Below are positions 1-64,000 of a DNA stretch of 64,000 nucleotides, in pieces (position 1 is the stretch's first letter; each line of letters opens with the position of its first letter). The stretch covers positions 8,303 through 72,302 of the forward strand of contig JAJSAH010000009.1 in NCBI GenBank assembly GCA_024274875.1, in the 5' to 3' direction. The position numbers and the translations under genes were made by a program. This DNA comes from an archaeon. GTDB lineage: Archaea; Micrarchaeota; Micrarchaeia; CAILAH01. The notes beneath the pieces are model-generated. The model ran no database searches. It had not been told where the DNA came from and worked only from the letters and a program-made list of their open reading frames with translations.

Positions 1-220
1 TTAGGCGGGGCTGATATGCCGGGCGAGGCTGTATGCGTATGACAGGTCCATGCGTTTAACGTTGATCTCCTGCCTTGCGCGGCGGCTCTTGCAGTGAACC
101 GGGTCAGGCCGGAAGGAGCAGCCCTAAACTGTAAGCGCCGTGCCGCAAGTCAACAGGAATGAGTTGGCGCTTGGAGCAACCTGGTTATGCGCATGCCGTC
201 CAACCCGGCAATTCCGCGCG
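1..220 (+). ncRNA. Signal recognition particle RNA (7S SRP RNA), 5' end truncated by the window edge
   Basis: Positions 98-124 read ACCGGGUCAGGCCGGAAGGAGCAGCCC, which is the conserved SRP helix-8 signature (GGUCAGG..GGAA..GCAGCC). Segment 27-46 (GGCUGUAUGCGUAUGACAGG) pairs, with G-U pairs and one bulge, with 180-198 (CCUGGUUAUGCGCAUGCCG) as a long helix 5. The 3' end is approximate. Confidence 0.8.
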
Positions 221-225
221 AAAAA

Positions 226-306
226 GCTGGGGTCGCCTAGTGGTATGGCGCAAGCCTGCTAAGCTTGTGTGCATTGCACGCGTGGGTTCGAATCCCACCC
301 CCAGCG
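226..306 (+). tRNA. tRNA-Ser (anticodon GCU), class II with a long variable arm
   Basis: Acceptor stem is GCUGGGG/CCCCAGC. Anticodon arm is CAAGC-CUGCUAA-GCUUG, giving anticodon GCU. The variable arm is a hairpin, GUGC-AUU-GCAC. T arm is GUGGG-UUCGAAU-CCCAC. Total length is 81 nt. Confidence 0.9.
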
Positions 307-379
307 TGCTAATGGTTTTTAAACGAATTCTGCAAACTTAAATAAATCACAACCCTAAAAATAATGAGAGGTGTTTAGC

Positions 380-760
380 ATGATGAAGCAATTGACCATC
401 ATAGTAGAGAATAAAGCTGGGGCGCTCGCGGATGTGACTGAGGCGCTCGGCAGAGGCGGAGTTAATATTATATCGATATCTGCGCAAGGGTTTGAGAACA
501 CAGGAATAATAAGAGTCCTTACCACAGATGTTAATACTGCGCTTAATGAGCTCAGCAAAGCAGGATACAATGCAATAATAAACGATATAATCGTGCTCAA
601 GATGATCGATAGGCCTGGTGAATTGTACAAGGTTGCAAAAAAATTGTCTCGTGAAGGGATTAATCTAAGATCTGTGTACATAATTGGAAAAGAAAATGGA
701 AAGACCGTTGTTGCAATCGATCCAGAAGATTATGAAAAAGCACTTAAGATTATTTCCTAA
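380..760 (+). CDS. ACT-domain protein (tandem small-ligand-binding ACT-like folds)
   Basis: Two repeats of the ACT pattern are present: LTIIVENKAGALADVTEALGRGGVNIISI and VLKMIDRPGELYKVAKKLSREGINLRSV. I chose the ATG at 380 because GAGGTG lies about 8 nt upstream. The ORF track starts at a GTG at 371. Confidence 0.7.
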   Translation: MMKQLTIIVENKAGALADVTEALGRGGVNIISISAQGFENTGIIRVLTTDVNTALNELSKAGYNAIINDIIVLKMIDRPGELYKVAKKLSREGINLRSVYIIGKENGKTVVAIDPEDYEKALKIIS

Positions 761-1130
761 TTATTATATTTCCTTTTGAATTGAGCACTGCGAACTCACC
801 TGTGCTTGCAGGCGCAGTTGAATAATACTTTTCCGGAACTATGCAAATATATGGGTTATACGGATCGCCTATATGCACCTCTCTTGCATCTCCGTTGCTG
901 AAGTTCAACTGCTCATTTGAGTAGAAAACATACTCTGCGCCTTCGCCGCTCATCTTTGCATCAGTTATGGTCTTTGATAAAGATTCGCATAATCTCTCCT
1001 TCATAAGCAGTGAAATCTGATGAGTATAAAGAGCATTTTGAGCATGAATGATCGCTATAAGAAACGCAAACAAAAGAGATAATGCTGAAAGCGCAAGCAT
1101 AAAATCGAATGTAATCTGAGCGCGCATCAT
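750..1130 (-). CDS. Type IV pilin-like protein (class III signal peptide)
   Basis: The N-terminus MMRAQ-ITFDFMLALSALSLLFAFLIAII has a short charged leader, then Gln at +1 and a hydrophobic helix. The start overlaps the upstream gene stop by 4 nt (ATGA). Confidence 0.6.
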   Translation of the reverse strand: MMRAQITFDFMLALSALSLLFAFLIAIIHAQNALYTHQISLLMKERLCESLSKTITDAKMSGEGAEYVFYSNEQLNFSNGDAREVHIGDPYNPYICIVPEKYYSTAPASTGEFAVLNSKGNIIIRK

Positions 1131-1846
1131 GACACCCTAATATTAAGAATAATTGTCTCATTTTCTCCGCTGTTGCTCATGAGATGCATGAATGCTTTAA
1201 TGTCCGCGCTGGAATCAGAATAAACTGAGACATCAAGCTCTTTGTATTCCCCTCCTTCTATCACTGCTGAAGTCCAACTTGGGTCAATATTAACATTTGA
1301 AGGATTATCTATTGAAACCTTAATCACCGACTCACTATATCCCGGATTACGAACCTTTATCGTCTTTGAAGAGGTTTTGCCTTTTTCTGCATTCAGATAT
1401 ACAATTACTGCATCAGTTGTTATCGAAGGATCGTATGTTAAGTAAACATACCCATTGTGCGAGACAGCATATACTTCATAATCACCAGGTTCGAAACTTA
1501 TGTTGCCTCTCACAGGAACATCAAACGGTTGCGGGATGTCTTTTATGCCATATTTATGTTCGAGCCGAAGGTTTATCAGATTATCAGCGAGGTATGATTG
1601 TTCAGGAACTACTGTACTAGGTATATGCAAATTCGTTTTTTGCATAGAACCTGCTCCGCTCTCATACGCATTTTTGGCATTGCGCGCAAGCATGCGCAGG
1701 CTGTTCTCAGACATTTTTGCGCTTAATGAGATTTGCATGTCCTCAAATGCGCTTTGCGATGTTGCAAGAATTATGCCAAGCACAAGAAGAGATACCGAAA
1801 GTATTGAAATAAGCTCTATCGATGCCTGCGCTCTTGCATATGCCAT
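1127..1846 (-). CDS. Type IV pilin-like protein (class III signal peptide)
   Basis: The N-terminus MAYARAQ-ASIELISILSVSLLVLGIILA has Q at +1 and E at +5, as in prepilins. The remainder is beta-rich and extracellular-looking. Confidence 0.65.
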   Translation of the reverse strand: MAYARAQASIELISILSVSLLVLGIILATSQSAFEDMQISLSAKMSENSLRMLARNAKNAYESGAGSMQKTNLHIPSTVVPEQSYLADNLINLRLEHKYGIKDIPQPFDVPVRGNISFEPGDYEVYAVSHNGYVYLTYDPSITTDAVIVYLNAEKGKTSSKTIKVRNPGYSESVIKVSIDNPSNVNIDPSWTSAVIEGGEYKELDVSVYSDSSADIKAFMHLMSNSGENETIILNIRVS

Positions 1847-1897
1847 AGTAAATGATTGAAGAGAAATAATAAAAACAATTGGCTGCCTAATTAGGAT

Positions 1898-2461
1898 ATG
1901 TTATTGAGCAATGCTGATATTGAGAGATACATACAGCAAGGGGATATTAAGATTGATCCGTTTGTTCCAGAAAATGTTGGTCCTGACAGCATAGATATAC
2001 GGCTTAGTGATAAACTGCTCATCGCGAAGAAAGTAGATAAAGTAATAGATCCTCAGAAAGGCATAGATATGGAATTTGATGAGCATTCCCTCATAGATGG
2101 GCCGTATGCAATCAGGCCAGGAGATTTCATCCTTGGAAGCACATATGAAAAAATAGGGTTGTCAAATATCATTACTGCGCAGCTTGAAGGGAGATCTTCA
2201 ATAGGGAGGCTTGGGATAGTCATACATATGACTGCAGGGTTAATACATGCGGGATGGGGGAACAAAACGCCTTCAACGCTTACTCTTGAAATTTCATCAG
2301 TTAATCCAAACCCTGTGTACCTATATAATGGCATGAAGATTGCGCAATTGTCATTCTTCAAACTCATGGGTCCGGCAAAAAAAGGCTATGATGACCAATC
2401 AAAAAGCAAGTACTCGGAACAGCAGGGACCGCTTCCATCGAGGTTGCATCACGAATTTTAA
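1898..2461 (+). CDS. dcd: dCTP deaminase (dUTPase-fold, Dcd family)
   Basis: The N-terminus MLLSNADIERYI..IKIDPF..VGPDSIDIRL and the motif EGRSSIGRLGIVIH..AGLIHAGW are typical of Dcd. Confidence 0.85.
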   Translation: MLLSNADIERYIQQGDIKIDPFVPENVGPDSIDIRLSDKLLIAKKVDKVIDPQKGIDMEFDEHSLIDGPYAIRPGDFILGSTYEKIGLSNIITAQLEGRSSIGRLGIVIHMTAGLIHAGWGNKTPSTLTLEISSVNPNPVYLYNGMKIAQLSFFKLMGPAKKGYDDQSKSKYSEQQGPLPSRLHHEF

Positions 2462-2623
2462 TCATTCCAGTTTTTCAAATGCTGATTTCGGTGCGCCGCA
2501 CTGCGGGCATTTCCAATCTTCGGGTATGTCTTCAAATTTTGTTCTGGGATCAATCATTGAATCTGGATCTCCCATCTCTTCATCATACATATATCCGCAA
2601 ACCGTGCATCTATACTGCGCCAT
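2462..2623 (-). CDS. rub: Rubredoxin (53 aa, below the ORF-track length cutoff)
   Basis: My reverse-strand translation is [53 protein letters not shown]. It has the two rubredoxin knuckles CxxCGY and CPxCGAPK plus the conserved F-E-D-I-P-xxW. Confidence 0.9.
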
Positions 2624-2697
2624 AATCAGTATTTTATCAAAATATATATAAACATATGCGCGAAAAATATTTAAATATAAGTGAATACTTATATGTT

Positions 2698-2961
2698 ATG
2701 GACGTGCATGCGCTGTTCAAAGTGCTTGGGGATAAAAAAAGGCTAGAGATCGTTAATGCATTGTTGAGCAAGAAAATGTGCGTAAGCAAAATAAATAGGT
2801 GCGTTGGGACTACGCAGCCGAACATTTCACAGCATCTTAAAGCGCTGAGAAATGCCGGGATAGTTAAGCTGGAGCGCAGAGGAAAAGAGTGCTGTTATTA
2901 CATTGCCAAAAGCAGAGAGCTCAAAAAATTAGTGCATTATGCTAAGAAGGTGGTTGGATGA
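2698..2961 (+). CDS. ArsR/SmtB-family winged-helix transcriptional regulator
   Basis: LFKVLGDKKRLEIVNALL...CVSKINRCVGTTQPNISQHLKALRNAGIV is the canonical ArsR HTH. I prefer the ATG at 2698 because TTTAAATA lies about 20 nt upstream. The ORF track starts at 2656. Confidence 0.8.
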   Translation: MDVHALFKVLGDKKRLEIVNALLSKKMCVSKINRCVGTTQPNISQHLKALRNAGIVKLERRGKECCYYIAKSRELKKLVHYAKKVVG

Positions 2962-3281
2962 AGATAGAAATAGATGAAGAGGATGAGCTTGAAGAGATTA
3001 GGAGGAGAAAGATTGAGGGGATGCTAAGCAAAAGCAAGGAAAAGAAAGCATCTGTGATTATATATAGAACTCCTACCTGTCCGTATTGCCATATGGTTGC
3101 AGAATACCTAAAATCAAAAGGCATCTCATTTGTTGAAATTGATGTCAACAGAGATCCTGCGGCTGCAAAGGAGATGGTTATGAAAAGCGGGCAGATGGGA
3201 GTGCCAGTAATAGACATAAATGGGCAGATAATTGTTGGGTTTAATAGGCCTGCGATTGATATGGCAATAGCAAACAGTTAG
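2958..3281 (+). CDS. Glutaredoxin-like protein (CPYC active site) with an acidic N-terminal extension
   Basis: VIIYRTPTCPYCHMVAEYLKSKGISFVEIDV....GQMGVPVIDINGQIIVGF is a Grx/NrdH-type fold. The start overlaps the ArsR stop (ATGA). Confidence 0.8.
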   Translation: MKIEIDEEDELEEIRRRKIEGMLSKSKEKKASVIIYRTPTCPYCHMVAEYLKSKGISFVEIDVNRDPAAAKEMVMKSGQMGVPVIDINGQIIVGFNRPAIDMAIANS

Positions 3282-3775
3282 TATGGCTTTCCATTCATTT
3301 TTTTCCATTTAAGGAACAGATTATAGCACTCATCCTTCATAAAACCTTTTACAATTTTCATGCCCAAACGTCCACATCGATTAAGATGTTCATTGCCAAT
3401 TCTCATTTCATTAAACCCGAATTTTGCAGCATCCGAGATGCTTGTTCCGTAAACTATTTTGCGCATTCTTGCCCAATGAATGGCTGAAAAACACATAGGG
3501 CACGGCTCTGTTGTAGAGTATATTGCGCATTCAGTTAAATCAATCGTACTAAGCTTTTTGCATGCCTTTTTAATTGCATTAATCTCCGCGTGCGCGGTCG
3601 GGTTCATATCTTTCCAAACAGTGTTGTGCGCAACAGCGATTATCTTGTTATTTTTATCAACAATTGCTGCTCCAAAAGGCCCGCCATGCTTCCTGCGAAT
3701 GCCCTGCAATGCGCTGCGGATGGCCATTTCCATGCTTTTCACAGAGAAGTTATTAATTCCGGTGTTATGTACCAC
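3278..3775 (-). CDS. CMP/dCMP-type zinc deaminase (guanine deaminase-like)
   Basis: GGPFGAAIV...HAEINAI...PCPMCFSAI matches the H(A)E and PCxxC zinc motifs, with a GuaD-like N-terminus. An internal ATG at 3733 would remove the overlap with the upstream gene. Confidence 0.75.
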   Translation of the reverse strand: MVHNTGINNFSVKSMEMAIRSALQGIRRKHGGPFGAAIVDKNNKIIAVAHNTVWKDMNPTAHAEINAIKKACKKLSTIDLTECAIYSTTEPCPMCFSAIHWARMRKIVYGTSISDAAKFGFNEMRIGNEHLNRCGRLGMKIVKGFMKDECYNLFLKWKKMNGKPY

Positions 3776-4182
3776 TTAATCACCCAATTTTTTTCAGATT
3801 CCTCAAGGCACAGCACGCCACTGTATGTAAAACGCACTGACTTTGCCCCTATCATAGCATGTGCTGCATTGCTCAGATGCGGAAGATGGCCAACCACCAT
3901 TAATCCATCTTCAAGCATGCCTAATAGTTTTTGCGGATCATCCATCGGAGCTATCCCGTCTGTCTGCTCAACTGCTTGCACGTCAAGATGCTTCGAGAAT
4001 ATAACTGCAGTTTGCTTCGCGCGAAGCTTACCCGAATGAATTATTTTTGATGGAATTATTCCCGCCCGTTTTAAAAACCTTGCTATTTTGCTGGAATCAT
4101 TTTCCCCCTGCTTAGTTAATGGCTTTGCCGGATCCTCCTGTTCGGAAGTGCACCTGCCATGCTGCGCAAGATATATTTTCAT
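3739..4182 (-). CDS. Histidine-phosphatase superfamily protein (SixA-like)
   Basis: MKIYLAQHGRC....PLTKQG....SKIIHSGKLRAKQTA....VVGHLPHL resembles SixA. The usual RHG motif reads QHG here. Confidence 0.6.
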   Translation of the reverse strand: MKIYLAQHGRCTSEQEDPAKPLTKQGENDSSKIARFLKRAGIIPSKIIHSGKLRAKQTAVIFSKHLDVQAVEQTDGIAPMDDPQKLLGMLEDGLMVVGHLPHLSNAAHAMIGAKSVRFTYSGVLCLEESEKNWVIKWYITPELITSL

Positions 4183-4212
4183 GGTTAAAAATTATCTGAA
4201 ATAAATATAAAC

Positions 4213-5067
4213 ATGGCCAAACCGCCTTGGCTTAAGATTAAACTGCCTAACCAAACATGCAATCAGACCAAACAACTCATTCAAAAACTGGGTGTTGCAA
4301 CAGTATGCAGAGAAGCAAAATGCCCTAACGCAAATGAATGCTGGGGAAATAAGACGGCAACATTTATGATTCTGGGAAAAATCTGCACAAGAGGATGCAG
4401 ATTTTGCAATGTTAAAACCGGGAGGAAAGGCGAGGAACTCGATTGGGGCGAAATTGGAAGGATAGCGAATGCAGTAAGAAAACTAAAATTGAAATATGCT
4501 GTTATAACTAGTGTAGATAGAGATGATTTGCACGATTTAGGTTCAAAATATTTCGCTGAATGCATACGACGGATAAAAAAATTAGGCGTGCTTGTTGAAG
4601 TGCTAACCCCGGATTTTCAAGGAAAGGTAGAGTGCATGCAGCGTGTTGCGGAGGAAATGCCGCATGTTTTCGGCCATAATATAGAAACCGTTGAGAGGCT
4701 CACTACATGCGTAAGAGATGCGCGCGCAAGCTATGAGCAATCACTCGGTGTGCTAAGATATGTTTCTGAGAATTATGGAGAACGAATCATAGTTAAGTCA
4801 GGCTTGATGGTGGGGTTTGGCGAAACAAAAGATGAAATTATTGAAACTCTTAAAGATTTGCGTGATGCAGGAGTTAGAGCAATCTCTATTGGTCAATACC
4901 TGCAACCAACAAAAAATCATATTCAAGTAAAAGAGTATATTACTCCTAAAAAATTTGATGAATACGGGCGCATTGCAAAACAGATTGGGTATGAATTCGT
5001 GGCTTCGGGGCCTTTCGTAAGAAGCTCATACAGAGCATGGGAGATGGTTAAAAATAATAAATGTTGA
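4213..5067 (+). CDS. lipA: Lipoyl synthase (radical SAM)
   Basis: The auxiliary cluster motif is CREAKCPNANEC and the radical-SAM motif is CTRGCRFCNV. The C-terminus RSSYRA is typical of LipA. Confidence 0.9.
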   Translation: MAKPPWLKIKLPNQTCNQTKQLIQKLGVATVCREAKCPNANECWGNKTATFMILGKICTRGCRFCNVKTGRKGEELDWGEIGRIANAVRKLKLKYAVITSVDRDDLHDLGSKYFAECIRRIKKLGVLVEVLTPDFQGKVECMQRVAEEMPHVFGHNIETVERLTTCVRDARASYEQSLGVLRYVSENYGERIIVKSGLMVGFGETKDEIIETLKDLRDAGVRAISIGQYLQPTKNHIQVKEYITPKKFDEYGRIAKQIGYEFVASGPFVRSSYRAWEMVKNNKC

Positions 5068-5267
5068 TGCAGATTTTTGATTGTATGATAACGCATGCCC
5101 GCATCAGCATCAGATTGCCTAAGAATACGCTGCCGAGCAGAATGTTGGATGAAGTATCGGCGCGCATAAAAAAGAAAGTTAAGGGAGATGTGGTTAGGTT
5201 CGCAATCATAGATGCAAAGAAAAATCTTATTGTTATAGATGCAAGCGTATGGAAAAGAAAAAGGTGA
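5061..5267 (+). CDS. Hypothetical small protein (possible ribbon-helix-helix)
   Basis: The ORF fills the lipA-to-downstream gap. RISIRLPKNTL..MLDEVS weakly resembles an RHH N-terminus. No firm motif is present. Confidence 0.3.
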   Translation: MLMQIFDCMITHARISIRLPKNTLPSRMLDEVSARIKKKVKGDVVRFAIIDAKKNLIVIDASVWKRKR

Positions 5268-5271
5268 ATTA

Positions 5272-6342
5272 ATGGCTAACAAATTTATTGTTGCGCACAT
5301 TGTGCCAACCGGCGTCAAAGCAAGCATAGGAGGATATGTGGGGGATGCAACGCCGGCAACCAATATGATTGCATCGATTGCTGATAAAGTAATCTCTCAC
5401 CCTAATGTGATCAATGGAGTTGCGCTGAATGTTGCGCTGAGCAATGTAATGTATGTTGAGGGATACAGTTTAGATGCATTCTTTAAAGGGGAGGTGCGCC
5501 TGCAAGAAGTTGAGAGCAATAAGATAGGAGTGATCATTGATTCCGGAATGGATGAGGAGAGTTATGAGTTAGCAATGAATACAATTAACGCAATGCGCGC
5601 AGTTGCGGGCGTTAAGATTGCTGGAATTTTCAGAACTGATAAGAATGTTGATGCGCGCGCCATAAAACTGCGCAACGGTTCTTTCATAGGTGAAATAAGC
5701 AATGAGAATGTTTTGCTGAAAGCATGCAAAAAAGCGATTAAAAATGATGCGGATGCATTGGCCCTTTCAATGTCTATAAAGATAGATATGAAAGACTTAA
5801 AGAGGTATTTTATGGGCAAAGGCGCAAACCCTTACGGGGGGACTGAAGCAATCATATCTCACATAGTTTCAAAGCGATTTTCAGTTCCATGCGCGCATGC
5901 GCCTTTATTGAGCAAGTTTGAGATATATGAAGAAACACATTCAGGCATCGTTGACCCTAGAGCTGCTGCAGAGGCCATAGGTCCTGCATATCTGGGCTGC
6001 GTTCTGCAGGGATTGAGCAAAGCTCCAAGGATTATTAGAGCAAAAAAAAGCACTGCGCAAGGGGGAGGAGATGTTTATGGCGTTAAGGATGTTGATGCAA
6101 TCGTGCTTCCATACTCGTGCATGGGGAATGTTCCTGTGCTTGCTGCGCAAAAATACTCAATTCCAATCATTGCAGTGAAGGAGAACAAAACTGTTATGAA
6201 AATGAGTCCCAGCAAACTTAATTTAAAAAATGTGTATGTAGCTGAAAATTATTGGGAAGTAGGAGGGATTCTCGCTTGCATGAAAGAGGGAATCGATCCA
6301 CTGAAACTGAGGAGGCCTCTGCGCAGATTAAATGTTAAATAA
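5272..6342 (+). CDS. Conserved hypothetical protein, DUF3326-like (assigned from memory)
   Basis: The N-terminal motif IVPTGVKASIGGYVGDATPA resembles the PTGIGAxIGGxAGDA signature I associate with DUF3326. The ATG at 5272 is preceded by AAAGGTGA. Confidence 0.5.
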   Translation: MANKFIVAHIVPTGVKASIGGYVGDATPATNMIASIADKVISHPNVINGVALNVALSNVMYVEGYSLDAFFKGEVRLQEVESNKIGVIIDSGMDEESYELAMNTINAMRAVAGVKIAGIFRTDKNVDARAIKLRNGSFIGEISNENVLLKACKKAIKNDADALALSMSIKIDMKDLKRYFMGKGANPYGGTEAIISHIVSKRFSVPCAHAPLLSKFEIYEETHSGIVDPRAAAEAIGPAYLGCVLQGLSKAPRIIRAKKSTAQGGGDVYGVKDVDAIVLPYSCMGNVPVLAAQKYSIPIIAVKENKTVMKMSPSKLNLKNVYVAENYWEVGGILACMKEGIDPLKLRRPLRRLNVK

Positions 6343-6362
6343 TTTAATGCTGAGTTTGGGTT

Positions 6363-7442
6363 ATGGCAATAAAGGCTGTTTTTAAAGGAAGCGTTGATTA
6401 TGTGCAAATTCTTAATGAGAGGGGCGTTGCCGATAAAAAGTTGGAGAGTAAAATCAAGCTGAAAAAAAGCGAACTTGAGTTTTTGTACAAATCCCTTGTG
6501 CTGACAAGAGTGTTTGATGACAAAGCAGTTAAGCTGCAGCGGCAGGGGAGATTGCTTACATATGCGCCATGTTTGGGTGAGGAGGCGATTTCAGTTGGCT
6601 CTGCATATGCGCTGAAAAAAGGTGATTGGGTTGTTCCATCCTACAGAGAGCAGGGCATGTATGTTGTTAGAGGCCTGCCGCTTAAGTATGTGTTAATGTA
6701 TTTTATGGGGCTTGAAGAAGGGAATAATACCCCTGAGGAATTTAACATAACGCCTTTTTCAATACCTGTTGCAACGCATTTCCCGCATGCTGCAGGCATA
6801 GGAATGGCAATGAATTACCTAAAGAAAAAGAATGTTGTTATGGCATACACTGGAGACGGTGGAACTTCAGAGGGGGATTTTTATGAAGCGCTCAACTTTG
6901 CTGGAGTGTTCAACGCGCCGGTTGTGTTCGTAGTGCGCAACAACCAATGGGCAATTTCTGTTCCAAGAAAGAAGCAAACTAAAGCTGAAACGCTTGCGCA
7001 GAAAGGAATTGCAGCTGGAATAAATTATGCACAGGTTGATGGCAATGATGTGCTGGCAGTGTATTATGTATGCAAAAACGCGGCGGATCGAGCAAGAAAA
7101 GGAGGCGGCCCTACATTGATTGAGGCAGTTTCTTATAGGATGAGCTTGCATACGACTGCAGATGATCCAACAAGATATCGCACTCAGAAGGAAGTTGATG
7201 CGTGGAAACAAAAAGACCCTATATCAAGGTTCAGGCAATACTTAAAAAAGAAGAAAATATGGAATGAAAGATTTGAAAAACGCGTTCAGCAATGGGCTGA
7301 GGATGAAGTTGATGAAGCAGTAAGGCTGGCTGAATCATGCAAAACCAACTACAAAAATATGTTTAAGCATGTGTATAAAGAGATGCCTGAGGAATTGAGA
7401 GAGCAGATGGGTTATCTGGCATCATTTGTTGAAGGGGAGTGA
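6363..7442 (+). CDS. 2-oxoacid dehydrogenase E1 component, alpha subunit (TPP-binding)
   Basis: YREQG, the TPP motif GDGGTSEGDFYEALNFA...VVFVVRNNQWAIS, and YRMSLHTTADD are present. Confidence 0.9.
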   Translation: MAIKAVFKGSVDYVQILNERGVADKKLESKIKLKKSELEFLYKSLVLTRVFDDKAVKLQRQGRLLTYAPCLGEEAISVGSAYALKKGDWVVPSYREQGMYVVRGLPLKYVLMYFMGLEEGNNTPEEFNITPFSIPVATHFPHAAGIGMAMNYLKKKNVVMAYTGDGGTSEGDFYEALNFAGVFNAPVVFVVRNNQWAISVPRKKQTKAETLAQKGIAAGINYAQVDGNDVLAVYYVCKNAADRARKGGGPTLIEAVSYRMSLHTTADDPTRYRTQKEVDAWKQKDPISRFRQYLKKKKIWNERFEKRVQQWAEDEVDEAVRLAESCKTNYKNMFKHVYKEMPEELREQMGYLASFVEGE

Positions 7443-7446
7443 GAGA

Positions 7447-8427
7447 ATGGCGGAAGTTAATATGGTTCAAGCAATAAACATGGCTCTTGCGCAGGAACTC
7501 AGCAGAGATGAGAGAGTAGTTGTTTTTGGCGAGGATGTTGGCAAGAATGGAGGCGTGTTCAGAGTTACAGATGGACTGCAAGCAAAGTTTGGTGAAAAGA
7601 GAGTTTTTGATACGCCGCTTGCGGAATCTGGAATAATGGGCGTTGCAGTTGGGATGGCGTATGCTGGATTGCGGCCAGTTCCTGAAATACAATTTGATGG
7701 GTTTACATGGTTGGCATACAACCAAATAAATGCGCACATGGCAAGAGTGCGCAACCGAACGCGAGGGAAATTTGAGATGCCCATAGTGCTGAGGTTTCCT
7801 TATGGAGGTGGCATACGCGCGCTTGAACTACATGCTGAACCTGTTGAAGGCATGTATGCAAACATACCTGGGCTAACAATAGTTATCCCATCAGGACCAT
7901 ACGAAGCTAAAGGATTGCTTGCATCAAGCATTGAAAGCGATGACCCTGTGTTGTTTATGGAACACAAAAGATTGTACAGGGCATTCAAAGAGGAGGTGCC
8001 TGAAGAGAGGTATAAAATTCCCCTAAGAAAATGCAGGATTGCCAAAGAAGGGAATGATATAACAATAGTTGCTTGGGGAGCGATGGTGAGAGTTGCTGAG
8101 AATGCCGCAAAAGAGATTGAAAGGGAAGATGGAACTGATTGCGAAATCATAGATGCAAGGACCATCAAGCCGCTCGATGATGAAACTATTGTGAATTCGG
8201 TCAAGAAGACTGGCAGAGTTGTTGTTGTCCAGGAAGCGATGCAGAGCTTCAGCGCGAGTTCGGAAATCATCGCGCGCATATCAGAGAAGGCAATGTTCAA
8301 CCTTGAAGCGCCAGTAAAGCGCGTTGCAGGGTTTGATGTGCCTGTTCCTCTGCCAAAACTGGAAGAATATTTTCTGCCTAACGAGCGAAGAGTGAAGCAT
8401 GCAATTAAAGAGGTTATGAGATATTGA
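7447..8427 (+). CDS. 2-oxoacid dehydrogenase E1 component, beta subunit
   Basis: VVVFGEDVGKNGGVFRVT..L...FGEKRVFDTPLAESGI.G.AVGMA and FMEHKRLY are present, with a C-terminal transketolase-like domain. The ATG at 7447 follows GGGGAGTGAGAG. Confidence 0.9.
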   Translation: MAEVNMVQAINMALAQELSRDERVVVFGEDVGKNGGVFRVTDGLQAKFGEKRVFDTPLAESGIMGVAVGMAYAGLRPVPEIQFDGFTWLAYNQINAHMARVRNRTRGKFEMPIVLRFPYGGGIRALELHAEPVEGMYANIPGLTIVIPSGPYEAKGLLASSIESDDPVLFMEHKRLYRAFKEEVPEERYKIPLRKCRIAKEGNDITIVAWGAMVRVAENAAKEIEREDGTDCEIIDARTIKPLDDETIVNSVKKTGRVVVVQEAMQSFSASSEIIARISEKAMFNLEAPVKRVAGFDVPVPLPKLEEYFLPNERRVKHAIKEVMRY

Positions 8428-9144
8428 TTATCTTTCTTTCCTTCTCAGCACTGCCTCTTTAAGCATGATTGAGTTGGGTATGCTAACTATGCTCTTATCA
8501 TCAAGTTGAATTCTCGTGCTCCTCAGGCTTATTTCAACAACTTTGCCTTCATAACCTTTAACCTTAATCTTATCGCCAATCAAAAATGTTTTATCTACTA
8601 TTAAAAGCATGCCTCCAAAAAAGCTTTCGATAATTGATTGAGATGCAAGCGAGAATCCCAATCCTGCTACGCCAAGCGCAGCTACTATCACAGAAACATC
8701 GTATCCAAGTTTAGAGAGGATTAACGCAATCGCGACTACTGATAAAAGTATGTACACTGCATTGCGCAGTATGGGCAGAAGCATGTCATCAACTTCTGTT
8801 TCAGTTTTTCTCGCAAGCTCTTCAAGAACCGAATATACTATGCCATCAAATACCCTTACAGAAAGATATGCAAGCAAAATAATCATGAAGATTGGCATGT
8901 ATGTGTCTGCAAGCGCGCGCCATTCCGCAAGCGCAGGCGATAGGTAAAATACTGCATAAACTCCTAAAAGCAAAAAAAGCAAATAGTATTTCAATTTTAT
9001 CCTTCTTATTGTCTTATCTGCGCCCTTGCTTTTTATAACGCGCGTAAGAGACATCCTTATCAATCCAAGGCTTGCTATCCCTATCAGTACGGACAAAAGC
9101 ACAATAAGAGCCGCTGTTAGCGCATCATGCATAAGAGCATCCAT
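8428..9144 (-). CDS. Small-conductance mechanosensitive channel (MscS family)
   Basis: Several N-terminal TM helices are followed by the MscS beta-domain motif LLIVDKTFLIGDKIKVKGYEGKVVEISLRSTRIQ. Confidence 0.8.
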   Translation of the reverse strand: MDALMHDALTAALIVLLSVLIGIASLGLIRMSLTRVIKSKGADKTIRRIKLKYYLLFLLLGVYAVFYLSPALAEWRALADTYMPIFMIILLAYLSVRVFDGIVYSVLEELARKTETEVDDMLLPILRNAVYILLSVVAIALILSKLGYDVSVIVAALGVAGLGFSLASQSIIESFFGGMLLIVDKTFLIGDKIKVKGYEGKVVEISLRSTRIQLDDKSIVSIPNSIMLKEAVLRRKER

Positions 9145-9194
9145 GCAACTAATTCAATAAGCACATATATAAATTTTATACAAGATAGTGCTTT

Positions 9195-10610
9195 ATGGCG
9201 TTTGAGTTTAAACTGCCTGACTTAGGGGAAGGCATGGAGGAAGCGACAATTGTTAAATGGCTTGTGAAGGAAGGAGATTTGATTAAGAAAGATCAGAACA
9301 TTGTTGAAGTGGAGACTGATAAAGCAATCGTTGAAGTTCCATCGCCTTATGAAGGAAAGGTATTGAAGATCAATTTTAAGCAGGGTGATGTTGTAAAAGT
9401 AGGGAGCACGCTCATAGTTATTGGGTCTAGCAAGGAGATATTTCCCGAAATCAAACCTGCGCAGATAAAAGAATCTGCGAAAAAACCGCTTGCAACGCCA
9501 AGAGTAAGAAAACTTGCGCGCGAATTGGGAGTTAATCTGCATAATGTTAAAGGGAGCGGCGCAAATGGCAGGATCACTGAAGATGATGTTAGAAAGGTGT
9601 TCGCTCAGAAGCGAAATGCATTCAGGAGTATTGAAGTTGGGGAAGAAATGAGGATAGTCGAAAGAGAGGTAAAGCATCCTGCGCATGTGCGCGCCGTCCC
9701 AAGAGCTAGGGAATTGGCTATGAAGCATAGCATAGATTTAGGGAAAGTAGGGGGCACAGGACCTGGAGGAGTTATAACTGTGAAAGATGTTGAGGATGCG
9801 ATCGAGCGTGCAGAGAGCATAGTTGAAGTAACTAAGTTAAGCAAAAAAAACGAGAAAGAGATTAAAACTAAAATATCCCACCCATTAAAACAAACGATGG
9901 CAAAACATCTCGAAGTGCGCATGCCAATTAAAGGCATAAGAAGAAGCATTATCAAAAAACTCACAAAATCTAACAATCAATCAGTGCAAACAACTGCTAT
10001 GGAAGAAATCGATGTGAGTGATTTAGTGGCGCTGAGAAACAAAGAAAAACTATCCGCAGAAAAAAAGGGAGTTAAACTTACATACCTGCCTTTTATTTTA
10101 AAAGCGTGCGTAATCTCGCTGAAGCGCCACCCGTGGCTTAACGCAAGCATAGATGAAGCAAGGGATGAATTCGTCATTAAAAAATATTACAATATAGGAA
10201 TAGCTGTTGATACGGAAGATGGGTTGATTGTGCCAGTTATTAAGGATGTAGAACTGAAGAGCATAATTGATATCGCAAGAGAAGTGCAAATGCTTGCTGA
10301 AAAGGCAAGAAATAGGGCATTAAGTATTGATGAATTGAGCAACAGCACATTTACAATCACTAATTGGGGGTCTATTGGAGGCGGATTTGGAACGCCAATA
10401 CTGAATTACCCTGAGTGCGCGATACTGGGGATTGGAAGAATATCAAAAAAGCCAGTTGTTGTAAAAGATGAAATAAAAATAAGATATATGCTTCCCATTT
10501 CGCTAACTTTTGACCATAGAATTGTAGACGGAGCGGAAGCAGCAAGGTTCTTAACCGACATAAAAAAACATTTAGAAGACCCTGCACTGCTGCTTGTGGA
10601 TATAATTTAA
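9195..10610 (+). CDS. Dihydrolipoamide acyltransferase (E2) with one lipoyl domain and two peripheral-subunit-binding domains
   Basis: The lipoyl-lysine motif is VETDKA. PSBD-like segments are ATPRVRKLARELGVNLHNVKGSGANGRITEDDV and AVPRARELAMKHSIDLGKVGGTGPGGVITVKDV. The catalytic motif is SLTFDHRIVDGAEAARF. Confidence 0.9.
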   Translation: MAFEFKLPDLGEGMEEATIVKWLVKEGDLIKKDQNIVEVETDKAIVEVPSPYEGKVLKINFKQGDVVKVGSTLIVIGSSKEIFPEIKPAQIKESAKKPLATPRVRKLARELGVNLHNVKGSGANGRITEDDVRKVFAQKRNAFRSIEVGEEMRIVEREVKHPAHVRAVPRARELAMKHSIDLGKVGGTGPGGVITVKDVEDAIERAESIVEVTKLSKKNEKEIKTKISHPLKQTMAKHLEVRMPIKGIRRSIIKKLTKSNNQSVQTTAMEEIDVSDLVALRNKEKLSAEKKGVKLTYLPFILKACVISLKRHPWLNASIDEARDEFVIKKYYNIGIAVDTEDGLIVPVIKDVELKSIIDIAREVQMLAEKARNRALSIDELSNSTFTITNWGSIGGGFGTPILNYPECAILGIGRISKKPVVVKDEIKIRYMLPISLTFDHRIVDGAEAARFLTDIKKHLEDPALLLVDII

Positions 10611-10611
10611 A

Positions 10612-11418
10612 TTAGGAAAAAATAGATAGGTTGGCTGAACCAGCAGCATTGTTTGCAAGAAACGGAAGCGTGAACAGCCCTAAATACAGCAATGCAACGA
10701 ATGCTATCCCTATCGCAACCAACGCAAGCCATGGGACTAAAACAGTTATTGCGCTTCTCATTCCACTGTACTTATGCACGATTATGAAACCCTTGTATTT
10801 TAAGAACAGAGAATAAATACCCACCAATATCATCGCAATCGACAAAAGCATCAAAATCGGTGAGACTAAGCATGAAATCACGGGGATTGATGAAATCCAA
10901 GTCAATAAGATTGACACTATGTATGCAGGTAGGAGAATCGCAACAACCGCAAAAGACGAAAGAAATGAGACATTTGAATGCGCTGTAAAGCTGCCTTTCC
11001 CACCGCATATTTTCGCGACAGCAAATTCAACTGCGAAATACAGAATATATAGCAAGGGGAGCAGCAAGCAAAAAATGATTGCTCCTGCCAAAGCAAGCAA
11101 TGCAAACATTATTGTTGATGGGGCGATGGTTATGGAGACCAATACTGTTGCGAGAAGGAATATTATGCCCGGCAGATTGCTGAGCATAGAAACTATAAAG
11201 TCAACTAAGAGCTTAACATAAAAATCCACTATCCTGGTTTTTAGGGGTTTTATTTCGAACTTTTCAGGATTAAGGAAGAAACTCTTCCATTCCAAAAAAC
11301 GCTCCTTAAACGGAAGAAAGGAAATTATCTTATCCACATAGCGCAAATACATATCTGCATATTCCTTGTAATTGCCCATAAATATGCTATTAACATAACT
11401 CTTTTTAAGATTTTCCAA
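10612..11418 (-). CDS. Polytopic membrane protein (Yip1-like)
   Basis: A soluble N-terminal region of about 70 aa is followed by about 5 hydrophobic helices. No catalytic motif is present. Confidence 0.45.
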   Translation of the reverse strand: MENLKKSYVNSIFMGNYKEYADMYLRYVDKIISFLPFKERFLEWKSFFLNPEKFEIKPLKTRIVDFYVKLLVDFIVSMLSNLPGIIFLLATVLVSITIAPSTIMFALLALAGAIIFCLLLPLLYILYFAVEFAVAKICGGKGSFTAHSNVSFLSSFAVVAILLPAYIVSILLTWISSIPVISCLVSPILMLLSIAMILVGIYSLFLKYKGFIIVHKYSGMRSAITVLVPWLALVAIGIAFVALLYLGLFTLPFLANNAAGSANLSIFS

Positions 11419-11430
11419 CGATTTTTGATT

Positions 11431-12810
11431 ATGGTGATGGGGGAGGTTGCGAAAGAGTATGAGCTTGCAATCATCGGCGGCGGACCTGGAGGATACATGG
11501 CCGCAATAAGAGCAGGGCAGTTAGGAATAAGCACAGTTTTAATAGAAAAGGAGGAAGTAGGGGGCACATGCCTTAACAGAGGATGCATTCCATCAAAAAT
11601 GCTGTTGCATATATCAGAATCAGTCAAGGAGATGAAACTGCTGCAACATGCAGGAATCATTGCAAAAATTGATATTGATGCAAAAAAAATAAGAAAGAAA
11701 AACTTAGATGTCGTCAGGAGATTGAGAGATGGGGTAAAACTTCTGCTCAAATCATACAATATTGATGTGATGAAAGGCGAGGCGCGCCTTGAATCGCGCA
11801 ATTTTGCGCGCATATCTGGAAAAAAAGTGAATGAAAGTGTGAGGTTTGGGAAATGCATTATCGCAACAGGTTCTATTCCGCGCATTCCAAAAGGCGTAAA
11901 AACCGGAAATAACATCATTACTTCGCGGGAAGCATTGTTTCTTAAAGATATTCCAAAGAGGATTGCAATACTTGGAGCAGGATACATCGCAGCAGAGCTT
12001 GGCACATATTTTTCTGAGATGGGATCTGAAGTGCATCTGCTTGCAAGATCAAGGTTGCTGTCGAGAATTGATGGAGATGCGGTTTCAATAGTGCAAAAGG
12101 AGTCGTTCTTTAAGGTTCATGAACAAACAATCATTGCCAGCATAAATAAAAGCAGAAACCGCGTGCAGATTGAGTTCCTGTCAAGCGGAAAAAGAATTAA
12201 GTTGGATGCAGACAAGCTCATAATTGCTATGGGGAGAATCCCAAACACTAAAGGGATAGGGCTGGAAAATGCAGGAGTGAACGTTGATGAACAAGGATAT
12301 ATTAAGGTTGATGAAAAGATGCAAACAAACATGCCTAACATTTACGCAATAGGCGATGTTGTTAAGGGCCCAATGCTTGCGCACAAAGCCTTTATGCAGG
12401 GCAGAGCAGCTGCGGAAGCGGTTGCTGACATAAAAAGCTCTGCGTACGATGTTAATGCGATGCCTGCGGCAGTGTTTACGCATCCTGAGATTGCGGTTGT
12501 TGGAGACATCAAAAACTCAAAAAATGTTGTTAAATTTCCATTCTCAGCGCTCGGAAAAGCTGTGGCCACAGGAAGCAAAGGGTTCATTAAAATCGGATAT
12601 GATAATGATGGCAGAATTACCGGAGCAACGGCAGTCGGTAAGAATGCATCTGAACTTCTTGGAGAGTTGGGGCTGGCAATAGAGATGAATGCATTCTTAG
12701 AGGATATTGAAGGAACAGTTCATACACACCCTACAATGTATGAATCAATTCATGAAGCGGCGGCGCTTGCACTGGGCAAGCCCATGCATTATCTCCAAAA
12801 ATTCCATTGA
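11431..12810 (+). CDS. lpdA: Dihydrolipoamide dehydrogenase (E3)
   Basis: The FAD motif is IIGGGPGGYMAAIRA, the redox disulfide is GGTCLNRGCIPSK, and the C-terminal dimerisation motif is HTHPTMYE. Confidence 0.9.
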   Translation: MVMGEVAKEYELAIIGGGPGGYMAAIRAGQLGISTVLIEKEEVGGTCLNRGCIPSKMLLHISESVKEMKLLQHAGIIAKIDIDAKKIRKKNLDVVRRLRDGVKLLLKSYNIDVMKGEARLESRNFARISGKKVNESVRFGKCIIATGSIPRIPKGVKTGNNIITSREALFLKDIPKRIAILGAGYIAAELGTYFSEMGSEVHLLARSRLLSRIDGDAVSIVQKESFFKVHEQTIIASINKSRNRVQIEFLSSGKRIKLDADKLIIAMGRIPNTKGIGLENAGVNVDEQGYIKVDEKMQTNMPNIYAIGDVVKGPMLAHKAFMQGRAAAEAVADIKSSAYDVNAMPAAVFTHPEIAVVGDIKNSKNVVKFPFSALGKAVATGSKGFIKIGYDNDGRITGATAVGKNASELLGELGLAIEMNAFLEDIEGTVHTHPTMYESIHEAAALALGKPMHYLQKFH

Positions 12811-13535
12811 TGCGTTTTATACTTATTTTTAGCTAAAAAGTTTGCATCTGCCAACTCTTTCTCAGTAAGTTCACCAAAACGCCATTCTTTTCCATAGCAG
12901 AAACTATTGAGAAGGGAATTGTGAAGCTTCTGTATAGGAATGTCGCAGTAATCATTTACGCAAGTAACTCTTTGCCTTGCAGAATTAATCATTTTATCCC
13001 TAATTTTTTCATCGCTTACTTTAAGGCACCTGAACATCGTATCTAAGTTTAGGGAATATAAAACCGTGCCGTGCTGCAAAAGCACGCCTTCTTTTCTCGT
13101 TTGCGCGCTGCCAGAAATCTTTTTTTCATTGATTATGATATCGTTTATGGGCTTAAATGATGAATTAATTCCTATGCTTTCTAATCCATCAACAATCCAA
13201 CTGCATATCATTTTGTATGATTGCAATATCGATTCTGGGAACATATCCTGGGGCGCAATCACGCTGTAAGTGATTTCCCCATGCGAATCGTGATACACTG
13301 CGCCTCCCCCTGTTCTTCTGCGAACAACGCTTATGCCATTCTTGTTGCAGAATTCTACATCAACTTCATCCATAACGCTTTGAAAATACCCTATGCTAAC
13401 TGCGGAAGGATTCCACATGTAAAAGCGTATTGTTGGCTCGCCGCCGTCCCGAACATAATTGCATATTGCTTCATCTACCGCCATGTTCATGAACGCATCA
13501 TTTTTTGATGCAGTGATTACTCTCCACATCGCCAC
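12789..13535 (-). CDS. lplA: Lipoate-protein ligase A, catalytic (N-terminal) domain protein
   Basis: NMAVDEAI, VVRRRTGGGAVYHD, GEITYSVI and the catalytic-lysine region KKISGSAQ are present. Its 3' end overlaps the convergent lpdA 3' end by 22 nt. Confidence 0.85.
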   Translation of the reverse strand: MAMWRVITASKNDAFMNMAVDEAICNYVRDGGEPTIRFYMWNPSAVSIGYFQSVMDEVDVEFCNKNGISVVRRRTGGGAVYHDSHGEITYSVIAPQDMFPESILQSYKMICSWIVDGLESIGINSSFKPINDIIINEKKISGSAQTRKEGVLLQHGTVLYSLNLDTMFRCLKVSDEKIRDKMINSARQRVTCVNDYCDIPIQKLHNSLLNSFCYGKEWRFGELTEKELADANFLAKNKYKTHQWNFWR

Positions 13536-13810
13536 GCCTCCTCAACCATGCTGCACACATCATTATAATCAAACCCTATGCACACAATTTTTATCTTGCG
13601 TTTCACTAGCTCCTTCATTATCTTACTGCGCAGACCTTCAACCTTTTTTCCCATGAATATCTGCTCAAACTCGATTATGCTTTCTTCAGGATGCATAAAA
13701 AAATCCCCAGTAATTTTTAAATCTGAAATGCGGTCACCGTTGAATTTTACTGAAATCCTTACCAACTTCCCATTCTTAATCTTGCGTTCTACGGTCTTCA
13801 CGCGCACCAC
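13517..13810 (-). CDS. lplB: Lipoate-protein ligase C-terminal-domain protein (LplB-like, split ligase)
   Basis: The sequence reads GKLVRISVKFNGDRISDLKITGDFFMHPEE. Its size and its position immediately upstream of lplA match the Thermoplasma-type split LplA/LplB arrangement. The start codon is GTG. Confidence 0.65.
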   Translation of the reverse strand: MVRVKTVERKIKNGKLVRISVKFNGDRISDLKITGDFFMHPEESIIEFEQIFMGKKVEGLRSKIMKELVKRKIKIVCIGFDYNDVCSMVEEAWRCGE

Positions 13811-14156
13811 CTTTGCACAGGGATTTAACAGCGTTCAGTATGATTTCAACGCACCCTTTTCTGCCAACAGAAGGCATAAAACCTATTAATTCAACCATTC
13901 TATTAAAATCTAATTCGCATAAATCATCAAGTTCCTTTCCCATCAAATAATCGCACAATATATCTGCGCTAACAAATGAAAGCACGCATCCTTTCCCATC
14001 AAATTTTGCATCAACGATTTTTGAACCGCGAACCTTAACATATACATCTATGCTGTCGCCGCACGAGAAATTTGATTTGAATGTATGCAAAGCCCCTTCA
14101 ATCTTCCCTCTGTGTTTAAGAGATTTATACCTGTCTATAAACTCTTCATAATTCAT
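13776..14156 (-). CDS. sufU: SufU/IscU-like Fe-S cluster scaffold or sulfur acceptor
   Basis: NFSCGDSIDVYVKV....IVDAKFDGKGCVLSFVSADIL carries the NifU N-terminal-type Cys residues. Confidence 0.8.
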   Translation of the reverse strand: MNYEEFIDRYKSLKHRGKIEGALHTFKSNFSCGDSIDVYVKVRGSKIVDAKFDGKGCVLSFVSADILCDYLMGKELDDLCELDFNRMVELIGFMPSVGRKGCVEIILNAVKSLCKGGAREDRRTQD

Positions 14157-15358
14157 AAAGAGAACACCTTCTTCACATTTTGAAGAGCCGAAAACAGCGC
14201 ATCAACATCTGATTTGCTGTTGTAGAAATAGTAGCTCGCGCGCACAGTGTGGTCTGCTCCAAGCAGATTGTGCAGGGGCTGCGCGCAATGATGGCCCCCA
14301 CGCACGCAAACATTAGATTCATCAAGTATTGCCGCAACATCATGCGGATGAACGCCTTTCACGCTGAATGTGAATATTCCTAAGCTGTTCTTCAAATCAG
14401 TGTTTGAGTGCAGCTCAACAAAATCGGATACTTCATCATGCCTTTTAAGCGTGTGCTCAAGAAGATTTGTTTCAGTGCGGTGCATTTGTTCATACCCAAT
14501 CTGCTTTATGTAACGAACAGCTGCGCCAAACCCTATCACTCCAGCAATGTTAGGCGTGCCCGCCTCAAATTTCTGCGGTATTTCTGCAGGGATGAACGAT
14601 TGCAGATCTGCTTTTGAAACCATGCTTCCGCCGCCAAAGAATGGAGGAAGAGATTCGAGAAGATGGGATTTGCCTATCAGAATGCCTACTCCAGTAGGCC
14701 CAAGCATCTTGTGTGCTGAGAATGCTACATAATCCACCCCAAGTTTGCGGAAATCAATACGCATATGCGGTGCGGACTGCGCGCAATCCATAACAGTGGT
14801 TATGCCTAAATCTGAGCACATATCCAATATTTTTTTCGCATCGTTGATTGTTCCGAGAACGTTAGATGCATGAACAAAAGAAACAACTTTTGGTTTGAGC
14901 GAATGAATCTTTGATTCAAAATCCGAATAATCAAGCGTTGGGCCATCCAGCTTAACATACCCTACTTTTATTCCTATCTTCTGCTTAAGCATCAACCATG
15001 GTAGTAGGTTGCTGTGGTGCTCCATCTCAGTTATCAACACAACATCGCCTTTGTTTAGCAAAGTGCCTGCGAAAACATTTGCAAGTTGGTTTATGCACTC
15101 AGTTGTATTTCTGGTAAAAACGACCTCATCAGGCTTGGAATTAAACAACTCGGCTGTTGCTTCCCTACTTTTTTCATACTCATCTGTTGCGCGCTCGCTT
15201 AACTTATAAACTCCCCTATGCACATTGGCAGGATATTCCATATAATACTCTCTAACTGCCTGCACAACCGAAACTGGCTTGAGCGAGGTCGCTGCGCTGT
15301 CCAAATAATGAAACTTGCTCAATATAGGAAAATCTTTCTTAATATCCAAATGCATCAC
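14153..15358 (-). CDS. sufS: Cysteine desulfurase, SufS type (class V aminotransferase)
   Basis: HHSNLLPW, the PLP-lysine motif SAHKMLGPTGVG and the active-site motif RGGHHCAQP are present. Confidence 0.9.
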   Translation of the reverse strand: MMHLDIKKDFPILSKFHYLDSAATSLKPVSVVQAVREYYMEYPANVHRGVYKLSERATDEYEKSREATAELFNSKPDEVVFTRNTTECINQLANVFAGTLLNKGDVVLITEMEHHSNLLPWLMLKQKIGIKVGYVKLDGPTLDYSDFESKIHSLKPKVVSFVHASNVLGTINDAKKILDMCSDLGITTVMDCAQSAPHMRIDFRKLGVDYVAFSAHKMLGPTGVGILIGKSHLLESLPPFFGGGSMVSKADLQSFIPAEIPQKFEAGTPNIAGVIGFGAAVRYIKQIGYEQMHRTETNLLEHTLKRHDEVSDFVELHSNTDLKNSLGIFTFSVKGVHPHDVAAILDESNVCVRGGHHCAQPLHNLLGADHTVRASYYFYNSKSDVDALFSALQNVKKVFSL

Positions 15359-16142
15359 CCATTTTATTAATCATACGCTGCACAACTCCATTCTTAAACA
15401 GCTCTGCCGCCTCATGCCTTGGCACACCACGGCTCTGAATATATGACAGCGCATCATCTTTTATATCTTGAACTGAAACATCGTGCTTTACATCAGAATC
15501 TCTGTTGTGTATGCTCAGCGCAGGAACAACAGATATGTTGGAATTGTTAATATTGATAAGCCTGCACCTAAATGATGAAATTGCATCACGAGCATGCTCC
15601 TTTACAGAGATCATGCTGTCAATTTTGCAGGAGGCGCCATCTACTATGCCTGCGCAATCAATCTGGCTCAATGACGAAAAGCCTGCGTGCGCATGAGTGA
15701 GGTTAGCATTTATGCTCGAGCCGTTTTCAGGGAGCACCAGCAAATTCAACTTATTTGATGTTTTGATGCAAAGCTCTGAGCGAACATCCAGCCAGGCATT
15801 CTTGCAATGCGCAGCAATAATATTGAGAGTTGAATTGCAATTATTCGATAATTTGTTGTTGATGGCAACATGCGATTGAACAGAGTTTTGAATGTTTGCC
15901 GTGTGCACAAACACCGACCCTTCACCTGCAACGCAATCATATTTCACATTTTGGTTGGAGTCAATAAACTGGCATAAAGATGAAAGGATAAGCTTTGAGC
16001 AGCTTCCAAGCTTAACAGAAACACTGCCAGAATACATAAGCTTCAGCGTTATTACTGCATTAGTATTGCCAGGAACAACAATTTTTACTGAATCTCCATT
16101 CTGCGAAACGAAACCTGTATCACCAAAATAATATCCAATCAT
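15339..16142 (-). CDS. sufD: SufD-like Fe-S assembly protein (short form)
   Basis: It has beta-helix-like repeats and the conserved SufB/D C-terminal motif ALSYIQSRGVPRHEAAELF. The start overlaps the sufC stop by 4 nt. Confidence 0.75.
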   Translation of the reverse strand: MIGYYFGDTGFVSQNGDSVKIVVPGNTNAVITLKLMYSGSVSVKLGSCSKLILSSLCQFIDSNQNVKYDCVAGEGSVFVHTANIQNSVQSHVAINNKLSNNCNSTLNIIAAHCKNAWLDVRSELCIKTSNKLNLLVLPENGSSINANLTHAHAGFSSLSQIDCAGIVDGASCKIDSMISVKEHARDAISSFRCRLININNSNISVVPALSIHNRDSDVKHDVSVQDIKDDALSYIQSRGVPRHEAAELFKNGVVQRMINKMGDAFGY

Positions 16143-16852
16143 AAATCATACCCCTCTCCTTTAATAAGCGCAATCAGCTCTTTTCCGCCCTGTTTAGCTA
16201 TGCTGCCATTGCTGAAAATGTGTACCATGTCAGGATTAAGAAATTCAGATATTAGCGGGTTGTGCGTTATCAGCAGCACGCCCATCCCTTTTTTAACCTG
16301 CGAGGTTATTATCGATGCCGCATTCTTTACTGAATTGATATCTAAACCTGAATCAATTTCGTCAAGTATCGCATACTTTGGGTTCAACATAAGCATCTGA
16401 GCAAGTTCGTTCTTCTTTTTTTCGCCTCCAGAAAAACCGGAATTAACGCTTCGCGAATAGAACGATTCATCCAGCCCAGCTTTTGCTAAATTATTTATAA
16501 ATGACAGTTTAAATTCACTCAATTCTTGAGCAATTCCGCAAGCTTTCATGGCCTGCCTAACAAACAATGAATTCTTAATCTCATCAATCTCAACAGGATT
16601 TTGAAATGAGAGAAATAGCCCTCTGCGCGCGCGGGCATCAATGCCCATTCCAGTTATGTCTTCTCCATCAAGCAAAATGCTTCCCTTCACATCATATCCT
16701 GGGAGGCCCATGATTGCATTGGCAAACGTTGATTTGCCGGAGCCGTTCTTCCCCATAAGCACATGCAGTTCTCCAGAATTTATCTGCATGCTTGCATCCT
16801 TAACTAAATGCCTTTTTCCTATGTAAACATTCAAATTGTTAATTTTCAACAT
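16139..16852 (-). CDS. sufC: SufC Fe-S assembly ATPase
   Basis: The N-terminus MLKINNLNV, Walker A GKNGSGKST, signature FSGGEKKK and Walker B AILDEIDSGLD are present. I moved the start to the internal ATG because the 5' extension in the ORF track lies inside sufB. Confidence 0.9.
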   Translation of the reverse strand: MLKINNLNVYIGKRHLVKDASMQINSGELHVLMGKNGSGKSTFANAIMGLPGYDVKGSILLDGEDITGMGIDARARRGLFLSFQNPVEIDEIKNSLFVRQAMKACGIAQELSEFKLSFINNLAKAGLDESFYSRSVNSGFSGGEKKKNELAQMLMLNPKYAILDEIDSGLDINSVKNAASIITSQVKKGMGVLLITHNPLISEFLNPDMVHIFSNGSIAKQGGKELIALIKGEGYDL

Positions 16853-18173
16853 TATCAACATCCTCCAACTCAATCTGTATGAACCTGTTAAGCTCAATCG
16901 CATATTCAAGGGGAATCTGTTCAAGCACAGGTTTTATGAACCCGTTTATGTACATGGTTATGGCATCGCTCTCGCGTATACCCCTGCTCCTCATATAACT
17001 CAGCACATGTTCAGAGATTCTGCCTGTTTTTGCTTCATGGCTAAATTGCACATGATCCGATTCTTGGATATCCGAATAGGGATATGTATCGGTTTTTGCA
17101 TCATCCCCTATCAAAACCGAATCGCACTTAACATTGCACGATGAATTTGTTGCGCCTTTGCCTATCTTAACAAGACCGCGGTATACGCTATGCCCCCCTT
17201 CCAAAGATATGCTCTTGCTTAAAATGATTGATTTAGTGTTTGAAGCCAAATGAATCATTTTTGCACCGCCTTCCTTCACAGTTCCTTTCGGAGCTAATGT
17301 AATGGAGAAGCTTGATGATTTTGCGCCTCTGCCTAAAAGAACACTGCATGGATAGAGCATAGATACTTTTGAACCTAATGATGCGCCAACCCATTCAACC
17401 AGCGCATTGTCATGCACAAGCGCGCGCTTAGTGTTCATATTGTAAACATTTCTGCTCCAATTCTGTATAGTAGTGTACCTGACATGGCTGTTATTATGCG
17501 CAAACACCTCCACTACTGCTGAGTGCAACGAGCTTTTGTCATAGAGCGGAGCACTGCACCCTTCTATGTAATGCACGCTTGAACCCTCATCGGCGATTAT
17601 TAATGTGTGCTCGAATTGCCCTTCATTCTTGGATTTCATGTAAAAATATATTTGCATGGGCACGCCTACCTTAACCCCTTTTGGAACATACAAAAAAGAC
17701 CCGCCGCTCCATACTGCATAATGCAATGCGCTGAATTTATTATCATCAATTTTGACTGCATTAGAAAAGTATTTCCTGACCAGTTTAGGATGCTCTGACA
17801 ATGCTCTGTCCAAACTCATGAAGATAACTCCTTTTCTCTCCCAATCCTTCATTATTTTCTCATATATGCTCTCTGACTGATACTGCGCGATAGACCCCCC
17901 AACTAAAAGCTCTCTTTCAGCAGCAGGTATGCCCATCTTTTCATAAATTGCGCGCATATATTCCGGAACTTTCTCCCATGAACTGCTTTTCACAGATTGC
18001 GGAGTGTAATAGTTTATTTCATCAAAGCGAATCTCAGCTAAATTAGGAACTGGCCACTCGGGCATTTTCATCTCATTAAACCTGCGCAACGCGTTCAATC
18101 TAAGCTTAAGCATCCATTCTGGCTCCTTCTTACGCTCTGATATCTCCTCTGCAACGGACTTATCCAACATCAA
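16839..18173 (-). CDS. sufB: SufB Fe-S cluster assembly scaffold
   Basis: FEHTLIIADEGSSVHYIEGCSAP, GATNSSCNVKCDSVLIGD and FSHEAKTGRISE..L.YMRSRGI are typical SufB motifs. Confidence 0.9.
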   Translation of the reverse strand: MMLDKSVAEEISERKKEPEWMLKLRLNALRRFNEMKMPEWPVPNLAEIRFDEINYYTPQSVKSSSWEKVPEYMRAIYEKMGIPAAERELLVGGSIAQYQSESIYEKIMKDWERKGVIFMSLDRALSEHPKLVRKYFSNAVKIDDNKFSALHYAVWSGGSFLYVPKGVKVGVPMQIYFYMKSKNEGQFEHTLIIADEGSSVHYIEGCSAPLYDKSSLHSAVVEVFAHNNSHVRYTTIQNWSRNVYNMNTKRALVHDNALVEWVGASLGSKVSMLYPCSVLLGRGAKSSSFSITLAPKGTVKEGGAKMIHLASNTKSIILSKSISLEGGHSVYRGLVKIGKGATNSSCNVKCDSVLIGDDAKTDTYPYSDIQESDHVQFSHEAKTGRISEHVLSYMRSRGIRESDAITMYINGFIKPVLEQIPLEYAIELNRFIQIELEDVDNVEN

Positions 18174-18386
18174 TTAAACTACCTCAACAAGAAAGCGCTT
18201 CCTATCCACCGTAATTATGCGGACATTTGACTTTTTTGAAATATTCATATACTTTGCTAAATCCTCAGGTATTGAGATTATGAGAGATCTTCCAGAATAA
18301 CTTACCCTTCTCTCAAAATGCAGATTCTTTTTCTCGATGTTGGGTATTGCAACCTCGCAGGTTTTGCAGTCCTCGCACTTCCCCAT
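18174..18386 (-). CDS. Small AbrB/SpoVT-type DNA-binding protein with an N-terminal Cys cluster. It is the first gene of the suf operon.
   Basis: GRSLIISIPEDLAKYMNISKKSNVRIITVD matches the swapped-hairpin AbrB/SpoVT pattern. The N-terminus has CEDCKTCE. Its stop abuts the sufB start with zero spacing. Confidence 0.6.
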   Translation of the reverse strand: MGKCEDCKTCEVAIPNIEKKNLHFERRVSYSGRSLIISIPEDLAKYMNISKKSNVRIITVDRKRFLVEVV

Positions 18387-18486
18387 AATACCACTAACTT
18401 AATTAGTGAAAGATATATTTTTAAATAAATTTGTTGATTTTTTCATTTGATCCAAATCGCGCATGTATAAGCGCAAGCGCTTGCCC

Positions 18487-19257
18487 CTACTTCTCGCGCT
18501 TCTTTGCCTCTTTCCAGATGCGTTCGGCATCTTCTTTGGAAACTTTTTCTCCTCGAATAAGCCATGGCTTCCTGTTCTCAATCTTATTAAGTATGCTGCG
18601 CGGAACAGATTCGCTGCTGAATTTGCCTTCCTTCTCGCATATATGCGAAAGCGTTAGCAAATCCCATATTATATCGCCAATCTCCTCCTTCACATTATCG
18701 TAATCTTTGCTTATGAACGCCTGCCTAAGCTCTTCAACCTCGCCAACAACTTCTTTTAAGAATTGCGATGAAGAACGCTCGCCGCACCACGGGCAAAGCC
18801 TAATGTTCCTCTCAGAAAGATTGATCAATTCAACTAAATTTCTTTCCTTTGCATTAAGCATCCTGCGTTTTATTGCTGATGTTTTATGCCTGCTTGGGTC
18901 CATGCTGCATTTATCTCTTATAATCTCTATGCCATGCTGATTGCAAAACCTCTCCAACCCATCAGGAACATGCTGGTCATAGCCAAGATATATGATGGAA
19001 GGTTTTGCATTTTTTACTGAATTAAGCATGTCTGCCTCATCACCAATAATAACTTCATCAACCATCCGCAGATTTTTAACAAGATCTGCGCGCTCATTTT
19101 GATTGTGCATGAGATGTTTCCCGTGCTTGCGCGCAAACTTATCTGTGGCAACTACAACAACAAGCTTGCCGCCAAGCTCTTTTGCGTGAGCAAGATAATG
19201 GACATGCCCTAAATGCAGTATGTCAAAAGTGCCTGCAGCAAGAACAACCTTATCCAT
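18487..19257 (-). CDS. Fusion protein: cytidylyltransferase-like nucleotidyltransferase (RibL/FAD synthase-like) plus a MazG-type NTP pyrophosphohydrolase domain
   Basis: The N-terminal domain has AAGTFDILHLGHVHYL...VVVVATD. A CPWCG linker follows. The C-terminal domain has EVEELRQA...VKEEIGDIIWDLLTLSHI, which is the MazG EExGD pattern. Confidence 0.7.
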   Translation of the reverse strand: MDKVVLAAGTFDILHLGHVHYLAHAKELGGKLVVVVATDKFARKHGKHLMHNQNERADLVKNLRMVDEVIIGDEADMLNSVKNAKPSIIYLGYDQHVPDGLERFCNQHGIEIIRDKCSMDPSRHKTSAIKRRMLNAKERNLVELINLSERNIRLCPWCGERSSSQFLKEVVGEVEELRQAFISKDYDNVKEEIGDIIWDLLTLSHICEKEGKFSSESVPRSILNKIENRKPWLIRGEKVSKEDAERIWKEAKKREK

Positions 19258-20386
19258 TTTTTGCGACCTCCTTTAGCAAAGAGTCAAAAACTTTGAAAAA
19301 CCTTTCCCATGAAAAATTTCTCTTAACATGCTCCCTGCCAGCCCTCCCAATGCGCTCAACCAAATCCATGTTATCAGCCAGCATTTTCATTGTTTCAGCC
19401 ATCTCATCAACAGAATTTACTAAATAACCTGTTCTTCCGTGCGCAATCGTTTCTTTCGGGCCGCCTTCATTAACCGCAATCACAGGCTTCTCGGATGCCA
19501 TTGCTTCCAGCGGAATTATGCCAAAGTCCTCGCTAACAGGCGTGAAAACCACGCACAGCGCTTCCGAATACAATTGTTTAAGCTCTGCCTGCGAAACATC
19601 AAGCAATATCCTGCCGTAGCCTTTTATCATATCGCGTATTTTCTCGTAATACATGACATGCTCCGCCCTATCCTTTATCAGCGAACCAGCAATAATCAGC
19701 TCATATCCCTTTTCTCTAAGGCCAGATTTCTTGAATGCGGATATTGCATACTCAAATCTTTTTTCAGGAGTTATGCGGGATGGATAGAAGAAGTATCTGC
19801 CGTATCCGTTGTTCATGTATTCATTAACATCAACGCCAGGGGGGATAATTTTTGAATCGCGCCTGAGGTATTTCTTTATGCGGAATTGCGAATTAACTGA
19901 ATTTGTTGCAATTCTCTCAATGCGGTTTATCACCTTGAACTCAAAAAACTTGTAAAACTGTATTGATGACCAAAACATTGCTCTGCCAAAAAAACCTCTT
20001 TGCTTCATTCTCCATTCGTACAAATCAAAAGCCTCTCTGTTGGGAGAATGGCAATACCATAACATTCGCTCATTCTTGTTGCGCGCCCATTCGCTCGGCG
20101 TGCCGTGCGCATTCAGCACATCATAATCGTGCTTTATTTTGAGATTCCAGAACGCATCTCCGCTCTGCACGCCCCATTTAACCCTCTCTGGCAAAACGCC
20201 CGCGGGAACAGTAAGGAAAGGTTTTACAACCTTTATATCAAATTCCTTGAACTCTGAAAATGTATTCTCTGGAAGATAGCGGTAGGAATAAATAATCGGA
20301 GAATGCCTTTCCGCAATCTTGAGCACTACTTTTTCAAGACCGCCCTTTGCGTGGAGGAAAGGTTGCAGCAAAACAAGGTCCATCAA
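19250..20386 (-). CDS. Glycosyltransferase (GT4 / Glycos_transf_1 fold)
   Basis: The C-terminal motif is PVSEDFGIIPLEAMASEKPVIAVNEGGPKETI (E-x7-E type). Confidence 0.8.
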   Translation of the reverse strand: MMDLVLLQPFLHAKGGLEKVVLKIAERHSPIIYSYRYLPENTFSEFKEFDIKVVKPFLTVPAGVLPERVKWGVQSGDAFWNLKIKHDYDVLNAHGTPSEWARNKNERMLWYCHSPNREAFDLYEWRMKQRGFFGRAMFWSSIQFYKFFEFKVINRIERIATNSVNSQFRIKKYLRRDSKIIPPGVDVNEYMNNGYGRYFFYPSRITPEKRFEYAISAFKKSGLREKGYELIIAGSLIKDRAEHVMYYEKIRDMIKGYGRILLDVSQAELKQLYSEALCVVFTPVSEDFGIIPLEAMASEKPVIAVNEGGPKETIAHGRTGYLVNSVDEMAETMKMLADNMDLVERIGRAGREHVKRNFSWERFFKVFDSLLKEVAKNG

Positions 20387-20471
20387 CAGAAATAAACAAA
20401 TTTATTTTATAAACATCACGGCTCTTAATTTGAGCGCTGTGCGTTCGCGCGGAACGTACTGGGGTGAAATT

Positions 20472-20867
20472 ATGAAGATAAATATTGGAGACAAAGATGG
20501 AAAGACATATAAAGTAGAGTTGGATGCTGGAAAATCTGCTGCTCTGGCGGGAAAAAAAATCGGCGAGGAGCTTGAAGGAGATTTAATAGGCGTTCCCGGA
20601 TATATTTTTGAAATAAAGGGGGGCAGCGATAACTCAGGATTCCCTATGCGAAAAGATGTTAGGGGCGCTGGAAAAAAAGTTGTGTTCATAGGTGGCGGCC
20701 CAGGAATAAGAAAGGCAAAGAAAGGATTGAGAAGGAGAAAAACAGTTAGGGGCAATACGATTTCTGAAGAAATTTCTCAAGTCAATGTTATAGTGAAAAA
20801 GGCGGGCGCGCAACCTCTTTCTGAAATGTTCAAGAAGGAAGAGGAAGAAAAAAAGGAGGAAAAATAG
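20472..20867 (+). CDS. rps6e: 30S ribosomal protein S6e
   Basis: MKINIGDKDGKTYKVEL...GGSDNSGFPMRKDV.G....V......G.R......RRRKTVRGN is present. The ATG at 20472 follows GGGGTGA. The upstream extension in the ORF track was rejected. Confidence 0.85.
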   Translation: MKINIGDKDGKTYKVELDAGKSAALAGKKIGEELEGDLIGVPGYIFEIKGGSDNSGFPMRKDVRGAGKKVVFIGGGPGIRKAKKGLRRRKTVRGNTISEEISQVNVIVKKAGAQPLSEMFKKEEEEKKEEK

Positions 20868-22070
20868 ATGCAACCGCAACTTAACATAGTGATGCTCGGC
20901 CATGTAGACCACGGCAAAACGAGCATTACCAAAGCGCTCAGCGGCGTGTGGGCTGATAAGCACAGCGAGGAGATACGAAGAGGGATCACGATTAAAATAG
21001 GTTATGCAGATGTTGAGATACGCAAATGCCCTAAGTGCAAAGGAACGCAGGCATTCACTACCAAGCAAACCTGCGGAATATGTGGTTCCAAAACCGAAGT
21101 GGTCAGGAAATTCTCCATACTCGACGCGCCGGGCCACGAGACGCTTATGACCACTGCAATCGCAGCATCGAGCATAACGGATGGGGCAATATTAGTGATT
21201 GCTGCGAATGAGGATTGCCCGCAGCCGCAAACATTAGAACATTTGATGGTGTTGCAGATACTTGGCATAGACAAGATTGTGGTTGTGCAGAACAAGGTAG
21301 ATATAGTAAGCCCTGAGAAGGCCAAGCAAAATTATGAGCAGATTAGGGCTTTTCTCAAAGGCACGAAAGCCGAAAACGCGCCGATAATACCTATGGCCGC
21401 TAATTATGGCATAAATGTGAATGCGCTTCTTGAAGCTGTATATGAAACAATACCTGTTCCTGAAAGAAATGCTGAACTGCCCGTTGCCATGTATGTTGCA
21501 AGATCTTTTGATGTTAACAAACCGGGCTCGGAGTTAACGCGGCTCGTTGGAGCAGTGATAGGTGGATCTATAATGCAAGGGGAGGTAAAGATAGGTGATG
21601 AGATTGAGATTTCACCGGGAATAATAATAGATAAAAAAAGAGGGATTCATAAAAAATTGCATACGACCGTCACTGACATACGCTGCGCGGGCGAAAAGCT
21701 TGAAAAAGCAGGTCCTGGCGGGCTTATCGCGCTGTCAACCTTGCTCGACCCATCGCTCGCAAAATCTGATGGGTTGGTTGGGCAGTTGGTTGGAAAGCCG
21801 GGCACTTTGCCTGACCCAGTAAATGAAATTGATATTAAATACGACTTAATAGAGCGCACTGATGTGCAGATGCCTTCATTGCAGATGAATGAACCAATTG
21901 TGATCAGCGTAGGAACAGCAATAAGCGTAGGAATAATTAAGAATCTGAAAAAAGGAGTTGCGCACCTAATACTGAAAAGGCCGATCGTAGCAGAGAAGGG
22001 AACAAAGGTTGCAATTAGCAGAATGGCATCAAATAGGTGGAGATTGGGAGGCTTTGGAATTGTTAAGTAA
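20868..22070 (+). CDS. eif2g: Translation initiation factor aIF2, gamma subunit
   Basis: The G1 motif is GHVDHGKTS. The zinc ribbon is CPKC...CGIC. DAPGHE and NKVD are also present. Confidence 0.9.
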   Translation: MQPQLNIVMLGHVDHGKTSITKALSGVWADKHSEEIRRGITIKIGYADVEIRKCPKCKGTQAFTTKQTCGICGSKTEVVRKFSILDAPGHETLMTTAIAASSITDGAILVIAANEDCPQPQTLEHLMVLQILGIDKIVVVQNKVDIVSPEKAKQNYEQIRAFLKGTKAENAPIIPMAANYGINVNALLEAVYETIPVPERNAELPVAMYVARSFDVNKPGSELTRLVGAVIGGSIMQGEVKIGDEIEISPGIIIDKKRGIHKKLHTTVTDIRCAGEKLEKAGPGGLIALSTLLDPSLAKSDGLVGQLVGKPGTLPDPVNEIDIKYDLIERTDVQMPSLQMNEPIVISVGTAISVGIIKNLKKGVAHLILKRPIVAEKGTKVAISRMASNRWRLGGFGIVK

Positions 22071-22282
22071 AGCTGGCTAAAAATGGCTGCAAAACTAAAA
22101 TGCGCTGTTTTGCCCTTTGTTTTTTGATTATGGAAATCTGAGCGCTTTATTTTGCTTTTACCGCAGTTTTCCTGAGAGAATGCCCTATTAATGAAAACTT
22201 CGCGCAAACGCACGCCTAATTTTTTCAGAATAGGAATCCTGCCCCAAAAACAAATAAAAATGATTCAGCAGCTAAACAAATC

Positions 22283-24301
22283 ATGCAGGTAGATGAGAAA
22301 TTTGCGAGCGAGTGGGAGGAATTTTTGTCAACAGTATATGGAAAGAAGATTGCAAGATTAAAAAGCATGTTCCCAAAAGTTCGCAGCATTCTTATCGATT
22401 ATTCGGATGTTGAGAAATGGAATACCGAACTTGCTGATGCCCTCCTGTCAAGCCCTGATGAGATGCTTGCTGCTGCAAACGAAGCCCTTGAAAAGTGCGG
22501 CGTTGAGAAAGAGTATGGGCACGAACCGCATGTTCGCATAACCAATCTTCCGGATACAAACTTGCTCATACAGGATATTGGTGCGGCGCACATAGATAAG
22601 ATGATAAGAGTTGAGGGGGTTGTGACAAAACGCGCTGAAACGAAACCCAAAGTGAAAATTGCAATATACAAATGTTCCAATTGCGGCGCAACTTACAAAA
22701 TCGCCATAACTAAATCAACTAAACCCATGAGCATCTGCGAAGTATGCAAAAAGAAAATCAATTTTTCCGAAGAGGAGTCGTACTTCATAGATGTGCAGAT
22801 GGCCGAGATACAAGAACTGCTTGAAAGGTTGAGAGGCGGTGCGCCGGCAAGCCACATACCGCTTATGATAGAAGATGATCTAGTGAATACAATCAATCCT
22901 GGAGATAATATCATCGTAACGGCAGTGCTGAGGATAAAACCGCCTCAGAAAGGCAAGAATGAGAATGTGTACGCAAAATATTTAGATGTTGTGAGCATAG
23001 AGAAGATGCAGAAGGATTTTGAGCAGTTGGAAGTTACAGAAGAAGAAGAAATTGAGATAAAAAAACTCAGCAAAGATCCAAACATATTGAAGAGGATTGC
23101 TGAATCAATTGCGCACGGAATCTACGGACACGGCATGATTAAGCAGGCTATTGCGCTTCAATTGTTTGGAGGCACGCGCAACAAAGTTTTGCCGGGCGGC
23201 GCGCCAATCAGAAGCGATATACACCTTCTATTAATAGGTGATCCCGGCGCGGCAAAATCAAGAATGTTGCAATATGTGTCTGATGTTGCCCCAAAAAGCG
23301 TGTATGTGAGCGGAAAATCAATCTCAGGAGTGGGGCTTACAGCATCAGCCGAAAGAGATGAATTGGGTGATGGGGGATGGGTGCTGAAAGCCGGAGCGCT
23401 TGTTCTCGCGAGCGGCGGAATTGCTGCAATAGATGAGTTTGATAAAATTGATGATAAGGAAAGAGCCGCGCTTCACGAAGCTATGGAAATGCAATCAGTA
23501 TCGGTTGCGAAAGCAGGAATTGTTGCAAGATTCAAAACCAAAACCTCAATAATTGCTGCGGCAAACCCTAAGTATGGGAGGTTCAACCCAAACCAGTATC
23601 CTGCTGAGCAGTTCAACATCCCTCCAACAATATTGAGCAGGTTTGATCTCATATTTCCAATTTTCGATGTGCTTGATGAACAGAAGGATAGGGAAATGGC
23701 TAAGCACATACTGAATTTTCATGCAAATGGGGAGGAATCCATAAAAGATGACAGCATAATAGATAAGGAATTGTTGAGAAAATACATAGCGTATGCGCGC
23801 AAGAACATCTTCCCAAAGCTTACAAAAGATGCAATGGATAGGATTTCTGAATACTATGTTGAAATGAGAAAGATGGGGAAGAAGGAAGGTTCAGTGCCTA
23901 TAACCGCACGGCAAATAGAAGGGCTGATACGGCTTACAGAAGCGTCTGCAAAAGCAAGGTTGAGCAACTTCGCAGAGATTGAAGATGCTGAACGCGCGAT
24001 AAAATTGTTCGATTATGCACTTAAACAGATTGCGCTCGATTCAAGCACAGGAAAGCTTGATATAGATATCATCGCCACAGGCCAGCCAAAGGCAAGGACA
24101 GAGAAGTTTGCTATTATGCTTAATGTAATCAAACAGTTGTCGGAAAAGTATGATATGATTGATGTTGAAGATATAAAGGATGCATTGAAAGAGTATGACA
24201 TTGATGGGAGAGAAGCTGAGAGGATATTGGATCAGCTCGCGGAGAAGGGAGAGATATATAAGCCAAAACATGGATTTATAAAATTGCTAGATAGAAGATG
24301 A
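22283..24301 (+). CDS. mcm: MCM replicative helicase
   Basis: The zinc finger is CSNCG...CEVC. Walker A is IGDPGAAKS and Walker B is IDEFDK. The arginine-finger region SRFDL and a C-terminal winged helix are present. Confidence 0.95.
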   Translation: MQVDEKFASEWEEFLSTVYGKKIARLKSMFPKVRSILIDYSDVEKWNTELADALLSSPDEMLAAANEALEKCGVEKEYGHEPHVRITNLPDTNLLIQDIGAAHIDKMIRVEGVVTKRAETKPKVKIAIYKCSNCGATYKIAITKSTKPMSICEVCKKKINFSEEESYFIDVQMAEIQELLERLRGGAPASHIPLMIEDDLVNTINPGDNIIVTAVLRIKPPQKGKNENVYAKYLDVVSIEKMQKDFEQLEVTEEEEIEIKKLSKDPNILKRIAESIAHGIYGHGMIKQAIALQLFGGTRNKVLPGGAPIRSDIHLLLIGDPGAAKSRMLQYVSDVAPKSVYVSGKSISGVGLTASAERDELGDGGWVLKAGALVLASGGIAAIDEFDKIDDKERAALHEAMEMQSVSVAKAGIVARFKTKTSIIAAANPKYGRFNPNQYPAEQFNIPPTILSRFDLIFPIFDVLDEQKDREMAKHILNFHANGEESIKDDSIIDKELLRKYIAYARKNIFPKLTKDAMDRISEYYVEMRKMGKKEGSVPITARQIEGLIRLTEASAKARLSNFAEIEDAERAIKLFDYALKQIALDSSTGKLDIDIIATGQPKARTEKFAIMLNVIKQLSEKYDMIDVEDIKDALKEYDIDGREAERILDQLAEKGEIYKPKHGFIKLLDRR

Positions 24302-24304
24302 TGC

Positions 24305-25177
24305 ATGAATAATGTTGCAAAATTGCTCGCAATGTTCGCAATCGCACAGATTTTAGGTTTGGTTGTGATGAGCGCGTTTGTGCAGCATGATGCATCAGAT
24401 GTGTTTAAATATGAACAATATTCAATAGATGACTTGTTCTTCATGCTTCTTGGGTTTGCGTTCACTGTAATATTTCTGGTAATATTAGTGACTAAGTATA
24501 AAGGGGTGCTGCTCTACAAAATAATGGAGTTTATTATCGTAGCAAGCGCAACATTCGTAATATTCTACGGAGTAGGCTTGCATGTCGGGTATGACATTGG
24601 AACGGCGGTTGCGCTCGCTGTTATGCTGTCCACCATAAAATTCTTCAATCCTCGCATAAAAAACCTCACGGCAACGGTCTCAAGCGCGGGAGTTGCTGTA
24701 ATGTTTGCAACGTTCTTTTCCTTCATAGATATGATAATATTCGTAATTATCATGAGCGTGTATGATTATGTTGCTGTATTCGTCACAAAACATATGGTTC
24801 TGCTTGCTTCGGAGTTTGGCGCGAGAGATATCTCTTTCTCAATATCTGCAAAGGAGAAAGTAAGGAAGAGAGTGAAAGCAAAATACAAAGGCAAAGTTAG
24901 GGAATTTATTCAGGAAAGAACTGAACGGCTGGAGCTTGGGACTGGGGACATTGCGCTCCCATTAGCATTCAACTTGGTTGTATTCAAATTCATGGCGGTG
25001 CAGAACATTGGAGCGGCAATAAGCGCGTTCATAGTTATCTCAACATTCTCAATCATATCGCTTGCCATCACATTAGCATTCGTTAAAAAGCGCAAATTAT
25101 TCCTTCCCGCGCTGCCGCCCATCATGCTGGGAACGGTGCTTGGGTATATATTAGCGTACATCAGCGGAATGGTATGA
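24305..25177 (+). CDS. Presenilin / signal-peptide-peptidase-like intramembrane aspartyl protease (A22 family)
   Basis: It is polytopic and carries YD (SVYDYVAVF), GxGD (LGTGDIALP) and PAL (LPALPPI) motifs in the canonical order. Confidence 0.8.
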   Translation: MNNVAKLLAMFAIAQILGLVVMSAFVQHDASDVFKYEQYSIDDLFFMLLGFAFTVIFLVILVTKYKGVLLYKIMEFIIVASATFVIFYGVGLHVGYDIGTAVALAVMLSTIKFFNPRIKNLTATVSSAGVAVMFATFFSFIDMIIFVIIMSVYDYVAVFVTKHMVLLASEFGARDISFSISAKEKVRKRVKAKYKGKVREFIQERTERLELGTGDIALPLAFNLVVFKFMAVQNIGAAISAFIVISTFSIISLAITLAFVKKRKLFLPALPPIMLGTVLGYILAYISGMV

Positions 25178-25201
25178 TTTTATTGCAATAAAAAAGAAAA
25201 A

Positions 25202-25621
25202 TTAGGCTCTTTTTCCTGAAGTTGCCGCGCCGCCCTTGCTTGTAATTTCTATGCGAGGCGGTATCAACGGGGGCGCAAGGTTAACTGCGCGCGCAACGAA
25301 CACGCCGTTTACGCCTGAGCTGAAATTGATGAGATTGAGCAGCGGCTGCGCAATCTCATTTGGGAGTTTCTTCTCCATTCTCCACCCCTCTTCAATCTTC
25401 TTTGCGCCGTCTTCGCTGTCCTTTGCATACACAGTGCCGCTTATTTTAAGATAACCAACATCATCTGCATATTTCACAGTGTATGTGAAATCTAACATAA
25501 TATCTTCTTTCATCGCTTTAATATCATCTATGTTTATGTTTATGTTCAACCCATTAATGAGAGTATCTTTCTCCCTCTTTGCTTCAACATATCCTAGCTT
25601 AACTCCTCTAAATTCCACCAT
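25202..25621 (-). CDS. Hypothetical protein (140 aa)
   Basis: I trimmed the ORF to the ATG at 25621 (MVEFRGVKL...). I recognise no motif. Confidence 0.45.
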   Translation of the reverse strand: MVEFRGVKLGYVEAKREKDTLINGLNININIDDIKAMKEDIMLDFTYTVKYADDVGYLKISGTVYAKDSEDGAKKIEEGWRMEKKLPNEIAQPLLNLINFSSGVNGVFVARAVNLAPPLIPPRIEITSKGGAATSGKRA

Positions 25622-25667
25622 ATAAAAACACCTCTCTGCGAATAATATGCAAAGAAAAATTATTAAG

Positions 25668-26945
25668 CTAAATGTTTTGGTATTTAGCCAGTTCAAACCC
25701 GCTTATGCGCGATGAAACCTCTTTTATTTCCCTCTCTTTCAGATCGATGTACATGTGAAGGAACTCATCGCTAAATATGTTTTTAAGAAAGTCATGGTCG
25801 CTGAGCAGAGAACTGAGCGATTCAGCAAGGGACCTCGGAGTAGATACTTCCTTCCCTTCATCAAAAGATAGCTTTTTGTTGATGCCATCAACCCCTGCAG
25901 CGATAAGAGCGCTGTATGCAAGGTATGGATTGATTGAGGAATCTGCAAACCTGTACTCTATTCTCTTATCTGATTCGCCCTGTATTGCGAGAGGAATTCT
26001 AACGAGATTGTTGAATGCTCGAATGTGCTCAATATGCACAGCATCTTTGTATGAAAGAGTGGTTGGAAGCAGGAATGCGCTGAGAGAGCGTATGTGGTCC
26101 ATAAGCCCTGCCAAAAAATAATACCCTGTATCGCTGAGCTGTTTGCCGCTCAAATCCATGAATATGTTGTCATCACCTTTCCATCCGCTGAAATTTATGT
26201 GCGCTTCGCTCATCGGTTCGTTGTTTGATACTTTTGGCGCAAATGTTGCTATTGCGCCCACAAGCATAGCTGCATTCTTAGTGAGATGCTTCACGCTTGC
26301 AAAATCATCAGCAGCTTTGAGAGGGCTGTTTGGTGATAGCGCAACCTCTTGCTGCATTCTGCCCTTCTCATGAGTAAGCGAGCGCACATCTACTCCTGTA
26401 AGGTCGGCATAATCTCCTATTTGCAGGCGAATGCCCCTCGCTATGTCCGCATTCAGCGTCTGATTGCGTCTCGAACCGTGCTCAAACTCCCCATCATATT
26501 GGCTCATGGCAATCTCTCTCGAATCCATGTATGCGCCATAACTAAAATGCGAAACATCCGTAACTAAAGAATCCATTATGTAAAAGTCCATCTCAGTTCC
26601 CAATTCAAATGAGATTTTATGTTTCTTTCCTAAATCCTGCGCATTAGACAACAGGTTGCGCGGGTCGTATGGGGAATTCGTGCGCGCGATCAACCTGACT
26701 GTGCTCGGCTCCCATGGAACAACTGCGTATGTGTTGGGGTCAGGTATGAGAGGCAGATGCTCTCCCGAGTCATAGAACATTGAGTAATTGTCTATCACTG
26801 CGCCTCCAACCTTGAATGAATCAACATCAAGATTTCTCGAAGGAATAGTAACTGTTTTGAAAAAACCGAGCACATCTGTATACTGCAAGTCCACCCATCT
26901 ATACCTGTCAGCATTAATCTGGTCCAATACTTTAGAAGCATCCAT
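25668..26945 (-). CDS. Glutamine synthetase-family protein, divergent
   Basis: GS-like motifs present are FELGTEMDFY, FNNLVRIP and IEYRFADSSINPYLAYSALIAAGVDGI. The GSGMH nucleotide/metal motif reads PMSEAH, and no FDGSS motif was recognised. The start is set at MDASKVLDQ. The longer ORF in the track runs through a tRNA gene. Confidence 0.7.
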   Translation of the reverse strand: MDASKVLDQINADRYRWVDLQYTDVLGFFKTVTIPSRNLDVDSFKVGGAVIDNYSMFYDSGEHLPLIPDPNTYAVVPWEPSTVRLIARTNSPYDPRNLLSNAQDLGKKHKISFELGTEMDFYIMDSLVTDVSHFSYGAYMDSREIAMSQYDGEFEHGSRRNQTLNADIARGIRLQIGDYADLTGVDVRSLTHEKGRMQQEVALSPNSPLKAADDFASVKHLTKNAAMLVGAIATFAPKVSNNEPMSEAHINFSGWKGDDNIFMDLSGKQLSDTGYYFLAGLMDHIRSLSAFLLPTTLSYKDAVHIEHIRAFNNLVRIPLAIQGESDKRIEYRFADSSINPYLAYSALIAAGVDGINKKLSFDEGKEVSTPRSLAESLSSLLSDHDFLKNIFSDEFLHMYIDLKEREIKEVSSRISGFELAKYQNI

Positions 26946-27024
26946 GCTATCACCATTTATAACTATGCTTAAATACGCAGCATAATTTATATAATTTATA
27001 ACATCAAATATCGATGAGTGATGG

Positions 27025-27216
27025 ATGATGATAAAGCGATGCGAAAGATGCGGGAGAGAAACGCATTTCGTTGAGAAGTGTGCATTTTGCAATAAGTATG
27101 TGTGCAGAAGCTGCGAACACGCTGCGAAAAATATACGCAAGGTGCGCAGGATTGTAATATGCAAAACGTGCTTCGGCGATGCAGCAAAGATGAAAAAATA
27201 CGAGAACATGAAATAA
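27025..27216 (+). CDS. Small cysteine-rich zinc-ribbon protein (63 aa)
   Basis: Four CxxC pairs are present: CERCG, CAFCN, CRSCE and CKTCF. It occupies the gap between the GS-like start and the tRNA-Phe. Confidence 0.55.
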   Translation: MMIKRCERCGRETHFVEKCAFCNKYVCRSCEHAAKNIRKVRRIVICKTCFGDAAKMKKYENMK

Positions 27217-27217
27217 T

Positions 27218-27325
27218 GCCGCAGTAGCTCAGCCTGGGAGAGCACACGGCTGAAGAATGCAGTATGTGCTCTGAAACCGTGGTGTCGGTGGTTCAAATAT
27301 TTGGTTGGAAATCCGCCCTGCGGCA
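27218..27325 (+). tRNA. tRNA-Phe (anticodon GAA), apparently with two introns: about 20 nt after position 37, and 14 nt within the T-loop
   Basis: Acceptor stem is GCCGCAG/CUGCGGC with discriminator A. D arm is GCUC-AGCCUGGGA-GAGC. The anticodon stem CACGG/CCGUG encloses 27 nt that begin CUGAAG. The T stem GGUGG/CCGCC encloses UUCAAAU plus 14 extra nt. Removing both inserts leaves a canonical 74-nt tRNA. Confidence 0.75.
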
Positions 27326-27358
27326 TCTATTTTTATATGTTTAAGCAGATAATTGCAT

Positions 27359-27520
27359 ATGGATGCAGTGCACTTAGGAATCGTGCTCGTCATATCGCTC
27401 GCATTGGCATATGTGCTTGCGAGCATTGTTTGGAAGGGTATAGAATTATTGTTTAAAACGATTGTTGTGCTTGTGCTCACAATCATAATTGCAGGCATAT
27501 TGTTTCTTGTGTTAAGATAG
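27359..27520 (+). CDS. Hypothetical small membrane protein (53 aa, two hydrophobic helices), not in the ORF track
   Basis: My translation is MDAVHLGIVLVISLALAYVLASIVWKGIELLFKTIVVLVLTIIIAGILFLVLR. Confidence 0.4.
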   Translation: MDAVHLGIVLVISLALAYVLASIVWKGIELLFKTIVVLVLTIIIAGILFLVLR

Positions 27521-27559
27521 GTTTATATTTATCCAAACCCAAAATTTAATGGGGAGATT

Positions 27560-28171
27560 ATGGTTCAAAAACGAATGAAAAGGAGAATTAAGCCCAAAAA
27601 GGAAGACATTAAAATAACTAATCTCTTGCTCGCCAGGGGCGTTGGATTGGCGGTTGGAAATGTGCGAAACAATACTGTTGGGCAAAAGTATGAGAGATTG
27701 ATTACGCTTGATTACGGATTGGATAAGAGGCACAATGGAAAAAACTGGATAGGAGGGGCAAATGGCGTATGGAAGCATGAGGAGATAGTGTATGTGCAAG
27801 CTATATACAACACGCTAGTCAACCTTGGATACATTAAGGGGAAAACAATAAAGATTGATGGCGTGTACGGCGCAAAAACCAAAGAAGCAATCAAGAAATT
27901 GCAAAAACTGGCAGGTGCAAAAACAGATGGGTATTTTGGTATAGATACTAGGAATAAGCTGGCTGCATGGGTGACTAGGAATAAGAATTCGTTGCAGAAC
28001 AAATATTCAGAACTATTTAAGAAACCAGCTCGCAATAGATCTGTTCCTATGAGAGCTAGCAAAAAGCGGGCTGCGAAGAAAAAGAAAACAGCCAATCAAA
28101 AATCCAAAAAAGAAGAGAAAAAGAATCGCAAATCCAAAGGAGAAGAAAAAATAAGGGATTTGGAAATATAA
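27560..28171 (+). CDS. Protein with a peptidoglycan-binding (PG_binding_1-like) domain and a Lys-rich C-terminal tail
   Basis: VYVQAIYNTLVNLGYIKGKTIKIDGVYGAKTKEAIKKLQKLAGAKTDGYFGIDTRNKLAAW matches the LGY..IDG.[FY]G..T..A[VI]..[FL]Q...G...DG..G..T...L consensus. The ATG follows GGGGAG. Confidence 0.65.
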   Translation: MVQKRMKRRIKPKKEDIKITNLLLARGVGLAVGNVRNNTVGQKYERLITLDYGLDKRHNGKNWIGGANGVWKHEEIVYVQAIYNTLVNLGYIKGKTIKIDGVYGAKTKEAIKKLQKLAGAKTDGYFGIDTRNKLAAWVTRNKNSLQNKYSELFKKPARNRSVPMRASKKRAAKKKKTANQKSKKEEKKNRKSKGEEKIRDLEI

Positions 28172-28212
28172 GCGATGAGTTTATATGCTTATATTCATTC
28201 TAATTTTACCCT

Positions 28213-31200
28213 ATGAAATCATACAAGCTTCGAAAGTTTATCATCACCATTGCTGCCGTGCAGCTTATGCACTCCGCTCCTGCAAAAAGCAGTGCAGAAA
28301 GTATAAAAAGAATAGGCAATAACATATTAGTGGAGGATATCATGGTTGCGCAGGCAATAAAATCCAAGGAAGAGCGAGAGAGGGAAAAAATCCTAAACAG
28401 AATCGCAACGGTTGCAGTCCGCCTTGACCAATTAGGTTATACTGGACTCAAAAAAGATGAAGATTACATGAAAAGTAGGTATCTTGGCAAAACCAAATAT
28501 AAGTGGCTGTTTAGCAATGAAAAACTTCTGCCGGATAAACTGCGCAATCTGCTAAAAACGTTCGATAAGAATAAGAATTGGCTTGGGCTGAAAATGTTGT
28601 TTTTGTATGCTGCGACAAGAGATATGAGCGCGCAGGAGATAAAAAAATATGCAAATAGCATGCAAAAACATGTAAATGAGGCAGAACAGCGCATAAAACA
28701 AAGAAAAAGGGTAAGAGTAGAAGTGCCAAAAAGAAAAACAACTGATAATGATGCGCTCATAAAAAAACTGCTTGATGAAAGGTTTGCTCCTACTGAGAGA
28801 GAAATAAGTGCGCTGAACAAAGTAAGCGCCGAGGAGATTATGAGCGTTGCAGAGGAGGAGCAGAATATAATGCGCAAGCGCATGATGTTTGCGCTGGCAG
28901 ATTATGTAAAAGATGGAAATAAGCTTGGGGAAGTTAATGCTAAGCTTTTCTACCGTGCGGCAATACTGGTCTATAAAGGTGAAAAATGCTACTTATTTGG
29001 TCTCAATAGTGAGTTTGATGCATTGGATACCTACATAAAAACAAACTACGATAAATTAAGCGAATCTGAAAAAAAGCTGTTTGCGGCATACTTATATTAT
29101 AATGTGCGACATTCGTTGGAGGATTTCCAAAAAATATTTCCAAAAAAGAGCAAAACAAATATTGATTATTTCAGAGGAGTTATGGCAAATTTGAAAGATA
29201 TATACGCGCAGTTCAGCCGCATTTCATACTTAGATGATGAAAAAACCATCGAACAGAGATTGCAGTTCATCGAAAAAAGGATAAGGAAGATGTTTGGGAA
29301 AAATGTTTCTGCAATAACTGTGCTTAAAACAAGAATAGATTTTGAGAGCATGAATAACCTGTTTCCAGATGAAATGAAGGCAGATTACAGCATGAAAAGG
29401 CAATCGTTTGAGGATTTGGTCAGGACTGCTTCAATGGAGATTGGAGAGGAGCAATTGGCGGATTATGAAGCGAGCAAGCTGAAGGGCGTGCAGCCTCCTC
29501 AACTCACAAATGAAGAGCAGGCTCTCCTCAACTCATTCCTGTCCAACGCAACATATATGGATGCATACCTGCTCGGAGATTTCTGGAATAAGTGCGCCTT
29601 TAAAGATCCATACACTGCAAGAACCGTGCTGAGAACATTGCTTGCGATCTACAAAACTGATCCTTATTTAGTGCAACATGCGGCTAAATATGTTCTCCCA
29701 ACATTAAGCAGAGTGAGCAACGATGAATCAGAGTTTGTTAGGTTGCTTGCAGGGTTTGGCGCAGAGTTTTCAAGGAGGGCTTCGCCGTCAAGAGACCTCT
29801 CTTCTCTGTTCCAGCGCAGATATTATATCGAGAAGTTTAGGGAGATTAGTAAAAAACTTCCGAAAGTGTTGGGTTTTGATTATAGGGATCTCTCATTTGA
29901 TTTATGGGAAAGGCCTGGCGGTTATGAGCATCCTGATTACTACAATGTAAAAAAATCTAGGGTTATTCCTGAGGAAAGAAAATCTATTCCTGAGTATACA
30001 AGCATGCGCAGATATAATCTCAGTTTATATCCATACAGAGTTCCGCTGCTTGACCCAGGAAGATTGCATCTTAATCAAGATGTTCTAAGCATGATGCATC
30101 CGGAAGCTAAAGAAGTGTATTCATACGCAAACAATCTGTTCAATCCAGAGATGAGAGCATTTAGAGCAGGCGTTCCAAACCCATATAAAATACGCAGGTA
30201 TAATCCGGATAGAATTTACAAAAAGATGATGAGGATTTTTGCAGATTTTCCGGGCGTTGCATATTCGGGCGAGCTCACATCGGGAAATGCTGTTGGAGGA
30301 GCATATGCAAATGAAGAGTTGTGGGAATTGGGGGCGCGCGGCGCTATAGCAACTACCTCTGGAGGCGCCAGCAGTGAAGTCATCGGGGGCAAAATTTCAG
30401 GGAGGGGAGAGGTTCGAGGACGCGCGGATGCCTCGATGATTCCAATCTCAGGACCTGTGCAAGTCCACAAAGCGTCCATGAAAGGCAATTGGAGAGAGGA
30501 GGAATATGTTGAAGGTGCGCTGCAATCTTTTATACAAGTTGCAAAGGAACAGCGAAAAGATATGTTAGTTTATGTATATGGATATGACAGGCTGCCTGAA
30601 GAAAAAGGAAAGTTTAGAGAAAGGTTGTATTATGTTGATAAGGAGGGCAATTATGTGCAGATTGCAGCAGGGCAGGATGATTACAGCAGGGTTTACAATT
30701 ACGCCTTCGGTGAGGCAGATTATAGCCCTATTCTGCTCAGCGCAAAAGCTCAGCACGATTTGCATGATGAGTATGCATTCAACGGAGGCGCGCTCGGATT
30801 TGATGTGAAGGATTATGTATCTATGTTCGGAATAGCAAATCTTCCAAAAGGCATACCAAAAGAAAAGTATGAAAAAGCTGAATTTGGGGTAGGGGCTGGA
30901 GTAAAGGTTTCGAAAACGCCGGATATAATTGTTGCCAATTTCAGAGGGTTCATCCCTAATGAAGAAAGCCGTGCAAAAGGGATATATGTAGGTGAATTAC
31001 AGTGGCTCAGAATACCTAAAGATGAGCGCGCATACGCGCACATTGCGAGAGCAGTAGGGGGCGTTGGCACAGTAGGGGGGGAGTACAGAGTTGAATGGAC
31101 GGGTGAGAGGAAGTATGGGGTAGGAGCGTCTGGTGGTTTGGAAACAAAAAACATTATCCAAAACTTCCCGCAACTTGATGAAGATGCGAGCGAATACGCA

Positions 31201-32337
31201 AGGAGCGTTAAAGAAATTCTTGTGAATGTTTACCATTGGTCTGAGGATGCGGCTGAAAAGCAGGGATGGTTTATTGCAGGCATGTACATCTACTCCAAAC
31301 TCTATAACCTCGTTGATAACGCAGATGATAAGGAGATTGCGAAGCATTATGCGCAGGCAATATTCATGTACTGGTCTGACAAACACCAGATTTTGGTAGG
31401 CGGTGAAAAAATGCCGCACTGGAACAGCGTGCGCAATGAAATTGATGCAGCTGTCAGGAATGCAGAAATGTACCCTGGCCGTGCGGATGAATATTACCAA
31501 CGCGCGTATGACAACATAAAAAACATTATGGAAAAAGATGACCTGTGGAGGTTCAGCATCGGATGGGGTTGGGACGGCAAAGTATATGTGGCAGGCACAT
31601 TCAAAAGCGATGAGTATGCAAACCTCCGCGGCATAATAGCGATAAATGAAGATATGCTTATAGATATGTATGGGCAGGCATACGTATATTTTGGAGAAAG
31701 ATTCATCGATGCTTTTGGAGGAGTAGTGTGGAGAGATATAGGGGAGATTATAAGTTTGAGAGCAGATCTCGGACCAACCTTTTCAATTGATGGAGATTAT
31801 TCAGGCATGTCTGGCAGAGGGCTAGTGAGGTTTGCAAAGGATAATCTTGCATTGATATTGGGCGGCATGGGCGGATACAAAGACCTTAAGACCGCAAAGC
31901 TTGATCAGTGGCAGATAGTGCTCACAGGAAATGTGAAGAACATCGATGAGGGAAAATTAAGCGAACACACATTCTATGTTGGAGTTAATGTCGCCAATAA
32001 GGAAGCTGTGATTGTTGATGAAAGCGAATGGGAGATGTGGAGAGCAAAGGCCGGGTATGAATGGAGCATGATGGAAATAGATGATTCTGGAATACATATA
32101 TTTGCCGATGCATCTGTTGGGAGGATCAATAACATAAGCGAAGGAAGAAATGATTGGATAGCCACAGGCCAGTTTGGGTTTAGGTTGGAGGATTATTTAA
32201 GCATAGCGATGTTCGGAGGGTTCAATCCACCAGTGGGGATTGGAGATGTGAATATGTGGTGGCCTAATTATGTGGGAAGAATCCCGTTCTCAATGGATAG
32301 CTGGTTTATTGGACTGAAAATAAGCGGAACATTTTAA
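28213..32337 (+). CDS. Giant secreted protein of unknown function (1374 aa)
   Basis: The signal peptide is Sec-like: MKSYKLRKFIITIAAVQLMHSAPA. The N-terminal half is K/E-rich and helical. The C-terminal half is Gly- and aromatic-rich with alternating-polarity segments and ends ...WFIGLKISGTF. No internal TM helix or known catalytic motif was recognised. Confidence 0.7.
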   Translation: MKSYKLRKFIITIAAVQLMHSAPAKSSAESIKRIGNNILVEDIMVAQAIKSKEEREREKILNRIATVAVRLDQLGYTGLKKDEDYMKSRYLGKTKYKWLFSNEKLLPDKLRNLLKTFDKNKNWLGLKMLFLYAATRDMSAQEIKKYANSMQKHVNEAEQRIKQRKRVRVEVPKRKTTDNDALIKKLLDERFAPTEREISALNKVSAEEIMSVAEEEQNIMRKRMMFALADYVKDGNKLGEVNAKLFYRAAILVYKGEKCYLFGLNSEFDALDTYIKTNYDKLSESEKKLFAAYLYYNVRHSLEDFQKIFPKKSKTNIDYFRGVMANLKDIYAQFSRISYLDDEKTIEQRLQFIEKRIRKMFGKNVSAITVLKTRIDFESMNNLFPDEMKADYSMKRQSFEDLVRTASMEIGEEQLADYEASKLKGVQPPQLTNEEQALLNSFLSNATYMDAYLLGDFWNKCAFKDPYTARTVLRTLLAIYKTDPYLVQHAAKYVLPTLSRVSNDESEFVRLLAGFGAEFSRRASPSRDLSSLFQRRYYIEKFREISKKLPKVLGFDYRDLSFDLWERPGGYEHPDYYNVKKSRVIPEERKSIPEYTSMRRYNLSLYPYRVPLLDPGRLHLNQDVLSMMHPEAKEVYSYANNLFNPEMRAFRAGVPNPYKIRRYNPDRIYKKMMRIFADFPGVAYSGELTSGNAVGGAYANEELWELGARGAIATTSGGASSEVIGGKISGRGEVRGRADASMIPISGPVQVHKASMKGNWREEEYVEGALQSFIQVAKEQRKDMLVYVYGYDRLPEEKGKFRERLYYVDKEGNYVQIAAGQDDYSRVYNYAFGEADYSPILLSAKAQHDLHDEYAFNGGALGFDVKDYVSMFGIANLPKGIPKEKYEKAEFGVGAGVKVSKTPDIIVANFRGFIPNEESRAKGIYVGELQWLRIPKDERAYAHIARAVGGVGTVGGEYRVEWTGERKYGVGASGGLETKNIIQNFPQLDEDASEYARSVKEILVNVYHWSEDAAEKQGWFIAGMYIYSKLYNLVDNADDKEIAKHYAQAIFMYWSDKHQILVGGEKMPHWNSVRNEIDAAVRNAEMYPGRADEYYQRAYDNIKNIMEKDDLWRFSIGWGWDGKVYVAGTFKSDEYANLRGIIAINEDMLIDMYGQAYVYFGERFIDAFGGVVWRDIGEIISLRADLGPTFSIDGDYSGMSGRGLVRFAKDNLALILGGMGGYKDLKTAKLDQWQIVLTGNVKNIDEGKLSEHTFYVGVNVANKEAVIVDESEWEMWRAKAGYEWSMMEIDDSGIHIFADASVGRINNISEGRNDWIATGQFGFRLEDYLSIAMFGGFNPPVGIGDVNMWWPNYVGRIPFSMDSWFIGLKISGTF

Positions 32338-32346
32338 ATAAAAAAA

Positions 32347-32766
32347 TTATTCGCTCTTCTCAGCGAATTCATTAAGCTGCGTTTCGAGCTCATCTAATTG
32401 CTTGCTTATGCGCTCTAATGTCCTGCGCATGCTTGTGAGCTCATACGTCAGGTTTTGGAAGTATACCCTATCTGCAAACGGCGATATCATAGCACCCTGC
32501 GCTGCCGGAGGTTCCTGTTTTGCTGATGGTTGCGGCGCCTTGGCAGCGGTTTTCTCGACGACTGCTGATTTTTGCTTGCTCATAGCTCTCATCTCCTTCT
32601 TTACTTCTCTCACCCATTTTCTAAGATTAACATATGGCAGGAATTTGTGCTTCCCTGTTTTCTTCGTTATAATCTCCCTTAATTCTGCCAGTTTAGTGAC
32701 GGTTATGCTCTCGCCCTCCCAATCTTTAAGCTTCTTCATGATTATGCTTTTAACTTTGTCATCCAC
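32347..32766 (-). CDS. Hypothetical protein with a Pro/Ala/Gln linker and a C-terminal coiled coil
   Basis: The ORF has clean boundaries. Its C-terminus reads LTSMRRTLERISKQLDELETQLNEF. I recognise no family. Confidence 0.45.
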   Translation of the reverse strand: MDDKVKSIIMKKLKDWEGESITVTKLAELREIITKKTGKHKFLPYVNLRKWVREVKKEMRAMSKQKSAVVEKTAAKAPQPSAKQEPPAAQGAMISPFADRVYFQNLTYELTSMRRTLERISKQLDELETQLNEFAEKSE

Positions 32767-32819
32767 TTGACCACCTAATAAGTTATTAAGTAAAATAAAT
32801 ATAAATGTAAAAATAGCAG

Positions 32820-33095
32820 TTATTCTCTTCCAAGAACAATCTCTATGGCTGATACTTTGCTTTTGCTTCCGTCCTCGCTTGTCAGCTCTTCAGTCATTAT
32901 CCTAACATCTTTTACTTTAGCATCATTCACAAACCTGTTTCTGACAATCTCTGCAACATCAACTGCCCTGCTTATCACTTTGCCCCTCGCTTTTATAGTG
33001 ACCTCCTTCACGCCGCTGTTAAACTGCGTCACCACTGCCAGCACATAGCTCATTATGTTCTTCTTGCCTACAAACACTACATTCTCATCTGCCAT
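32820..33095 (-). CDS. albA: Alba DNA/RNA-binding protein
   Basis: [50 protein letters not shown] is the canonical Alba sequence. Confidence 0.9.
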
Positions 33096-33151
33096 ATTTA
33101 CACCTCTATTGCTTACCTGCGCTTAAAATTAGGTTGTGCAACATTTAAAAA

Positions 33152-34447
33152 TTATTCACGAGCTGAAATCTGGCTGAATTCAAGATTTTGGACCTGCAAC
33201 ACTCGTGTATTAGACGGCACATCTCTGCTAACCACAACTCCAGGACCTATCATCGACTCACTCCCTATTTTTCTGCCAGGCAGTATTATTGAATTAACGC
33301 CAAAATTCACTCGAGACCCTACCACACAACCCATCTTTTTCCTTCCCGTATCGCAAAGCTTTCCATTTATGCGCATTTTCACATTCTTGCGGTCGAAACG
33401 CAAGTTCGCCACCTGTGTTGAAGAACCAAAATTGCAGTTCTCTCCTATAACGCTGTCGCCAATGTATGACAGATGTTTTGCCTTACAACCCTTTAGCAAT
33501 ATGCTGTTCTTTATTATAGTGGAGCCACCTATTTCGCATTCTTCGCCTATGAAAGAATGCGGCAATATCTGAGAGTATGAAGTTATCTTTGCGCCTTTGC
33601 ATATATAGCAAGGCCCATGGATGTATGAATCGCTGACCTCAGCGCCTTCCTCGATAACAACGCCTACGCCTTTTATCACGCAGTTGTCAACTGACCCTCT
33701 TAAATCATTCTTCCCGCGCATTTTCATGTACCGTTCGTTTGCATCAAGAAGGGCCCACGGCGTGCCAATATCATTCCAATAACCCTGCGCAACTACCCCA
33801 TACAACTCTCCCTTGTTGCATAAAGCATAAAGCGCGCTCGTAATCTCATACTCACCTCTTGCGCTCAACTTAACCTTTTCTATTTCATCAAAAAATGTTT
33901 TGCCGCATGCATATACGCTCGTGTTCGCAAGATTGCTCTTGGGATTTTCCGGCTTCTCAATTATATCAGTGATTTTACTATGCTCAAGAACTGCAACACC
34001 AAAACGCCTGGGGTTATCCACTTCCTTCAACAAAACCGAACTGCCTGACTCATTTTGTTCATGAAAATTGCGCAAACGCTCCACATCTTCATAATCAACT
34101 AGTATGTCACCTGCGACCACCATCACCGGCTCATCACCAACAAACTGCTTCGCGGATGCCACTGCGCCTGCAGTCCCCTTCATCTCAACATCTTGAACTG
34201 AATATGAAATGCGAACATTTCCAAATGAATCTCCAAATATGCTCTCAATCATTGACTTGTTTTCTCTGCTTACAACTATGCATACTTCATGTATCCCAAG
34301 CCTGTTCATATGCTCTAAAGAATACTGCATTATGGGCTTTCCACCAACGGGAAGAAGGCATTTTGAGATGTTTTCAGTAACAGGCAGAAGCCTTGTGCCC
34401 CTTCCAGCAACCATTATGATTCCTTTCATCATTACACCTTCAAGCAA
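33152..34447 (-). CDS. Bifunctional sugar-1-phosphate nucleotidylyltransferase / acetyltransferase (archaeal GlmU-like)
   Basis: The N-terminal motif is MVAGRGTRLLPVTENISKCLLPVGGKPI. The C-terminus has hexapeptide left-handed beta-helix repeats (IGENCNFG, VGSRVNFG, and so on). The true start may be the internal ATG at about 34429. Confidence 0.8.
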   Translation of the reverse strand: MLEGVMMKGIIMVAGRGTRLLPVTENISKCLLPVGGKPIMQYSLEHMNRLGIHEVCIVVSRENKSMIESIFGDSFGNVRISYSVQDVEMKGTAGAVASAKQFVGDEPVMVVAGDILVDYEDVERLRNFHEQNESGSSVLLKEVDNPRRFGVAVLEHSKITDIIEKPENPKSNLANTSVYACGKTFFDEIEKVKLSARGEYEITSALYALCNKGELYGVVAQGYWNDIGTPWALLDANERYMKMRGKNDLRGSVDNCVIKGVGVVIEEGAEVSDSYIHGPCYICKGAKITSYSQILPHSFIGEECEIGGSTIIKNSILLKGCKAKHLSYIGDSVIGENCNFGSSTQVANLRFDRKNVKMRINGKLCDTGRKKMGCVVGSRVNFGVNSIILPGRKIGSESMIGPGVVVSRDVPSNTRVLQVQNLEFSQISARE

Positions 34448-35691
34448 GACCGAACCAATTCATTGATTTCAGAGTGAATATTTTTAACTGCATTCTCATC
34501 AGGGTGTTCAGTCGTGATGCGTATTATATCCTGCGTATTGCTTGCGCGCACAAGGACTTTTACGCCTTTATGATTAAATAGGAGGCCGTCCATCGTATTA
34601 ATATCTGTTATGCCAAGCGAATCCACTTTTTTAAGAATGCGTTCCATTACATCTGCTTTGCTGTTTCCTTTAAGCATTACGGCGTCACGAATTGTGTGGT
34701 AGGGTTTGTAGCTCTTAAACCCGCGTTTGCAGTGCATCTCAGCAAACTTAAGCGCTGCATACACTCCGTCCGCTGAAAAGAGCCAATCAGGAAATATGTA
34801 TTCGCCGCACGGCTCGCCGCCGAATGATGCGCCTGCTGATTTCACTTTCTCGCCAACATAATTGCTGCCCACAGGAGTTATGAGCACGCTCACGCCTTTC
34901 TTGCGCAACTCATCCGCAACTAATTGCGATGCTTCAACAGTGGTTACGAAAACATCGCCCTTGCTGCACATGTAGTCTGCCATGTTAAGCAATTGGACAT
35001 CTTGGTTCATGATGCCTTCGCGCGTGACAATCCTGCACCTGTCTGAATCTGCATCATGTGCAACTGCGAAATCTGCAGAAACGCGCTCAACAAACTCGGC
35101 GAGGTAAGGAATATTCTTGTCGGGTTCGGATGGCCTGGAGAATGGCACTGAATGATCTGCATTTATAGTGATTGCTTTCGCGCCGAGCATGCGAAGCGCG
35201 TGCGCAGTGAAAGCAGATGATGAGGCATTTCCAAAATCTACAACTATCTTGGGAGATCTGCGCTTCACTGCTTCCGAGTCCAGCCCGCGCACAGCATCTT
35301 TAATGTATACATACCTGAAATCCCTGCAGTCATACTCATTCTGAGATGGCATGCGAGATTTTATTGGACGATCAGGAATGCTTGCCTCCAAACCGGAATG
35401 AAAAAGCTTTATGCCGTTGTCTTCCTCAGGATTGTGCGATGCAGTAATCATTATGCCTAAGCATGAATTAATCTTTGTGTAGCGGGAAAGATACGGGGTG
35501 GGACCTACTCCGAGATTGCGCACTTCGTTGCCGTTCTTTAAAAGCATGGAGGATATGTGATGGTGAAGGCATGCGCTGGACGGTCGAGTGTCCCTGCACA
35601 CCGCAACAACTCCAACGCAACCCATTTTCTCAATAACGCTGGAGATCTTAACGACAAGCTCATGCGAGAACCTGCCTCTTAAATGATACAT
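34432..35691 (-). CDS. Phosphohexomutase (PGM/PMM/GlmM family), paralog 1
   Basis: The active-site serine loop is TASHNPEEDNGIK, the metal loop is HDADSDRC and the sugar loop is GGEPCGEYIF. Confidence 0.85.
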   Translation of the reverse strand: MYHLRGRFSHELVVKISSVIEKMGCVGVVAVCRDTRPSSACLHHHISSMLLKNGNEVRNLGVGPTPYLSRYTKINSCLGIMITASHNPEEDNGIKLFHSGLEASIPDRPIKSRMPSQNEYDCRDFRYVYIKDAVRGLDSEAVKRRSPKIVVDFGNASSSAFTAHALRMLGAKAITINADHSVPFSRPSEPDKNIPYLAEFVERVSADFAVAHDADSDRCRIVTREGIMNQDVQLLNMADYMCSKGDVFVTTVEASQLVADELRKKGVSVLITPVGSNYVGEKVKSAGASFGGEPCGEYIFPDWLFSADGVYAALKFAEMHCKRGFKSYKPYHTIRDAVMLKGNSKADVMERILKKVDSLGITDINTMDGLLFNHKGVKVLVRASNTQDIIRITTEHPDENAVKNIHSEINELVRSCLKV

Positions 35692-35744
35692 CGATTTGTT
35701 TAAAATAAGTAGGTTTTTAAGATTATCTTATTATAAAAAACACT

Positions 35745-35897
35745 ATGATACATACGTGCGATTCATGCGGAAAGCGGACTACAGAATTTACCAATATCAA
35801 ATGCCCTAAGTGCGGTACTGCATTCATAAGGTGTTTTGAATGCAAAAGCAATATCGTTAAGTACAACTGTGGAAAGTGCGGGTTTGAAGGACCATGA
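35745..35897 (+). CDS. Small zinc-finger protein with four CxxC knuckles (50 aa), not in the ORF track
   Basis: My translation is MIHTCDSCGKRTTEFTNIKCPKCGTAFIRCFECKSNIVKYNCGKCGFEGP. Its stop overlaps the downstream ATG (ATGA at 35894-35897). Confidence 0.65.
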   Translation: MIHTCDSCGKRTTEFTNIKCPKCGTAFIRCFECKSNIVKYNCGKCGFEGP

Positions 35898-37243
35898 GCG
35901 CGCCGGGTTATCCTGCTTTTGGAACTAATGGAATAAGGTCTACGCTGGATGGAATTACTCCTGATTTTATAGTTAAAATATGCGCGTCATTCGCTACATG
36001 GAGCAGTGCGAAACAGGTTCTTGTTGCGCGCGATACGAGAACAACCGGGGAACTTGTTGAGGGTGCGGTGGCAAGCGGGCTGTTATGGGGCGGAGCGCAG
36101 CCCGTGTTGCTCGGAGTGCTGCCTACACCGGCTGTGGAGTATCTAAGCAAAAAGAGAGGCGTGCCATCCATAATTATAACTTCCTCCCATAACCCGCCTG
36201 AATGGGTTGCGCTGAAATTCAATGATGAGAAAGGAGTTGCACTAACTAAAGAGAGGGGAAGAGAAATTGAAAATATTTACGAGAGCAGGGCTTGGAAAAC
36301 TTCAACTTGGGATAGAATACCTAAAATAATCAGAGATGAACTTGCAATAAATGAGTATAAGCAGGTCTTAAAAAAAGAATGCAAAAATGCGCTTAAAGAA
36401 ATAAAAGTAATCATTGATTGCGGGAATGGCACTGCTGGAAAAATTGCGCCGTATGTGTTTAAGGAACTTGGAGCAAAAGTCATCACATTGAACGCGCAGG
36501 AGGATGGGTTTTTCCCAGGCAGGAATTCGGAGCCCACTGAACAGAATGTGGGCGATTTGATAGGCGCAGTTAAGACGATGAAAGCTGATTTGGGCATTGC
36601 GTATGATGGCGATGGTGACAGGCTCGCGCTTGTTGATGACAAGGGCAATTATGTGCTTGGCGACAAGGTGTTTGCCATTGCAGTCGATATAATACTCAAT
36701 GAAATGGAAGGGGATGTGGTGACAACTGTTGCTACGAGCAACATCATTAGGGATATCGCGGCAAAGCATGGGAGGAAGGTTAAATATGTGAAAGTGGGTG
36801 CGCCGTACATCGCTGAAGAGATGGAAAAAGGAGGGTATGCAACGGGCGGCGAGGAAGTAGGAGGCATAATATGGCCTAATGCGCACCCTGGCAAAGATGG
36901 AATACTGAGCAGCATAAAAATAACAGAATATCTTGCCTCAACAGGCAAGAAATTGAGTGAAATTGTGGATGCGCTACCAAAGTATGAGAATGTGAAAATC
37001 AAGATTCCGTTCGGGAATGAGAGGTTCGGGCTTATTCGCAGGATGCAGGAAGAGTTTAAAGAGCGGGAGGATGCAATAACTATAGATGGAGTTAGAATTG
37101 ATTTTGAGGATGGATGGTGCATCGCAAGGGCCAGCGGAACTGAGAATTATGTGCGAGTTTTCGGAGAAGCAAAAACAAAAGAGAGGGCTGAACAGCTCGT
37201 CAATTTTATGAAAGATGAAATCGAAAAGTATAAATTAGGATGA
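35894..37243 (+). CDS. Phosphohexomutase (PGM/PMM/GlmM family), paralog 2
   Basis: The three loops are TSSHNPPEWVALK, YDGDGDRL and GGEEVGGIIW. Confidence 0.85.
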   Translation: MSAPGYPAFGTNGIRSTLDGITPDFIVKICASFATWSSAKQVLVARDTRTTGELVEGAVASGLLWGGAQPVLLGVLPTPAVEYLSKKRGVPSIIITSSHNPPEWVALKFNDEKGVALTKERGREIENIYESRAWKTSTWDRIPKIIRDELAINEYKQVLKKECKNALKEIKVIIDCGNGTAGKIAPYVFKELGAKVITLNAQEDGFFPGRNSEPTEQNVGDLIGAVKTMKADLGIAYDGDGDRLALVDDKGNYVLGDKVFAIAVDIILNEMEGDVVTTVATSNIIRDIAAKHGRKVKYVKVGAPYIAEEMEKGGYATGGEEVGGIIWPNAHPGKDGILSSIKITEYLASTGKKLSEIVDALPKYENVKIKIPFGNERFGLIRRMQEEFKEREDAITIDGVRIDFEDGWCIARASGTENYVRVFGEAKTKERAEQLVNFMKDEIEKYKLG

Positions 37244-37258
37244 GCTGCGAAGTAATGT

Positions 37259-38743
37259 ATGGAATACAATAAATTGTTGTATGTAGCGATATTTCACCCA
37301 AACGAGAGTGTGAGAGTTGCTGCAGGGGAGAGATTGGTTGCTATCGCTGAGCAGAGAGGGGCGTTTGCACTAAAGTTAATATCAGGAAATGAGGACTTGC
37401 ACCAAATAACGCGAATGCAGGCGGGCAAGCTGGCTGTTCAGAAAGCAATCGTTGAAGGCGATTTTGAGTTTGTTCTGTCTCTGTCAAAAAGCAAAGATGT
37501 TCTAAAAGAAGTAGTTGATTACGCAAAGATGCATTTAGAGAGAAGCGCAACTGCATTCTGCGATGCGTGCATGGAAAACAGGCAGTATGGGAAAATAGAA
37601 AGGTGGGCTGCGGATGAATCTGTCCCTGAAAATATTAGATTGAAAATGTGCAACCTGCTCATAGAAGAATATGTTGAATCTGACAATGCAAGCGCGCTCA
37701 TTGAATTAAGCGGAAATGAAGATCTTCCGATGGATGCGAGAGAAAATGCTGGAAAAACTGGAGTTAGGATTATTGCAGAAAAGGGGGATTTAGAATGGTC
37801 CATAGCGTTGTCAAAAAGCCAGGATGTGCCTGAGTGCGTGCGCAAATTTGCAAAAGAAAAGATCAAAAATGCTGTAGAAAACACTGTTAAAAATGCGTTT
37901 GAGCAGGGCGGTTTCTTTCATTTAGAGAGATGGTTGAAAAAAGACCTGTCTCATGATATAAAAGAGAAAATTGGAGATGCGATGATCAATGAATTGATTT
38001 CTTATGGAATTGAGGATTTGATGGTGAAGCTTGCGGGAAATGCAGACCTCAGCGATGTAATAAGGGAGCGCGCTGGAAGGATCGCTGTGGATTATGCATG
38101 CAACAAGAGTGATTTGGAGCAGATGCTTGCAATATCAAACAGCAAAGACCTGAATAAAAATGTCAGAGAATATGCAAAAAAGAAGATTGAAGTTGTTGCT
38201 GTTAGCATTATCGGAAAGTTCATAAATGATAAAGATGGATCGTTGATTGAGAAGTATGCAAGATTTGCAAATGTGCCGGAGCATGTGCGCGTGGCGTTTG
38301 GAACTGCGATAATAGAACATAAGATGGAATGCAGAGACATGTGCGGGTTGATTGAGATAGGGGGAGACCAAGACCTGCCTATGTGTTTAAGAGAACTCGC
38401 CTGCAAAAAGGCATTAGAAATCGCGCATGAGAAAAATGATGTGCTTGCAGTAATAAGGATGATTAAGAGCAGAGATCTGCCTAAATCTGCGCTTGATGCA
38501 TCAGTAAGAATGATGCGAGAGATTGCAAAAAAAGTGCGAAATAAAGAGATCGATGACAATGAGTTGCAAGAGATGTACATTAGATCTGCAGAAACATTTG
38601 CGGCGCGAGCCACAGTGTATGCGTCTGAGTTCGGGCTGGAAGAGGATAAAGGAATCCTGTTGAAACCCGATGCTAAATTTACAAGAAGAAATAAAAATGC
38701 AGCAAATAAGAAAGCAGAGAAGAGTAAAAGGCAAATTTGGTGA
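37259..38743 (+). CDS. HEAT-like (PBS-lyase-type) alpha-solenoid repeat protein: four tandem units of about 109 aa plus a basic tail
   Basis: The motif SGNEDL / SGNEDL / AGNADL / GGDQDL recurs at aa 42, 151, 259 and 368. LS(K/N)S(K/Q)D(V/L) and ERW-type motifs recur at the same period. Confidence 0.7.
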   Translation: MEYNKLLYVAIFHPNESVRVAAGERLVAIAEQRGAFALKLISGNEDLHQITRMQAGKLAVQKAIVEGDFEFVLSLSKSKDVLKEVVDYAKMHLERSATAFCDACMENRQYGKIERWAADESVPENIRLKMCNLLIEEYVESDNASALIELSGNEDLPMDARENAGKTGVRIIAEKGDLEWSIALSKSQDVPECVRKFAKEKIKNAVENTVKNAFEQGGFFHLERWLKKDLSHDIKEKIGDAMINELISYGIEDLMVKLAGNADLSDVIRERAGRIAVDYACNKSDLEQMLAISNSKDLNKNVREYAKKKIEVVAVSIIGKFINDKDGSLIEKYARFANVPEHVRVAFGTAIIEHKMECRDMCGLIEIGGDQDLPMCLRELACKKALEIAHEKNDVLAVIRMIKSRDLPKSALDASVRMMREIAKKVRNKEIDDNELQEMYIRSAETFAARATVYASEFGLEEDKGILLKPDAKFTRRNKNAANKKAEKSKRQIW

Positions 38744-38897
38744 TTAAAAAAACGCATATCAAATTAGCGAAGCAAAGAGTGACATTTATGAAATTTGGAG
38801 CGCGCTAAACACTCATTTAAGTTTTTTCCGTCGGTAAGAGAATGGGTTTTAAAAATCTGACTGTGCAACTATACTCATACACTGTGGGGGTGTATTT

Positions 38898-39134
38898 ATG
38901 AGATGCATTAGCAGGTATGACATAGAAAAGCTTATTCGTAAGAATGCTCCATCTAAAATAAGAATAGATGAGGAGGCCACGGAAGAGCTTGTTTCCATAA
39001 TCGAGGAAAAAGCAGGCGAAATTGTGGAAAAAGCAGTGTTTATTGCGATGACCACAAGAGATAAGAGAAGAAGGAAGACAAAAAAGGTAAAGCTTACTAA
39101 AACAGATATAAATATTGCCGCAGCGGCATTCTAA
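38898..39134 (+). CDS. Histone-fold protein (archaeal histone-like, with a basic insertion in loop 2)
   Basis: It aligns by eye to the HMf-type pattern: IEKLIRKNAPSKIRIDEEATEELVSIIEEKAGEIVEKAVFIAM....RKT.K...K.DINIA. The ATG follows GGGGGTG. Confidence 0.6.
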   Translation: MRCISRYDIEKLIRKNAPSKIRIDEEATEELVSIIEEKAGEIVEKAVFIAMTTRDKRRRKTKKVKLTKTDINIAAAAF

Positions 39135-39187
39135 TTTTTTCATATTACCAATTTTTCTGGTAGCAGGCGCTGTACCATATTGTTAAG

Positions 39188-39268
39188 TTTTGTTGTCTGT
39201 AAAAAGACAATTGAAATAAGAAGAAAAATGCAGTATATTTTGTTGTCTGTAAAAAGACACTTATAAAT
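39188..39268 (+). promoter_or_regulatory. Two identical 22-bp direct repeats, each with an internal inverted repeat, followed by a TATA box upstream of the TrmB-family gene
   Basis: TTTTGTTGTCTGTAAAAAGACA occurs at 39188-39209 and at 39238-39259. The core is the inverted repeat TTGTCT-N6-AGACA. TTATAAAT at 39261-39268 lies about 21 nt upstream of the ATG at 39289. Confidence 0.65.
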
Positions 39269-39288
39269 GTTTGCGCATATGCATAATC

Positions 39289-40011
39289 ATGGGAGGCCAA
39301 TTAGAAGCGCTTAAACAATTAGGATTGAGCGAAGGCGAGGCGAAGGTGTACCTTGCGCTTGCAGACCTTGGAGAAGCCAGCGTTGGAGAGATACAAAAAA
39401 TAGTGAAAATACATAGGACGACAATATACGATTATTTGGAGAAGCTTGCGAACAAGGGATTGGTTTCGCATTCAATACTTAACCGAACAAAGCGATATTT
39501 CCCAACCGATCCAAAAAACATACTTCTGTATGTTAAACACAAGCAAGAGCTTGCGGAACAGGTTATGCGCGAGCTTGCAAGCAAAAATAAGAAAATGCAC
39601 CGGTTGAAAGTTGAGGTACTGAGCGGAAATCAAGGGTTCAGGATGCTTCTTAATGACATACTTCAATCCGGAGAGAAGGAGTTTATAGGGTTCGGCATAG
39701 ATGAAAAGATGTTTATCAGCGCATTCCCTCCGCATTACATCGAAAAATTCTTCAAAAAAGAGATGGAGTTAGGCATAAGAGAGAGAATGATTACATTTGA
39801 GGGAGCGGAATACACTGCAAAGCATAAGCATATACAATACGCATTCCTCCCAAAAAAATATTTCAGCCCAATACCTATTGCGATATATGCGAACAAAATT
39901 GCAATGATAGTGTGGGAACCAAAATCAGTGATATTGATAACTAATGCAGAGCTTGCTGATAGCTACAGAAAATATTTCGAGTTGATGTGGAAAACCTGCA
40001 AAGAAAAATAA
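39289..40011 (+). CDS. TrmB-family transcriptional regulator
   Basis: The N-terminal wHTH is LKQLGLSEGEAKVYLALADLGEASVGEIQKIVKIHRTTIYDYLEKLANKGLV. The start is set at the ATG at 39289, which looks leaderless. The ORF track starts at a TTG at 39271. Confidence 0.8.
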   Translation: MGGQLEALKQLGLSEGEAKVYLALADLGEASVGEIQKIVKIHRTTIYDYLEKLANKGLVSHSILNRTKRYFPTDPKNILLYVKHKQELAEQVMRELASKNKKMHRLKVEVLSGNQGFRMLLNDILQSGEKEFIGFGIDEKMFISAFPPHYIEKFFKKEMELGIRERMITFEGAEYTAKHKHIQYAFLPKKYFSPIPIAIYANKIAMIVWEPKSVILITNAELADSYRKYFELMWKTCKEK

Positions 40012-40015
40012 AGAA

Positions 40016-40339
40016 TTATTTGCGCTCCTTAAAATCGAGATCGAGACCTCCGCCGACACCGAGAAAGATGTTGTAGGCTATCGCTATAACGGCGCCTATG
40101 ATGAATGAGATCGCTGCAAATATAATTGCCCCTATAAATCCGCCTATTAAAACACCTGCGCTTATCATCAGCGCAGATGTAAGTGCAGATGCTGCATCGT
40201 TTGCTGCGGATTCTAAAAATGCAAGCGCGAAAGATAGCGCAGACCACACCAGCGTTGACAGGAGCGTTATTATGAATGTCCATATTGCCAGCAACTTGCC
40301 CAAAGATACAACGCCAATATGCTTAAGAGTAACTTTCAT
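40016..40339 (-). CDS. Small hydrophobic membrane protein
   Basis: Three Gly/Ala-rich hydrophobic helices are present. No motif was recognised. Confidence 0.45.
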   Translation of the reverse strand: MKVTLKHIGVVSLGKLLAIWTFIITLLSTLVWSALSFALAFLESAANDAASALTSALMISAGVLIGGFIGAIIFAAISFIIGAVIAIAYNIFLGVGGGLDLDFKERK

Positions 40340-40347
40340 GAATTCAT

Positions 40348-43104
40348 ATGAGCAACAAATTATATAAAAGTGGAATCGAGCATTTGTTTATAAAATTCAT
40401 ATATGATTCTTATACTATGGGCGGGCTGTATGCGCAGAAGATAAAGGCGGTTGTATACACGCTGGAAAAGAACGAGAATTTTTTGAGAGCCCTGCTCATA
40501 TACATCGCCACATTATCAGTTCTCCTGGCATTTCCCACTTTTCCATTCCTTGCAGTGCCTTTTATCGCGCTCATACCAGCGATTGCCGGCTATTCGCATC
40601 CTGCATTGGGAACAATATTGAGCGTGCTTATCGCAAACATAGCTGTTGCATACCAATCACCCGTGTTGGGATGGATATTTACAGTTGCGCTGAGCATAAC
40701 TTTGGTCGCATCATTCAAGCACTGGTACATAATTTCACTCTTAGAATTGCTAATATTTGCGCCGTTCGCAAAGGGAATTGGGCCGTTTGGGGGCATCATC
40801 ATCCCAGTGATGTTCATATCTGCGTTAAGGCTTGGAGCGAAGAAGAGCCTTATGATAACTTTGCCTGCAGTATACTTGGTGCTCCTGCTGACAGCAATAT
40901 GGGGAGTTGATAACACTGCGTTCCTCAGCGTCAGCCATCCATATTATGAAGGAATGCGCGGTGCCGTTCCTGAGAAATTGCTTGTTCCATCAAAACCTCC
41001 TGCATCAATATTCAACATTGCAGGTGTGATAGGGAAGGCGATTGGAGGGATGTTCAGCGGGGAGGCGCTAATATACATAAACTCTTTGCTTGGATTGACC
41101 GGAAATGCAACGATTACGTTGTTATTTGGAGATGTAGGCCTCATTGAGATTTTATGCGTTGGAATGCTCATGTACGCAGCCTCTTACCTCCCTGGAATTA
41201 TAAGGAATAAGTACGAACAAACAATCTCTTCGTTCGTGTTTTGGCTGTTTATTCCACTCCACTATGCATTTGCAATGCTCACAGGCAATCAATTCAACCC
41301 TTCAATAATTGCGTATGCAGTAGGCACGACTATGCTTATGTACTATCTCGACCTAAAAAAAGTATACATAGCTGGGCAGACGGCCTCTATACTAAGGGAG
41401 AAGGAAAAAAAGTTCGCAAAATTTGGCATACAGGATTTGGGTTTGGCATCGGCAACCAAGCTAAAGGATATTGGAAACTACGAAGATGTTAAAAAAGAGC
41501 TTAAAACAGCAATATTAATGCCTTTAAGAAGAAAAGATATCAGCCTAGCATACGGGATAAAACCCCCTAAGGGAATTTTGCTGTTTGGTCCTCCTGGCAC
41601 TGGAAAAACACTTCTTATGCGCGCATTTGCAAATGAGATGGAGATTGGTTTTTACTATGTTAAGGCATCGCAGCTTTTGTCCCAATATTTTGGTGAATCA
41701 GAAAAGAATGTGAGCAAAATATTTGAGATTGCTCGCAAGAATGCGCCTGCAGTATTGTTTTTTGATGAGATAGACGCGATAGGAAAAAGCAGGGAATATT
41801 CAAGAGGCGATGAAGCGGCTGCGAGAGTGCTGAGCACGCTGCTTGAAGAGATGGATGGATTGAAATCAGATAGCAATGTTCTTGTAGTTGGCGCAACAAA
41901 CCTGCCTCAAGTTCTTGATAAAGCATTGATGAGGCCTGGAAGATTTGATAAGATTGTTTACATGCATCTTCCTGACTTAAAGGGGAGATTGAAGATATTG
42001 AAAATACACATTAAAGGCATGCCCCTTGCTGATGATGTTAACCTTGAAAAAATTGCCAAAAAGCTCGAAAGATACTCAGGTGCAGACATAGCTAATTTGT
42101 GCAAGGAGGTTAAGAGGATTGCTGCAAAAACCGCGATGGAGAGAGAGGAGATTGTGCCAATAACTATGGATGATTTTGAGAATGTCATCAGCAGACTGAA
42201 ACCGAGCACTACAATTTCAATGTTGGATGATTACGAAAGGTTTAGGCTCGATTATGAGCGAAGGATTGGCGAAGAGAAGCAGAAAGTAAAGCGCATAACC
42301 TGGAATGATGTGATTGGGCTTGATGAAGTTCGGAGCATGCTTAAAGAGGCCATAGAGATTCCGCTATTGCATTCCGAATTGCTCGAAAAATATGATGTCA
42401 AGCCAAGCAAGGGGATTTTGATGTTCGGACCGCCCGGATGCGGGAAAACGCTCATCGTTAAAGCAGCCGCAAACGAACTTAACGTTAATGTGATGAGCGT
42501 GAGCGGCGCAGAACTGCTTAAAAGAGGGTATGAGGGGGCTGTCGCAGTAATTAAGGAAACATTCAACAGAGCGAGGGAGAATGCGCCCGCAGTTGTGTTT
42601 ATTGATGAAATTGAGAGCATCGCCCCAAGCAGGGAGTTGTACAGTTCAAAGTATGTTGAAGATGTGGTGACGCAGCTTCTTCAAGAGATGGATGGTATGA
42701 AAGAACTTAAAGGAGTGCTGCTCATCGGCGCCACAAACAAACCTGAAATGTTGGACAAAGCGTTGCTAAGGCCCGGCAGATTGGACAAAATTGTGTTTGT
42801 CCCGCCTCCTTTAAAACCACAACGAGCCAAAATGTTTAAGTTATTCCTTAAGAAAGTGCCAAAAGAATCAGTTGATTATGATACGCTTGCGGAAGCAAGC
42901 GAGGGTTTCACTGGTGCGGATATAAACAGCGTATGCCAAGAAGCAAAATTCATGCTCGTGAGGAAAAGCATTGCTGGAAAAAAGAATGTCAAATTGGAAA
43001 CTGATGATATACTGAAAGTGATACGGAGAAGAAAACCTTCGCTCACCATGGATATGTTAAGAAAATATAAACGATTCCTTGATGAGTATGGTGAAAGGAT
43101 TTGA
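40348..43104 (+). CDS. Membrane-anchored Cdc48/VCP-type double AAA+ ATPase
   Basis: About 350 aa of polytopic hydrophobic N-terminal domain is followed by two AAA modules. D1 has GPPGTGKT, FFDEIDA and pore loop YFG. D2 has GPPGCGKT and FIDEIES. SRH-like segments are VGATN.P..LD.A..RPGR.D. Confidence 0.85.
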   Translation: MSNKLYKSGIEHLFIKFIYDSYTMGGLYAQKIKAVVYTLEKNENFLRALLIYIATLSVLLAFPTFPFLAVPFIALIPAIAGYSHPALGTILSVLIANIAVAYQSPVLGWIFTVALSITLVASFKHWYIISLLELLIFAPFAKGIGPFGGIIIPVMFISALRLGAKKSLMITLPAVYLVLLLTAIWGVDNTAFLSVSHPYYEGMRGAVPEKLLVPSKPPASIFNIAGVIGKAIGGMFSGEALIYINSLLGLTGNATITLLFGDVGLIEILCVGMLMYAASYLPGIIRNKYEQTISSFVFWLFIPLHYAFAMLTGNQFNPSIIAYAVGTTMLMYYLDLKKVYIAGQTASILREKEKKFAKFGIQDLGLASATKLKDIGNYEDVKKELKTAILMPLRRKDISLAYGIKPPKGILLFGPPGTGKTLLMRAFANEMEIGFYYVKASQLLSQYFGESEKNVSKIFEIARKNAPAVLFFDEIDAIGKSREYSRGDEAAARVLSTLLEEMDGLKSDSNVLVVGATNLPQVLDKALMRPGRFDKIVYMHLPDLKGRLKILKIHIKGMPLADDVNLEKIAKKLERYSGADIANLCKEVKRIAAKTAMEREEIVPITMDDFENVISRLKPSTTISMLDDYERFRLDYERRIGEEKQKVKRITWNDVIGLDEVRSMLKEAIEIPLLHSELLEKYDVKPSKGILMFGPPGCGKTLIVKAAANELNVNVMSVSGAELLKRGYEGAVAVIKETFNRARENAPAVVFIDEIESIAPSRELYSSKYVEDVVTQLLQEMDGMKELKGVLLIGATNKPEMLDKALLRPGRLDKIVFVPPPLKPQRAKMFKLFLKKVPKESVDYDTLAEASEGFTGADINSVCQEAKFMLVRKSIAGKKNVKLETDDILKVIRRRKPSLTMDMLRKYKRFLDEYGERI

Positions 43105-43105
43105 G

Positions 43106-44572
43106 TTATCTGCGGCTTTTACGTATGAGTAGGGACCTTACTTTCATCTTCGCATCTATGCTCTGGCACTGATTGAGCAGAGAGCGAAGTATGTTTTCGG
43201 ATATCTTTTTCTTCGGTCCAGTCTTAATTTCATAAGTAGCGCCGTCTTTAACTAAATCAAAGAAGGAGAATTTTCTTCCAGATGTTGCAGAGCTAACTGA
43301 AATCACTTTTGTAGGGTCGACAACGCTGCATACCATATCAAATATGCGGGATTCGGCAGGAAGCTCAATCTCTTTAACTGATTTCCTGCGCACAACCTTA
43401 ACTTTCATTCTGTCTGACCTTATGGCAAATGACATCGATTCAATATCATCAGTGCTGGCGTCTTTCAGAAAATCGCTGAACCTTGAAACAAGAAGCAATT
43501 TATCCTTATTAATTTTCCTGGGTTTGAACAGCGCGTGCGCCCAATCTCCTTTCTCGCATCTCTCAAGCATCTTTCTGGTCTTTATTTGAACCTCAATATA
43601 AATGCCGTTGTACGGAATATCCACATGAATGGATTGGTATCCTGTTTCTCCCCTTGGGTTTTTTATGTAATCGTCCACATCATCATCTGTTAGGCCAAAC
43701 TTCTCCTTGATCATCTCAGCAATGAAATACGCCTCATCAACTGATTCAGTCACAAGCATAAATGCAACGATATCATGAAGCTTCCTTATGTCTTCGGGGC
43801 TCATTTCCCTTGAAACAAGCTTCAATGTTATGCTTCCGGGCGTTTTAATCCTGCTTCTGCAACACGGATCAACCCTTATTCCATGAAGAGAGATGGCTTC
43901 ATTTACTATATCACTGAGCTCCTGGCTGAATGCTCTTTCGTTCTCCATTATTTTATCGTTCAGCGCGCTAAGCTCCTCCAACACCTTTGAATGCAGCTTT
44001 GGATAAAGAACTTTGGATGAATAATCGCGCAGCTTGTTCATTACAGAATTGAGACCAAGCATATCAGCGAACGGCGTGTAAACATAGAGCATTGACTGCG
44101 CAAGATTGTATATCTGTTCATCAGGTCTATGTTTGTTAATGAGAAAATTATTGATCAGCACGCGCTTATCTTCAGGAAGATGCGAAAGATCAACCGTGCG
44201 GAACACTGCGAGAGGAACATTAGTTGATAATATTGAATAATCCTTCCATTGCTCTTTTTTCGACATATCTAAATGCTTCAAATGCATGAATTCCTCAAAC
44301 AACTTTCCAATTTTAGCGCGTATATCATCGGGAAGCATCTTGCTGGACCTGAAATCTTCATGGTATAATGCTAAACGAAGAAGATCGTAAGGGTCAACAT
44401 TAAACATTCCATTATCGTTACTGTCGTTCATTCCAGATGCAAGTTTTAAAAATAAGGATACATTATGCGAAATTATTGTATCAGACACATCTTTCTTTCT
44501 AAGCCATTCGACTGCTTTTTCTTTCATGCGCTTAAGCATCCCGTGCTTTGTCAATGCTTTTTTATATGTCAT
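43106..44572 (-). CDS. RelA/SpoT-homolog-like protein: degenerate HD-like N-terminus, alarmone-synthetase-like nucleotidyltransferase domain and a TGS-like C-terminus
   Basis: Synthetase-like motifs are RIKTPGSITLKL (RxKxxxSxxxK), HDIVAFMLV, and GYQSIHVDI...IYIEVQIKTRKM....GDWAHALFK (GYxSxH...E.QI.T....A..G.AAH..YK). The N-terminus has LLRLALYHEDF where LLHDxxED is usual. The C-terminus resembles TGS, ending DGATYEIKT. Confidence 0.65.
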   Translation of the reverse strand: MTYKKALTKHGMLKRMKEKAVEWLRKKDVSDTIISHNVSLFLKLASGMNDSNDNGMFNVDPYDLLRLALYHEDFRSSKMLPDDIRAKIGKLFEEFMHLKHLDMSKKEQWKDYSILSTNVPLAVFRTVDLSHLPEDKRVLINNFLINKHRPDEQIYNLAQSMLYVYTPFADMLGLNSVMNKLRDYSSKVLYPKLHSKVLEELSALNDKIMENERAFSQELSDIVNEAISLHGIRVDPCCRSRIKTPGSITLKLVSREMSPEDIRKLHDIVAFMLVTESVDEAYFIAEMIKEKFGLTDDDVDDYIKNPRGETGYQSIHVDIPYNGIYIEVQIKTRKMLERCEKGDWAHALFKPRKINKDKLLLVSRFSDFLKDASTDDIESMSFAIRSDRMKVKVVRRKSVKEIELPAESRIFDMVCSVVDPTKVISVSSATSGRKFSFFDLVKDGATYEIKTGPKKKISENILRSLLNQCQSIDAKMKVRSLLIRKSRR

Positions 44573-44585
44573 GATTGATTATATG

Positions 44586-44607
44586 AAAACATATTTAAAT
44601 ATGTTTT
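44586..44607. promoter_or_regulatory. Perfect 22-bp palindrome with a central TATA-like core, in a 49-bp divergent intergenic region
   Basis: AAAACATATTTAAATATGTTTT equals its own reverse complement. Its centre lies about 24-26 nt from both divergent start codons (44572 on the minus strand, 44622 on the plus strand). Confidence 0.6.
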
Positions 44608-44621
44608 GATTAATAACTCTC

Positions 44622-45293
44622 GTGGAATTAAAGTTCATATATGGGGAACCATTGGCAGTGTGGAAAGATTATTTGATCGCAGCGGATCTGCATATAGGAA
44701 AAAGGGGGCTCCCTGATTGGAATGCGCACTCGAAAGTAATTGAAAGAGTAATGGATACTGAGGGGATTTGCAAGCTAATCATCGCAGGAGATATAAAACA
44801 TAAGATTGGCGGCACCGATGGAAAGGTAGGCAAATTTATAAGAGAAATCGGCTCAAAGTATGAATTGCACATAGTAAAAGGCAATCATGATGGTGGGCTG
44901 AATAAATACGCGCAATACGCCAAAATTTATGGGGCTGATGGCGCAGTTTTTGATGGGCTTGGGGTTTTTCACGGGCATGCGTGGCCTTCTAAGGAAGTTT
45001 TGGAGCAGAAAGTTGCAATAATGGGGCATCTTCATCCGCACGCATGCATTGATGATGAAAATGCAGGTTTTGAAAAAGCATACATAATCGGGGAACTGTC
45101 AGCAGATAAACTTAGCAAGAGATATAAGCGCAAATTTAATAGAAATGCAAAAATTGCAGTCATGCCTTCATTCTCAGAGCCATACGCACGCGGCAACACA
45201 TGCTTCGAACGGCTCTCCCCTGTGATGAAAAGAGATATATTTATAAAAACGACAGCTCAAATATATCTGCTTAATGGCATCAGGATTAAGTAG
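44622..45293 (+). CDS. Calcineurin-like metallophosphoesterase (archaeal SbcD/Mre11-related small phosphoesterase type)
   Basis: The motifs ADLHIG, AGDIKH, GNHD, FHGH and MGHLHP occur in canonical order. The start codon is GTG. Confidence 0.75.
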   Translation: MELKFIYGEPLAVWKDYLIAADLHIGKRGLPDWNAHSKVIERVMDTEGICKLIIAGDIKHKIGGTDGKVGKFIREIGSKYELHIVKGNHDGGLNKYAQYAKIYGADGAVFDGLGVFHGHAWPSKEVLEQKVAIMGHLHPHACIDDENAGFEKAYIIGELSADKLSKRYKRKFNRNAKIAVMPSFSEPYARGNTCFERLSPVMKRDIFIKTTAQIYLLNGIRIK

Positions 45294-45305
45294 GAGGTTT
45301 GTGAG

Positions 45306-45545
45306 ATGGGTAAGAAAGGCAGAGGAAGAGACACTTCAGTAACTTGTTCTGCATGCGGTCGAAGCGTGCTGCGCAGCAAAGCTGTGCAGGACAATAGGAG
45401 AGTGAGGTATTCGACTGAGCTGCGCACGGGAGATGACGTAACTTATACTGAGATGAGAAAGGTATACTACTGCATAAGCTGTGCAAAGCACAGGAAGATT
45501 TTTGAGAAAAAAAAGAAAAGGTTTCTTAGCAAATATAATCGATGA
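45306..45545 (+). CDS. rps26e: 30S ribosomal protein S26e
   Basis: KKGRGR..V.C..CGR.V...KAV and YYCISCAKHRKI resemble the eS26 pattern (KGRGH...C..C...VPKDKA...YCVSCAIH). A strong AGGAGGT precedes the ATG. Confidence 0.7.
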   Translation: MGKKGRGRDTSVTCSACGRSVLRSKAVQDNRRVRYSTELRTGDDVTYTEMRKVYYCISCAKHRKIFEKKKKRFLSKYNR

Positions 45546-46414
45546 GCGCAGGAGCCATAGAGAGCATTTTTAGATTTTCGCTGTTTTTTATTGGCGCGGC
45601 AGCGGTTCAGCACATTCTCATGCAGAAAATGTACAGGGCGTTGTTCGTAAAACTGAAAAATGCAGGCATAATAGGGGGCATGTTCAGCCGGCCTGCGGTG
45701 ATTGCGCATGAGTTAGTGGGCCATCTCATTCCAGCTATGTTGAGCGGAAGCAGAATAATCGATGTTGAGTTGAGGGAAGAAAGAGGCCATGTTGGAGTGA
45801 AATATGCAAAAAACCTGTTTGGAATGATTTCTGTGACAATTTCAGCGTTCGGACCTGCATTCTTCCTTCCTTTGTTGTTTATAGCGTTGTATGCATACCT
45901 TAATGCATACGATATTAGTTTGTATCTCACGTCTGGGGACCTCTCCAATAAAATATTTGGATTGATTTCAGATGTGTCAAGGCTTGATGAAATAAAAGAT
46001 ATAATTGTCCTGTATGCAGCAGTTGCGATTGCGCCAAGCGCAGCATCGAGCACAGGAGATATAAAAATGTTCATCTCATTCGTAAAAAACAACAAAGGTC
46101 TTGCAATAATCTGGGCAAGCGTTTGGCTCATCGTGTTCTACATAAGCTATGCGTTGGGGACGCATGCCACAGACATTGGAGCAGCAATAATCATAAACTC
46201 TTTTGCGCATTACATTTTCATGTATGCGATATCCTTTGCGGTGTTGTTTGCCATAGTTAGAGGATGGGAAAAACATGCGCTTATGGAAGGCGTTGCTGCA
46301 ATGATATGCTTTCCAGCAGCAGTAAAATTCATATTCCCATCTTTTGAATATCCTCTTATTATAGGGTTGCTTGCATCTGATTTAGTTGTGCTTGCGCTTA
46401 AAAATAAAAAATAA
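45542..46414 (+). CDS. Polytopic membrane protein with an HExxH motif (putative zincin-like membrane metallopeptidase)
   Basis: AHELVGHLIP lies near the first hydrophobic segments. About 6 further TM helices follow. Confidence 0.5.
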   Translation: MSAGAIESIFRFSLFFIGAAAVQHILMQKMYRALFVKLKNAGIIGGMFSRPAVIAHELVGHLIPAMLSGSRIIDVELREERGHVGVKYAKNLFGMISVTISAFGPAFFLPLLFIALYAYLNAYDISLYLTSGDLSNKIFGLISDVSRLDEIKDIIVLYAAVAIAPSAASSTGDIKMFISFVKNNKGLAIIWASVWLIVFYISYALGTHATDIGAAIIINSFAHYIFMYAISFAVLFAIVRGWEKHALMEGVAAMICFPAAVKFIFPSFEYPLIIGLLASDLVVLALKNKK

Positions 46415-46755
46415 TGCAGGCATATACTATTATGGATATGTTCAAAATCTTCAAGAGGGTTGTGAAAAGGCTGGTTGAGAAAAGCGGTCGAATACGGGAT
46501 AAAGTGGCTGACATACCCTCATCTTTCCTGGTTCATTTTGCAAGATTGAAGCAAAAAGACGAACAAAAGTTTGAGAGTTATCTTATAGCAAGCGTTGATG
46601 AAGAAGATAGGGATGATGCTGCTGCAAACGCATCGCAGTTGGTTGAGTATGTTGATGAGATACAGAAAAAAGGGAGGAACAGGAACAAAATTTCAAGAAA
46701 GGGCAGGAGAATGGGAAGAGCAAGAAAAGGCGCTAAGCGAAAAGCAGTCAGGTGA
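46414..46755 (+). CDS. Hypothetical protein with an Arg/Lys-rich C-terminal tail
   Basis: The ORF is translationally coupled to the upstream gene (TAATG). I recognise no family. Confidence 0.4.
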   Translation: MQAYTIMDMFKIFKRVVKRLVEKSGRIRDKVADIPSSFLVHFARLKQKDEQKFESYLIASVDEEDRDDAAANASQLVEYVDEIQKKGRNRNKISRKGRRMGRARKGAKRKAVR

Positions 46756-47203
46756 TGTAAACGCTTGCTGTGATTTTAGAGAGTTTGCCATCGTAGGAAA
46801 CTATGCGCTCCGCTGACACAATTTTTGATGGATTTGCGGGCTCATCGCCGCATGTTGCAAGGATATTTCCATCTTTATCCGAAATAGAAATAAAGTAATT
46901 GTGAATGAGACCTACCTTATCTATATCTATATTGCACCCCTGGGCAAATTTTTGTTCATTTACGCTGTATCCATCCTCATCTAAGAGTTCTCCGGGCAAC
47001 ATAAGGTTGTCGAGCGCTCTGTTTGCTTCTGCAACCAGGTCTGCATCTTCCGTACCTGCAGAACTGCTCAATGCAGACCAATATGTTAGCAGTATGCCCA
47101 TGGCTATCAGAAATATGATTGCGCCTCCAAGCGCATCATATGAGAGCACCTGCCCCCTCTTACCTTTTACGTATTGTGATAACATTATCATCACCATATG
47201 CAC
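46748..47203 (-). CDS. Type IV pilin-like protein (class III signal peptide)
   Basis: ...KGKRGQ-VLSYDALGGAIIFLIAMGILLTYW has a basic leader, G then Q at +1, and a hydrophobic helix. Confidence 0.6.
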   Translation of the reverse strand: MHMVMIMLSQYVKGKRGQVLSYDALGGAIIFLIAMGILLTYWSALSSSAGTEDADLVAEANRALDNLMLPGELLDEDGYSVNEQKFAQGCNIDIDKVGLIHNYFISISDKDGNILATCGDEPANPSKIVSAERIVSYDGKLSKITASVYIT

Positions 47204-47591
47204 CTTGCGTTATAGATACATATTCATATGACCCTACCTTTAAATAATAGAAGATGCTGTTTCCATTTACAGTTGTGTTTCCCTGCACAACTCCTCTTAA
47301 CTCATCGCCCTCTATTGTTATGCCTGATCCTTTCACGACAACAGGCAAAGTCACATTCACTTCCATGTTGTCAACATGCTGAGACAATAAGTTTGCATCG
47401 CGCACATTTTCAGCAACATAAATTAACATCGATTTGAATCTCTGCTGGGAACGCTCAGAGAACTCGCCGCTTGAATGCATGAAAATAAATGATGAAAACG
47501 ATGCAGCAATCATCAGAAAAAATGCAAAATAAGTGAGATATTCTATCGATGTCTGTCCCTTGCATCCTTTAAACAAATTCCTTGCGCACAT
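47160..47591 (-). CDS. Type IV pilin-like protein (class III signal peptide)
   Basis: With the start at the internal ATG, the N-terminus is MCARNLFKGCKGQ-TSIEYLTYFAFFLMIAASF, with Q at +1 and E at +5. Confidence 0.6.
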   Translation of the reverse strand: MCARNLFKGCKGQTSIEYLTYFAFFLMIAASFSSFIFMHSSGEFSERSQQRFKSMLIYVAENVRDANLLSQHVDNMEVNVTLPVVVKGSGITIEGDELRGVVQGNTTVNGNSIFYYLKVGSYEYVSITQGAYGDDNVITIRKR

Positions 47592-47997
47592 GAACTTTTC
47601 CCCCCATATTTTCGAAAACGAATGAATAGGTTCCCCCGCTTGGAAGATCGATCTCTGCATACTCAAACATTGCCGGCCCCATCCTTACCACATCTGACTC
47701 TAAATTGCCGTATTTTACAAATATGGAAACAGATGTTCCATTGAGCGTGATCTTCTGCGCATGCTTGGGCAGGACTATAAGCCTGCTTATTTTAGTGCCT
47801 TCTGATTGAACGCCAACCATCGCCCCATACTTTATGAACTCGTTGCACGCAGCTTCTGCTTGCGAAAGGCTTGCATAATACTCTTTCTGCGGCGCAGAAA
47901 CATAGAAATACATAAACACTGGAACGGTTAAGAGCAGGAACATTGCGACAACTGCAAGAAATTCAACTGCTGGCTGGCCTCTCCTCATATCAATCAA
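47569..47997 (-). CDS. Type IV pilin-like protein (class III signal peptide)
   Basis: MIDMRRGQ-PAVEFLAVVAMFLLLTVPVF has Q at +1 and E at +5. Confidence 0.65.
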   Translation of the reverse strand: MIDMRRGQPAVEFLAVVAMFLLLTVPVFMYFYVSAPQKEYYASLSQAEAACNEFIKYGAMVGVQSEGTKISRLIVLPKHAQKITLNGTSVSIFVKYGNLESDVVRMGPAMFEYAEIDLPSGGTYSFVFENMGGKVHVRKEFV

Positions 47998-49516
47998 CCC
48001 TTATCTCATCCATTCCGTAATCGCCCGCTCGCCCATCGCTTATCCTAAACTTTCCTATAACCATTTCTTCTTCATCTATGCGGTTTCCATCTATCACAAG
48101 CGGGTCGTTGCACATGCCCATCGTTATGCAACCCGGCATGCCCATAATTTTATCTCCAGGAATGTTCCTGTAATACTCATTAGCTACTCTCGAACGAGGC
48201 TGTCTTGCCCATTCGCCAACTGCGAATGTTTCCAAGCCAAGCAAGCCATCGTTAGCATTAAGGTTTCCCTCAAGCCTGCTTAGAATGCTTGGTCCGGAAT
48301 GCATTGCAAAATAATTTGCGCATAAGACTGCTGCGCGCTGGTCCTCAATATTGTATATCACGGCATCTTCACGCGTTGGTGGATATTCTTCCGTAGTTTC
48401 AAACTCCCTAAGCAAATTGGAAATTAGAACTTTGTCTCCTGAGCTTACGGAATGCGAAGTGATTTTAACAAATGGAACATTGGGCTGCGTTCCTTGGCCG
48501 TTGTAGGCATGCACCTTCCCCCTAACTTCTTCATATGTGTCAAACATGGAACCCCAATTAACCGAACTGCACCCCTGTGGGCTTACTATGTAATACCTTC
48601 CGCAATATATGCATGGAGATCGCTCAACCCAAGTTTCAATCTCATAGTTGCATGTTGAACCGTCCTCAGCGATTATTGTCCCAGAACTGGATGAATATTC
48701 GCTGTTATCCTCGCCCTCTAGAATAACCCCTCTAAACCTTCCAAGTTTGCTTCTCCACGCGTCGAGCTCATCGCCTTTAACAAGCAGGATTTTATTAAAC
48801 CACGCATTTTCACCTAACGCATCGGCGCGGCTTGCGCTGACAACCTCTCCGTATGCCCAACCTCTCCCGTATTTTCCATTAGCGACGATATCAACATCTT
48901 CAAGCTCAGCAACCGGAATTGAAGAGTTTATTATGGGTCTCAGCACTGGGGCGCACTCTGATGGGTTAGGAAGCGAAGAGCATTGCTTGGACGACTCAAC
49001 CGCAAGCATAGGGTCGTACACGCCCTGCACGCTGAATATTACCTCCCTGCTCAACGATTTGCTCACTTTCACGCCGTTTCCAAATGCGGATATATCTGTA
49101 CTTACAGATAACTTTGCGTCATACGGTCCAACAAGCTCCAACTGGCATGTAGGGTCTGTGTATGACAATTCAAGCCCCATATCTGACGCGCGGAGAGCAA
49201 CCGAATTTAAGTATGCAACAAACTTTTGCGTGAATTTGCCGCAAATCTCTTCGTCAGCGTCAGTTTGCAAATATTCACCATTGTTTATCACTTCCATATC
49301 AACATCGTGCAACGACCTCTTAGCGAGTTGAGATAATGAATAGTTAAATGCAGGAGAATCAAGGTCTGAAAACAATGATGAAAGCGCGCGCATGCGCGCA
49401 TGCGAAGAGCGTGTTTTTTCCTCTATACTAACTCTCTGCGATTCTATGCTCAGTATGAGCGCCAGGAAAAATATGAGAACAAGCATCGATAATGTGAGCG
49501 CAAATCCCTTCTTCAT
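47990..49516 (-). CDS. Large pilin-like or pilus-associated protein (508 aa) with a prepilin-type N-terminus
   Basis: MKKGF-ALTLSMLVLIFFLALILS has a G-then-F junction. A large, presumably extracellular domain follows, with no motif I recognise. Confidence 0.55.
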   Translation of the reverse strand: MKKGFALTLSMLVLIFFLALILSIESQRVSIEEKTRSSHARMRALSSLFSDLDSPAFNYSLSQLAKRSLHDVDMEVINNGEYLQTDADEEICGKFTQKFVAYLNSVALRASDMGLELSYTDPTCQLELVGPYDAKLSVSTDISAFGNGVKVSKSLSREVIFSVQGVYDPMLAVESSKQCSSLPNPSECAPVLRPIINSSIPVAELEDVDIVANGKYGRGWAYGEVVSASRADALGENAWFNKILLVKGDELDAWRSKLGRFRGVILEGEDNSEYSSSSGTIIAEDGSTCNYEIETWVERSPCIYCGRYYIVSPQGCSSVNWGSMFDTYEEVRGKVHAYNGQGTQPNVPFVKITSHSVSSGDKVLISNLLREFETTEEYPPTREDAVIYNIEDQRAAVLCANYFAMHSGPSILSRLEGNLNANDGLLGLETFAVGEWARQPRSRVANEYYRNIPGDKIMGMPGCITMGMCNDPLVIDGNRIDEEEMVIGKFRISDGRAGDYGMDEIRVD

Positions 49517-50082
49517 ACTGACACCACCACTCTTACAAACGCATTTTCATACCCTGCACCTTCAACAGCAAATTCATCAGGAGAATACAAATCGCTCGGC
49601 AGCATGCACACATTGGCGCCTGCATTCAACCCCTCCCCTGGATCGCAGTAATCGCCATACTTGTATGGAGTTGTATAATGCTCGTTTTCAAGTATTACAG
49701 GAATGGTTGAAACAACAGATATGCTGCGCAACGCGCCATCCTTTTCGCGCGCGCACGATTCAAAACTCTTCCATTTTTCGCCATCAAAATATTGTATTTT
49801 TATACCATACTGGCTTGGAACCAAACTCATTATATCCTCGCACAGCGCAGGGTTTTCATTGAGCATATGCACCATAGGGACTTTTCTAACCGTGCCATCA
49901 CCTGCATTATAATCAACGGGCTTTTGCAAGAGCACATTCATTATGCTTCGGCCATATGAATACAGCGCTTCATCCTGAAGGTATGAATAATCGCGTGAGT
50001 ATTGATTCAGCATGCTCACAAACGCAACAACAATTAAGAGCGAAATAAATGCGTCAAGCATGAATACGAAGCCGCGTCGCAT
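49513..50082 (-). CDS. Pilin-like protein with a prepilin-type N-terminus (first gene of the cluster)
   Basis: MRRGF-VFMLDAFISLLIVVAFVSML is the N-terminus. Its stop overlaps the next gene start by 4 nt. Confidence 0.55.
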   Translation of the reverse strand: MRRGFVFMLDAFISLLIVVAFVSMLNQYSRDYSYLQDEALYSYGRSIMNVLLQKPVDYNAGDGTVRKVPMVHMLNENPALCEDIMSLVPSQYGIKIQYFDGEKWKSFESCAREKDGALRSISVVSTIPVILENEHYTTPYKYGDYCDPGEGLNAGANVCMLPSDLYSPDEFAVEGAGYENAFVRVVVSV

Positions 50083-50127
50083 GATTGAATTTATGCTATC
50101 ATATTAATAAACTTTTTCTACCGTGCG

Positions 50128-51879
50128 TTAATTCTCGCGCACATACTTTTGGCTTTTATACATATCTATTATTTCATCTACGGTTGTGGCGTCCTCGGGC
50201 CGCTTATCCTCTCGCATCTCGCCAACCATGCGCGGAAACCTTAACGCATATCCTGGCTCATCGCCTACTTTTCCACAGGTATGGAGAGGAGACTTGGTAA
50301 TCTCATCAGCTTTAACCGTAATCACATAACGTGGCTCAACCCAATAAGTTGGCTTAATTATTGAATCGACGCGCGGATTGGGGGACTTAACCTTAATCTT
50401 CGATAAAATGCGCCTGAGCGATTGCATCTGCTCCTCGCTGAATCCAGACCCCACCTTTGCAATCGTGCGGAACATATCATCATGCGAATCATACACTGCT
50501 CCCAACACTCCTCCGAATCCAAACTTTGCGCGCGAACCTTTCCCTGCATAATAACCCACTATTGCAATATCTATGGTGTCGCTAAGCTCGCCTTTATAAG
50601 AGCGCTTCAGCTTTATCCATGCAAACTTTCTGGCCCCCGCAATATACGGTGCATTTAAATCCTTAGCCATCAACCCTTCCAAACCGCGCGATATGAAATC
50701 ATTAAAATGCTGCTCGATTTGGCAGGCAGTTTTAACAATATAACCTTCAGAGATGCGCATAACTCCGCTATTGCTTTTGGAGATGAGAGATTCCAACGCT
50801 TCCCTCCTTTTCCTAAGCGGCAGACCCATTAAATTCTCGCCGTCCAAATATAGTATGTCAAACGCAAATAACTTCAATGGCATTTCAGCAGCCTTCTTCT
50901 GCACGCCGTGCTTTCTCTTCCGCGTTATAGTCTGCTGAAATGGGTAGAACTCGCCCGTGTTCTCGTTATACGCCAAAGCCTCCCCTTCAAAAATTGCCTC
51001 CTCGCATTTCAGCTCATTTTTTATTGCATTAACAATCTCTGGAAGCATGTCAGTCATCCTCTCCATCCTGCGAGAGAATATCTCAACCTTACCATCCTTT
51101 TTGTGGCATTGGAGCCTAAATCCATCATACTTTGCCTCAACAAGGCATGGCCCAAGCTTTTCTATTATTTCTTCCGCTGATGGCAGGCGCTCGGCGAGCG
51201 CGGAACGCACAGGAGTAAACACTTGCACGCCAATATCCTTGAGCGAAGCAGGATTTTTGCAATACTTGAATGCTATTAGCCCAAGGTCAGATAGAAGATT
51301 GTATGCGTGTTCTATGTATTCTCTATCGCTTTTGTCGCCTTTGCGCATAAAAGAAAGAGCATCCAAAACCGTTGGGTCGCCGATACCCAACCTCAACCTG
51401 CCTATGGGGAAACGCGCTATATACCTTGCTTCAACTGGAGATGCATTGTTAATGAGTTCTGCGAGAAGAGAGATTTTTAAATCCTGCGAACCATGCCCTG
51501 ACGCAACAGCAATCTTATAAAATGTATCATACACCTTCTTTATAGTAAGCTTTTGCGTAAACAGTGAAGTTTGCTTCTTTTTCGCGCACAACTCCTCTGC
51601 AACCGTGCCCAAATCCCCCATCTTTAAGTACAGCTTCTCAACCTGCTTCTTCGAGTATCCTGTGGCTTTGCACACAGCTTCTTCAACCAACCTCTCGCCA
51701 AGACCAACATCTATGCCTTTAAATGATGGCGCAATCCTGCCCTGGAGCAGATACACTGACAGCTTCACATCAGCAGGAGGGAGAGATGAGAACAACTGCG
51801 CGATTATTCCAACCATTGCATTCCTCGATGAAGTTGCTTCCAATTTGCTCATCGCGCCCGCTAGAACTGAAAAATTCAT
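50128..51879 (-). CDS. lig: ATP-dependent DNA ligase
   Basis: The adenylation motif is EAKYDGFRLQ (KxDG). EGLMAK and WIKLK are also present. The start is set at MNFSVLAGAMSKLEATSSRN. The ORF track has an 18-codon upstream extension. Confidence 0.9.
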   Translation of the reverse strand: MNFSVLAGAMSKLEATSSRNAMVGIIAQLFSSLPPADVKLSVYLLQGRIAPSFKGIDVGLGERLVEEAVCKATGYSKKQVEKLYLKMGDLGTVAEELCAKKKQTSLFTQKLTIKKVYDTFYKIAVASGHGSQDLKISLLAELINNASPVEARYIARFPIGRLRLGIGDPTVLDALSFMRKGDKSDREYIEHAYNLLSDLGLIAFKYCKNPASLKDIGVQVFTPVRSALAERLPSAEEIIEKLGPCLVEAKYDGFRLQCHKKDGKVEIFSRRMERMTDMLPEIVNAIKNELKCEEAIFEGEALAYNENTGEFYPFQQTITRKRKHGVQKKAAEMPLKLFAFDILYLDGENLMGLPLRKRREALESLISKSNSGVMRISEGYIVKTACQIEQHFNDFISRGLEGLMAKDLNAPYIAGARKFAWIKLKRSYKGELSDTIDIAIVGYYAGKGSRAKFGFGGVLGAVYDSHDDMFRTIAKVGSGFSEEQMQSLRRILSKIKVKSPNPRVDSIIKPTYWVEPRYVITVKADEITKSPLHTCGKVGDEPGYALRFPRMVGEMREDKRPEDATTVDEIIDMYKSQKYVREN

Positions 51880-51971
51880 AACAGCATTTCGAGAATAAAG
51901 AATAAAAATTATGCATTTAGTTATTCGAAACATTTAATGAAATGGAGTCCTTAAATTGTTCTCCATCATCG

Positions 51972-52742
51972 TCATCCACCAACTGCTTCATACCTTCCTT
52001 TAACATGCATCCACAATACAAAATAAATTATAGAGGTTAAAATCACAGCAATGCCTGCACCTGCATATTCATAGATGTTCGGCTCGATGAACAGAGCGCT
52101 TGAAGGGAGGGCTGCAATAAATACCAACGGAAATATGGTGGTTAAGATTGCGGTAAAACCCTTTAAATGAGTGATCGGAAGGTCAGCATACCGCAACATG
52201 GACCAAATGATGCTCGATAAGAACTCTGCAGATCTCTCATACGCTATAAGCAAAATAACTGAATAATTAAGCAAGTTTATGAGAACGAGAACGCCGCACG
52301 CAAAAAGAAAGACAAATCCTAATGATAATGAAACATTAAACACATGCATGAATGCAAGCAAAAACAGGATTTGGGCAAACAAGCGCATAATAGATGAAGG
52401 ATTAATATGCATTCCATATATCATAATGAGCGGGTGCACGGGCTTGTAAAAATATGTAACTATTGTTTTTCTGCCTTCGCTGGATGATAAAATGTACCAT
52501 ACATCAAATATGCCTATAATCTCAGCGAAAGCAAATGCAAGACCGAACACCATAGGCAGGACTGCAAGATATTTGAATTCCCAACCAAACAACGCTTGAG
52601 AACCGCCATCCGTGATTAAGTACCACATGAATGGGACTGCTGCCACATCAACAAACAACATAAGAAATGAGTAAAAGTACTCAATTTTGTACTGGTTGTA
52701 CTCCTTTATCTTAACTAAAAGAAACCTCAAAAACAAGTTCAA
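51972..52742 (-). CDS. ABC-2-type transporter permease
   Basis: It has about 6 TM helices and follows a second permease and an ATPase directly, in operon order. Confidence 0.6.
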   Translation of the reverse strand: MNLFLRFLLVKIKEYNQYKIEYFYSFLMLFVDVAAVPFMWYLITDGGSQALFGWEFKYLAVLPMVFGLAFAFAEIIGIFDVWYILSSSEGRKTIVTYFYKPVHPLIMIYGMHINPSSIMRLFAQILFLLAFMHVFNVSLSLGFVFLFACGVLVLINLLNYSVILLIAYERSAEFLSSIIWSMLRYADLPITHLKGFTAILTTIFPLVFIAALPSSALFIEPNIYEYAGAGIAVILTSIIYFVLWMHVKGRYEAVGG

Positions 52743-53492
52743 TTAACCACCCAATGATTCAAACTTTCTCATTCCAACTCTGTGGATTGCATATCCAATC
52801 GCAATAAAGAGCAATGACCATGCTAACAGAACTGCGTATGATGAATATGGAAAATTTCCATCAAGTATTGCATTTGCAATATAATGTATTTTGTTGGGAA
52901 ATGGCAGTATCGAGAGCATCTGCAAGTAAGCGGGAGGGAACAGCGCAAGAGGAATTACCATTCCACCAAATATATTCTGTATTATGTTGTAAAATACGCG
53001 AATGCCCCATACAGAATATGTAAAATACGTTAATGATGAAATCAAGTATGCTGTGCATATTTCGTACATAATAACGAATATAATCGAAACGATATATACC
53101 GGCACAGAAGGAGATGCGCCCAATAAATAGAGCGCAACCATCCCAACGATGAAGTTTAACACTATGAGAACAGATTCACTGCCAATCTTAAGGAATGCAT
53201 TGTAGCTGAACCATCCAACAGGTTTCGCGAACGGAAGCATCCATCCTGCCCGAATTTTGCGCTCGTAATCCATTACTACACTGAAGAAAAAATGCAAGGG
53301 TATAAACAGGTTAACTGCAATGAAATATGTTAAGAAATCGTGCTGAGGAGACAGCGATGCCCATATGAACGCAATCACCAATGCAGAAATGATTGATGAA
53401 ATAACATTTCCAAAAACGTTTCCCTTATATTGAATTGCAGTTTTAACGCCTGCAACGAAAGATGCTTTGATTGAACGAGCCGCAAACATCAC
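52743..53492 (-). CDS. ABC-2-type transporter permease
   Basis: It has about 6 TM helices. Spacing to the downstream permease is zero, and it overlaps the ATPase gene by 4 nt. Confidence 0.6.
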   Translation of the reverse strand: MMFAARSIKASFVAGVKTAIQYKGNVFGNVISSIISALVIAFIWASLSPQHDFLTYFIAVNLFIPLHFFFSVVMDYERKIRAGWMLPFAKPVGWFSYNAFLKIGSESVLIVLNFIVGMVALYLLGASPSVPVYIVSIIFVIMYEICTAYLISSLTYFTYSVWGIRVFYNIIQNIFGGMVIPLALFPPAYLQMLSILPFPNKIHYIANAILDGNFPYSSYAVLLAWSLLFIAIGYAIHRVGMRKFESLGG

Positions 53493-54430
53493 ATCGCCCT
53501 GTAATATTCAGATAATATTTCCTCAAGAGATGGGTCGCTAACAGATAAGGAAGAAAGCTTGTAAGTTGAAAGAATGTCTGAAATCGCTTTAATCTGGTCT
53601 GAACGCTTGATTCTTCCAGACGCAATGTTGCCTTTGCGTGAAAGCCGGTATTTCTGCATCACATCTCTTCTGCCAACCTTCTGCAATATCTCAAAAGTTA
53701 TGTGTTTGTAGTCCACATATTCATCTCTGAATTTCTGGATAGAACCGTCATACATAAGATTTCCCTTGTGTATTAGTATCATGCGATTGCACAACAGTTC
53801 TATTTCAGAAAGATTATGAGTGGTGAGTATAATCGTTGTTTTGGTTTTTTCATTTATTGTTCTCAGGAAATTGTATATGCTCTGCTTTGCAACTGCATCA
53901 AGCGCTATCGTAGGTTCGTCCAAAAGAACTGCTTTGGGGGAATGAAGAAATACTGCTGCTGTCTCTGCGCGCATCCTCTGGCCAAATGAAAGCTTCCTCA
54001 CAGGGATCTGAAGCAGTGGGTCGAGATCAAGCATAGATGTGAATAATGAGAGGTTGCGGCTAAATGTTTTCTCAGGCACCCCATAAATATCCTTCAGCAG
54101 AAGGAATGAATCTATTACAGGAATGTCAAATACCAAGTTGGAGCGGTTTCCGAACATAACGCCTATTGACTTGAAGAAATCTGACCTCCTTTTTTGAGGA
54201 TTATAGCCGGACAAAATAACTTCTCCCGAAGACGGCGTAAGTATGCCCGAAAGAATTTTCATAGTGGTAGTCTTGCCTGCGCCGTTAGGTCCAACCAATC
54301 CAACAAATTCCCCTCTGCTGATGCCGAATGAAATGCCGTGCAGAACTTCAACGCTTTTCCATCTAGGGAAAACGAAGTATTTCCCTGCGGGAACATTGAA
54401 AGATTTTGACAGGCGCCTGACCTTAATCAT
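53489..54430 (-). CDS. ABC transporter ATP-binding protein
   Basis: Walker A is GPNGAGKTT, the signature is LSFGQRMR, Walker B is LLDEPT and the H-loop is TTHN. Confidence 0.9.
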   Translation of the reverse strand: MIKVRRLSKSFNVPAGKYFVFPRWKSVEVLHGISFGISRGEFVGLVGPNGAGKTTTMKILSGILTPSSGEVILSGYNPQKRRSDFFKSIGVMFGNRSNLVFDIPVIDSFLLLKDIYGVPEKTFSRNLSLFTSMLDLDPLLQIPVRKLSFGQRMRAETAAVFLHSPKAVLLDEPTIALDAVAKQSIYNFLRTINEKTKTTIILTTHNLSEIELLCNRMILIHKGNLMYDGSIQKFRDEYVDYKHITFEILQKVGRRDVMQKYRLSRKGNIASGRIKRSDQIKAISDILSTYKLSSLSVSDPSLEEILSEYYRAM

Positions 54431-54507
54431 AAACTGAATTGAACTAAGAAATCATTTAAGCGTAAGCGCGAACATTAAAAAAATATCCTCCTTAAAAATA
54501 ATGAGGC

Positions 54508-54580
54508 GGGCCCGTAGTCGAGGGGTTAAGACGTCTGCTTGACGTGCAGAAGATCCCAGGTTCGAATCCTGGCGGGCCCA
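54508..54580 (+). tRNA. tRNA-Val (anticodon GAC)
   Basis: Acceptor stem is GGGCCCG/CGGGCCC with discriminator A. Anticodon arm is UCUGC-UUGACGU-GCAGA. T arm is CCAGG-UUCGAAU-CCUGG. Length is 73 nt. Confidence 0.9.
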
Positions 54581-54583
54581 TTC

Positions 54584-55162
54584 ATGATTATTGTTTTTGA
54601 GGGGATTGACGGGTGCGGAAAGGGAACGCAGATACGCGAACTCTCTAAAATCATGCGGTTTGATGCAAAGAATTATCCTGATAGGAAAGGGGTTTATGGG
54701 GAGCTGTTCAACAACATATTGAAAGATAGAGCGGGGTTTAGTGTGGGCGCTGAATCGCTGTTCGCAATGTTTCTCATGGATATGCTTAAAGATGCGGAGT
54801 TGTTGAAGCAGTATAAGGGCAATGCAAGCAAAACCTTGCTCATTGATCGGTATGCGCACTCAACGCTAGCATACCAGTGCGCGCAGGGTGTAGATTATGA
54901 AAAAGGCAAACAGATGATAAGGAAGTTTGGGCTCGTAGAGCCAGACCTTGTCATAATAATGCACATAACCCCTGAAGAAAGCATGAACAGAATAAGAAGA
55001 GAGAAGGAGATTTTTGAGAATGAAGGTTTTCTGAGCAAAGTATCGGAGAATTATGCAAGAATATTTGATGAAAAATTCTTTGCTGAAAAAATGTACTGGG
55101 TAGATGGGATAAAAAATGTTGAAGAGATAAACAGAGAGATACGCGGCATAATAAACAAATAA
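54584..55162 (+). CDS. tmk: Thymidylate kinase
   Basis: The P-loop is MIIVFEGIDGCGKGTQ and the DRY motif is LIDRYAHSTLAYQ. The ATG begins 3 nt after the tRNA-Val 3' end. The upstream extension in the ORF track runs through the tRNA and was rejected. Confidence 0.85.
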   Translation: MIIVFEGIDGCGKGTQIRELSKIMRFDAKNYPDRKGVYGELFNNILKDRAGFSVGAESLFAMFLMDMLKDAELLKQYKGNASKTLLIDRYAHSTLAYQCAQGVDYEKGKQMIRKFGLVEPDLVIIMHITPEESMNRIRREKEIFENEGFLSKVSENYARIFDEKFFAEKMYWVDGIKNVEEINREIRGIINK

Positions 55163-55166
55163 AAAT

Positions 55167-56642
55167 ATGCATATGCATATTAAGTGCATGAGAGCATACT
55201 TCTTGTTCATTATAACATTGCTCGCGTTCAGCGCGCTTGCGCACTCAACTCCTGCGCAGGTTGCAAAATCCTATACTGAACCTGACGAGCAGTTTCGCCT
55301 CGAGAAAATTACTGCTGATGGAAATAACTACTGGATTGTGGTTATTGATGGGTCGAAAGAGCTGTTGATAGATTCAAGCGATAATTTGGTCGATGATAAA
55401 GGAGAGATTGAGCGCATTTTCACTACTAATTTAATTGAAGAAAGCGAAGTAAGCGTGAAAACAGATGCGATAAGAGATGGAATAGATGCGTTCAATGCAA
55501 GCCAATATCCTAACAGAACTGATTGCGAGCGCATAACTGGTGTTGATAAGAAGGAATGCTATGATAAAGAGAGTTGTATAAAAGCGTGTTATGCTGTGCC
55601 TTTATGCGCGATGCAGATAAGAGATGATTTAATAGACAGCATACTTGAATGGAACACGCTCCGCGCAGAAGTTGACTCTGCTATACAGAATGCGAAAAAC
55701 AAAGCTGATGCGCTTAATGGCGAGGATGCAGATAAGTATAGAGATGTTAAAAATGCAATACAGAATATGATTGATAAGATGGAGGAATTTGAGAATGCCA
55801 ACCTGTACTCAATCGCATACTGCGCGCCGATGGAGATTGATTATGATGCTGCTGAAGATGCAGCCGCGAATGCAGATTCTGTGTGGATGGTTTTAGGGAG
55901 TTATGATGATGTGGTTGCTGAAGCGAACGAATTGCACAAAAACATGAATGAGAGAGTTGAATATTTTAGCAATCGGGCGGAAATGTATCAGAATGTTTAT
56001 TCTCAGGTGCTCAACCTGTACAATGAGGTTAGCAACGAATACGAAAAACAGAGATTCACCGAAGATGAAATCGATGAAATGCTGAGTGATGCAAGCAACT
56101 ATACAAGCATAATGAAGCAGTTAAAAAGCTCTGGGCGTTATAGAGAGGCAATTGATGCAGGCAATGAATATGTGCAGGAGCTTAATGCAATGAAGAATCG
56201 CATAAAGGTTTACAGCGTGCAGTATGAAGTTCTGAAAAACAAAGCAGATGATGCATTGGAAAGGATTGAGAAAGCAAAACTTAAAGTGAAAAGCAGATCA
56301 AGCAAGCATAAATTAGATGGCCTCAAAGCAGAGATAAACCGCATGATTAATTTTAAAATAGATGCAAAAAACATAAGCTCATATTCTGAAAGGATTGATG
56401 AAATTAATGATGAGGTGAAAACCATCGTTGCAAATGCGGTGCTTGAAGAAGAGGAGGAAAGCCAGGATGCAATGGAAGATGCTGAACAAACAGTGAAAGA
56501 AGAGGTAGAGGTGGACAGCGGTGAAGAAAAAGAAGAGTTAAAAATAAGCGATGTTGTGCTTAAAAGCCTGTGCAACGCGCTGCACAGCATTGGCGAGGTG
56601 TTAGGTGTTGATGTGGCTGGCATGCTGGGGGTGTGCGGATGA
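55167..56642 (+). CDS. Secreted or membrane-associated coiled-coil protein with a Cys-rich segment
   Basis: The signal-like N-terminus is MRAYFLFIITLLAFSALAHS. CERITGVDKKECYDKESCIKACYAVPLC follows. The rest is long and acidic/helical. I recognise no family. Confidence 0.5.
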   Translation: MHMHIKCMRAYFLFIITLLAFSALAHSTPAQVAKSYTEPDEQFRLEKITADGNNYWIVVIDGSKELLIDSSDNLVDDKGEIERIFTTNLIEESEVSVKTDAIRDGIDAFNASQYPNRTDCERITGVDKKECYDKESCIKACYAVPLCAMQIRDDLIDSILEWNTLRAEVDSAIQNAKNKADALNGEDADKYRDVKNAIQNMIDKMEEFENANLYSIAYCAPMEIDYDAAEDAAANADSVWMVLGSYDDVVAEANELHKNMNERVEYFSNRAEMYQNVYSQVLNLYNEVSNEYEKQRFTEDEIDEMLSDASNYTSIMKQLKSSGRYREAIDAGNEYVQELNAMKNRIKVYSVQYEVLKNKADDALERIEKAKLKVKSRSSKHKLDGLKAEINRMINFKIDAKNISSYSERIDEINDEVKTIVANAVLEEEEESQDAMEDAEQTVKEEVEVDSGEEKEELKISDVVLKSLCNALHSIGEVLGVDVAGMLGVCG

Positions 56643-57601
56643 GCGAATATACAAATATATATTATTCTGAAAAAATGCTGGAGTTCAAGGGGAAGTTCCC
56701 GGATACTCCTGAAAGGTTGACTGCAATAGTTGAATACATAAAAAACAGTGATTTAAAGCATAAGTTTGTGAAGCCAAAGCCCGCAAAACGCAAAGATTTA
56801 GAGAGAGTTCATAATGAAAGATATCTTGATGAAATAAAAAATTATAAGCGAATCAATATGTACTTTCCAGACGAGCCGATAGACAAGCACACATATAGTG
56901 TTGCATCTCTTGCCGCAGGAGCTGCAATTGACGCTGCACACTGCGCGCTTAAACACAAAAGATTTTCGTTTGCATTGACAAGACCAAAAGGAAACCATGC
57001 CGGCAGGGATTTTTTTGGGGGGTATGCATACATAAACAACATGGCAGTGGCGGTTGCGAACTTGCTTGATGAAAAAAAGGCAAAAAGGGCGCTCATAATA
57101 GATTTTGATGCTCATTTCTGCAACGGAACAAACAACATCTTCGTGAACGATGAGAGAGTATATGTGTTGTCAATGCACCAACACGCAGATTCAGTATATC
57201 CGTACATAGGAAGAGAAAAAGAAAGCACGAAACGGATGAGATATTATGAAACTCGGTTATGGATAACTGATAAAGAATATTATGAGAAGTTCAGAGATGT
57301 CGCATCAAAATTCATCAATGAGGTTGAGCCAGATGTTATTGGCGTGTCGGCAGGATTCAACTCATACTATAAAGATATATTTTTTGGAACTGTGAGCAGA
57401 ATCAGGCATCCACGCACATACTTAAAAATCGGGAGAGCAGTTCACCTGAAAGCAAAAGAGCTGGGAATTCCTGTGTTTGGAGTTCTTGAAGGCGGATATT
57501 GGATAGATGATTTGGGGGAGTTGGTTTATAACTTCCTCACCGGAATGTCTGAGAACAAAAAAGAGCCGCTTCCAGATGTAGTGAGTGAGGAGCATGTATA
57601 A
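56639..57601 (+). CDS. Histone deacetylase / acetylpolyamine amidohydrolase-family protein with substituted active-site positions
   Basis: RPKGNHA replaces RPPGHHA. IIDFDAHFCNGT replaces DxDxHHGxGT. SAGFNSY replaces GFDA. LEGGY is retained. The ATG at 56639 overlaps the upstream stop (ATGA). Confidence 0.7.
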   Translation: MSEYTNIYYSEKMLEFKGKFPDTPERLTAIVEYIKNSDLKHKFVKPKPAKRKDLERVHNERYLDEIKNYKRINMYFPDEPIDKHTYSVASLAAGAAIDAAHCALKHKRFSFALTRPKGNHAGRDFFGGYAYINNMAVAVANLLDEKKAKRALIIDFDAHFCNGTNNIFVNDERVYVLSMHQHADSVYPYIGREKESTKRMRYYETRLWITDKEYYEKFRDVASKFINEVEPDVIGVSAGFNSYYKDIFFGTVSRIRHPRTYLKIGRAVHLKAKELGIPVFGVLEGGYWIDDLGELVYNFLTGMSENKKEPLPDVVSEEHV

Positions 57602-58901
57602 TAAAAAAATTATCGAATACCTCAATAAAAATGGAATTAAAATCGGAGATGAAGTATCCATAACGCATAATGGGAAAAAGTATGAGGGAATTCTCATACA
57701 GAATCCCTGCAGAGATGCGGAAATTATCGAAGTTAAATTGAAAAATGGGTATAATATAGGAGTTGTGTTCAATAATGATATTGAGTTAATAAAACGGTTT
57801 AATAAAGAAAAGAAAGATGTAAGATGCGTTGAGAAACCATATGACACATCCGTGCTTATATGCGGCGGAACCATTTCATCAAAAGTTGAGTACAGAACCG
57901 GGGCAGTGTTCCCATCTATGACTACGCAGGATTTTGAGGAGATGTTTCCGGAAATAAGTGTAAAATTCAAGGTGAGGTTCAAAAAAGTATTGTCTGTCTT
58001 ATCTGAAGATATAAATGCAGAACATTGGAAAATCATCGGGAAAGCTGTGCATGAGCAGTTGAAAGAAAATAAGGGAGTGGTAGTTGCCCATGGAACCGAT
58101 ATGATGGGATATACTGCCGCAGCCGTATCGTTCATGATTAGGAACCCTGCAAAACCTGTGGTGTTCACCGGCGCGCAAAGAAGCAGTGATAGAGGATCAT
58201 CAGATAACAAAGAAAACCTGCTCAATTCATTGTATTATGCAAAACACGGGAAGAAGGGTGTGTTCGTGTGCATGCACGAGGCGAGCAGTGATGGGTATGC
58301 GCTCGTCCATAAAGGAACCAGAGCCAGAAAAATGCATACTTCGCGGAGAGATGCATTCAAGAGCATAAACGCAATGCCTGTGGCAAGGGTTGATTACTCA
58401 AAAAAAGAGTTGGTTTACATCGATGATGAGTTTAAAGAAAGGCAAGGGACGATGGAGTTTATCCCTAAATTCAATGAAAATGTTGCGCTGATATGGGTCC
58501 ACCCTAACATAAAACCTGAATTTATATCGGCGTTGAGCGATTATGATGGAATTGTGCTTGCAGGTAGCGGGCTTGGGCATGTGCCAACCAATCCTTTTGG
58601 AGATAAACACGCAAAACCTATCATAAAACAGTTGGAACAGCTTGTTGAATCAGGCGTGAGCGTGGTTATGGCGCCTCAAACTATATACGGCAGGATTAAC
58701 CTGAATGTGTATACTGCTGGAAGAATGTTGGAAGAGATTGGAGTGTTAGGGCACCTGTGCGATTGGACGCCCGAAACAGCATATGTAAAGTTATGTTGGG
58801 TGTTAGGGCAAACGAAAGATAAAAGAAAGATCTCGGAAATGATGCGTACGAATTATGCAGGAGAAATAAGCGAGAGGAGCTTAATGGAGAACTACTATTA
58901 A
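57594..58901 (+). CDS. gatD: Glu-tRNA(Gln) amidotransferase subunit D
   Basis: An N-terminal GatD-specific domain is followed by an asparaginase fold with CGGTISS and VVAHGTDMMGYTAAA. The ATG at 57594 follows GTGAGGAG. Confidence 0.85.
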   Translation: MYNKKIIEYLNKNGIKIGDEVSITHNGKKYEGILIQNPCRDAEIIEVKLKNGYNIGVVFNNDIELIKRFNKEKKDVRCVEKPYDTSVLICGGTISSKVEYRTGAVFPSMTTQDFEEMFPEISVKFKVRFKKVLSVLSEDINAEHWKIIGKAVHEQLKENKGVVVAHGTDMMGYTAAAVSFMIRNPAKPVVFTGAQRSSDRGSSDNKENLLNSLYYAKHGKKGVFVCMHEASSDGYALVHKGTRARKMHTSRRDAFKSINAMPVARVDYSKKELVYIDDEFKERQGTMEFIPKFNENVALIWVHPNIKPEFISALSDYDGIVLAGSGLGHVPTNPFGDKHAKPIIKQLEQLVESGVSVVMAPQTIYGRINLNVYTAGRMLEEIGVLGHLCDWTPETAYVKLCWVLGQTKDKRKISEMMRTNYAGEISERSLMENYY

Positions 58902-59224
58902 GCTTCGGCATCGCTCAGAGCAACTATTGCAGATGCAACATCTCCGTTTTCTTTAAGCGCCTGCAATGCTTTTTCGCGAGTTGCGCCAGTCTTTTCCATT
59001 ATCAGCGCAATATCTTCTTCATTAACAGAGGCTTCCTCGCTAACATCACCGCTTATATTATAGTTAAGCTCTCCCTTGACATTCATCTCCATTACTTTTG
59101 GGTTGGTTATGATTATGTTTGAGCCTTCGCACTCAATCACAACGCGCTTTGCATCAACCATCTTGCTTTTTATACCCATCTGCCTGAGCAATTGCTGCAT
59201 TTGCCTCGGATCTGTTGGAAACAT
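58898..59224 (-). CDS. nac: Nascent polypeptide-associated complex protein (NAC domain plus UBA)
   Basis: The NAC domain starts PRQMQQLLRQMGIK...V.RVVI......III. The UBA domain is EEDIALIMEKTGATREKALQALKENGDVASAI. Confidence 0.9.
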   Translation of the reverse strand: MFPTDPRQMQQLLRQMGIKSKMVDAKRVVIECEGSNIIITNPKVMEMNVKGELNYNISGDVSEEASVNEEDIALIMEKTGATREKALQALKENGDVASAIVALSDAEA

Positions 59225-59264
59225 ACAAGTTAATAAGAAAAGTAATAATATAAATCTAAAAATA

Positions 59265-62200
59265 TTAATTGAGCAACCACGCCTTTATTCGCAAATATAT
59301 TATTGCAATCTTGTCGTTGAATGATTCAACATTTCCTTGGTTGAAAACATTCACTGAACTGCCAGATGCTGTGTAGTCAAGAGACTGCGAAGTCACATTA
59401 AGGCTGGTGTTTGCAACCTTTGCATCATTAACATAAACCTCTAAGCTTACATTGTATGGGCCCAACTCAGATGGAACGCCATTCCCGCCAGTGGGTATGA
59501 ATGTTATATAAGCTGAGCCCGCACTTGAAGTGTTTGCTTCGCCAACAGCATAATTGGATACATTGCTGTCTATGTTCTGCGGAAGCGCAAACGGAGGTAT
59601 GCCGTTCTTCTCAATTAAATAAACTTTTGCATTGGATATTGGCGCGCCAGTATTGTGGTCTCTTACCGTGATATTGACGCCATACGGCTTTCCAGAAATC
59701 AATGGATAATCCGCGCCAACCACTGTTCCGTTATCGTATGCAGTAATCTCAAACTTCTCGCCACCTCCCAACAGCAACCATTCCTTAACTCTTAGGTATA
59801 CTTTGGCAACTAAATCGTTGAAGTATTCTATATTGCCTCTGCTTGAAACCTGGGGAGTTGTGCCGTCATCATATGGGAGATCTCTTAATGTAACGGACAT
59901 TGATTTGTTGGCTTTTAACCGCGCGCCGTCATACGCGCGAACGGTTATGTTATAGATCCCTACCTTGCTTTCATCAATCTCAGACGCACCTGTTGGAACA
60001 ATGGTTAATGATACATTGCCAAACGCATCAGCAGTGGCATTTGCATAAACATAATTGCTTACATTTGTGTCTATGTACTGTGGCAGGCTGAACGGCAAGT
60101 ATCCGTTCTCCTCATATATGCGCACATTCGCATCGCCAACTGGGCTTCCGTTAATATACATTACATTAACGGTAACATTGTATGGTTCTCCTGAATTCTG
60201 CAATGTTGTTGTTTCAACACCATTCACGAAAATTGTGAGATCCCAGTCAGGATATAAGTATATGTAAATGTTTACAGGACCGCTGTCACCGCCCGGATTT
60301 ACAGTTGGAATAACCAGCGACTCGTTGTAGCCGGAGTACCTGACAGTTGAGTTGCGCGCTTCAAAATCGTATGGATTGAAGTAAACTACTGATGTATCAT
60401 TGAGCGTTATATTCTCATACACTGCAAAACCTTCGATTTCATCGTAAGGATTATCATAATTACCGCTTGCGTTTGTGTTGATCGTTGATAATGGAGTGAG
60501 CATGAATAAATCGTATGCGCCCGTACCTCCTGTACTGTTTGCAACTTCAACCGTGCTTGGTATGGCTTTCGTTATATCTGTTGAGTTTAATGTGTGCACC
60601 TGCGTAATCCACATGTATGCAACCTTGCCAAAACTATTGTTTTCAACTTCAGAAATGTTCAACACTGCATTGGGAGAGCTTTCAAGCACTATGCCATATT
60701 TGCTGTTGTTGGCTGCAATATTATTATCCAAAAATGTAAAGTTGGAATATACGGATATCACACCCGCAATTGCCGCATTGGTGAAGTTGTTTTCATTAAA
60801 CAAGATGTTTCCAGAGCGAAGCATAATGATGCCATATGTATCGGAACCCGTAAAGTTATTGAACTCATAAACTGCGTTCGTGCAGTTAACAGACATCACT
60901 TTCTTATCTAAAAGAATGTTCTGAGAAATGTTTATGAGCCTGCTCGAATTCAAAATATCTATAACGCTTTCCCCAACGGAATAAATTGTATTGTTGGTTA
61001 TGTTCGCGCCGCTCTCAGTATTCAGCTTCACGCCGTTGGCCGAAACATTGTATATCTCGGAATTCAGCAATTCAAATGAGCTGTTGCGCGCAAATATGCC
61101 TGAACTGTCTATTGAGAATAACTTCAATAAATCGAGAGTGATTGCTGTTGAATTAATCATCTCTATTCCAACGCGCGAAGTATTGTGCACGGATGAGTTA
61201 TACACCACTGAAGCATTCGCTTCAGATAAGAGAATGCCGTTGGCTGAAAAATTGTATATATCGCAACCCTTTATAGTTATATTATACCTCGCGCTCATAG
61301 TCAAACCATACTGCTCTGTTTTTGTTTTGTTGCCCGTAACATTGTAACCTCTGCAATCAAGCGTCACATTATCTGCACCGAACCCGATGCAGTTATAATT
61401 ATTAGTGTAATTGTATATGTCGTTGTTTAAGCATACATATCTATTGGGCGTATCTACAGCAACATCGCATTCGCCGCACGATGAGCAATACACTTGGCAT
61501 ACGCCACTCAGCACCGCATAGCCGCTGAATGATGAAACACCGAATTTTAGCGAGGTTGCAGAAGAGCACTCCTTCGCCAAAGTGCTATACACTGATCCGC
61601 CCGAAAGTATCTCATCCCTCGTCTGCGGGAAGCCAGACAATCTATAAACTGTATATGTGCTTGGGTCGGTGCACGAATCCACTGAAACAGTTATGTTCGC
61701 TGATTTGTTGAACTGAGTTGCGTTTGCATCGCTGTCGTTCAAAGAAACAAAGGTTGAATTCAATATTATGTTTGATTGAGACTGCAACTTTGCATATGTT
61801 GTGTTGGCAAAATCAAATGTTATGCAACCAACATCAGAAGAATTATAGCACAGCGTGAAATTCGTGAAATTATTGTAAGAGCCTGCCGGCCAGGTATCGT
61901 CATAATAGTAGACATAATATGTTGCGTTTCGCACAAACGAACCTGAAAATGTGTTGTTCGTTGAACGGCCATTCCCATCATCAGAAGTGTAGTTGAAGTA
62001 TATGCCATAATCGACATCATTGATGCGCAAATCAGAGAATGTGTTGTTGGAGCTGTTTACCTCTAAATACAATCCAACTGTTGCATTGTATATTGTTAAA
62101 TTGGTGAATGCAGATGAGTTTGCATCAGACAAGTATGCGCCATAGGTTGAGCCGAATATCGTCGCATTAGCAATATGGCTTCTGTATGGAACCTGCATAA

Positions 62201-64000
62201 TCGTGCTCTCAACATACAGGCCATAATTGTCATTATTTGAGAGAGTGATATTATCAGTTGTGATTGCAGACGATAATACATACATGCCGCTGTCAACATT
62301 GTTATGAGCATATGCATCGCTTATGTTCGTGTCAAATGAAAATTCCGTGCGGATGCCCATGTATGTGTTGGATGAATTCACAATGCTTATGTTCGCATGA
62401 TCCGTCCCTAAAACAAAGAATCCGTTGTTTCTGTATGTGTCAGAACCTCTTATCGTGATGTTTGTCAGCTGCGAGTTGTCAGCGTTGCACAGAACCAATT
62501 CAGCATATGTTTGATCTGAGATGGTAACTGTGCTGTTGAATACCTGTACTGGTCTGTTCCCTGAACCTACTAAATTTACTATGGAATTGCTGCAGGTAGG
62601 CGCATTGTCTAATGCAATTACACTAAACTCAACATAATAAAAGTCAACATATTTGTTCTCCCTTGCGTAATTGTCTATAATCTCATTGTCACTGCTGTCC
62701 TCAATGAAGAACCCGTAATCATTGTAATCCATCGTATTGTTGTAAACTGTGTTGTTATGCGATCCAGCATCCAAATCCAAACCTATTGTGTTGTTGTTCA
62801 AAGTGTTGTTTTGTATTAAGTTATACTGGGATGAAGTGTACAAATAAATGCCGCGGTGAGTAAGGTTAACTGCATTAAAAGTAAGATTGTTGTAAGATGA
62901 GGAATACAAATATATGCCGCCAACATCAAGGAATGATGACTGCTGATTCGTGATATTGTTGTATGAAATATCGTTGTAATTTGAGTTTTCAACATCAATT
63001 CCTAACCTAACCGTATCAATTGTATTGTTATGCACTTTGCAGTTAGCAGCACCGTTATAAAGCGTGATTGCGCCAGTGCGCACAGAGCTGTCGGTGAGAT
63101 TATGCATATAATTGTTCGAGATTGTGATGTTATTTCCGCTTTCTGTTACATACACAAATGCTACAGATGCGTTGTAAAATGAATTTCCATCAACAATTGA
63201 ATTGTTTGATTGCGATTCAAAAATAATTGGTATATCAATTCCGGCAAATGTTGAGTTGTATATATCAATTGCGCGGCTGCCTGTCGACAATACGCCTTTC
63301 GTGACAAAAATTCTGGAATCAAGGCGCGGTGAATGCTCAAACGACGACGCAGATATGTTTATTATAGTGATGTTTGATGCGTTGAGCAGCCATACTGCTG
63401 ATATTGTGGAGTCGCTTGATTCATTTGCATCTATGTAAAAGTTTGAGAATGCATTGTTTTCAAGCGTTATATTCCAAAAAGATGAAGGAAATGATAACGG
63501 AGCCTCTATTTGCAATGCTTGCAGTTTCACAAAATCCCCTGAAGGAGATACATTAGTAGCGTTGAAACCAGTAATGGTATTGTTGGATATTAGAACATGC
63601 ATGAACTTTCCTGCGTCTTTAGTAGTGAATGCGGCGATTGATGGCGAGGCGTACACGGTCTTAAAATCTGAAAATGTGTTGTTAATTATGTAAATGTGGG
63701 TGTAATTGTTCTGTGATATAATCGTATCATCCAATCCCAAAGCGATGCCGTAGCCAGGAGCGGACGGGCTTGAATAAAACCTTGAGAATGTTATGTTGCG
63801 CACGGTCAAGTTGTCAGTTGCGTTGTCCTTATACACACCGTATGAATAATTCTGAATGGTTCCGCCTTCAATAGTTATGTTTTGCAGGAATTTCTCAGGA
63901 ACTAAATACATGCAGGTTCCGGAGCCCGAGCCGTTTATCAAACTTCCGTTCAGGTTTATCTGCACATTGCTTGAATTTATGTAGAATGCAAGATCATATG
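59265..64000 (-). CDS. Giant surface protein with right-handed parallel beta-helix repeats (PbH1/NosD-like) and two C-terminal tandem modules of about 150 aa. It is partial, because the reading frame is still open at the window edge.
   Basis: More than 1570 codons are present. Beta-helix rungs recur every 20-25 aa (for example N.T...N.I.....GI.L..S..N.I..N.). N-x-S/T sequons are extremely frequent. The duplicated C-terminal modules read GEPYNVTVN...YFNDLVAKVYLRVKEWLL and GKPYGVNIT...SFNDKIAIIYLRIKAWLL. There is no stop codon between the first in-frame start listed in the ORF track and position 64000. Confidence 0.8.
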   Translation of the reverse strand, partial: YDLAFYINSSNVQINLNGSLINGSGSGTCMYLVPEKFLQNITIEGGTIQNYSYGVYKDNATDNLTVRNITFSRFYSSPSAPGYGIALGLDDTIISQNNYTHIYIINNTFSDFKTVYASPSIAAFTTKDAGKFMHVLISNNTITGFNATNVSPSGDFVKLQALQIEAPLSFPSSFWNITLENNAFSNFYIDANESSDSTISAVWLLNASNITIINISASSFEHSPRLDSRIFVTKGVLSTGSRAIDIYNSTFAGIDIPIIFESQSNNSIVDGNSFYNASVAFVYVTESGNNITISNNYMHNLTDSSVRTGAITLYNGAANCKVHNNTIDTVRLGIDVENSNYNDISYNNITNQQSSFLDVGGIYLYSSSYNNLTFNAVNLTHRGIYLYTSSQYNLIQNNTLNNNTIGLDLDAGSHNNTVYNNTMDYNDYGFFIEDSSDNEIIDNYARENKYVDFYYVEFSVIALDNAPTCSNSIVNLVGSGNRPVQVFNSTVTISDQTYAELVLCNADNSQLTNITIRGSDTYRNNGFFVLGTDHANISIVNSSNTYMGIRTEFSFDTNISDAYAHNNVDSGMYVLSSAITTDNITLSNNDNYGLYVESTIMQVPYRSHIANATIFGSTYGAYLSDANSSAFTNLTIYNATVGLYLEVNSSNNTFSDLRINDVDYGIYFNYTSDDGNGRSTNNTFSGSFVRNATYYVYYYDDTWPAGSYNNFTNFTLCYNSSDVGCITFDFANTTYAKLQSQSNIILNSTFVSLNDSDANATQFNKSANITVSVDSCTDPSTYTVYRLSGFPQTRDEILSGGSVYSTLAKECSSATSLKFGVSSFSGYAVLSGVCQVYCSSCGECDVAVDTPNRYVCLNNDIYNYTNNYNCIGFGADNVTLDCRGYNVTGNKTKTEQYGLTMSARYNITIKGCDIYNFSANGILLSEANASVVYNSSVHNTSRVGIEMINSTAITLDLLKLFSIDSSGIFARNSSFELLNSEIYNVSANGVKLNTESGANITNNTIYSVGESVIDILNSSRLINISQNILLDKKVMSVNCTNAVYEFNNFTGSDTYGIIMLRSGNILFNENNFTNAAIAGVISVYSNFTFLDNNIAANNSKYGIVLESSPNAVLNISEVENNSFGKVAYMWITQVHTLNSTDITKAIPSTVEVANSTGGTGAYDLFMLTPLSTINTNASGNYDNPYDEIEGFAVYENITLNDTSVVYFNPYDFEARNSTVRYSGYNESLVIPTVNPGGDSGPVNIYIYLYPDWDLTIFVNGVETTTLQNSGEPYNVTVNVMYINGSPVGDANVRIYEENGYLPFSLPQYIDTNVSNYVYANATADAFGNVSLTIVPTGASEIDESKVGIYNITVRAYDGARLKANKSMSVTLRDLPYDDGTTPQVSSRGNIEYFNDLVAKVYLRVKEWLLLGGGEKFEITAYDNGTVVGADYPLISGKPYGVNITVRDHNTGAPISNAKVYLIEKNGIPPFALPQNIDSNVSNYAVGEANTSSAGSAYITFIPTGGNGVPSELGPYNVSLEVYVNDAKVANTSLNVTSQSLDYTASGSSVNVFNQGNVESFNDKIAIIYLRIKAWLLN

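Follow-up and report, generated by a model that had tools for sequence, protein, structure and literature searches.

Based on sequence comparison and structure prediction, we propose that the 1374-residue protein encoded in the window (the whole 64-kb stretch of DNA that was analysed) is a native, lineage-specific exported envelope protein whose C-terminal half would form a giant barrel resembling those of outer membrane proteins (OMPs). We rate this model-based reading as slightly better than even. Beta-barrel OMPs are regarded as a defining trait of diderm bacteria and of the organelles descended from them. An OMP-like giant in Micrarchaeota is unexpected because no archaea, not even the few with a reported double membrane, are generally considered to have proteins of this kind.

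Both open reading frames (ORFs) of the pair to which the giant belongs are genuine and native to a Micrarchaeota (DPANN) genome. A sequence-only reading of this DNA had described two ORFs on a shared strand with a 41-nt gap, and the ORF listing bears this out (Table 1). The pair is flanked on both sides, on a single contig, by archaeal genes (aIF2-gamma, MCM, SPP, GlnA and Alba), two of which, MCM and Alba, had been recognised in that reading and are confirmed. The tRNA-Phe that it named is also present (27218-27325). Two short insertions interrupt this gene, and for this reason ARAGORN and Rfam miss it until the insertions are removed. Compared with a Ca. Micrarchaeia metagenome-assembled genome (MAG), MCM and aIF2-gamma are 72% and 74% identical and gene order is the same. 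The synonymous codon usage of the giant correlates with that of housekeeping genes (r=0.946; control 0.922), and its GC content (0.425) is close to that of the window as a whole (0.421). Neither internal repeats nor paralogs are found within the 64-kb window, and nothing around the giant supports a prophage or defence context; its sole PHROG match is a marginal one of 40 residues to a holin (E 1.7e-3).

Table 1. Features of the gene pair, in window coordinates
Feature	Position	Strand	Basis
Gene 1, stand-alone PG_binding_1-domain protein, 203 aa, pI 10.4	27560..28171	+	ORF
PG_binding_1 (PF01471), gene 1 residues 79-134	27794..27961	+	Pfam E 1.8e-10
Lys/Arg-rich C-terminal tail, gene 1 residues 154-203	28019..28168	+	read from sequence
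41-nt spacer	28172..28212	+	A/T-rich, TATA-like elements; read from sequence
Giant, 1374 aa, exported (mature ~155 kDa)	28213..32337	+	ORF; identical to P0001 (NCBI record, 72.8-kb contig)
Sec-type signal peptide, residues 1-24, predicted cleavage A22-P-A24/K25	28213..28284	+	n/h/c heuristic
Basic (pI 9.6) K/E-rich region, residues 25-399, probably alpha-helical	28285..29409	+	composition, hydrophobicity period
Helical bundle, residues 400-565, 8 helices, DPYL motif region	29410..29907	+	AF2
Pro/Tyr-rich linker, residues 566-687, mostly irregular, low-confidence model	29908..30273	+	AF2
Acidic (pI 5.0) beta-rich region, residues 688-1374, predicted OMP-like giant barrel	30274..32334	+	AF2, Foldseek
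C-terminal amphipathic strand SWFIGLKISGTF, Phe end, beta-signal-like	32302..32334	+	family comparison

The beta-rich region is the best-conserved stretch of the family. AF2 predicts that it forms long antiparallel strands, ~36-37 in number, into which helices are inserted at ~766-780 and 1071-1106. The sequence-only reading had listed strand-like segments in this half and suggested that strands be counted in a predicted structure; each of those segments lies inside an AF2-predicted strand, and two models give about 31-37 long antiparallel strands. The model of residues 740-1374 has 31 strands (pLDDT 74.9), and that of residues 400-1374 (975 residues) has 36-37 (pLDDT 74.1, pTM 0.70). Both derive from shallow alignments of 38-45 sequences, and pLDDT falls below 60 at the last strand and in several loops. 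The strands follow each other in meander order with a mean length of 11.7 residues. When the models were compared with the PDB by Foldseek, 12 matches (740-1374 model) and 24 matches (400-1374 model) had E<=1e-3, and all of them are outer membrane beta-barrels, among them LptD (1.4e-7), SlpA (2.8e-5), MtrB, the TonB-dependent transporters BtuB/CirA and the ushers FimD/PapC. As all TM-scores are low (<=0.31), the likeness is one of architecture and not of family. The predicted strands are more amphipathic than shuffled ones (2.05 vs 1.43+-0.19), but the putative lipid-facing face is imperfect: its mean Kyte-Doolittle (KD) value is 1.32, charged residues take 19 of its 181 positions, and three of the long strands (1228-1288) show no amphipathicity. 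Period-2 hydrophobicity in the beta region lies just ~1.5 SD above shuffles, which lends weak independent support.

The protein ends in a Phe preceded by an amphipathic strand (WFIGLKISGTF), as had been pointed out from the sequence. The final residue is F, W or Y in 30 of the 40 family representatives, against a background of 9.7%, and the terminal strand carries hydrophobic residues at -1, -3, -5, -7 and -9 and a W at -11/-10. The Gly that is conserved in bacterial beta-signals has no fixed position in the family. Apart from the marginal holin match, no Pfam, NCBIfam or PHROG family, known OMP families and clans included, matches the giant or its relatives P0006 and P0008, and PDB sequence and profile searches with the giant were empty.

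Upstream of the beta-rich region the giant is of a different nature, its N-terminal half being basic and its barrel-like half acidic. The Sec-type signal peptide noted earlier agrees with our heuristic n/h/c analysis, the basis of all signal peptide calls here: MKSYKLRK-FIITIAAVQLM-HSAPA/K opens with a basic n-region, continues with a hydrophobic core of 11 residues and closes with the cleavage motif A-P-A. A signal-peptide-like layout is kept in 26/26 family members with complete N-termini, and matching N-termini are found in L002, P0052, P0007, P0011, P0018 and an in-frame extension of P0006. The N-terminal half had also been described as K/E-rich and helical, a description that suits its composition, the AF2 helical bundle and the helix-period hydrophobicity of residues 25-399 (z ~2.7). 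In this last region, which includes the post-signal motif RIGNNILVEDIMVAQA, conservation is limited to close relatives; residues 1-282 are 38% identical to the L002 fragment (E 3e-48). The bundle helices occupy residues 2-165 of the longer AF2 model, mostly at pLDDT 67-92, and HMMER delimits a domain at residues ~430-740 that the whole family conserves. The linker has few secondary-structure elements (pLDDT 41-87, below 50 at model residues 211-227), and is nonetheless conserved in sequence throughout the family.

The giant had been called an orphan. It is not one: exhaustive HMMER searching of 1.84 billion proteins yields 46 representative relatives of 1300-3500 aa, 21 of them at E<=1e-30. 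A word-indexed homology search, with the giant alone or with an 8-sequence profile, returned only the query itself, probably because the K/E-rich low-complexity N-terminus swamped the candidates. Each named or placeable relative belongs to Micrarchaeota, namely all four named members (Candidatus Micrarchaeota) and all four GTDB loci, including Ca. Bilamarchaeum, which were found with a 4-sequence core alignment. A two-sequence N-terminal alignment found no match among the GTDB representatives; the genome of the window and its nearest relatives are therefore absent from that set. Elsewhere the family genes have archaeal neighbours (RtcB, Trm56, MCM, PTH2), and seven other independent contexts place them next to archaeal markers. 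The family is undescribed and was found only in Micrarchaeota; its members share a signal peptide, a variable and probably helical N-terminal region, a conserved helical bundle and a C-terminus predicted to be beta-rich.

How might such a protein work? After Sec export and cleavage at A24/K25, the acidic C-terminal region would close as a very wide barrel, ~7 nm across by our own estimate from simple geometry with 36 strands. Beyond the cytoplasmic membrane, the barrel would be seated in a layer of lipid or lipid-like material, where it might serve as a large conduit or anchor, with the basic helical N-terminal part filling the space beneath it. Candidates for the layer are the host membrane at a contact site and the ARMAN outer envelope layer once read as a second membrane. 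An earlier proposal gave Micrarchaeota two membranes, and the literature is divided on the point (10.1101/2021.04.28.441871; PMC8871954). The barrel-shaped complex reported below the S-layer of a cultivated Micrarchaeon (PMC11329633) also speaks for this reading. A bolder version, which we put forward tentatively and well short of even, is that the giants are the first genuine transmembrane beta-barrels of Archaea, marking a lipid outer layer in at least some Micrarchaeota or a ~7 nm barrel that the symbiont would place in the membrane of its host for cytoplasmic exchange. We know of no Omp85/BAM beta-barrel insertase in archaea, and none was seen within the 64-kb window. If the giants are transmembrane barrels, an archaeal pathway would be needed that reads the C-terminal aromatic signal and folds giant barrels with no known Omp85 homolog. 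More generally, a phylum-wide family of exported giants with an OMP-like barrel and a beta-signal-like end would reopen the nature of the ARMAN/Micrarchaeota outer envelope layer and make the assembly of such barrels without BAM a question. The envelope complexes observed where DPANN cells meet their hosts would gain a concrete candidate component. About 50 family sequences are supplied for direct experimental study.

The C-terminal half might instead be a beta-rich scaffold, barrel-like or sheet-like, that is not buried in lipid. As such it would be a structural protein of the cell surface or pseudo-periplasm, either soluble or associated with the S-layer, for example in a contact or docking complex, and its aromatic C-terminus would be structural and not a signal for membrane insertion. 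We regard this as rather unlikely. An imperfect hydrophobic face with some strands not amphipathic, the modest period-2 hydrophobicity, the low TM-scores and the seeming lack in archaea of a beta-barrel insertase known to us all fit a scaffold. So do the envelopes of cultivated Micrarchaeota: the one examined in one study has an S-layer above a single membrane and not an outer membrane (10.1101/2021.04.28.441871), and in ARM-1 a proteinaceous barrel-shaped complex, to which no protein has been assigned, lies below the S-layer (PMC11329633). On the other hand, the significant Foldseek neighbours are all membrane-embedded barrels, the long meander strands are typical of transmembrane barrels, the beta-signal-like end is conserved in the family, and the giant matches no S-layer family and has just 4 glycosylation sequons in 1350 aa. 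More improbable is that an amphipathic beta-sheet binds or transfers lipid, in the manner of the LptD lumen or the beta-belt of apolipoprotein B, so that a lipid-deficient symbiont takes up host lipids. DPANN archaea do get lipids from their hosts (10.1101/2023.12.06.570485), LptD is the top match of the longer model (E 1.4e-7), and the ApoB100 beta-belt is among the weaker Foldseek matches (E ~2e-3). LptD, the 26-strand lipopolysaccharide translocon (PDB 4q35, 9kn3), also has the layout predicted for the giant, a large single-chain barrel plus an extra N-terminal domain. However, TM-scores are 0.12-0.19 to LptD and <=0.16 to ApoB, there is no OstA/LptD signal in Pfam or sequence, and the upstream domain is helical and not an LptA-like beta-jellyroll as in LptD. 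Archaea, as far as we know, have no LPS; an LptE-like partner is absent, and the neighbourhood of the giant holds no genes of lipid metabolism or lipid transport.

A bacterial origin had been suggested for the giant by the sequence-only reading, which considered a horizontally acquired envelope module. Its two other readings, a host- or partner-directed surface system and an unrecognised envelope structure, are both possible. The closest profiles of the PG_binding_1 domain of gene 1 are those of bacterial and phage peptidoglycan hydrolases, and OMP-like folds are elsewhere bacterial or organellar; nevertheless, a recent gain of this kind, or a bacterial fragment misassembled on an archaeal contig, seems to us highly improbable. 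No bacterial homolog of the giant was found among the 1.84 billion representatives and no bacterial family matches it in sequence, its named or placeable relatives are all Micrarchaeota, its codon usage and GC content are native, and it lies between archaeal genes, with the same adjacency in L002 and seven more archaeal contexts for the family. An assembly chimera, also raised as a possibility, is excluded because the composition is native and independent contigs carry the same adjacency.

Among known systems, the best or near-best structural neighbour of the preferred OMP-like model is SlpA of Deinococcus radiodurans (E 2.8e-5, TMq 0.31 with the 740-1374 model; TM 0.26 with the 400-1374 model). 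SlpA/OmpM tethers (PDB 8ae1, 7zgx) consist of an SLH domain, a coiled coil and a 30-strand barrel, and their overall design resembles that predicted for the giant, in which a signal peptide is followed by a long helical N-terminal part and, at the C-terminus, by a very large barrel. In contrast to these tethers, the giant has no SLH match, no sequence similarity and ~36 predicted strands instead of 30, and its host is an archaeon without murein. A wall-binding module accompanies both; it is in-chain (SLH) in SlpA/OmpM, and for the giant it would be the PG_binding_1 domain of the neighbouring gene, which has no clear export signal. In predicted strand number and giant size the protein is comparable to SprA, the 36-strand type 9 secretion translocon (PDB 8gl6) and, to our knowledge, the largest single-chain barrel. 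The Foldseek match to SprA is weak (E 2.4e-3, TMq 0.10), and the two are not similar in sequence. SprA is a protein of Bacteroidota that acts together with T9SS partners, which are absent at the locus of the giant. The major Micrarchaeota S-layer protein, SLP_Mh, is of ~101 kDa and has TIGR01564/TIGR01567 domains (10.1101/2021.04.28.441871). It shares with the giant its phylum and an N-terminal signal or anchor, but the giant has another predicted fold and few sequons and matches no S-layer model; the NCBIfam scan returned 0 families, TIGR01564 and TIGR01567 included, and we reject its assignment as an S-layer protein.

What is the part of the upstream gene? The PG_binding_1 repeat that had been recognised by eye in gene 1 proves significant against Pfam: the PF01471 match reaches 41.2 bits, where the gathering score is 23, and covers profile positions 5-57 of 57. 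The same segment is matched by NCBIfam and PHROG families (SleB, PG hydrolases, endolysins), its motifs (DG.YG..T..A...Q, DG..G) are typical of the domain, and the nearest PDB sequence is an L,D-transpeptidase (4lpq_A, E 5e-3). Gene 1 thus shares a domain with PG hydrolases, L,D-transpeptidases and SleB; unlike these proteins it is very basic, has no catalytic domain and no clear signal peptide, and comes from an archaeal host that lacks murein. The tail after the repeat, described earlier as poly-Lys, is indeed Lys-rich; P0004 has such a basic tail too, and the gene upstream of the giant homolog in L009 has a basic, proline-rich region. NCBI annotation places the start at Met6 (27575), and the resulting 198-aa form is identical to P0003. 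The orthologs P0004 and P0005, the latter from a Ca. Micrarchaeia MAG, are 58% identical. Sequence analysis found no convincing signal peptide in gene 1, whose single hydrophobic stretch (residues 19-35) is broken by an Arg and missing from P0005, and no transmembrane (TM) segment or ATPase. Gene 1 is probably not exported by Sec. Binding of wall glycan or peptidoglycan is a putative function suggested by the domain match, and the missing export signal makes a role as a periplasm-like PG tether doubtful.

The pairing of gene 1 with the giant is clear in the window and in L002, an independent assembly, and weak in L009; more distant family members have no gene 1-type neighbour. The 'secreted two-gene module' of the sequence-only reading stands as regards export of the giant and pairing in the closest subclade, and falls as regards secretion of gene 1 and co-occurrence in distant relatives. 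Genes of ~200 aa upstream of other family members (L008, 217 aa; L018, 220 aa) were considered as diverged forms of gene 1 and rejected for want of BLAST or Pfam support, and the extension of the longer P0052 is a signal peptide and not a fused PG-binding domain. Scanning metagenomes with an alignment of gene 1 brought up generic PG_binding_1 domains only, with no giant nearby, and added nothing on co-occurrence. We take gene 1 to be an accessory of the giant in the closest subclade alone, with glycan tether and assembly factor as candidate roles. PG_binding_1 proteins of the ExeA/GspA type assist the assembly of a large outer-membrane pore, the secretin; ExeA itself is a membrane ATPase with a periplasmic PG-binding domain. 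The genetic coupling of a PF01471 protein to what may be a very large envelope pore protein offers an analogy, and a lead only, to gene 1, which unlike ExeA lacks both a TM segment and an ATPase. The spacer between the two genes contains TTTATAT at -33..-27 and CTTATATT at -25..-18, counted from the ATG of the giant. The giant homologs of L002 and L009 have similar A/T-rich boxes 20-35 nt ahead of them, and we regard the elements in the spacer as a putative promoter.

Based on these analyses, we propose that the 1374-residue giant protein is a native, exported protein of Micrarchaeota whose C-terminal half is predicted to adopt an architecture of the OMP type. The two open reading frames, on one strand, were confirmed as the sequence-only reading had drawn them. 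Two AlphaFold2 models, both computed from family alignments, are listed in the table. In the longer one, an 8-helix bundle (residues 400-565) and a poorly ordered linker (566-687) precede 36-37 strands that run from residue 688 to the end and accommodate two helical insertions. Each of the strand-like segments picked out earlier by eye, as well as the terminal WFIGLKISGTF, lies inside a modelled strand. Foldseek searches of the PDB at E<=1e-3 returned 12 matches for the 740-1374 model and 24 for the 400-1374 model, every one of them an outer-membrane beta-barrel. The neighbours include LptD (1.4e-7), Deinococcus SlpA (2.8e-5), MtrB, TonB-dependent transporters and chaperone-usher pores, with weaker matches to SprA and the ApoB100 beta-belt. 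Hydrophobicity alternates along the predicted strands (2.05 versus 1.43+-0.19 in shuffles). The porin-like character once suggested for this half therefore stands as regards strand architecture, but it is tempered by TM-scores of 0.31 at most, by a hydrophobic face on which 19 of 181 residues are charged, with three long strands (1228-1288) not amphipathic, and by a periodicity analysis independent of AlphaFold2, which finds the N-terminal half helical (z about 2.7) and lends weak support to amphipathic beta structure in the C-terminal half (z about 1.5). The modelled giant resembles the OMP architecture and not any one family; the models are of moderate confidence, and the barrel is a predicted one.

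An aromatic C-terminus after an amphipathic strand is kept across the family: Phe, Trp or Tyr is the last residue in 30 of the 40 representatives whose C-terminus is intact, compared with 9.7% aromatic content. Hydrophobic residues occupy positions -3, -5, -7 and -9, and a Trp lies at -11/-10. At -1 and -3 this terminus is like the beta-signal of bacteria and mitochondria, whose fixed glycine it lacks. At the other end, heuristic analysis assigns a signal peptide, MKSYKLRK-FIITIAAVQLM-HSAPA followed by K. The Sec-type call is backed by conservation, as a basic n-region and a hydrophobic core are found in 26 of 26 members with complete N-termini. Small-residue cleavage motifs (A-N-A, A-L-A, V-S-A, V-L-A) follow the core, and then comes a conserved motif, NINN.G.N.AMAQP in a large clade and RIGNNILVEDIMVAQA in the window protein, which may be a processing or sorting signal. 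Several database entries that begin with 'MAEP' or 'MAQP' appear from their upstream sequence to be mis-called, with the signal-peptide start further upstream. In the two members checked, in-frame extension of P0006 gives MPFRRFLLATVISGSFCLPCTVSA followed by EV, and the longer form of P0013 gives MPSYRFRRIAVAIATALIFNSVQPPVLA followed by EG.

Coordinates of features in the window, in the giant protein and in other loci carrying giant-family genes
Feature	Sequence	Position	Details
Gene 1, PG_binding_1 protein	window (+)	27560-28171	203 aa
Giant gene	window (+)	28213-32337	1374 aa; 41 nt after gene 1
Post-signal motif	window	28309-28356	giant residues ~33-48; 10-25 residues past signal-peptide core
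AlphaFold2 model, shorter	giant	740-1374	38 sequences; mean pLDDT 74.9; pTM 0.53; 31 strands (mean length 11.7 residues); up-down meander
AlphaFold2 model, longer	giant	400-1374	45 sequences; mean pLDDT 74.1; pTM 0.70
tRNA-Phe	window (+)	27218-27325	anticodon GAA
tRNA-Phe insertion 1	window	about 27257-27276	20 nt; after anticodon-loop position 37/38
tRNA-Phe insertion 2	window	about 27299-27312	about 14 nt; inside T-loop
SRP RNA fragment	window (+)	1-216	cut by window start
Coiled-coil protein	window (-)	32347-32766	139 aa; convergent on giant's stop codon
RelA/SpoT-family match	window (-)	43106-44572	488 aa
Beta-helix protein	window (-)	59265-63965	1566 aa
Co-directional cluster with family member	L006	2406-4589
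Co-directional cluster with family member	L018	133-7950
Co-directional cluster with family member	L019	498-4440
Co-directional cluster with family member	L008	1-3516
Apparent mis-called start	L006	4616-4741
Apparent mis-called start	L008	upstream of 5001
Ankyrin-repeat neighbourhood	L003	13885-16422	archaeal contig
Ankyrin-repeat neighbourhood	L007	12420-14413	archaeal contig
Ankyrin-repeat neighbourhood	L018	19751-20137	archaeal contig

Is the giant an orphan, as it had seemed? It has no family match in Pfam, NCBIfam or PHROGs and none in the PDB by sequence, and a word-indexed homology search returned only the protein itself. That description was overturned when HMMER was run exhaustively against 1.84 billion representatives: it brought up 46 relatives, of which 21 have E<=1e-30, and most of the 46 are 1300-3500 aa long. 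Conservation across the family is concentrated in residues ~430-740, ~760-1160 and the C-terminal ~200; the larger members are extended by long insertions and by arrays of repeats at the N-terminus. The family was found only in Micrarchaeota: all four named cluster members are labelled 'Candidatus Micrarchaeota archaeon', and when 185,579 GTDB species genomes were scanned by motif, the four loci confirmed all belonged to Micrarchaeota, Ca. Bilamarchaeum among them. Inspected contexts hold the archaeal markers RtcB, Trm56, MCM, SPP and PTH2. Family genes usually end co-directional clusters of large genes without a Pfam match (e.g. 2381, 734 and 560 aa), and a 727-aa gene in one of them (L006) shares with the giants P0021 and P0024 their N-terminal ~300 residues; these clusters suggest a wider set of co-exported proteins. 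In L003 and L007 family members are followed, a few kb downstream, by tandem arrays of ankyrin-repeat genes; L018 has a single such gene near its member. After the array in L003 comes an 876-aa product with Sigma70_r2/r4 matches, on an archaeal contig.

The proposal that the giant was imported from bacteria, or that the contig is a chimera, is effectively refuted. The pair is flanked by archaeal housekeeping genes, among them aIF2-gamma, MCM with the archaeal winged helix, a presenilin-type signal-peptide peptidase (SPP), GlnA, Alba, a GlmU-like enzyme, phosphoglucomutases, CDC48 and an ATP-dependent DNA ligase. A 'Candidatus Micrarchaeia archaeon' MAG (GCA_049970015.1) shares the aIF2-gamma/MCM/SPP order, with MCM 72% and aIF2-gamma 74% identical, and also carries a gene 1 ortholog (58% identical). 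The giant has a GC content of 0.425 (window 0.421), and its synonymous codon usage correlates with that of housekeeping genes at r=0.946, compared with 0.922 among the housekeeping genes themselves. Given these flanks, this synteny and this composition, together with the restriction of the family to Micrarchaeota, neither a chimeric assembly nor a recent import is supported, and the giant gene is native.

The upstream gene does contain the peptidoglycan-binding repeat ascribed to it (Pfam PG_binding_1, residues 79-134, E 1.8e-10, 41.2 bits against a gathering score of 23), and its lysine tail is a Lys/Arg-rich region at residues 154-203; the pI is 10.4. NCBIfam and PHROG matches to SleB, peptidoglycan hydrolases and endolysins cover the same segment, and the closest solved sequence is 4lpq_A, the PG-binding domain of an L,D-transpeptidase (E 5e-3). 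NCBI starts the gene at Met6 (27575), which looks mis-called; the ATG at 27560 has a GGAG-like element just upstream. Of the 'secreted module', export is predicted for the giant but is not established for gene 1, where no convincing signal peptide was found: its sole hydrophobic stretch is broken by Arg, the equivalent stretch of the ortholog P0004 by Lys-Ala-Arg, and P0005 has none. The pairing itself holds in part. On an independent 2-kb contig (L002), a gene 1 ortholog (58% identical) is followed after 39 nt by a giant-like gene; the 307 residues of its product that the contig shows align with giant residues 1-282 at 38% identity (E 3e-48). In L009, family member P0018 is directly preceded by a truncated gene that opens with a half-repeat of the PG_binding type (hhalign probability 61%, E 8e-5) and carries a basic, proline-rich region further along. 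P0005, the third ortholog, extends past the edge of its contig. In L003-L008, L018 and L019 there is no PG-binding gene beside the family members, which are preceded by other co-directional unannotated genes; the pairing is thus a feature of the closest subclade and not of the family. An A/T-rich TATA-like box 20-40 nt upstream of each start, in the window and in L002, makes separate transcription possible. Some PG_binding_1 proteins assist secretin assembly, and by loose analogy gene 1 might be a glycan tether or an assembly factor.

What would such a barrel do in an archaeon? After Sec export, the C-terminal 690 residues may close into a barrel of ~36 strands, by simple geometry roughly 7 nm across (our own estimate) and similar to the largest bacterial barrels. 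Its place would be a layer of lipid or lipid-like material beyond the cytoplasmic membrane, where it would serve as a broad conduit or an anchor, with the basic helical part beneath; the N-terminal half has a pI of 9.6 and the acidic barrel half one of 5.0. The layer might be an outer envelope layer or the host membrane at a contact site. Early cryo-EM of ARMAN cells read an outer envelope layer as a second membrane (summarised in 10.1101/2021.04.28.441871, PMC8871954). Cryo-tomography of a cultivated Micrarchaeon revealed, beneath the S-layer, a barrel-shaped complex about 21 nm in size and of unassigned identity, at the place where host nanotubes dock (PMC11329633); linking it to the giant family is speculation. 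A full-text literature search found no paper on Micrarchaeota together with beta-barrels, nor any account of OMP-like barrels from DPANN archaea. The nearest published theme, murein-degrading 'vampiristic' Woesearchaeota with tlyC-type toxins (PMC9723730), is unrelated to the family. The predicted fold class would be OMP-like, yet in an unprecedented domain of life and with a new architecture.

The main alternative, to which we give perhaps a quarter of the weight, is that the C-terminal half forms a beta scaffold outside any membrane. The imperfect hydrophobic face, the S-layer evidence in one cultivated species and the lack of a known barrel insertase in archaea speak for it; the structural neighbours, uniformly outer-membrane barrels, and the conserved aromatic terminus are the evidence for the predicted barrel. 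An S-layer protein of the Ca. Micrarchaeum harzensis type (10.1101/2021.04.28.441871) was considered and rejected: the giant has few N-x-S/T sequons (4 in 1350 residues) and no match to the S-layer models TIGR01564/01567 in the NCBIfam scan, which argues against it. It is rather improbable that the beta region is a lipid-harvesting sheet or lumen, a reading that draws on the LptD and ApoB matches and on the reliance of DPANN archaea on lipids from their hosts (10.1101/2023.12.06.570485).

Other features of the window deserve mention. The 1566-aa product, in which right-handed beta-helix and NosD-like domains recur (Pfam Beta_helix, E 9e-41), is probably a further surface protein encoded by this small genome. 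The coiled-coil protein has a sub-threshold match to a Mu Gam/Sipho_Gp157-like TOTE domain (E 2e-4, 21.5 bits against 27). The SRP RNA fragment, on an archaeal contig, matches Rfam Bacteria_large_SRP (67.6 bits, gathering score 60), an overlapping lower-scoring match of the same clan being suppressed. The RelA/SpoT-family match (TIGR00691, E 3e-34) lies far below the model cut-off; an alarmone-synthetase-like gene is unusual for an archaeon. The tRNA-Phe cited earlier as archaeal context is present, broken by two short insertions. ARAGORN, in intron mode too, and Rfam at its gathering threshold miss it; with the two insertions taken out, ARAGORN reports tRNA-Phe (gaa).

Follow-up and report, generated by a model that had tools for sequence, protein, structure and literature searches.

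A conserved Micrarchaeota fusion of an orphan polytopic membrane domain with two classical AAA modules, a candidate double-ring membrane-protein unfoldase

Double-ring Cdc48 depends on separate membrane partners for protein dislocation. What, then, might be the role of a protein that joins a polytopic membrane domain to a tandem AAA motor in one polypeptide? Such a protein is encoded in the window analysed here, the whole 64,000-nucleotide stretch of a Micrarchaeota contig. The original prediction took it for a Cdc48 whose N-domain had been replaced by 8–10 transmembrane (TM) segments, and proposed a role in membrane-protein extraction, quality control or secretion, which the anatomy makes plausible. 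We put the probability at roughly one in two that the gene product is a classical AAA ATPase of type II (double-ring), integral to the membrane and working as a hexameric unfoldase that pulls out and unfolds proteins in or associated with the membrane.

The gene is a single unbroken open reading frame in the ORF listing (918 aa plus stop). Its true translation start is probably M24, at 40417, because the homologues all begin at this residue, residues 1–25 have pLDDT below 50, and the ATG at 40348 is merely 8 nt from the start of the divergent gene. The placement of a TATA-like box, a putative promoter, suggests a leaderless start at M24. At the other end, the TGA stop codon (43102–43104) lies 1 nt from that of the convergent RSH-like gene (TTA at 43106–43108 on the + strand), as had been noted, and this neighbour carries a RelA_SpoT domain. 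The features of the gene and of its N-terminal part are as follows, with residues numbered from the first codon of the open reading frame.

40348..43104, + strand: full open reading frame, 918 aa including the first 23 codons, which are probably spurious
40387..40394, + strand: TATA-like box TTTATAAA, about 26 nt upstream of the ATG at 40417, read directly in the sequence
40417..40419, + strand: probable start codon M24, giving a product of 895 aa
40420..40470, + strand: basic amphipathic N-terminal helix, predicted cytoplasmic, residues 25–41, mean K+R 3.8
40474..41355, + strand: orphan polytopic membrane domain, residues 43–336, about 12 predicted TM helices, N-in/C-in
40900..41010, + strand: acidic loop, predicted extracellular, residues 185–221, mean D+E 3.8, K+R 1.9
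41356..41457, + strand: basic linker from TM12 to D1, about 35 residues, including a short charged helix, low pLDDT at about 345–347

Hydropathy and structure prediction agree that a polytopic membrane domain runs straight into the first AAA module through the linker of about 35 residues, as originally proposed. Peaks of 1.6–2.3 in 19-residue Kyte-Doolittle windows occur only within residues 44–311, the maximum beyond residue 370 being 1.08, and the AF2 model of the N-domain is all-helical (pLDDT 79.7, pTM 0.78). The estimate of 8–10 TM segments was too low, however, since the model and charge parity point to nearer 12, and the positive-inside charge pattern agrees with 12 TM helices and two cytoplasmic ends. 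This predicted membrane domain has no recognisable relative in Pfam, NCBIfam, PADLOC or the PDB. Residues 1–365 gave no Pfam or NCBIfam match, including none to a double-psi beta-barrel or beta-clam N-domain; phmmer against the PDB returned nothing at E ≤ 10; and a Foldseek search of the model against the PDB gave a best E of 0.68 with TM-scores below 0.2, leaving rhomboid/Derlin, MFS, ABC TMD and other transporter folds without a match. Sub-threshold matches to DUF5976 cover one 23-residue TM helix and were discarded as noise.

Within the domain the motifs YQSP (102–105), FAPF (137–140), LGAKKS (162–167) and GDVG (261–264) are conserved, with conserved polar motifs on both membrane faces and conserved intramembrane polar residues at Q103, D262 and Q291. 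These intramembrane residues, together with 12 TM helices in the N-in/C-in arrangement that is typical of secondary transporters, might indicate a small-molecule or lipid transporter or an enzyme, which the AAA rings would regulate or energise without threading a polypeptide. We consider this very improbable: the domain lacks an internal 6+6 repeat (under 2% probability by hhalign), neither Pfam nor Foldseek gave any likeness to a transporter or enzyme fold, and we know of no precedent for a classical AAA protein energising small-molecule transport. The AAA modules themselves, described below, also argue against it.

The joining of the two parts is a genuine conserved fusion, as the original prediction assumed. 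A profile of the N-domain matches 296 of 401 Micrarchaeota genomes (146 of the 188 high-quality ones), and some of the genomes scored negative by this profile contain divergent copies. In 1.84 billion (1.84e9) representative proteins it has only 54 matches, all of them AAA-fused or contig-end fragments; by this survey the family is near-universal in, and restricted to, one host-dependent archaeal phylum. The orthologues, of about 900 aa, can be aligned over their full length at a mean column identity of 70%, and the linker between the membrane domain and D1 is conserved among homologues. Both parts of the protein are under purifying selection, with pN for the membrane domain at 0.22–0.27 against a saturated pS. 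No stand-alone membrane domain was seen: the short matches checked (199–444 aa) break off within the domain, in the linker or where D1 begins, and look like contig-end fragments. With the same frame of about 900 aa in hundreds of independent assemblies and the linker conserved, the probability that a frameshift or assembly error fused two genes is negligible. Single-AAA variants of the family (619–652 aa) also exist, which makes D2 dispensable in some lineages and counts against the double-ring unfoldase reading.

The remainder of the protein consists of two AAA modules.

41458..42267, + strand: AAA module D1, residues 371–640
41587–41610, + strand: D1 Walker A, GPPGTGKT, residues 414–421
41686–41703, + strand: D1 pore loop 1, YFGESE, with YFG at 447–449
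41758–41775, + strand: D1 Walker B, DEID, residues 473–476
41890–41949, + strand: D1 sensor-1 (N518) and arginine fingers (R529/R532)
42199–42264, + strand: D1 Vps4_C-like terminal helix
42268..42291, + strand: flexible D1–D2 linker, residues 641–648, pLDDT below 50
42292..43101, + strand: AAA module D2, residues 649–918
42427–42450, + strand: D2 Walker A, GPPGCGKT, residues 694–701
42526–42540, + strand: D2 degenerate pore loop, GYEGA, residues 727–731
42598–42615, + strand: D2 Walker B, DEIE, residues 753–756
42727–42786, + strand: D2 sensor-1 (N797) and arginine fingers (R808/R811)
43033–43101, + strand: D2 terminal helix and conserved ..EYGER-x tail, no HbYX

The Walker A, Walker B and pore-loop motifs of both modules were found by direct reading where they had been expected. 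Pfam finds two AAA domains, two AAA_lid_3 domains and a Vps4_C helix in the full protein, and PF00004 scores 274.8 bits in total over two stretches, which places the protein in the classical AAA clade. GPPGxGKT, the Walker B DE, the sensor-1 asparagines and all four arginine fingers are invariant among 15 aligned members, and Walker A and the Walker B DE are retained in both modules of every tandem member tabulated (28/28). The D1 pore loop is kept family-wide as [YWF]-x-G-E-[ST]-E and the D2 pore loop is variable. Inteins are known to home to indispensable sites, and in four family members the insertion point falls precisely within D1 pore loop 1. Classical AAA modules that retain such an aromatic pore loop are polypeptide motors, and this and the targeting of the loop by inteins both speak against the transporter or enzyme reading. 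The full-length monomer model has a pTM of 0.43.

No protease domain follows, in agreement with the original prediction. The D2 AAA core is succeeded by AAA_lid_3 (841–877) and the Vps4_C helix (882–915), which fill the C-terminus up to the stop at 918, and no peptidase family occurs in the best 25 of 42 Pfam matches. The protein is neither FtsH nor LonB, as had been argued, with no M41 or Lon_C domain among the same 25 of 42 matches and a score of 425 bits with the FtsH model TIGR01241 against a cut-off of 600. Like FtsH and LonB it has an N-terminal membrane anchor, an AAA ring held under the membrane by a short linker and an aromatic D1-type pore loop, but it has 12 TM helices instead of two, two AAA rings instead of one, and neither of their protease domains. 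In FtsH the M41 zinc-metalloprotease follows one AAA module, and LonB has an S16 (Lon_C) protease and TM helices inserted into its AAA+ module.

The description of the protein as a Cdc48 with a replaced N-domain holds in part. Its nearest characterised relatives are p97, Cdc48 and VAT, and the closest solved structures are those of p97/Cdc48 (p97 is 38–40% identical across some 560 aligned columns). It shares with them a stacked pair of classical AAA modules containing SRH and arginine fingers, presumably assembled as a hexameric threading motor. However, the 12-TM domain stands in place of the double-psi-barrel N-domain, D1 and not D2 has the canonical pore loop, and a soluble Cdc48 is co-resident. 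The Cdc48/VCP/VAT model TIGR01243 gives 534.6 bits over the whole protein, short of its cut-off of 802.65, and for both AAA modules the best match within the CDC48 profile lies in its D2 half (positions ~446–730). The other family models also score below their cut-offs: the PAN models TIGR01242/NF003069 give 448–473 bits as a two-module sum, matching only profile positions ~105–360 (cut-off 500), and the CdvC model NF041006 gives 381 bits (cut-off 650). PAN itself combines an N-terminal coiled coil and an OB ring with one AAA module. A D1-only search of a 5.8-billion-protein database returned mostly partial Cdc48 fragments and does not place the modules.

Trees of the AAA modules were computed under two models (LG+G4 and a C20 mixture) with FtsH as the outgroup. 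In these trees both modules join CdvC/Vps4 and a TPR-AAA protein in a clade supported at 100/99, adjoining Cdc48-D2 and apart from Cdc48-D1, with PAN also apart. Forcing D1 to group with Cdc48-D1 was rejected by the AU test (p = 0.044 for LG+G4 and 0.022 for the C20 mixture), whereas grouping D2 with Cdc48-D2 was not (p = 0.12). D1 also has its own Vps4_C-like terminal helix, which is absent from Cdc48-D1. On these comparisons D1 is not an orthologue of Cdc48-D1, and the two modules both resemble Cdc48-D2 and Vps4.

The likeness to Vps4/CdvC raises the alternative that the protein is a membrane-remodelling or complex-disassembly ATPase, in which Vps4/CdvC-like modules would dismantle membrane-bound polymers or complexes, such as division, vesicle or cell-cell contact machinery, and the TM domain would act as a localiser. 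This is consistent with the clustering of both modules with CdvC/Vps4, their Vps4_C-like terminal helices (Pfam Vps4_C, E = 5.8e-9 on the protein) and a gene that stands alone with no protease partner. However, Pfam finds no MIT or other ESCRT-III-binding domain, the grouping with CdvC/TPR-AAA involves long branches, and the protein is membrane-integral with its modules in tandem, in contrast to the single module of Vps4/CdvC. A conserved membrane domain of 300 residues under purifying selection also exceeds what a localisation tag would need, and we consider this alternative improbable.

We therefore return to the double-ring unfoldase, and propose the following mechanism. In the assembled motor, six subunits would assemble into a D1 and a D2 ring, stacked and suspended beneath the membrane, each subunit being tethered by its 12-helix membrane domain via the linker of ~35 residues, giving ~72 TM helices per hexamer, with the D1 pore facing the membrane. 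ATP hydrolysis in D1 would move the conserved aromatic pore loops, which may grip a polypeptide offered at or by the membrane domain, and the chain would be threaded from D1 to D2 into the cytoplasm, so that membrane or membrane-associated proteins are extracted and unfolded. D2, hydrolysis-competent but with a degenerate pore loop, may contribute mainly ring stability and extra power. In the known type-II AAA unfoldases Cdc48, NSF and ClpB, substrates are taken in from the N-domain/D1 side, and D1-first threading is supported here by the fact that the nearest solved structures are those of substrate-threading p97/Cdc48. No protease domain is present, and the family ends in ..EYGER-x and not in the HbYX motif through which the archaeal proteasome caps Cdc48/VAT and PAN dock on the 20S proteasome. 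Once freed, the chain would be re-inserted or passed for degradation to separate proteases, either Cdc48-20S or LonB. The missing HbYX tail also rules out a direct proteasome cap.

The same genome encodes a canonical soluble Cdc48, LonB and a 20S proteasome. Its soluble Cdc48 has a conserved Cdc48-type N-terminus, recognised by eye (VAEAL..DVGRGIVRID...TGD), and ends ..IMYR, an HbYX-like tail with a penultimate tyrosine. LonB is the usual archaeal membrane protease, and all 21 relatives surveyed have separate LonB genes, of about 640–680 aa. The protein is thus not simply a gap-filler, and a role as stand-in for a missing LonB or Cdc48 is rejected. The presence of LonB also counts against our preferred reading, since a dedicated membrane quality-control protease is already there. 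No conserved operon partner was seen, as the neighbours vary between sub-lineages and the RSH-like and metallophosphoesterase genes represent local synteny only; with no conserved neighbour gene, the protein looks self-contained. Searches against anti-phage defence systems gave just generic AAA matches (IetA, TRIP13) on the ATPase part, and this assignment was rejected.

That LonB already covers membrane proteolysis would also suit a polypeptide translocase instead of a quality-control dislocase, with the six 12-TM domains forming or gating a conduit. The AAA rings would then draw specific proteins, for instance host-derived or surface ones, into the symbiont through its membrane, or would power the export or assembly of envelope components. 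FtsH, Msp1 and Bcs1 use one or two anchor helices per subunit, and the predicted ~72 helices per hexamer go far beyond any anchoring need. Polar motifs conserved at both membrane faces, and the confinement of the family to an episymbiont phylum in which it is nearly universal, point in the same direction. However, the membrane domain resembles no known translocon or transporter fold (Foldseek against the PDB) and no co-conserved envelope or secretion genes were seen near the gene. Export would moreover need threading from D2 to D1, the reverse of known type-II AAA motors, and the D2 pore loop is degenerate. We regard translocation as a tentative and rather unlikely reading. The narrower assignment to a new class of ATP-driven polypeptide conduits, in which six 12-TM domains would together make a gated membrane path and the D1 ring directly below would reel polypeptides, for example host-derived or surface-captured proteins, into the cytoplasm, is a long shot.

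For extraction by the double-ring unfoldase, the ERAD machinery (Cdc48 with Derlin/Hrd1) offers a functional analogy only, in that a multi-helix membrane platform is combined with a double-ring AAA motor pulling polypeptides from the membrane. Here, however, both parts reside in one polypeptide, there are no ubiquitin-type adaptor domains, and nothing resembling a rhomboid/Derlin or Hrd1 fold turned up for the membrane domain in the Foldseek search of the PDB. Msp1/ATAD1 and Bcs1, compared by architecture only, are likewise protease-less, membrane-tethered classical AAA proteins; Msp1 extracts (tail-anchored) proteins and Bcs1 translocates proteins. The single-AAA variants of the family resemble them in layout, but Msp1/ATAD1 and Bcs1 are single-ring proteins whose subunits each have one TM helix, whereas the membrane domain described here is large and unrelated.

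A full-text literature search found no description of this family, and the combination of a large, conserved, fold-orphan membrane domain with a double-ring motor in one polypeptide is an undescribed design in the literature searched. The placement of its modules indicates that this tandem AAA architecture arose independently of Cdc48, and the family deserves an annotation of its own in place of "AAA family ATPase" or "CDC48". As a minimal one-gene system, it lends itself to work on the way in which AAA motors take hold of their substrates at a membrane. If the membrane domains do form a conduit, the protein would be a single-gene machine for protein import or dislocation in genome-reduced episymbionts, comparable in mechanism to ERAD or to the Ycf2-FtsHi motor of chloroplasts but of independent, archaeal origin. 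As a lineage-defining protein, it may bear on the envelope biology of Micrarchaeota or on their interaction with their hosts.

The membrane AAA protein was originally predicted to be a Cdc48-type tandem ATPase whose N-domain had been replaced by a polytopic membrane domain. Direct reading of the sequence confirms that the motifs proposed for D1 and D2, its two AAA modules, are in place, as is the 1-nt gap between its TGA stop (43102-43104) and the stop of the convergent RelA_SpoT-domain (RSH-like) gene. The features of the locus, with residues numbered from the 40348 start, are as follows:

39271-40011, plus strand: TrmB-family transcriptional regulator, two genes upstream of the AAA gene
40016-40339, minus strand: small hydrophobic protein, 107 aa, divergent from the AAA gene, no Pfam match
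40348-43104, plus strand: membrane AAA ORF, single unbroken frame, 918 aa
Residues 414-421, 447-449 and 473-476: D1 motifs GPPGTGKT, YFG and DEID
Residues 694-701, 727-731 and 753-756: D2 motifs GPPGCGKT, GYEGA and DEIE
43106-44572, minus strand: RelA_SpoT-domain gene, 488 aa, stop reading TTA on the plus strand (43106-43108)
44622-45293, plus strand: metallophosphoesterase

Pfam assigns two AAA domains (410-540 and ~690-820), two AAA_lid_3 domains and a C-terminal Vps4_C helix; as anticipated, no protease domain is among the matches listed, and residues 1-365 match no Pfam family. Translation probably starts at M24 (40417) rather than at 40348. All homologues start at the equivalent position in the alignment and a TTTATAAA box lies ~26 nt 5' of ATG 40417, while ATG 40348 is only 8 nt from the start of the divergent neighbour, and residues 1-25 have a pLDDT below 50 in the full-length model.

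On the sequence evidence, the fusion of membrane domain and tandem AAA modules is genuine. A search with residues 1-365 only returned 17 further proteins of 892-901 aa and one of 1440 aa with an intein, all with the same layout and, wherever the source was named, from Micrarchaeia or Micrarchaeota; an end-to-end alignment of 15 homologues has a mean column identity of 70%. Matches to an N-domain-only profile occur in 296/401 genomes of the phylum (146/188 high-quality genomes, 115/155 genera) and, contig-cut and intein-bearing copies excepted, sit in ~900-aa open frames, a recurrence that rules out a frameshift fusion of two separate genes. Diverged copies are present in at least two genomes scored negative by this profile: a 913-aa tandem form with YQSP..W and LGxK(R/K)S motifs (G002), and, away from the ends of a 48-kb contig, a 629-aa form with one AAA module (G001:C7, locus L055). 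A third genome with a weak score (G003, E = 1.7e-25) carries a tandem copy of 930 aa. Synonymous sites are saturated among relatives (pS 0.71-0.85) and pN is far lower (0.22-0.27 in the membrane domain, about 0.14 in the ATPase part), so that both parts are under strong purifying selection.

Among 1.84 billion representative proteins the N-domain profile matched only 54, which are full-length fusions, five single-AAA forms (619-652 aa) or fragments, the N-domain fragments ending mid-domain or at the first D1 residues. Every GTDB species genome was scanned by pattern, which confirmed 14 loci: 13 labelled Micrarchaeota/Micrarchaeia (the phylum is now Microcaldota at NCBI) and one labelled 'Candidatus ainarchaeum sp.' that lacks a phylum assignment. 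The single-AAA representatives (P0050, P0052, P0061, P0062, P0070 and the L055 protein) have the same membrane domain as the tandem forms. In the tree, single-AAA forms nest within the tandem ones; the single-AAA state is therefore secondary. The lone module of P0052 groups with the D2 clade, away from D1, which suggests that D1 was lost in that lineage.

The hydrophobic character claimed for the N-terminal region is borne out, with 19-residue Kyte-Doolittle peaks of 1.6-2.3 only within residues 44-311 and a maximum of 1.08 beyond residue 370. Its polytopic nature likewise agrees with the all-helical AlphaFold2 model (12-sequence alignment, pLDDT 79.7, pTM 0.78), whose helices reappear in the full-length model; the TM segments number closer to 12 than to the predicted 8-10, since the counts of hydrophobic helices between charge anchor points have a parity that fits 12, with both ends cytoplasmic. 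Family-wide, K and R are concentrated in the N-terminal amphipathic helix, at residues 161-167 (RLGAKKS) and 284-290 (IRNKYE), and in the linker preceding D1; loop 185-221 is acidic. No internal repeat was found, no sequence relative was detected in Pfam, NCBIfam, PADLOC or PDB, and Foldseek gave no solved structural neighbour (best E = 0.68, TM-scores below 0.2); within the reach of these resources the domain is thus an orphan fold. A transporter or enzyme regulated by its ATPase appears very unlikely.

Descent from Cdc48 by N-domain replacement is not upheld. Although the top matches, in sequence and structure alike, are p97/Cdc48/VAT (38-40% identity across about 560 columns), the protein scores 534.6 bits against the curated CDC48 (TIGR01243) cut-off of 802.65, and D1 alone and D2 alone each align to the D2 half of that profile. 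A tree was built from 58 AAA modules, comprising D1 and D2 of the family (memD1, memD2), single-AAA variants, ten canonical Cdc48s split into D1/D2, two bona fide PANs, one CdvC and the genome's TPR-AAA protein (C20:68917-70521, 534 aa, N-terminal TPR repeats and a single AAA module), with limited outgroup sampling (E. coli FtsH). PAN branches first, then Cdc48-D1 (100/99), then a Cdc48-D2 grade within which memD2, memD1, CdvC and TPR-AAA form a 100/99 clade; the topology is unchanged under LG+C20+F+G4. Constraining memD1 with Cdc48-D1 costs 26-28 log-likelihood units and is rejected by AU tests (p = 0.044 and 0.022), so memD1 is not a Cdc48-D1 orthologue. Neither an exclusive memD1 + memD2 clade (p = 0.10) nor a memD2 + Cdc48-D2 grouping (p = 0.12) is rejected, and long mem, CdvC and TPR branches make any choice of exact sister group tentative; memD1 identities of 41-47% are alike to Cdc48-D1, Cdc48-D2 and memD2 and uninformative for placement. 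Independently of the tree, memD1 terminates in its own Vps4_C-like helix (KPSTTISMLDDYERFRLDYERR), as memD2 does, whereas Cdc48-D1 lacks one. The simplest history would be that a single D2/Vps4-type module was duplicated C-terminal to the membrane domain, rather than that a Cdc48 exchanged its N-domain. That the protein is a Vps4-like remodelling ATPase is improbable in our estimation. Most relatives conserve the TPR-AAA protein, with a length of ~540-570 aa; in the tree it clusters with CdvC/Vps4, on long branches.

Across 15 aligned members, neither D1 nor D2 varies in Walker A, Walker B (DE), the sensor-1 Asn or either Arg finger. All 28 tandem members tabulated also retain Walker A and the 'DE' of Walker B in D1 and D2 alike, so that both rings seem competent for hydrolysis. 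Nearly every member has a canonical pore loop 1 in D1, [YWF]-x-G-E-[ST]-E; in D2 the corresponding loop is degenerate and varies among members (GYEGA, GFTQS, GSQSA, LGIERA and others). Four members (P0018, P0021, P0022, P0024) carry inteins within the D1 pore-loop codons (YFGE|SEKN; window 41695/41696, residue 450|451), of ~495 aa with LAGLIDADG or as a 181-aa mini-intein. Inteins typically home to indispensable sites, and this position fits D1 as the working pore. P0022 has a second intein immediately ahead of the D1 Walker B, and the ~150 open frames listed for the phylum include ~20 of roughly 1400 aa or more.

The genome (833 kb, about 90% complete) also encodes RFC/Orc paralogues and a canonical soluble Cdc48/VAT (C8:5567-7726, 716 aa), with an N-terminal sequence of Cdc48 type as judged by eye and an HbYX-like tail (..IMYR). 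LonB and 20S alpha and beta subunits were found in 21/21 Micrarchaeia genomes, none of which has a PAN over its cut-off; Cdc48 therefore probably caps the proteasome, as it does in Thermoplasma. The membrane AAA protein is thus an extra lineage-specific paralogue, and a role as stand-in for a missing protease or cap is ruled out. The penultimate residue of its conserved family tail (..EYGER-x) is not Tyr, hence it lacks an HbYX motif. Neighbouring genes are conserved only within sub-lineages (upstream phosphoglucomutase, aminotransferase or AIRS-family genes). The RelA_SpoT and metallophosphoesterase genes lie downstream of the AAA gene in close relatives only (about 5 and 3 loci, respectively) and so have no functional link to it, and the membrane AAA protein appears self-contained. 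A small divergent ORF family (representative 156 aa), which may or may not include the 107-aa protein, occupies the same position in 7 close-relative loci; the TrmB-family regulator is absent from the neighbour families recurring across 32 compared loci.

To our knowledge, every characterised type-II classical AAA protein assembles six subunits into stacked rings, with N-domains on the D1 face and substrate entering through D1. By analogy, six membrane AAA subunits would form stacked rings with the same polarity; with the N-domains in the membrane and a linker of only about 35 residues, D1 would lie just beneath the bilayer, its aromatic pore loops towards it. The 72-helix membrane assembly would present or pass polypeptides, ATP hydrolysis would pull them into the cytoplasm, and separate proteases could take over there. 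An ATP-driven dislocase or unfoldase is the most economical reading (probability about 0.5); a dedicated translocase or importer is a less probable, tentative alternative. Source annotations of the homologues read only "AAA family ATPase", and no description of the family was found in the literature searched. Among membrane-tethered AAA motors these proteins constitute a new architectural variant, distinguished by an orphan membrane domain, and they merit a separate family.

Follow-up and report, generated by a model that had tools for sequence, protein, structure and literature searches.

Two questions are raised by this locus: whether an archaeon of the Micrarchaeia encodes a genuine long RelA/SpoT homolog (RSH), and whether the metallophosphoesterase (MPE) transcribed away from it takes part in the same function. 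The window, i.e. the whole 64-kb stretch of DNA that was analysed, carries both genes, and re-reading of the open reading frames gave exactly the coordinates of the preliminary description. The two genes are divergent with 49 bp between them, and the RSH gene converges on a third gene whose stop codon lies 1 bp from its own.

40348..43104, plus strand: convergent neighbour of 918 aa, with a polytopic membrane N-terminus and two AAA (Cdc48-type) domains (Pfam)
43106..44572, minus strand: RSH-family gene, 488 aa, ATG start (ORF translation)
44573..44621, no strand: divergent intergenic region, 49 bp, between the RSH and metallophosphoesterase start codons
44622..45293, plus strand: metallophosphoesterase gene, 223 aa, GTG start

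The 918-aa AAA protein, 71% identical to its orthologs, is encoded beside the RSH gene in each of the loci seen. The window also encodes the ribosomal proteins S26e and S6e, eIF2-gamma, MCM, TrmB and an ATP-dependent DNA ligase, a set that supports its archaeal origin, and the GC content of the RSH gene matches that of its surroundings. We identified neither a hydrolase partner for the RSH protein nor a known alarmone target within the 64 kb. The host is a small symbiotic archaeon (Micrarchaeia, DPANN).

The Pfam RelA_SpoT profile (PF04607), a search suggested in the preliminary description, matched well above the curated cut-off (E=4.4e-19, 69.3 bits against 27), spanning aa 240-351 and profile positions 1-110 of 113. 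The NCBIfam model TIGR00691 (spoT_relA) aligned aa 152-486 (E=3.4e-34) with a score of 118.2 bits, which does not reach its trusted cut-off of 499.2. Rel and RelA chains of the PDB were found by the single RSH sequence with E-values down to 2.9e-14, while a family-profile search placed positions 57-490 on residues 64-485 of 6yxa, the B. subtilis Rel, with E=2.9e-54. Comparison by hhalign with 20 long RSHs gave a probability of 99.9 across aa 155-497, the TGS domain lying within the aligned part. An AF2 model of the protein (pLDDT 89, pTM 0.84) had full-length Rel, RelA and SpoT structures as its best Foldseek matches, B. subtilis Rel 6yxa being the top match over 511 columns, and Rel structures of the NTD only gave TM values up to 0.77 over ~350 columns. 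The model is thus nearest to Rel/RelA/SpoT rather than to another nucleotidyltransferase family, the outcome that had been named as counting against an RSH; the input alignment consisted mostly of long RSHs, and the likeness of fold therefore depends in part on the sequence evidence. The motifs listed earlier were all found in the 488-aa translation, including R241-I-K243-TPG-S247-ITL-K251, HD267IVAFMLV, G311YQSIH316, E327VQIKT, G342DWAHALFK350 and LALYH71E72DF. Of the three Pfam profiles proposed for checking the protein, RelA_SpoT matched but HD_4 and TGS gave no match at E<=1 with the whole protein or its isolated termini, and the HD and TGS-like domains are visible only via profile-profile comparison, family-profile search and structure prediction with Foldseek. 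By these routes (hhalign, family profile, AF2/Foldseek) the proposed order of pseudo-hydrolase, synthetase and TGS-like domain was upheld. Judged by sequence and predicted structure, the 488-aa protein is a genuine, highly diverged and C-terminally shortened long-RSH homolog with pseudo-HD, SYNTH and TGS-like domains.

44138..44572, minus strand: degenerate HD (hydrolase-like) domain, all-alpha, aa 1-145 (MAFFT alignment with 39 long RSHs, family profile, model)
43877..44137, minus strand: helical linker (central helix bundle of long RSHs), aa 146-232, leading to SYNTH
43517..43876, minus strand: SYNTH (RelA_SpoT) domain, aa 233-352 (Pfam match, residue tables)
43217..43417, minus strand: TGS-like beta-grasp domain, aa 386-452 (hhalign and hmmsearch alignments, model)
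43106..43216, minus strand: two C-terminal helices, aa 453-488 plus stop codon, equivalent to the start of the post-TGS helical region

Within the SYNTH domain R241, K243, K251, D267, Y312, H316, E327 and Q329 are invariant among 11 aligned family sequences, with position 247 either Ser or Ala and position 307 either Arg or Lys. This is the best-conserved segment of the protein (45% mean pairwise identity, 25-39% elsewhere), which argues for selection on catalysis. Every family member has an acidic xxDD (D300-D301) at the RXKD positions, the meaning of RXKD and EXDD motifs being taken from PMC3153485. Where all 39 other long RSHs aligned carry an Arg five residues after the Mg2+ Asp (Asp+5), the window protein has M272 and most relatives have a Thr; a family-specific aromatic residue, F271, adjoins M272. 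In SaRelP (R112; PMC5794853) and FaRel2 (R95; PMC11782079) this Arg stacks on the adenine of ATP. The G-loop Asn is mostly Thr in the family, with an extra residue there in 7 of the 11 aligned members, and the AAHWxYK of other long RSHs reads WAHALxK. Loss of the Asp+5 Arg together with the altered G-loop suggests that donor or acceptor specificity, or activity itself, may differ from that of other long RSHs.

Fold and profile comparisons place an HD-fold domain ahead of SYNTH, with Pfam HD_4 silent: the AF2 model of aa 1-145 is helical throughout, and the family profile matches Rel HD domains from position 45-57 onward. H36, H71-E72 and D135 align with RelSeq H53, H77-D78 and D144 in MAFFT, in an N-terminal alignment that is tentative. 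H36 and H71 are invariant within the Micrarchaeia family, E72 is absent in two members (P0123, P0124) and D135 is Gln in P0123. The HD motif had been read as HE, and HE is indeed present; the downstream ED catalytic pair of the hydrolase is also gone, replaced in the family by R/K/S plus S/D, and the RxSGEPY motif is absent from the Micrarchaeia RSHs in the alignment with long RSHs. The linker retains a block, AxxMLYVYxPxADxLG, that aligns with IAxETLxIYAPLAxRLG of long RSHs.

At the other end of the protein, the TGS-like C-terminus of the preliminary description is supported by profile alignment and topology but not by a Pfam TGS match or by conserved residues. Position and beta-grasp topology fit TGS (aa 386-452 are modelled as beta-beta-alpha-beta-beta), and the profile alignments cross the TGS domain of Rel/RelA. 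The conserved TGS positions TPxG, DFA, His and Trp are all altered, the invariant His being V418. The protein stops ~35 aa beyond this domain, after helices modelled at 459-468 and 472-487, and the alignments end near residue ~485 in Rel (a chain of 562 aa) and near ~499 in RelA (744 aa). ZFD/RIS and ACT/RRM domains are absent from the RSH protein, with no Pfam ACT match.

The RSH family is small and long-branched, with about 10 clusters, and every placeable member comes from Micrarchaeia; the syntenic RSH loci likewise carry Micrarchaeota/Micrarchaeia labels, and the NCBI label on a Micrarchaeia member is 'hypothetical protein'. Family members share only 33-42% identity with the window RSH, and the RSH proteins of genomes with ~70% identity in AAA ATPase and DNA ligase are 37-40% identical to one another. 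A rough NJ tree set the Micrarchaeia RSHs apart as a clade (100% support) that had no supported sister, RelA-type sequences (P0088, P0080, P0094, P0104) grouping elsewhere. At least seven lineages keep the ORF intact, always at the same place in core-gene synteny, which with the matching GC content indicates a long-resident gene rather than a newly arrived mobile or defence element. These features are those of a fast-evolving, lineage-specific gene descended from a long RSH of bacterial type, as far as sequence comparison can place it. The earlier statement that long RSHs are rare or absent in archaea, in line with the 2011 survey of the RSH superfamily by Atkinson (PMC3153485), in which archaea were without long RSHs, is outdated: a comparative-genomics study of 2021 found RelA/SpoT in four DPANN phyla, at 19-69% of their genomes, and read the genes as bacterial transfers (PMC8407392). 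Micrarchaeota are not listed among those phyla (PMC8407392), and since DPANN RelA/SpoT had already been reported, the Micrarchaeia gene is a divergent variant and not a first.

The spacer between the two start codons contains a near-perfect palindrome (44583-44610) whose centre, TTTAAATA, lies 24-25 bp from each of them, an inverted repeat (I1) with gapless 14-nt arms that are 93% complementary. Homologous loci have spacers of 46-52 bp, at whose centre lies a (T)ATATAAAAA(T)GTTTT-like (TATA-like) element. We read the 49-bp spacer as a putative bidirectional archaeal promoter, compact and giving leaderless mRNAs.

The metallophosphoesterase heads a tight plus-strand string (MPE, S26e, a 290-aa membrane protein and a 113-aa protein). 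It had been called a calcineurin-type phosphoesterase, and Pfam Metallophos bears this out (24.8 bits, cut-off 21.5). Its family assignment is archaeal 'SbcD/Mre11-related' metallophosphoesterase (TIGR00024-like, PdeM/MPE-like), the trusted cut-offs of both NCBIfam models being missed (TIGR00024, 80.4 against 115.2; TIGR04123 for PdeM, 37.5 against 150). No variation occurs among 42 homologs at the metal-motif residues H24, G56-D57, G87-N88-H89-D90, H117-G118-H119 and H136. Foldseek with the AF2 model (pLDDT 90.7) returned the P. putida nuclease MPE (6nvo) as the best match (E=7e-9) followed by Mre11, and a profile match to 6nvo (E=1.6e-15) aligned GDxxH and GNHD. A total of 435 homologs were detected across archaea, including Aenigmatarchaeota, Altiarchaeota and Euryarchaeota. 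No RSH was found near the homologs in three further archaeal loci that were read; one of these copies directly follows Mre11-Rad50 and another adjoins a HerA-like ATPase. Conservation of the pairing in relatives, a check proposed earlier, was confirmed, with divergent RSH-metallophosphoesterase adjacency in 7/7 lineages, including the most divergent member (P0125). The syntenic block extends over at least 12 genes, including the ligase, pilin-like genes, a membrane protein, S26e, the metallophosphoesterase, RSH and AAA genes, and since the whole block is syntenic this adjacency is not specific. From sequence and model, the metallophosphoesterase is best read as a likely DNA-repair or nucleic-acid nuclease that shares a promoter region with the RSH gene by chance.

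From the residues and domains retained we infer catalytic activity, product and mode of regulation, and the reading that we consider most likely, and probable overall, is that of a divergent long RSH acting as a ribosome-uncoupled, monofunctional nucleotide 3'-pyrophosphokinase next to an unrelated nuclease. Such a Mg2+-dependent enzyme would take beta-gamma pyrophosphate from an NTP donor, probably ATP, and place it on the 3'-OH of a purine nucleotide, by default GDP or GTP, so that (p)ppGpp would be the expected product and the enzyme RelA-like in that sense. Because the TGS residues, His among them, are lost and ribosome-docking domains are absent, activation in the bacterial manner, by deacylated tRNA bound to a stalled ribosome, should not be possible. 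Control is more likely to be transcriptional, through the putative bidirectional promoter from which the MPE-S26e string would also be expressed, and/or intramolecular, with autoinhibition via the pseudo-HD and TGS-like domains.

The substitutions around the active site also allow an active pyrophosphokinase with non-canonical substrates, making (pp)pApp or another 3'-pyrophosphorylated nucleotide, using a donor other than ATP, or pyrophosphorylating an RNA 3' end in the manner of the toxSAS enzymes that modify tRNA. The replacement of the adenine-stacking Arg by Thr/Met beside F271, the G-loop change from Asn to Thr with its extra residue in 7/11 aligned sequences, and WAHALxK in place of AAHWxYK all favour this, and acceptors on record for RSH SYNTH domains include adenosine nucleotides and the CCA end of tRNA (PMC11782079). 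The acceptor-side residues of (p)ppGpp synthetases (Y312, H316, R/K307, E327, Q329) are nevertheless retained, and the nearest relatives in sequence and structure are without exception long RSHs that make (p)ppGpp, with no toxSAS among them. Against an RNA or other non-canonical target there is also the PADLOC match, which is weak and generic to SYNTH (39.5 bits), with no antitoxin-like partner, and we regard such substrates as unlikely, if still credible. Loss of the universally conserved donor-site Arg could also mean that the protein is (nearly) catalytically dead and kept for nucleotide binding or as a scaffolding or regulatory protein; the fast evolution of the RSH (37-40% identity where the AAA ATPase and DNA ligase show ~70%) fits this, and (p)ppGpp is not known from archaea. 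However, the Mg2+/catalytic acids D267 and E327 and the basic residues of the RxKxxxSxxxK triphosphate motif are strictly invariant, and SYNTH as the most conserved region is a pattern unexpected of an inactive enzyme, which makes this reading improbable. Occupation of the four Rel metal-ligand positions by H36, H71, E72 and D135, two of them invariant (H36/H71), would suit an N-terminal domain that still works as a hydrolase (H...HE...D metal site) in a bifunctional enzyme like Rel/SpoT. This is very unlikely given that the ED pair and the substrate-binding RxSGEPY motif are missing, that E72 is lost in P0123/P0124 and D135 is Gln in P0123, and that Pfam HD_4 is silent even at E=1 in a region of low-confidence alignment. 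The same PADLOC match, to candidate system PDC-S33 through the SYNTH domain, is what would point to a toxSAS/CapRel-like toxin or anti-virus defence module; a fixed place in housekeeping synteny across diverged genomes, the absence of a small antitoxin-like neighbour, a composition like that of the surroundings and a long-RSH rather than SAS architecture make this extremely unlikely.

For the metallophosphoesterase, the preliminary description had speculated that it replaces the lost HD hydrolase, degrading the alarmone or processing a different product. Several observations would suit such a partner: it is adjacent and divergent to RSH in all seven independent lineages (P0125 included), the 46-52 bp spacer has a single central TATA-like element common to both genes, the two proteins evolve similarly fast (~40% identity), and close orthologs with readable contigs all adjoin an RSH. 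The speculation is not borne out: against it stand the synteny of the entire block in those genomes, a 435-homolog archaeal family without RSH nearby in the three loci read, and the closest solved relative in both profile and fold, the P. putida ssDNA endonuclease, with which the essential His residues align; the metallophosphoesterase fold also differs from the folds of established (p)ppGpp hydrolases, both HD-type (SAH/Mesh1/SpoT) and Nudix (Ndx8/MutT/NudG). We know of no binuclear metallophosphoesterase that acts as a (p)ppGpp hydrolase, and consider the partnership very unlikely. A bolder reading, which we find rather improbable, is that a clade of Micrarchaeia runs a ribosome- and tRNA-independent alarmone-type signal, the first in Archaea, through a rewired RSH and turnover by a non-RSH enzyme. 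The synthetase would then have a donor pocket without the universal adenine-stacking Arg and a repurposed TGS domain, its product might be other than (p)ppGpp, and turnover might fall to, e.g., the phosphoesterase co-regulated from the palindromic promoter or a MazG-fusion protein at 18487-19257.

The gene is an archaeal RSH that is passed on stably, with a catalytic core that looks intact and none of the elements by which bacterial RelA and Rel are coupled to starved ribosomes. At 488 aa it is a compact, clonable candidate for asking whether some archaea make alarmones, and it opens the question of what a long RSH does once uncoupled from the ribosome. The family-specific loss of the adenine-stacking Arg offers a natural experiment on donor-site requirements of RSHs. 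The scope of these points is set by a family restricted to a few uncultured Micrarchaeia and by a phosphoesterase pairing that has an ordinary explanation.

Among known systems, bacterial Rel (B. subtilis 6yxa; RelSeq 1vj7) shares the HD-SYNTH-TGS order and the core synthetase residues with the Micrarchaeia protein, at an identity of about 19-25%. Unlike Rel, the Micrarchaeia protein is without the hydrolase catalytic motifs, has xxDD for RXKD and Thr/Met for the donor-site Arg, has lost the conserved TGS residues and has no counterpart of the C-terminal ~250 aa (AH/ZFD/ACT). E. coli RelA (monofunctional [hS]; 5iqr, 5kpv) is alike in its pseudo-hydrolase, active-looking synthetase and acidic EXDD-type motif, and is the best single-sequence PDB match to the window RSH (E=2.9e-14). 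RelA is a beta/gamma-proteobacterial paralog and the Micrarchaeia clade falls outside it in the NJ tree; on the sequences compared, the RelA-type features (inactive hydrolase domain plus acidic motif) are a functional resemblance only. RelA reads deacylated tRNA on the ribosome using TGS His432 and its C-terminal domains, whereas the counterparts of both are absent or degenerate in the Micrarchaeia RSH.

Closest in length and truncated architecture are bacterial three-domain RSHs (HD_4, RelA_SpoT, TGS; ~480-510 aa; e.g. P0078, P0022), which are weak nearest neighbours of the Micrarchaeia family (36% bootstrap, NJ) and lie among IF3, L35, SurA and ClpP genes, but these still match Pfam HD_4 and TGS and retain both the Arg of the donor site and the His of TGS. 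Other DPANN RelA/SpoT proteins (PMC8407392; e.g. P0009, 'Nanoarchaeota archaeon') are also of long-RSH type and presumed bacterial origin, several likewise having a degenerate HD motif; they differ in being ~630 aa long with recognisable HD_4, TGS and ACT domains, and cluster apart from the Micrarchaeia family. Membership of the SAS/toxSAS group (CapRel, FaRel) was rejected on the three-domain layout, housekeeping synteny and weak, generic PADLOC match. The P. putida MPE/PdeM (6nvo), a Mn-dependent ssDNA endonuclease in which two His (GDxxH, GNHD) are essential for nuclease activity (PMC7826289), is both the best fold match (TM 0.62-0.68) and the best profile match to the window metallophosphoesterase, with DxH, GDxxH, GNHD and GHxH motifs aligned at an identity of ~15%. 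The bacterial MPE sits in an Lhr-ligase-exonuclease operon, whereas the window gene heads the S26e string with the DNA ligase ~5 kb off.

Two divergent open reading frames, separated by 49 bp, were observed at this locus by ORF translation:

43106-44572, minus strand: RelA/SpoT homolog (RSH) gene, 488-aa ORF
44622-45293, plus strand: metallophosphoesterase (MPE) gene, 223-aa ORF

All RSH motifs quoted in the preliminary description were found in the translation (R241xK243xxxS247xxxK251, HD267IVAFMLV, GYQSIH316, E327VQIKT, GDWAHALFK350 and LALYH71E72DF), and the feature is real and was correctly described. The Pfam RelA_SpoT profile, named there as a check, gave a significant match of 69.3 bits against a gathering score of 27, and solved Rel/RelA chains were also matched (best E=2.9e-14); by sequence comparison the RSH assignment is statistically solid. 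TIGR00691 aligned with aa 152-486 (E=3.4e-34), with a score far under its trusted cut-off. The host is an archaeon, as the window encodes S26e, S6e, eIF2-gamma, MCM, an ATP-dependent DNA ligase and a TrmB regulator, and syntenic contigs of public genomes are labelled Candidatus Micrarchaeota/Micrarchaeia.

Pfam recognized the synthetase domain only. The HD_4 and TGS profiles, also put forward as checks, gave no match at E<=1 with the whole RSH protein, nor with its N-terminal and C-terminal thirds searched separately, but the HD and TGS-like domains were both detected by profile-profile comparison, PDB profile search and structure prediction. These three sensitive lines agree on a co-linear long-RSH order, as in the pseudo-hydrolase, synthetase and TGS-like layout proposed earlier. 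An hhalign comparison of the four closest homologs with 20 long RSHs gave a probability of 99.9 (aa 155-497 against 163-485, TGS domain included), while an 11-sequence family profile matched B. subtilis Rel (6yxa; E=2.9e-54, positions 57-490 against residues 64-485) and E. coli RelA (E=2.5e-50). The best PDB matches of the AlphaFold2 model (pLDDT 89, pTM 0.84) were full-length Rel, RelA and SpoT, and Rel structures consisting of the N-terminal domain only aligned over ~350 columns with TM up to 0.77. The model is helical throughout to residue ~230, corresponding to an HD fold and central helix bundle, followed by the alpha/beta synthetase core, a beta-beta-alpha-beta-beta unit (residues 387-451) that forms a beta-grasp as in TGS, and two helices before the protein ends. 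Bacterial long RSHs continue with a helical/ZFD/ACT half, which is missing here. Because long RSHs predominated in the input alignment of the model, what the model shows is partly dependent on the sequence evidence.

Catalytic residues were compared in an alignment with 39 other long RSHs and in an alignment within the family of Micrarchaeia RSH homologs. Judged from these alignments, the synthetase core of the family is intact. R241, K243 and K251 (triphosphate binding), D267 and E327 (Mg2+ and catalysis), Y312 and H316 (G-loop) and Q329 were invariant within the family, and variation at core positions was observed at S247 (Ser/Ala) and R307 (Arg/Lys). The N-terminal domain is, by the same comparison, a pseudo-hydrolase, as had been suggested: the HE reading holds (H71-E72), and both the catalytic ED pair and the RxSGEPY motif are lost.

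The spacer between the two genes (44573-44621) contains a near-perfect 28-bp palindrome at 44583-44610. Its centre, TTTAAATA, lies midway between the divergent start codons, at 24-25 bp from each. The corresponding spacers of homologous loci in other genomes (L001, L002, L004, L006, L007 and L009 included) measured 46-52 bp, with a central A/T-rich TATA-like element. We infer that the spacer may be a compact bidirectional archaeal promoter giving leaderless transcripts, and its symmetry suggests one TATA box for two such transcripts. MPE is the first gene of a tight plus-strand string (44622-46755), which continues as follows:

45306-45545, plus strand: ribosomal protein S26e
45542-46414, plus strand: 290-aa polytopic membrane protein, no Pfam match, 4-bp overlap
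46414-46755, plus strand: 113-aa Lys/Arg-rich protein

The rightward transcript from the putative shared promoter would also carry the S26e gene, and given the tightness of the MPE-S26e string the RSH promoter region would thus be common to a ribosomal-protein transcript.

Seven independent lineages were compared, comprising the window and the homologous loci L001/L009, L002/L003, L004, L006, L007/L008 and L015. In all seven, MPE and RSH are divergent and an AAA gene converges on RSH. On contigs of sufficient length the entire block was collinear, with DNA ligase, five small pilin-like or unknown genes, a membrane protein, S26e, MPE, RSH, a membrane-anchored double-AAA ATPase and phosphoglucomutase genes. 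The identity between syntenic genomes was 71% for the AAA ATPase, 68-72% for the ligase and 81-83% for S26e; for RSH and MPE it was 37-41%. The pairing of RSH with MPE is therefore conserved, but no more so than the collinear block around it. The convergent neighbour in the window (40348-43104, plus strand) is a 918-aa protein with a ~370-aa multi-pass membrane N-terminus and two Cdc48-type AAA domains; its stop codon lies 1 bp from that of RSH, and it shows ~71% identity in all related loci. Its PADLOC matches to IetA and TRIP13, though strong, look like generic AAA-domain matches. A pilin-like cluster (46748-50082, minus strand) was also observed, with three proteins of 142-168 aa carrying N-terminal hydrophobic type-IV-pilin-like leaders and adjoining 508-aa and 189-aa proteins without a Pfam match; the order of these genes is kept in related Micrarchaeia loci, between the S26e string and DNA ligase.

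MPE carries the complete set of binuclear metallophosphoesterase motifs. Its 435 detectable homologs, from Aenigmatarchaeota, Altiarchaeota, Euryarchaeota and others, are usually annotated as 'SbcD/Mre11-related phosphoesterase'. Three distant homolog loci were inspected and no RSH was found nearby; one copy directly follows Mre11 and Rad50, one lies beside a HerA-like DUF87 ATPase and one has no informative neighbour. A single-sequence PDB search with the window MPE found nothing, while the AlphaFold2 model (pLDDT 90.7) best matched the Pseudomonas putida nuclease MPE (E=7e-9), then Mre11/SbcD and LpxH, and the MPE family profile matched the P. putida protein at E=1.6e-15. The P. putida enzyme cleaves ssDNA as a Mn-dependent endonuclease, and its nuclease activity requires His81 (GDxxH) and His113 (GNHD) (PMC7826289); both of these align with His in the window protein. 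The simplest reading of these sequence and model comparisons is that MPE would be a nucleic-acid nuclease resident in archaea, with an RSH gene beside it. The preliminary description speculated that MPE could supply the missing pyrophosphohydrolase activity or process a different nucleotide product; with a pairing conserved no more than its surroundings and relatives that point to a nuclease, this idea is not supported. Alarmone hydrolysis by MPE is not supported, as nothing points to it, and we regard a functional coupling of the two proteins as quite unlikely in spite of their adjacency in all seven lineages compared.

From the homology and residue conservation observed, we infer activity, product and regulation: RSH is probably a monofunctional RelA-like nucleotide 3'-pyrophosphokinase, under a control unlike the bacterial starved-ribosome mechanism. 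The conserved TGS residues TPxG, DFA and Trp are replaced, as is a His that is invariant in the 39 other long RSHs and falls in the column of an Ile-His found in the TGS domains of B. subtilis Rel and E. coli RelA. This TGS His is required by RelA and Rel for sensing the tRNA CCA end. The RXKD position is acidic (xxDD) in the family, like monofunctional RelA, the significance of this motif being taken from PMC3153485. The same chemistry with an altered donor or acceptor is possible, with a smaller share of our confidence, and is favoured by a changed G-loop and a lost stacking Arg: five residues after the Mg2+ Asp, Arg was observed in 39 of 39 other long RSHs and Met or Thr in the family, and the equivalent Arg stacks the ATP adenine in SaRelP (R112; Asp D107) and FaRel2 (R95; D90). 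An inactive binding or scaffold protein would agree with such substitutions and is unlikely; family members share only 33-42% identity overall with the query, and despite this the synthetase domain is the best-conserved segment (45% mean pairwise identity against 25-39% in other segments), which suggests selection on catalysis. That the N-terminal domain retains some hydrolase activity is distinctly improbable. H36, H71-E72 and D135 do align with the Rel hydrolase metal ligands in a tentative N-terminal alignment, and E72 and D135 vary within the family. A toxin or defence role, hardly credible to us, was rejected on a PADLOC check that yielded a weak generic match only.

A scan of 42 ORFs, all within the 64-kb window and hence covering only part of the genome, detected no protein of the SAH (HD_4), Nudix or GppA type. 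The window showed only one other nucleotide pyrophosphohydrolase, a 256-aa fusion of a cytidylyltransferase-like (NMNAT-type) domain with a MazG nucleotide pyrophosphohydrolase (18487-19257, minus strand), conceivably an alternative alarmone-degrading candidate. A complete 2-oxoacid (pyruvate) dehydrogenase set (E1 alpha, E1 beta, E2, E3, lipoate-protein ligase) and, after it, a SUF Fe-S assembly operon (SufS, SufD, SufC, SufB) occupy 5239-13535 and 14153-18173, which is consistent with Micrarchaeota living aerobically; just upstream lie genes for a DUF3326 protein (5239-6342) and a radical-SAM protein. Two giant ORFs were observed, one of 1374 aa (28213-32337, plus strand) without any Pfam match and one of 1566 aa (59265-63965, minus strand) with repeated right-handed beta-helix/NosD regions, probably a surface protein. 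An SRP RNA fragment (1-216, plus strand), cut by the 5' end of the window, scored highest with the large bacterial SRP model (67.6 bits; gathering score 60) despite the archaeal genome, which truncation and clan competition probably explain.

When 1.84 billion cluster representatives were searched exhaustively by profile, just 10 family representatives reached E<=1e-30; after these the score fell sharply from 242 to 121 bits, the level at which ordinary long RSHs start. Three close homologs (37-40% identity) were found by word-indexed search, one of them an NCBI 'hypothetical protein' of Candidatus Micrarchaeia. When one genome per GTDB species was scanned with two narrow peptide patterns, two species matched, both of them Micrarchaeota; the count is to be read as a minimum, as these patterns would miss the more divergent members P0122-P0125. 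A metagenome scan with a generic EVQIRT pattern returned ordinary long RSHs only (23-31% identity) and no added family loci. Family taxonomy is based on four labelled NCBI/GTDB contigs and synteny. In a rough NJ distance tree (200 bootstrap replicates) the family formed a long-branch clade with 100% support and no supported sister; its best grouping (36%), with two ~480-490-aa three-domain RSHs from bacterial contexts, may be long-branch attraction. The GC content of the gene matches its surroundings. We take the gene for a bacterial-type long RSH that was acquired long ago or survives as a very diverged relic.

The protein remains worth pursuing as a small target: no (p)ppGpp has ever been detected in archaea, and in vitro testing is easy. 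Further archaeal RSH-like proteins were observed. A 471-aa 'hypothetical protein' of a Candidatus Asgardarchaeia archaeon (P0133, MHA1859554.1) matched the Micrarchaeia RSH profile at E=3.5e-25 (positions 92-434). In an alignment of long RSHs, four ~630-aa DPANN-type RSHs (P0009, P0020, P0023, P0031), a type labelled Nanoarchaeota, lack the HD...ED hydrolase motif ('GILYG-I--E' there); their TGS and ACT domains are still recognisable. Such proteins may be more widely scattered in archaea than annotated, and hydrolase decay may, from these sequences, be a recurrent theme among them. The earlier view of long RSHs as rare or absent in archaea has to be revised: RelA/SpoT was reported in four other DPANN phyla (69% of Diapherotrites, 42% of Woesearchaeota, 21% of Pacearchaeota and 19% of Nanoarchaeota genomes) and read as bacterial transfers, Micrarchaeota being absent from the phyla given (PMC8407392). 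The gene described here is not the first long-type RSH known from archaea; it is a new, strongly diverged and truncated variant inside the known RSH superfamily, restricted to a few uncultured Micrarchaeia and unannotated in public records.
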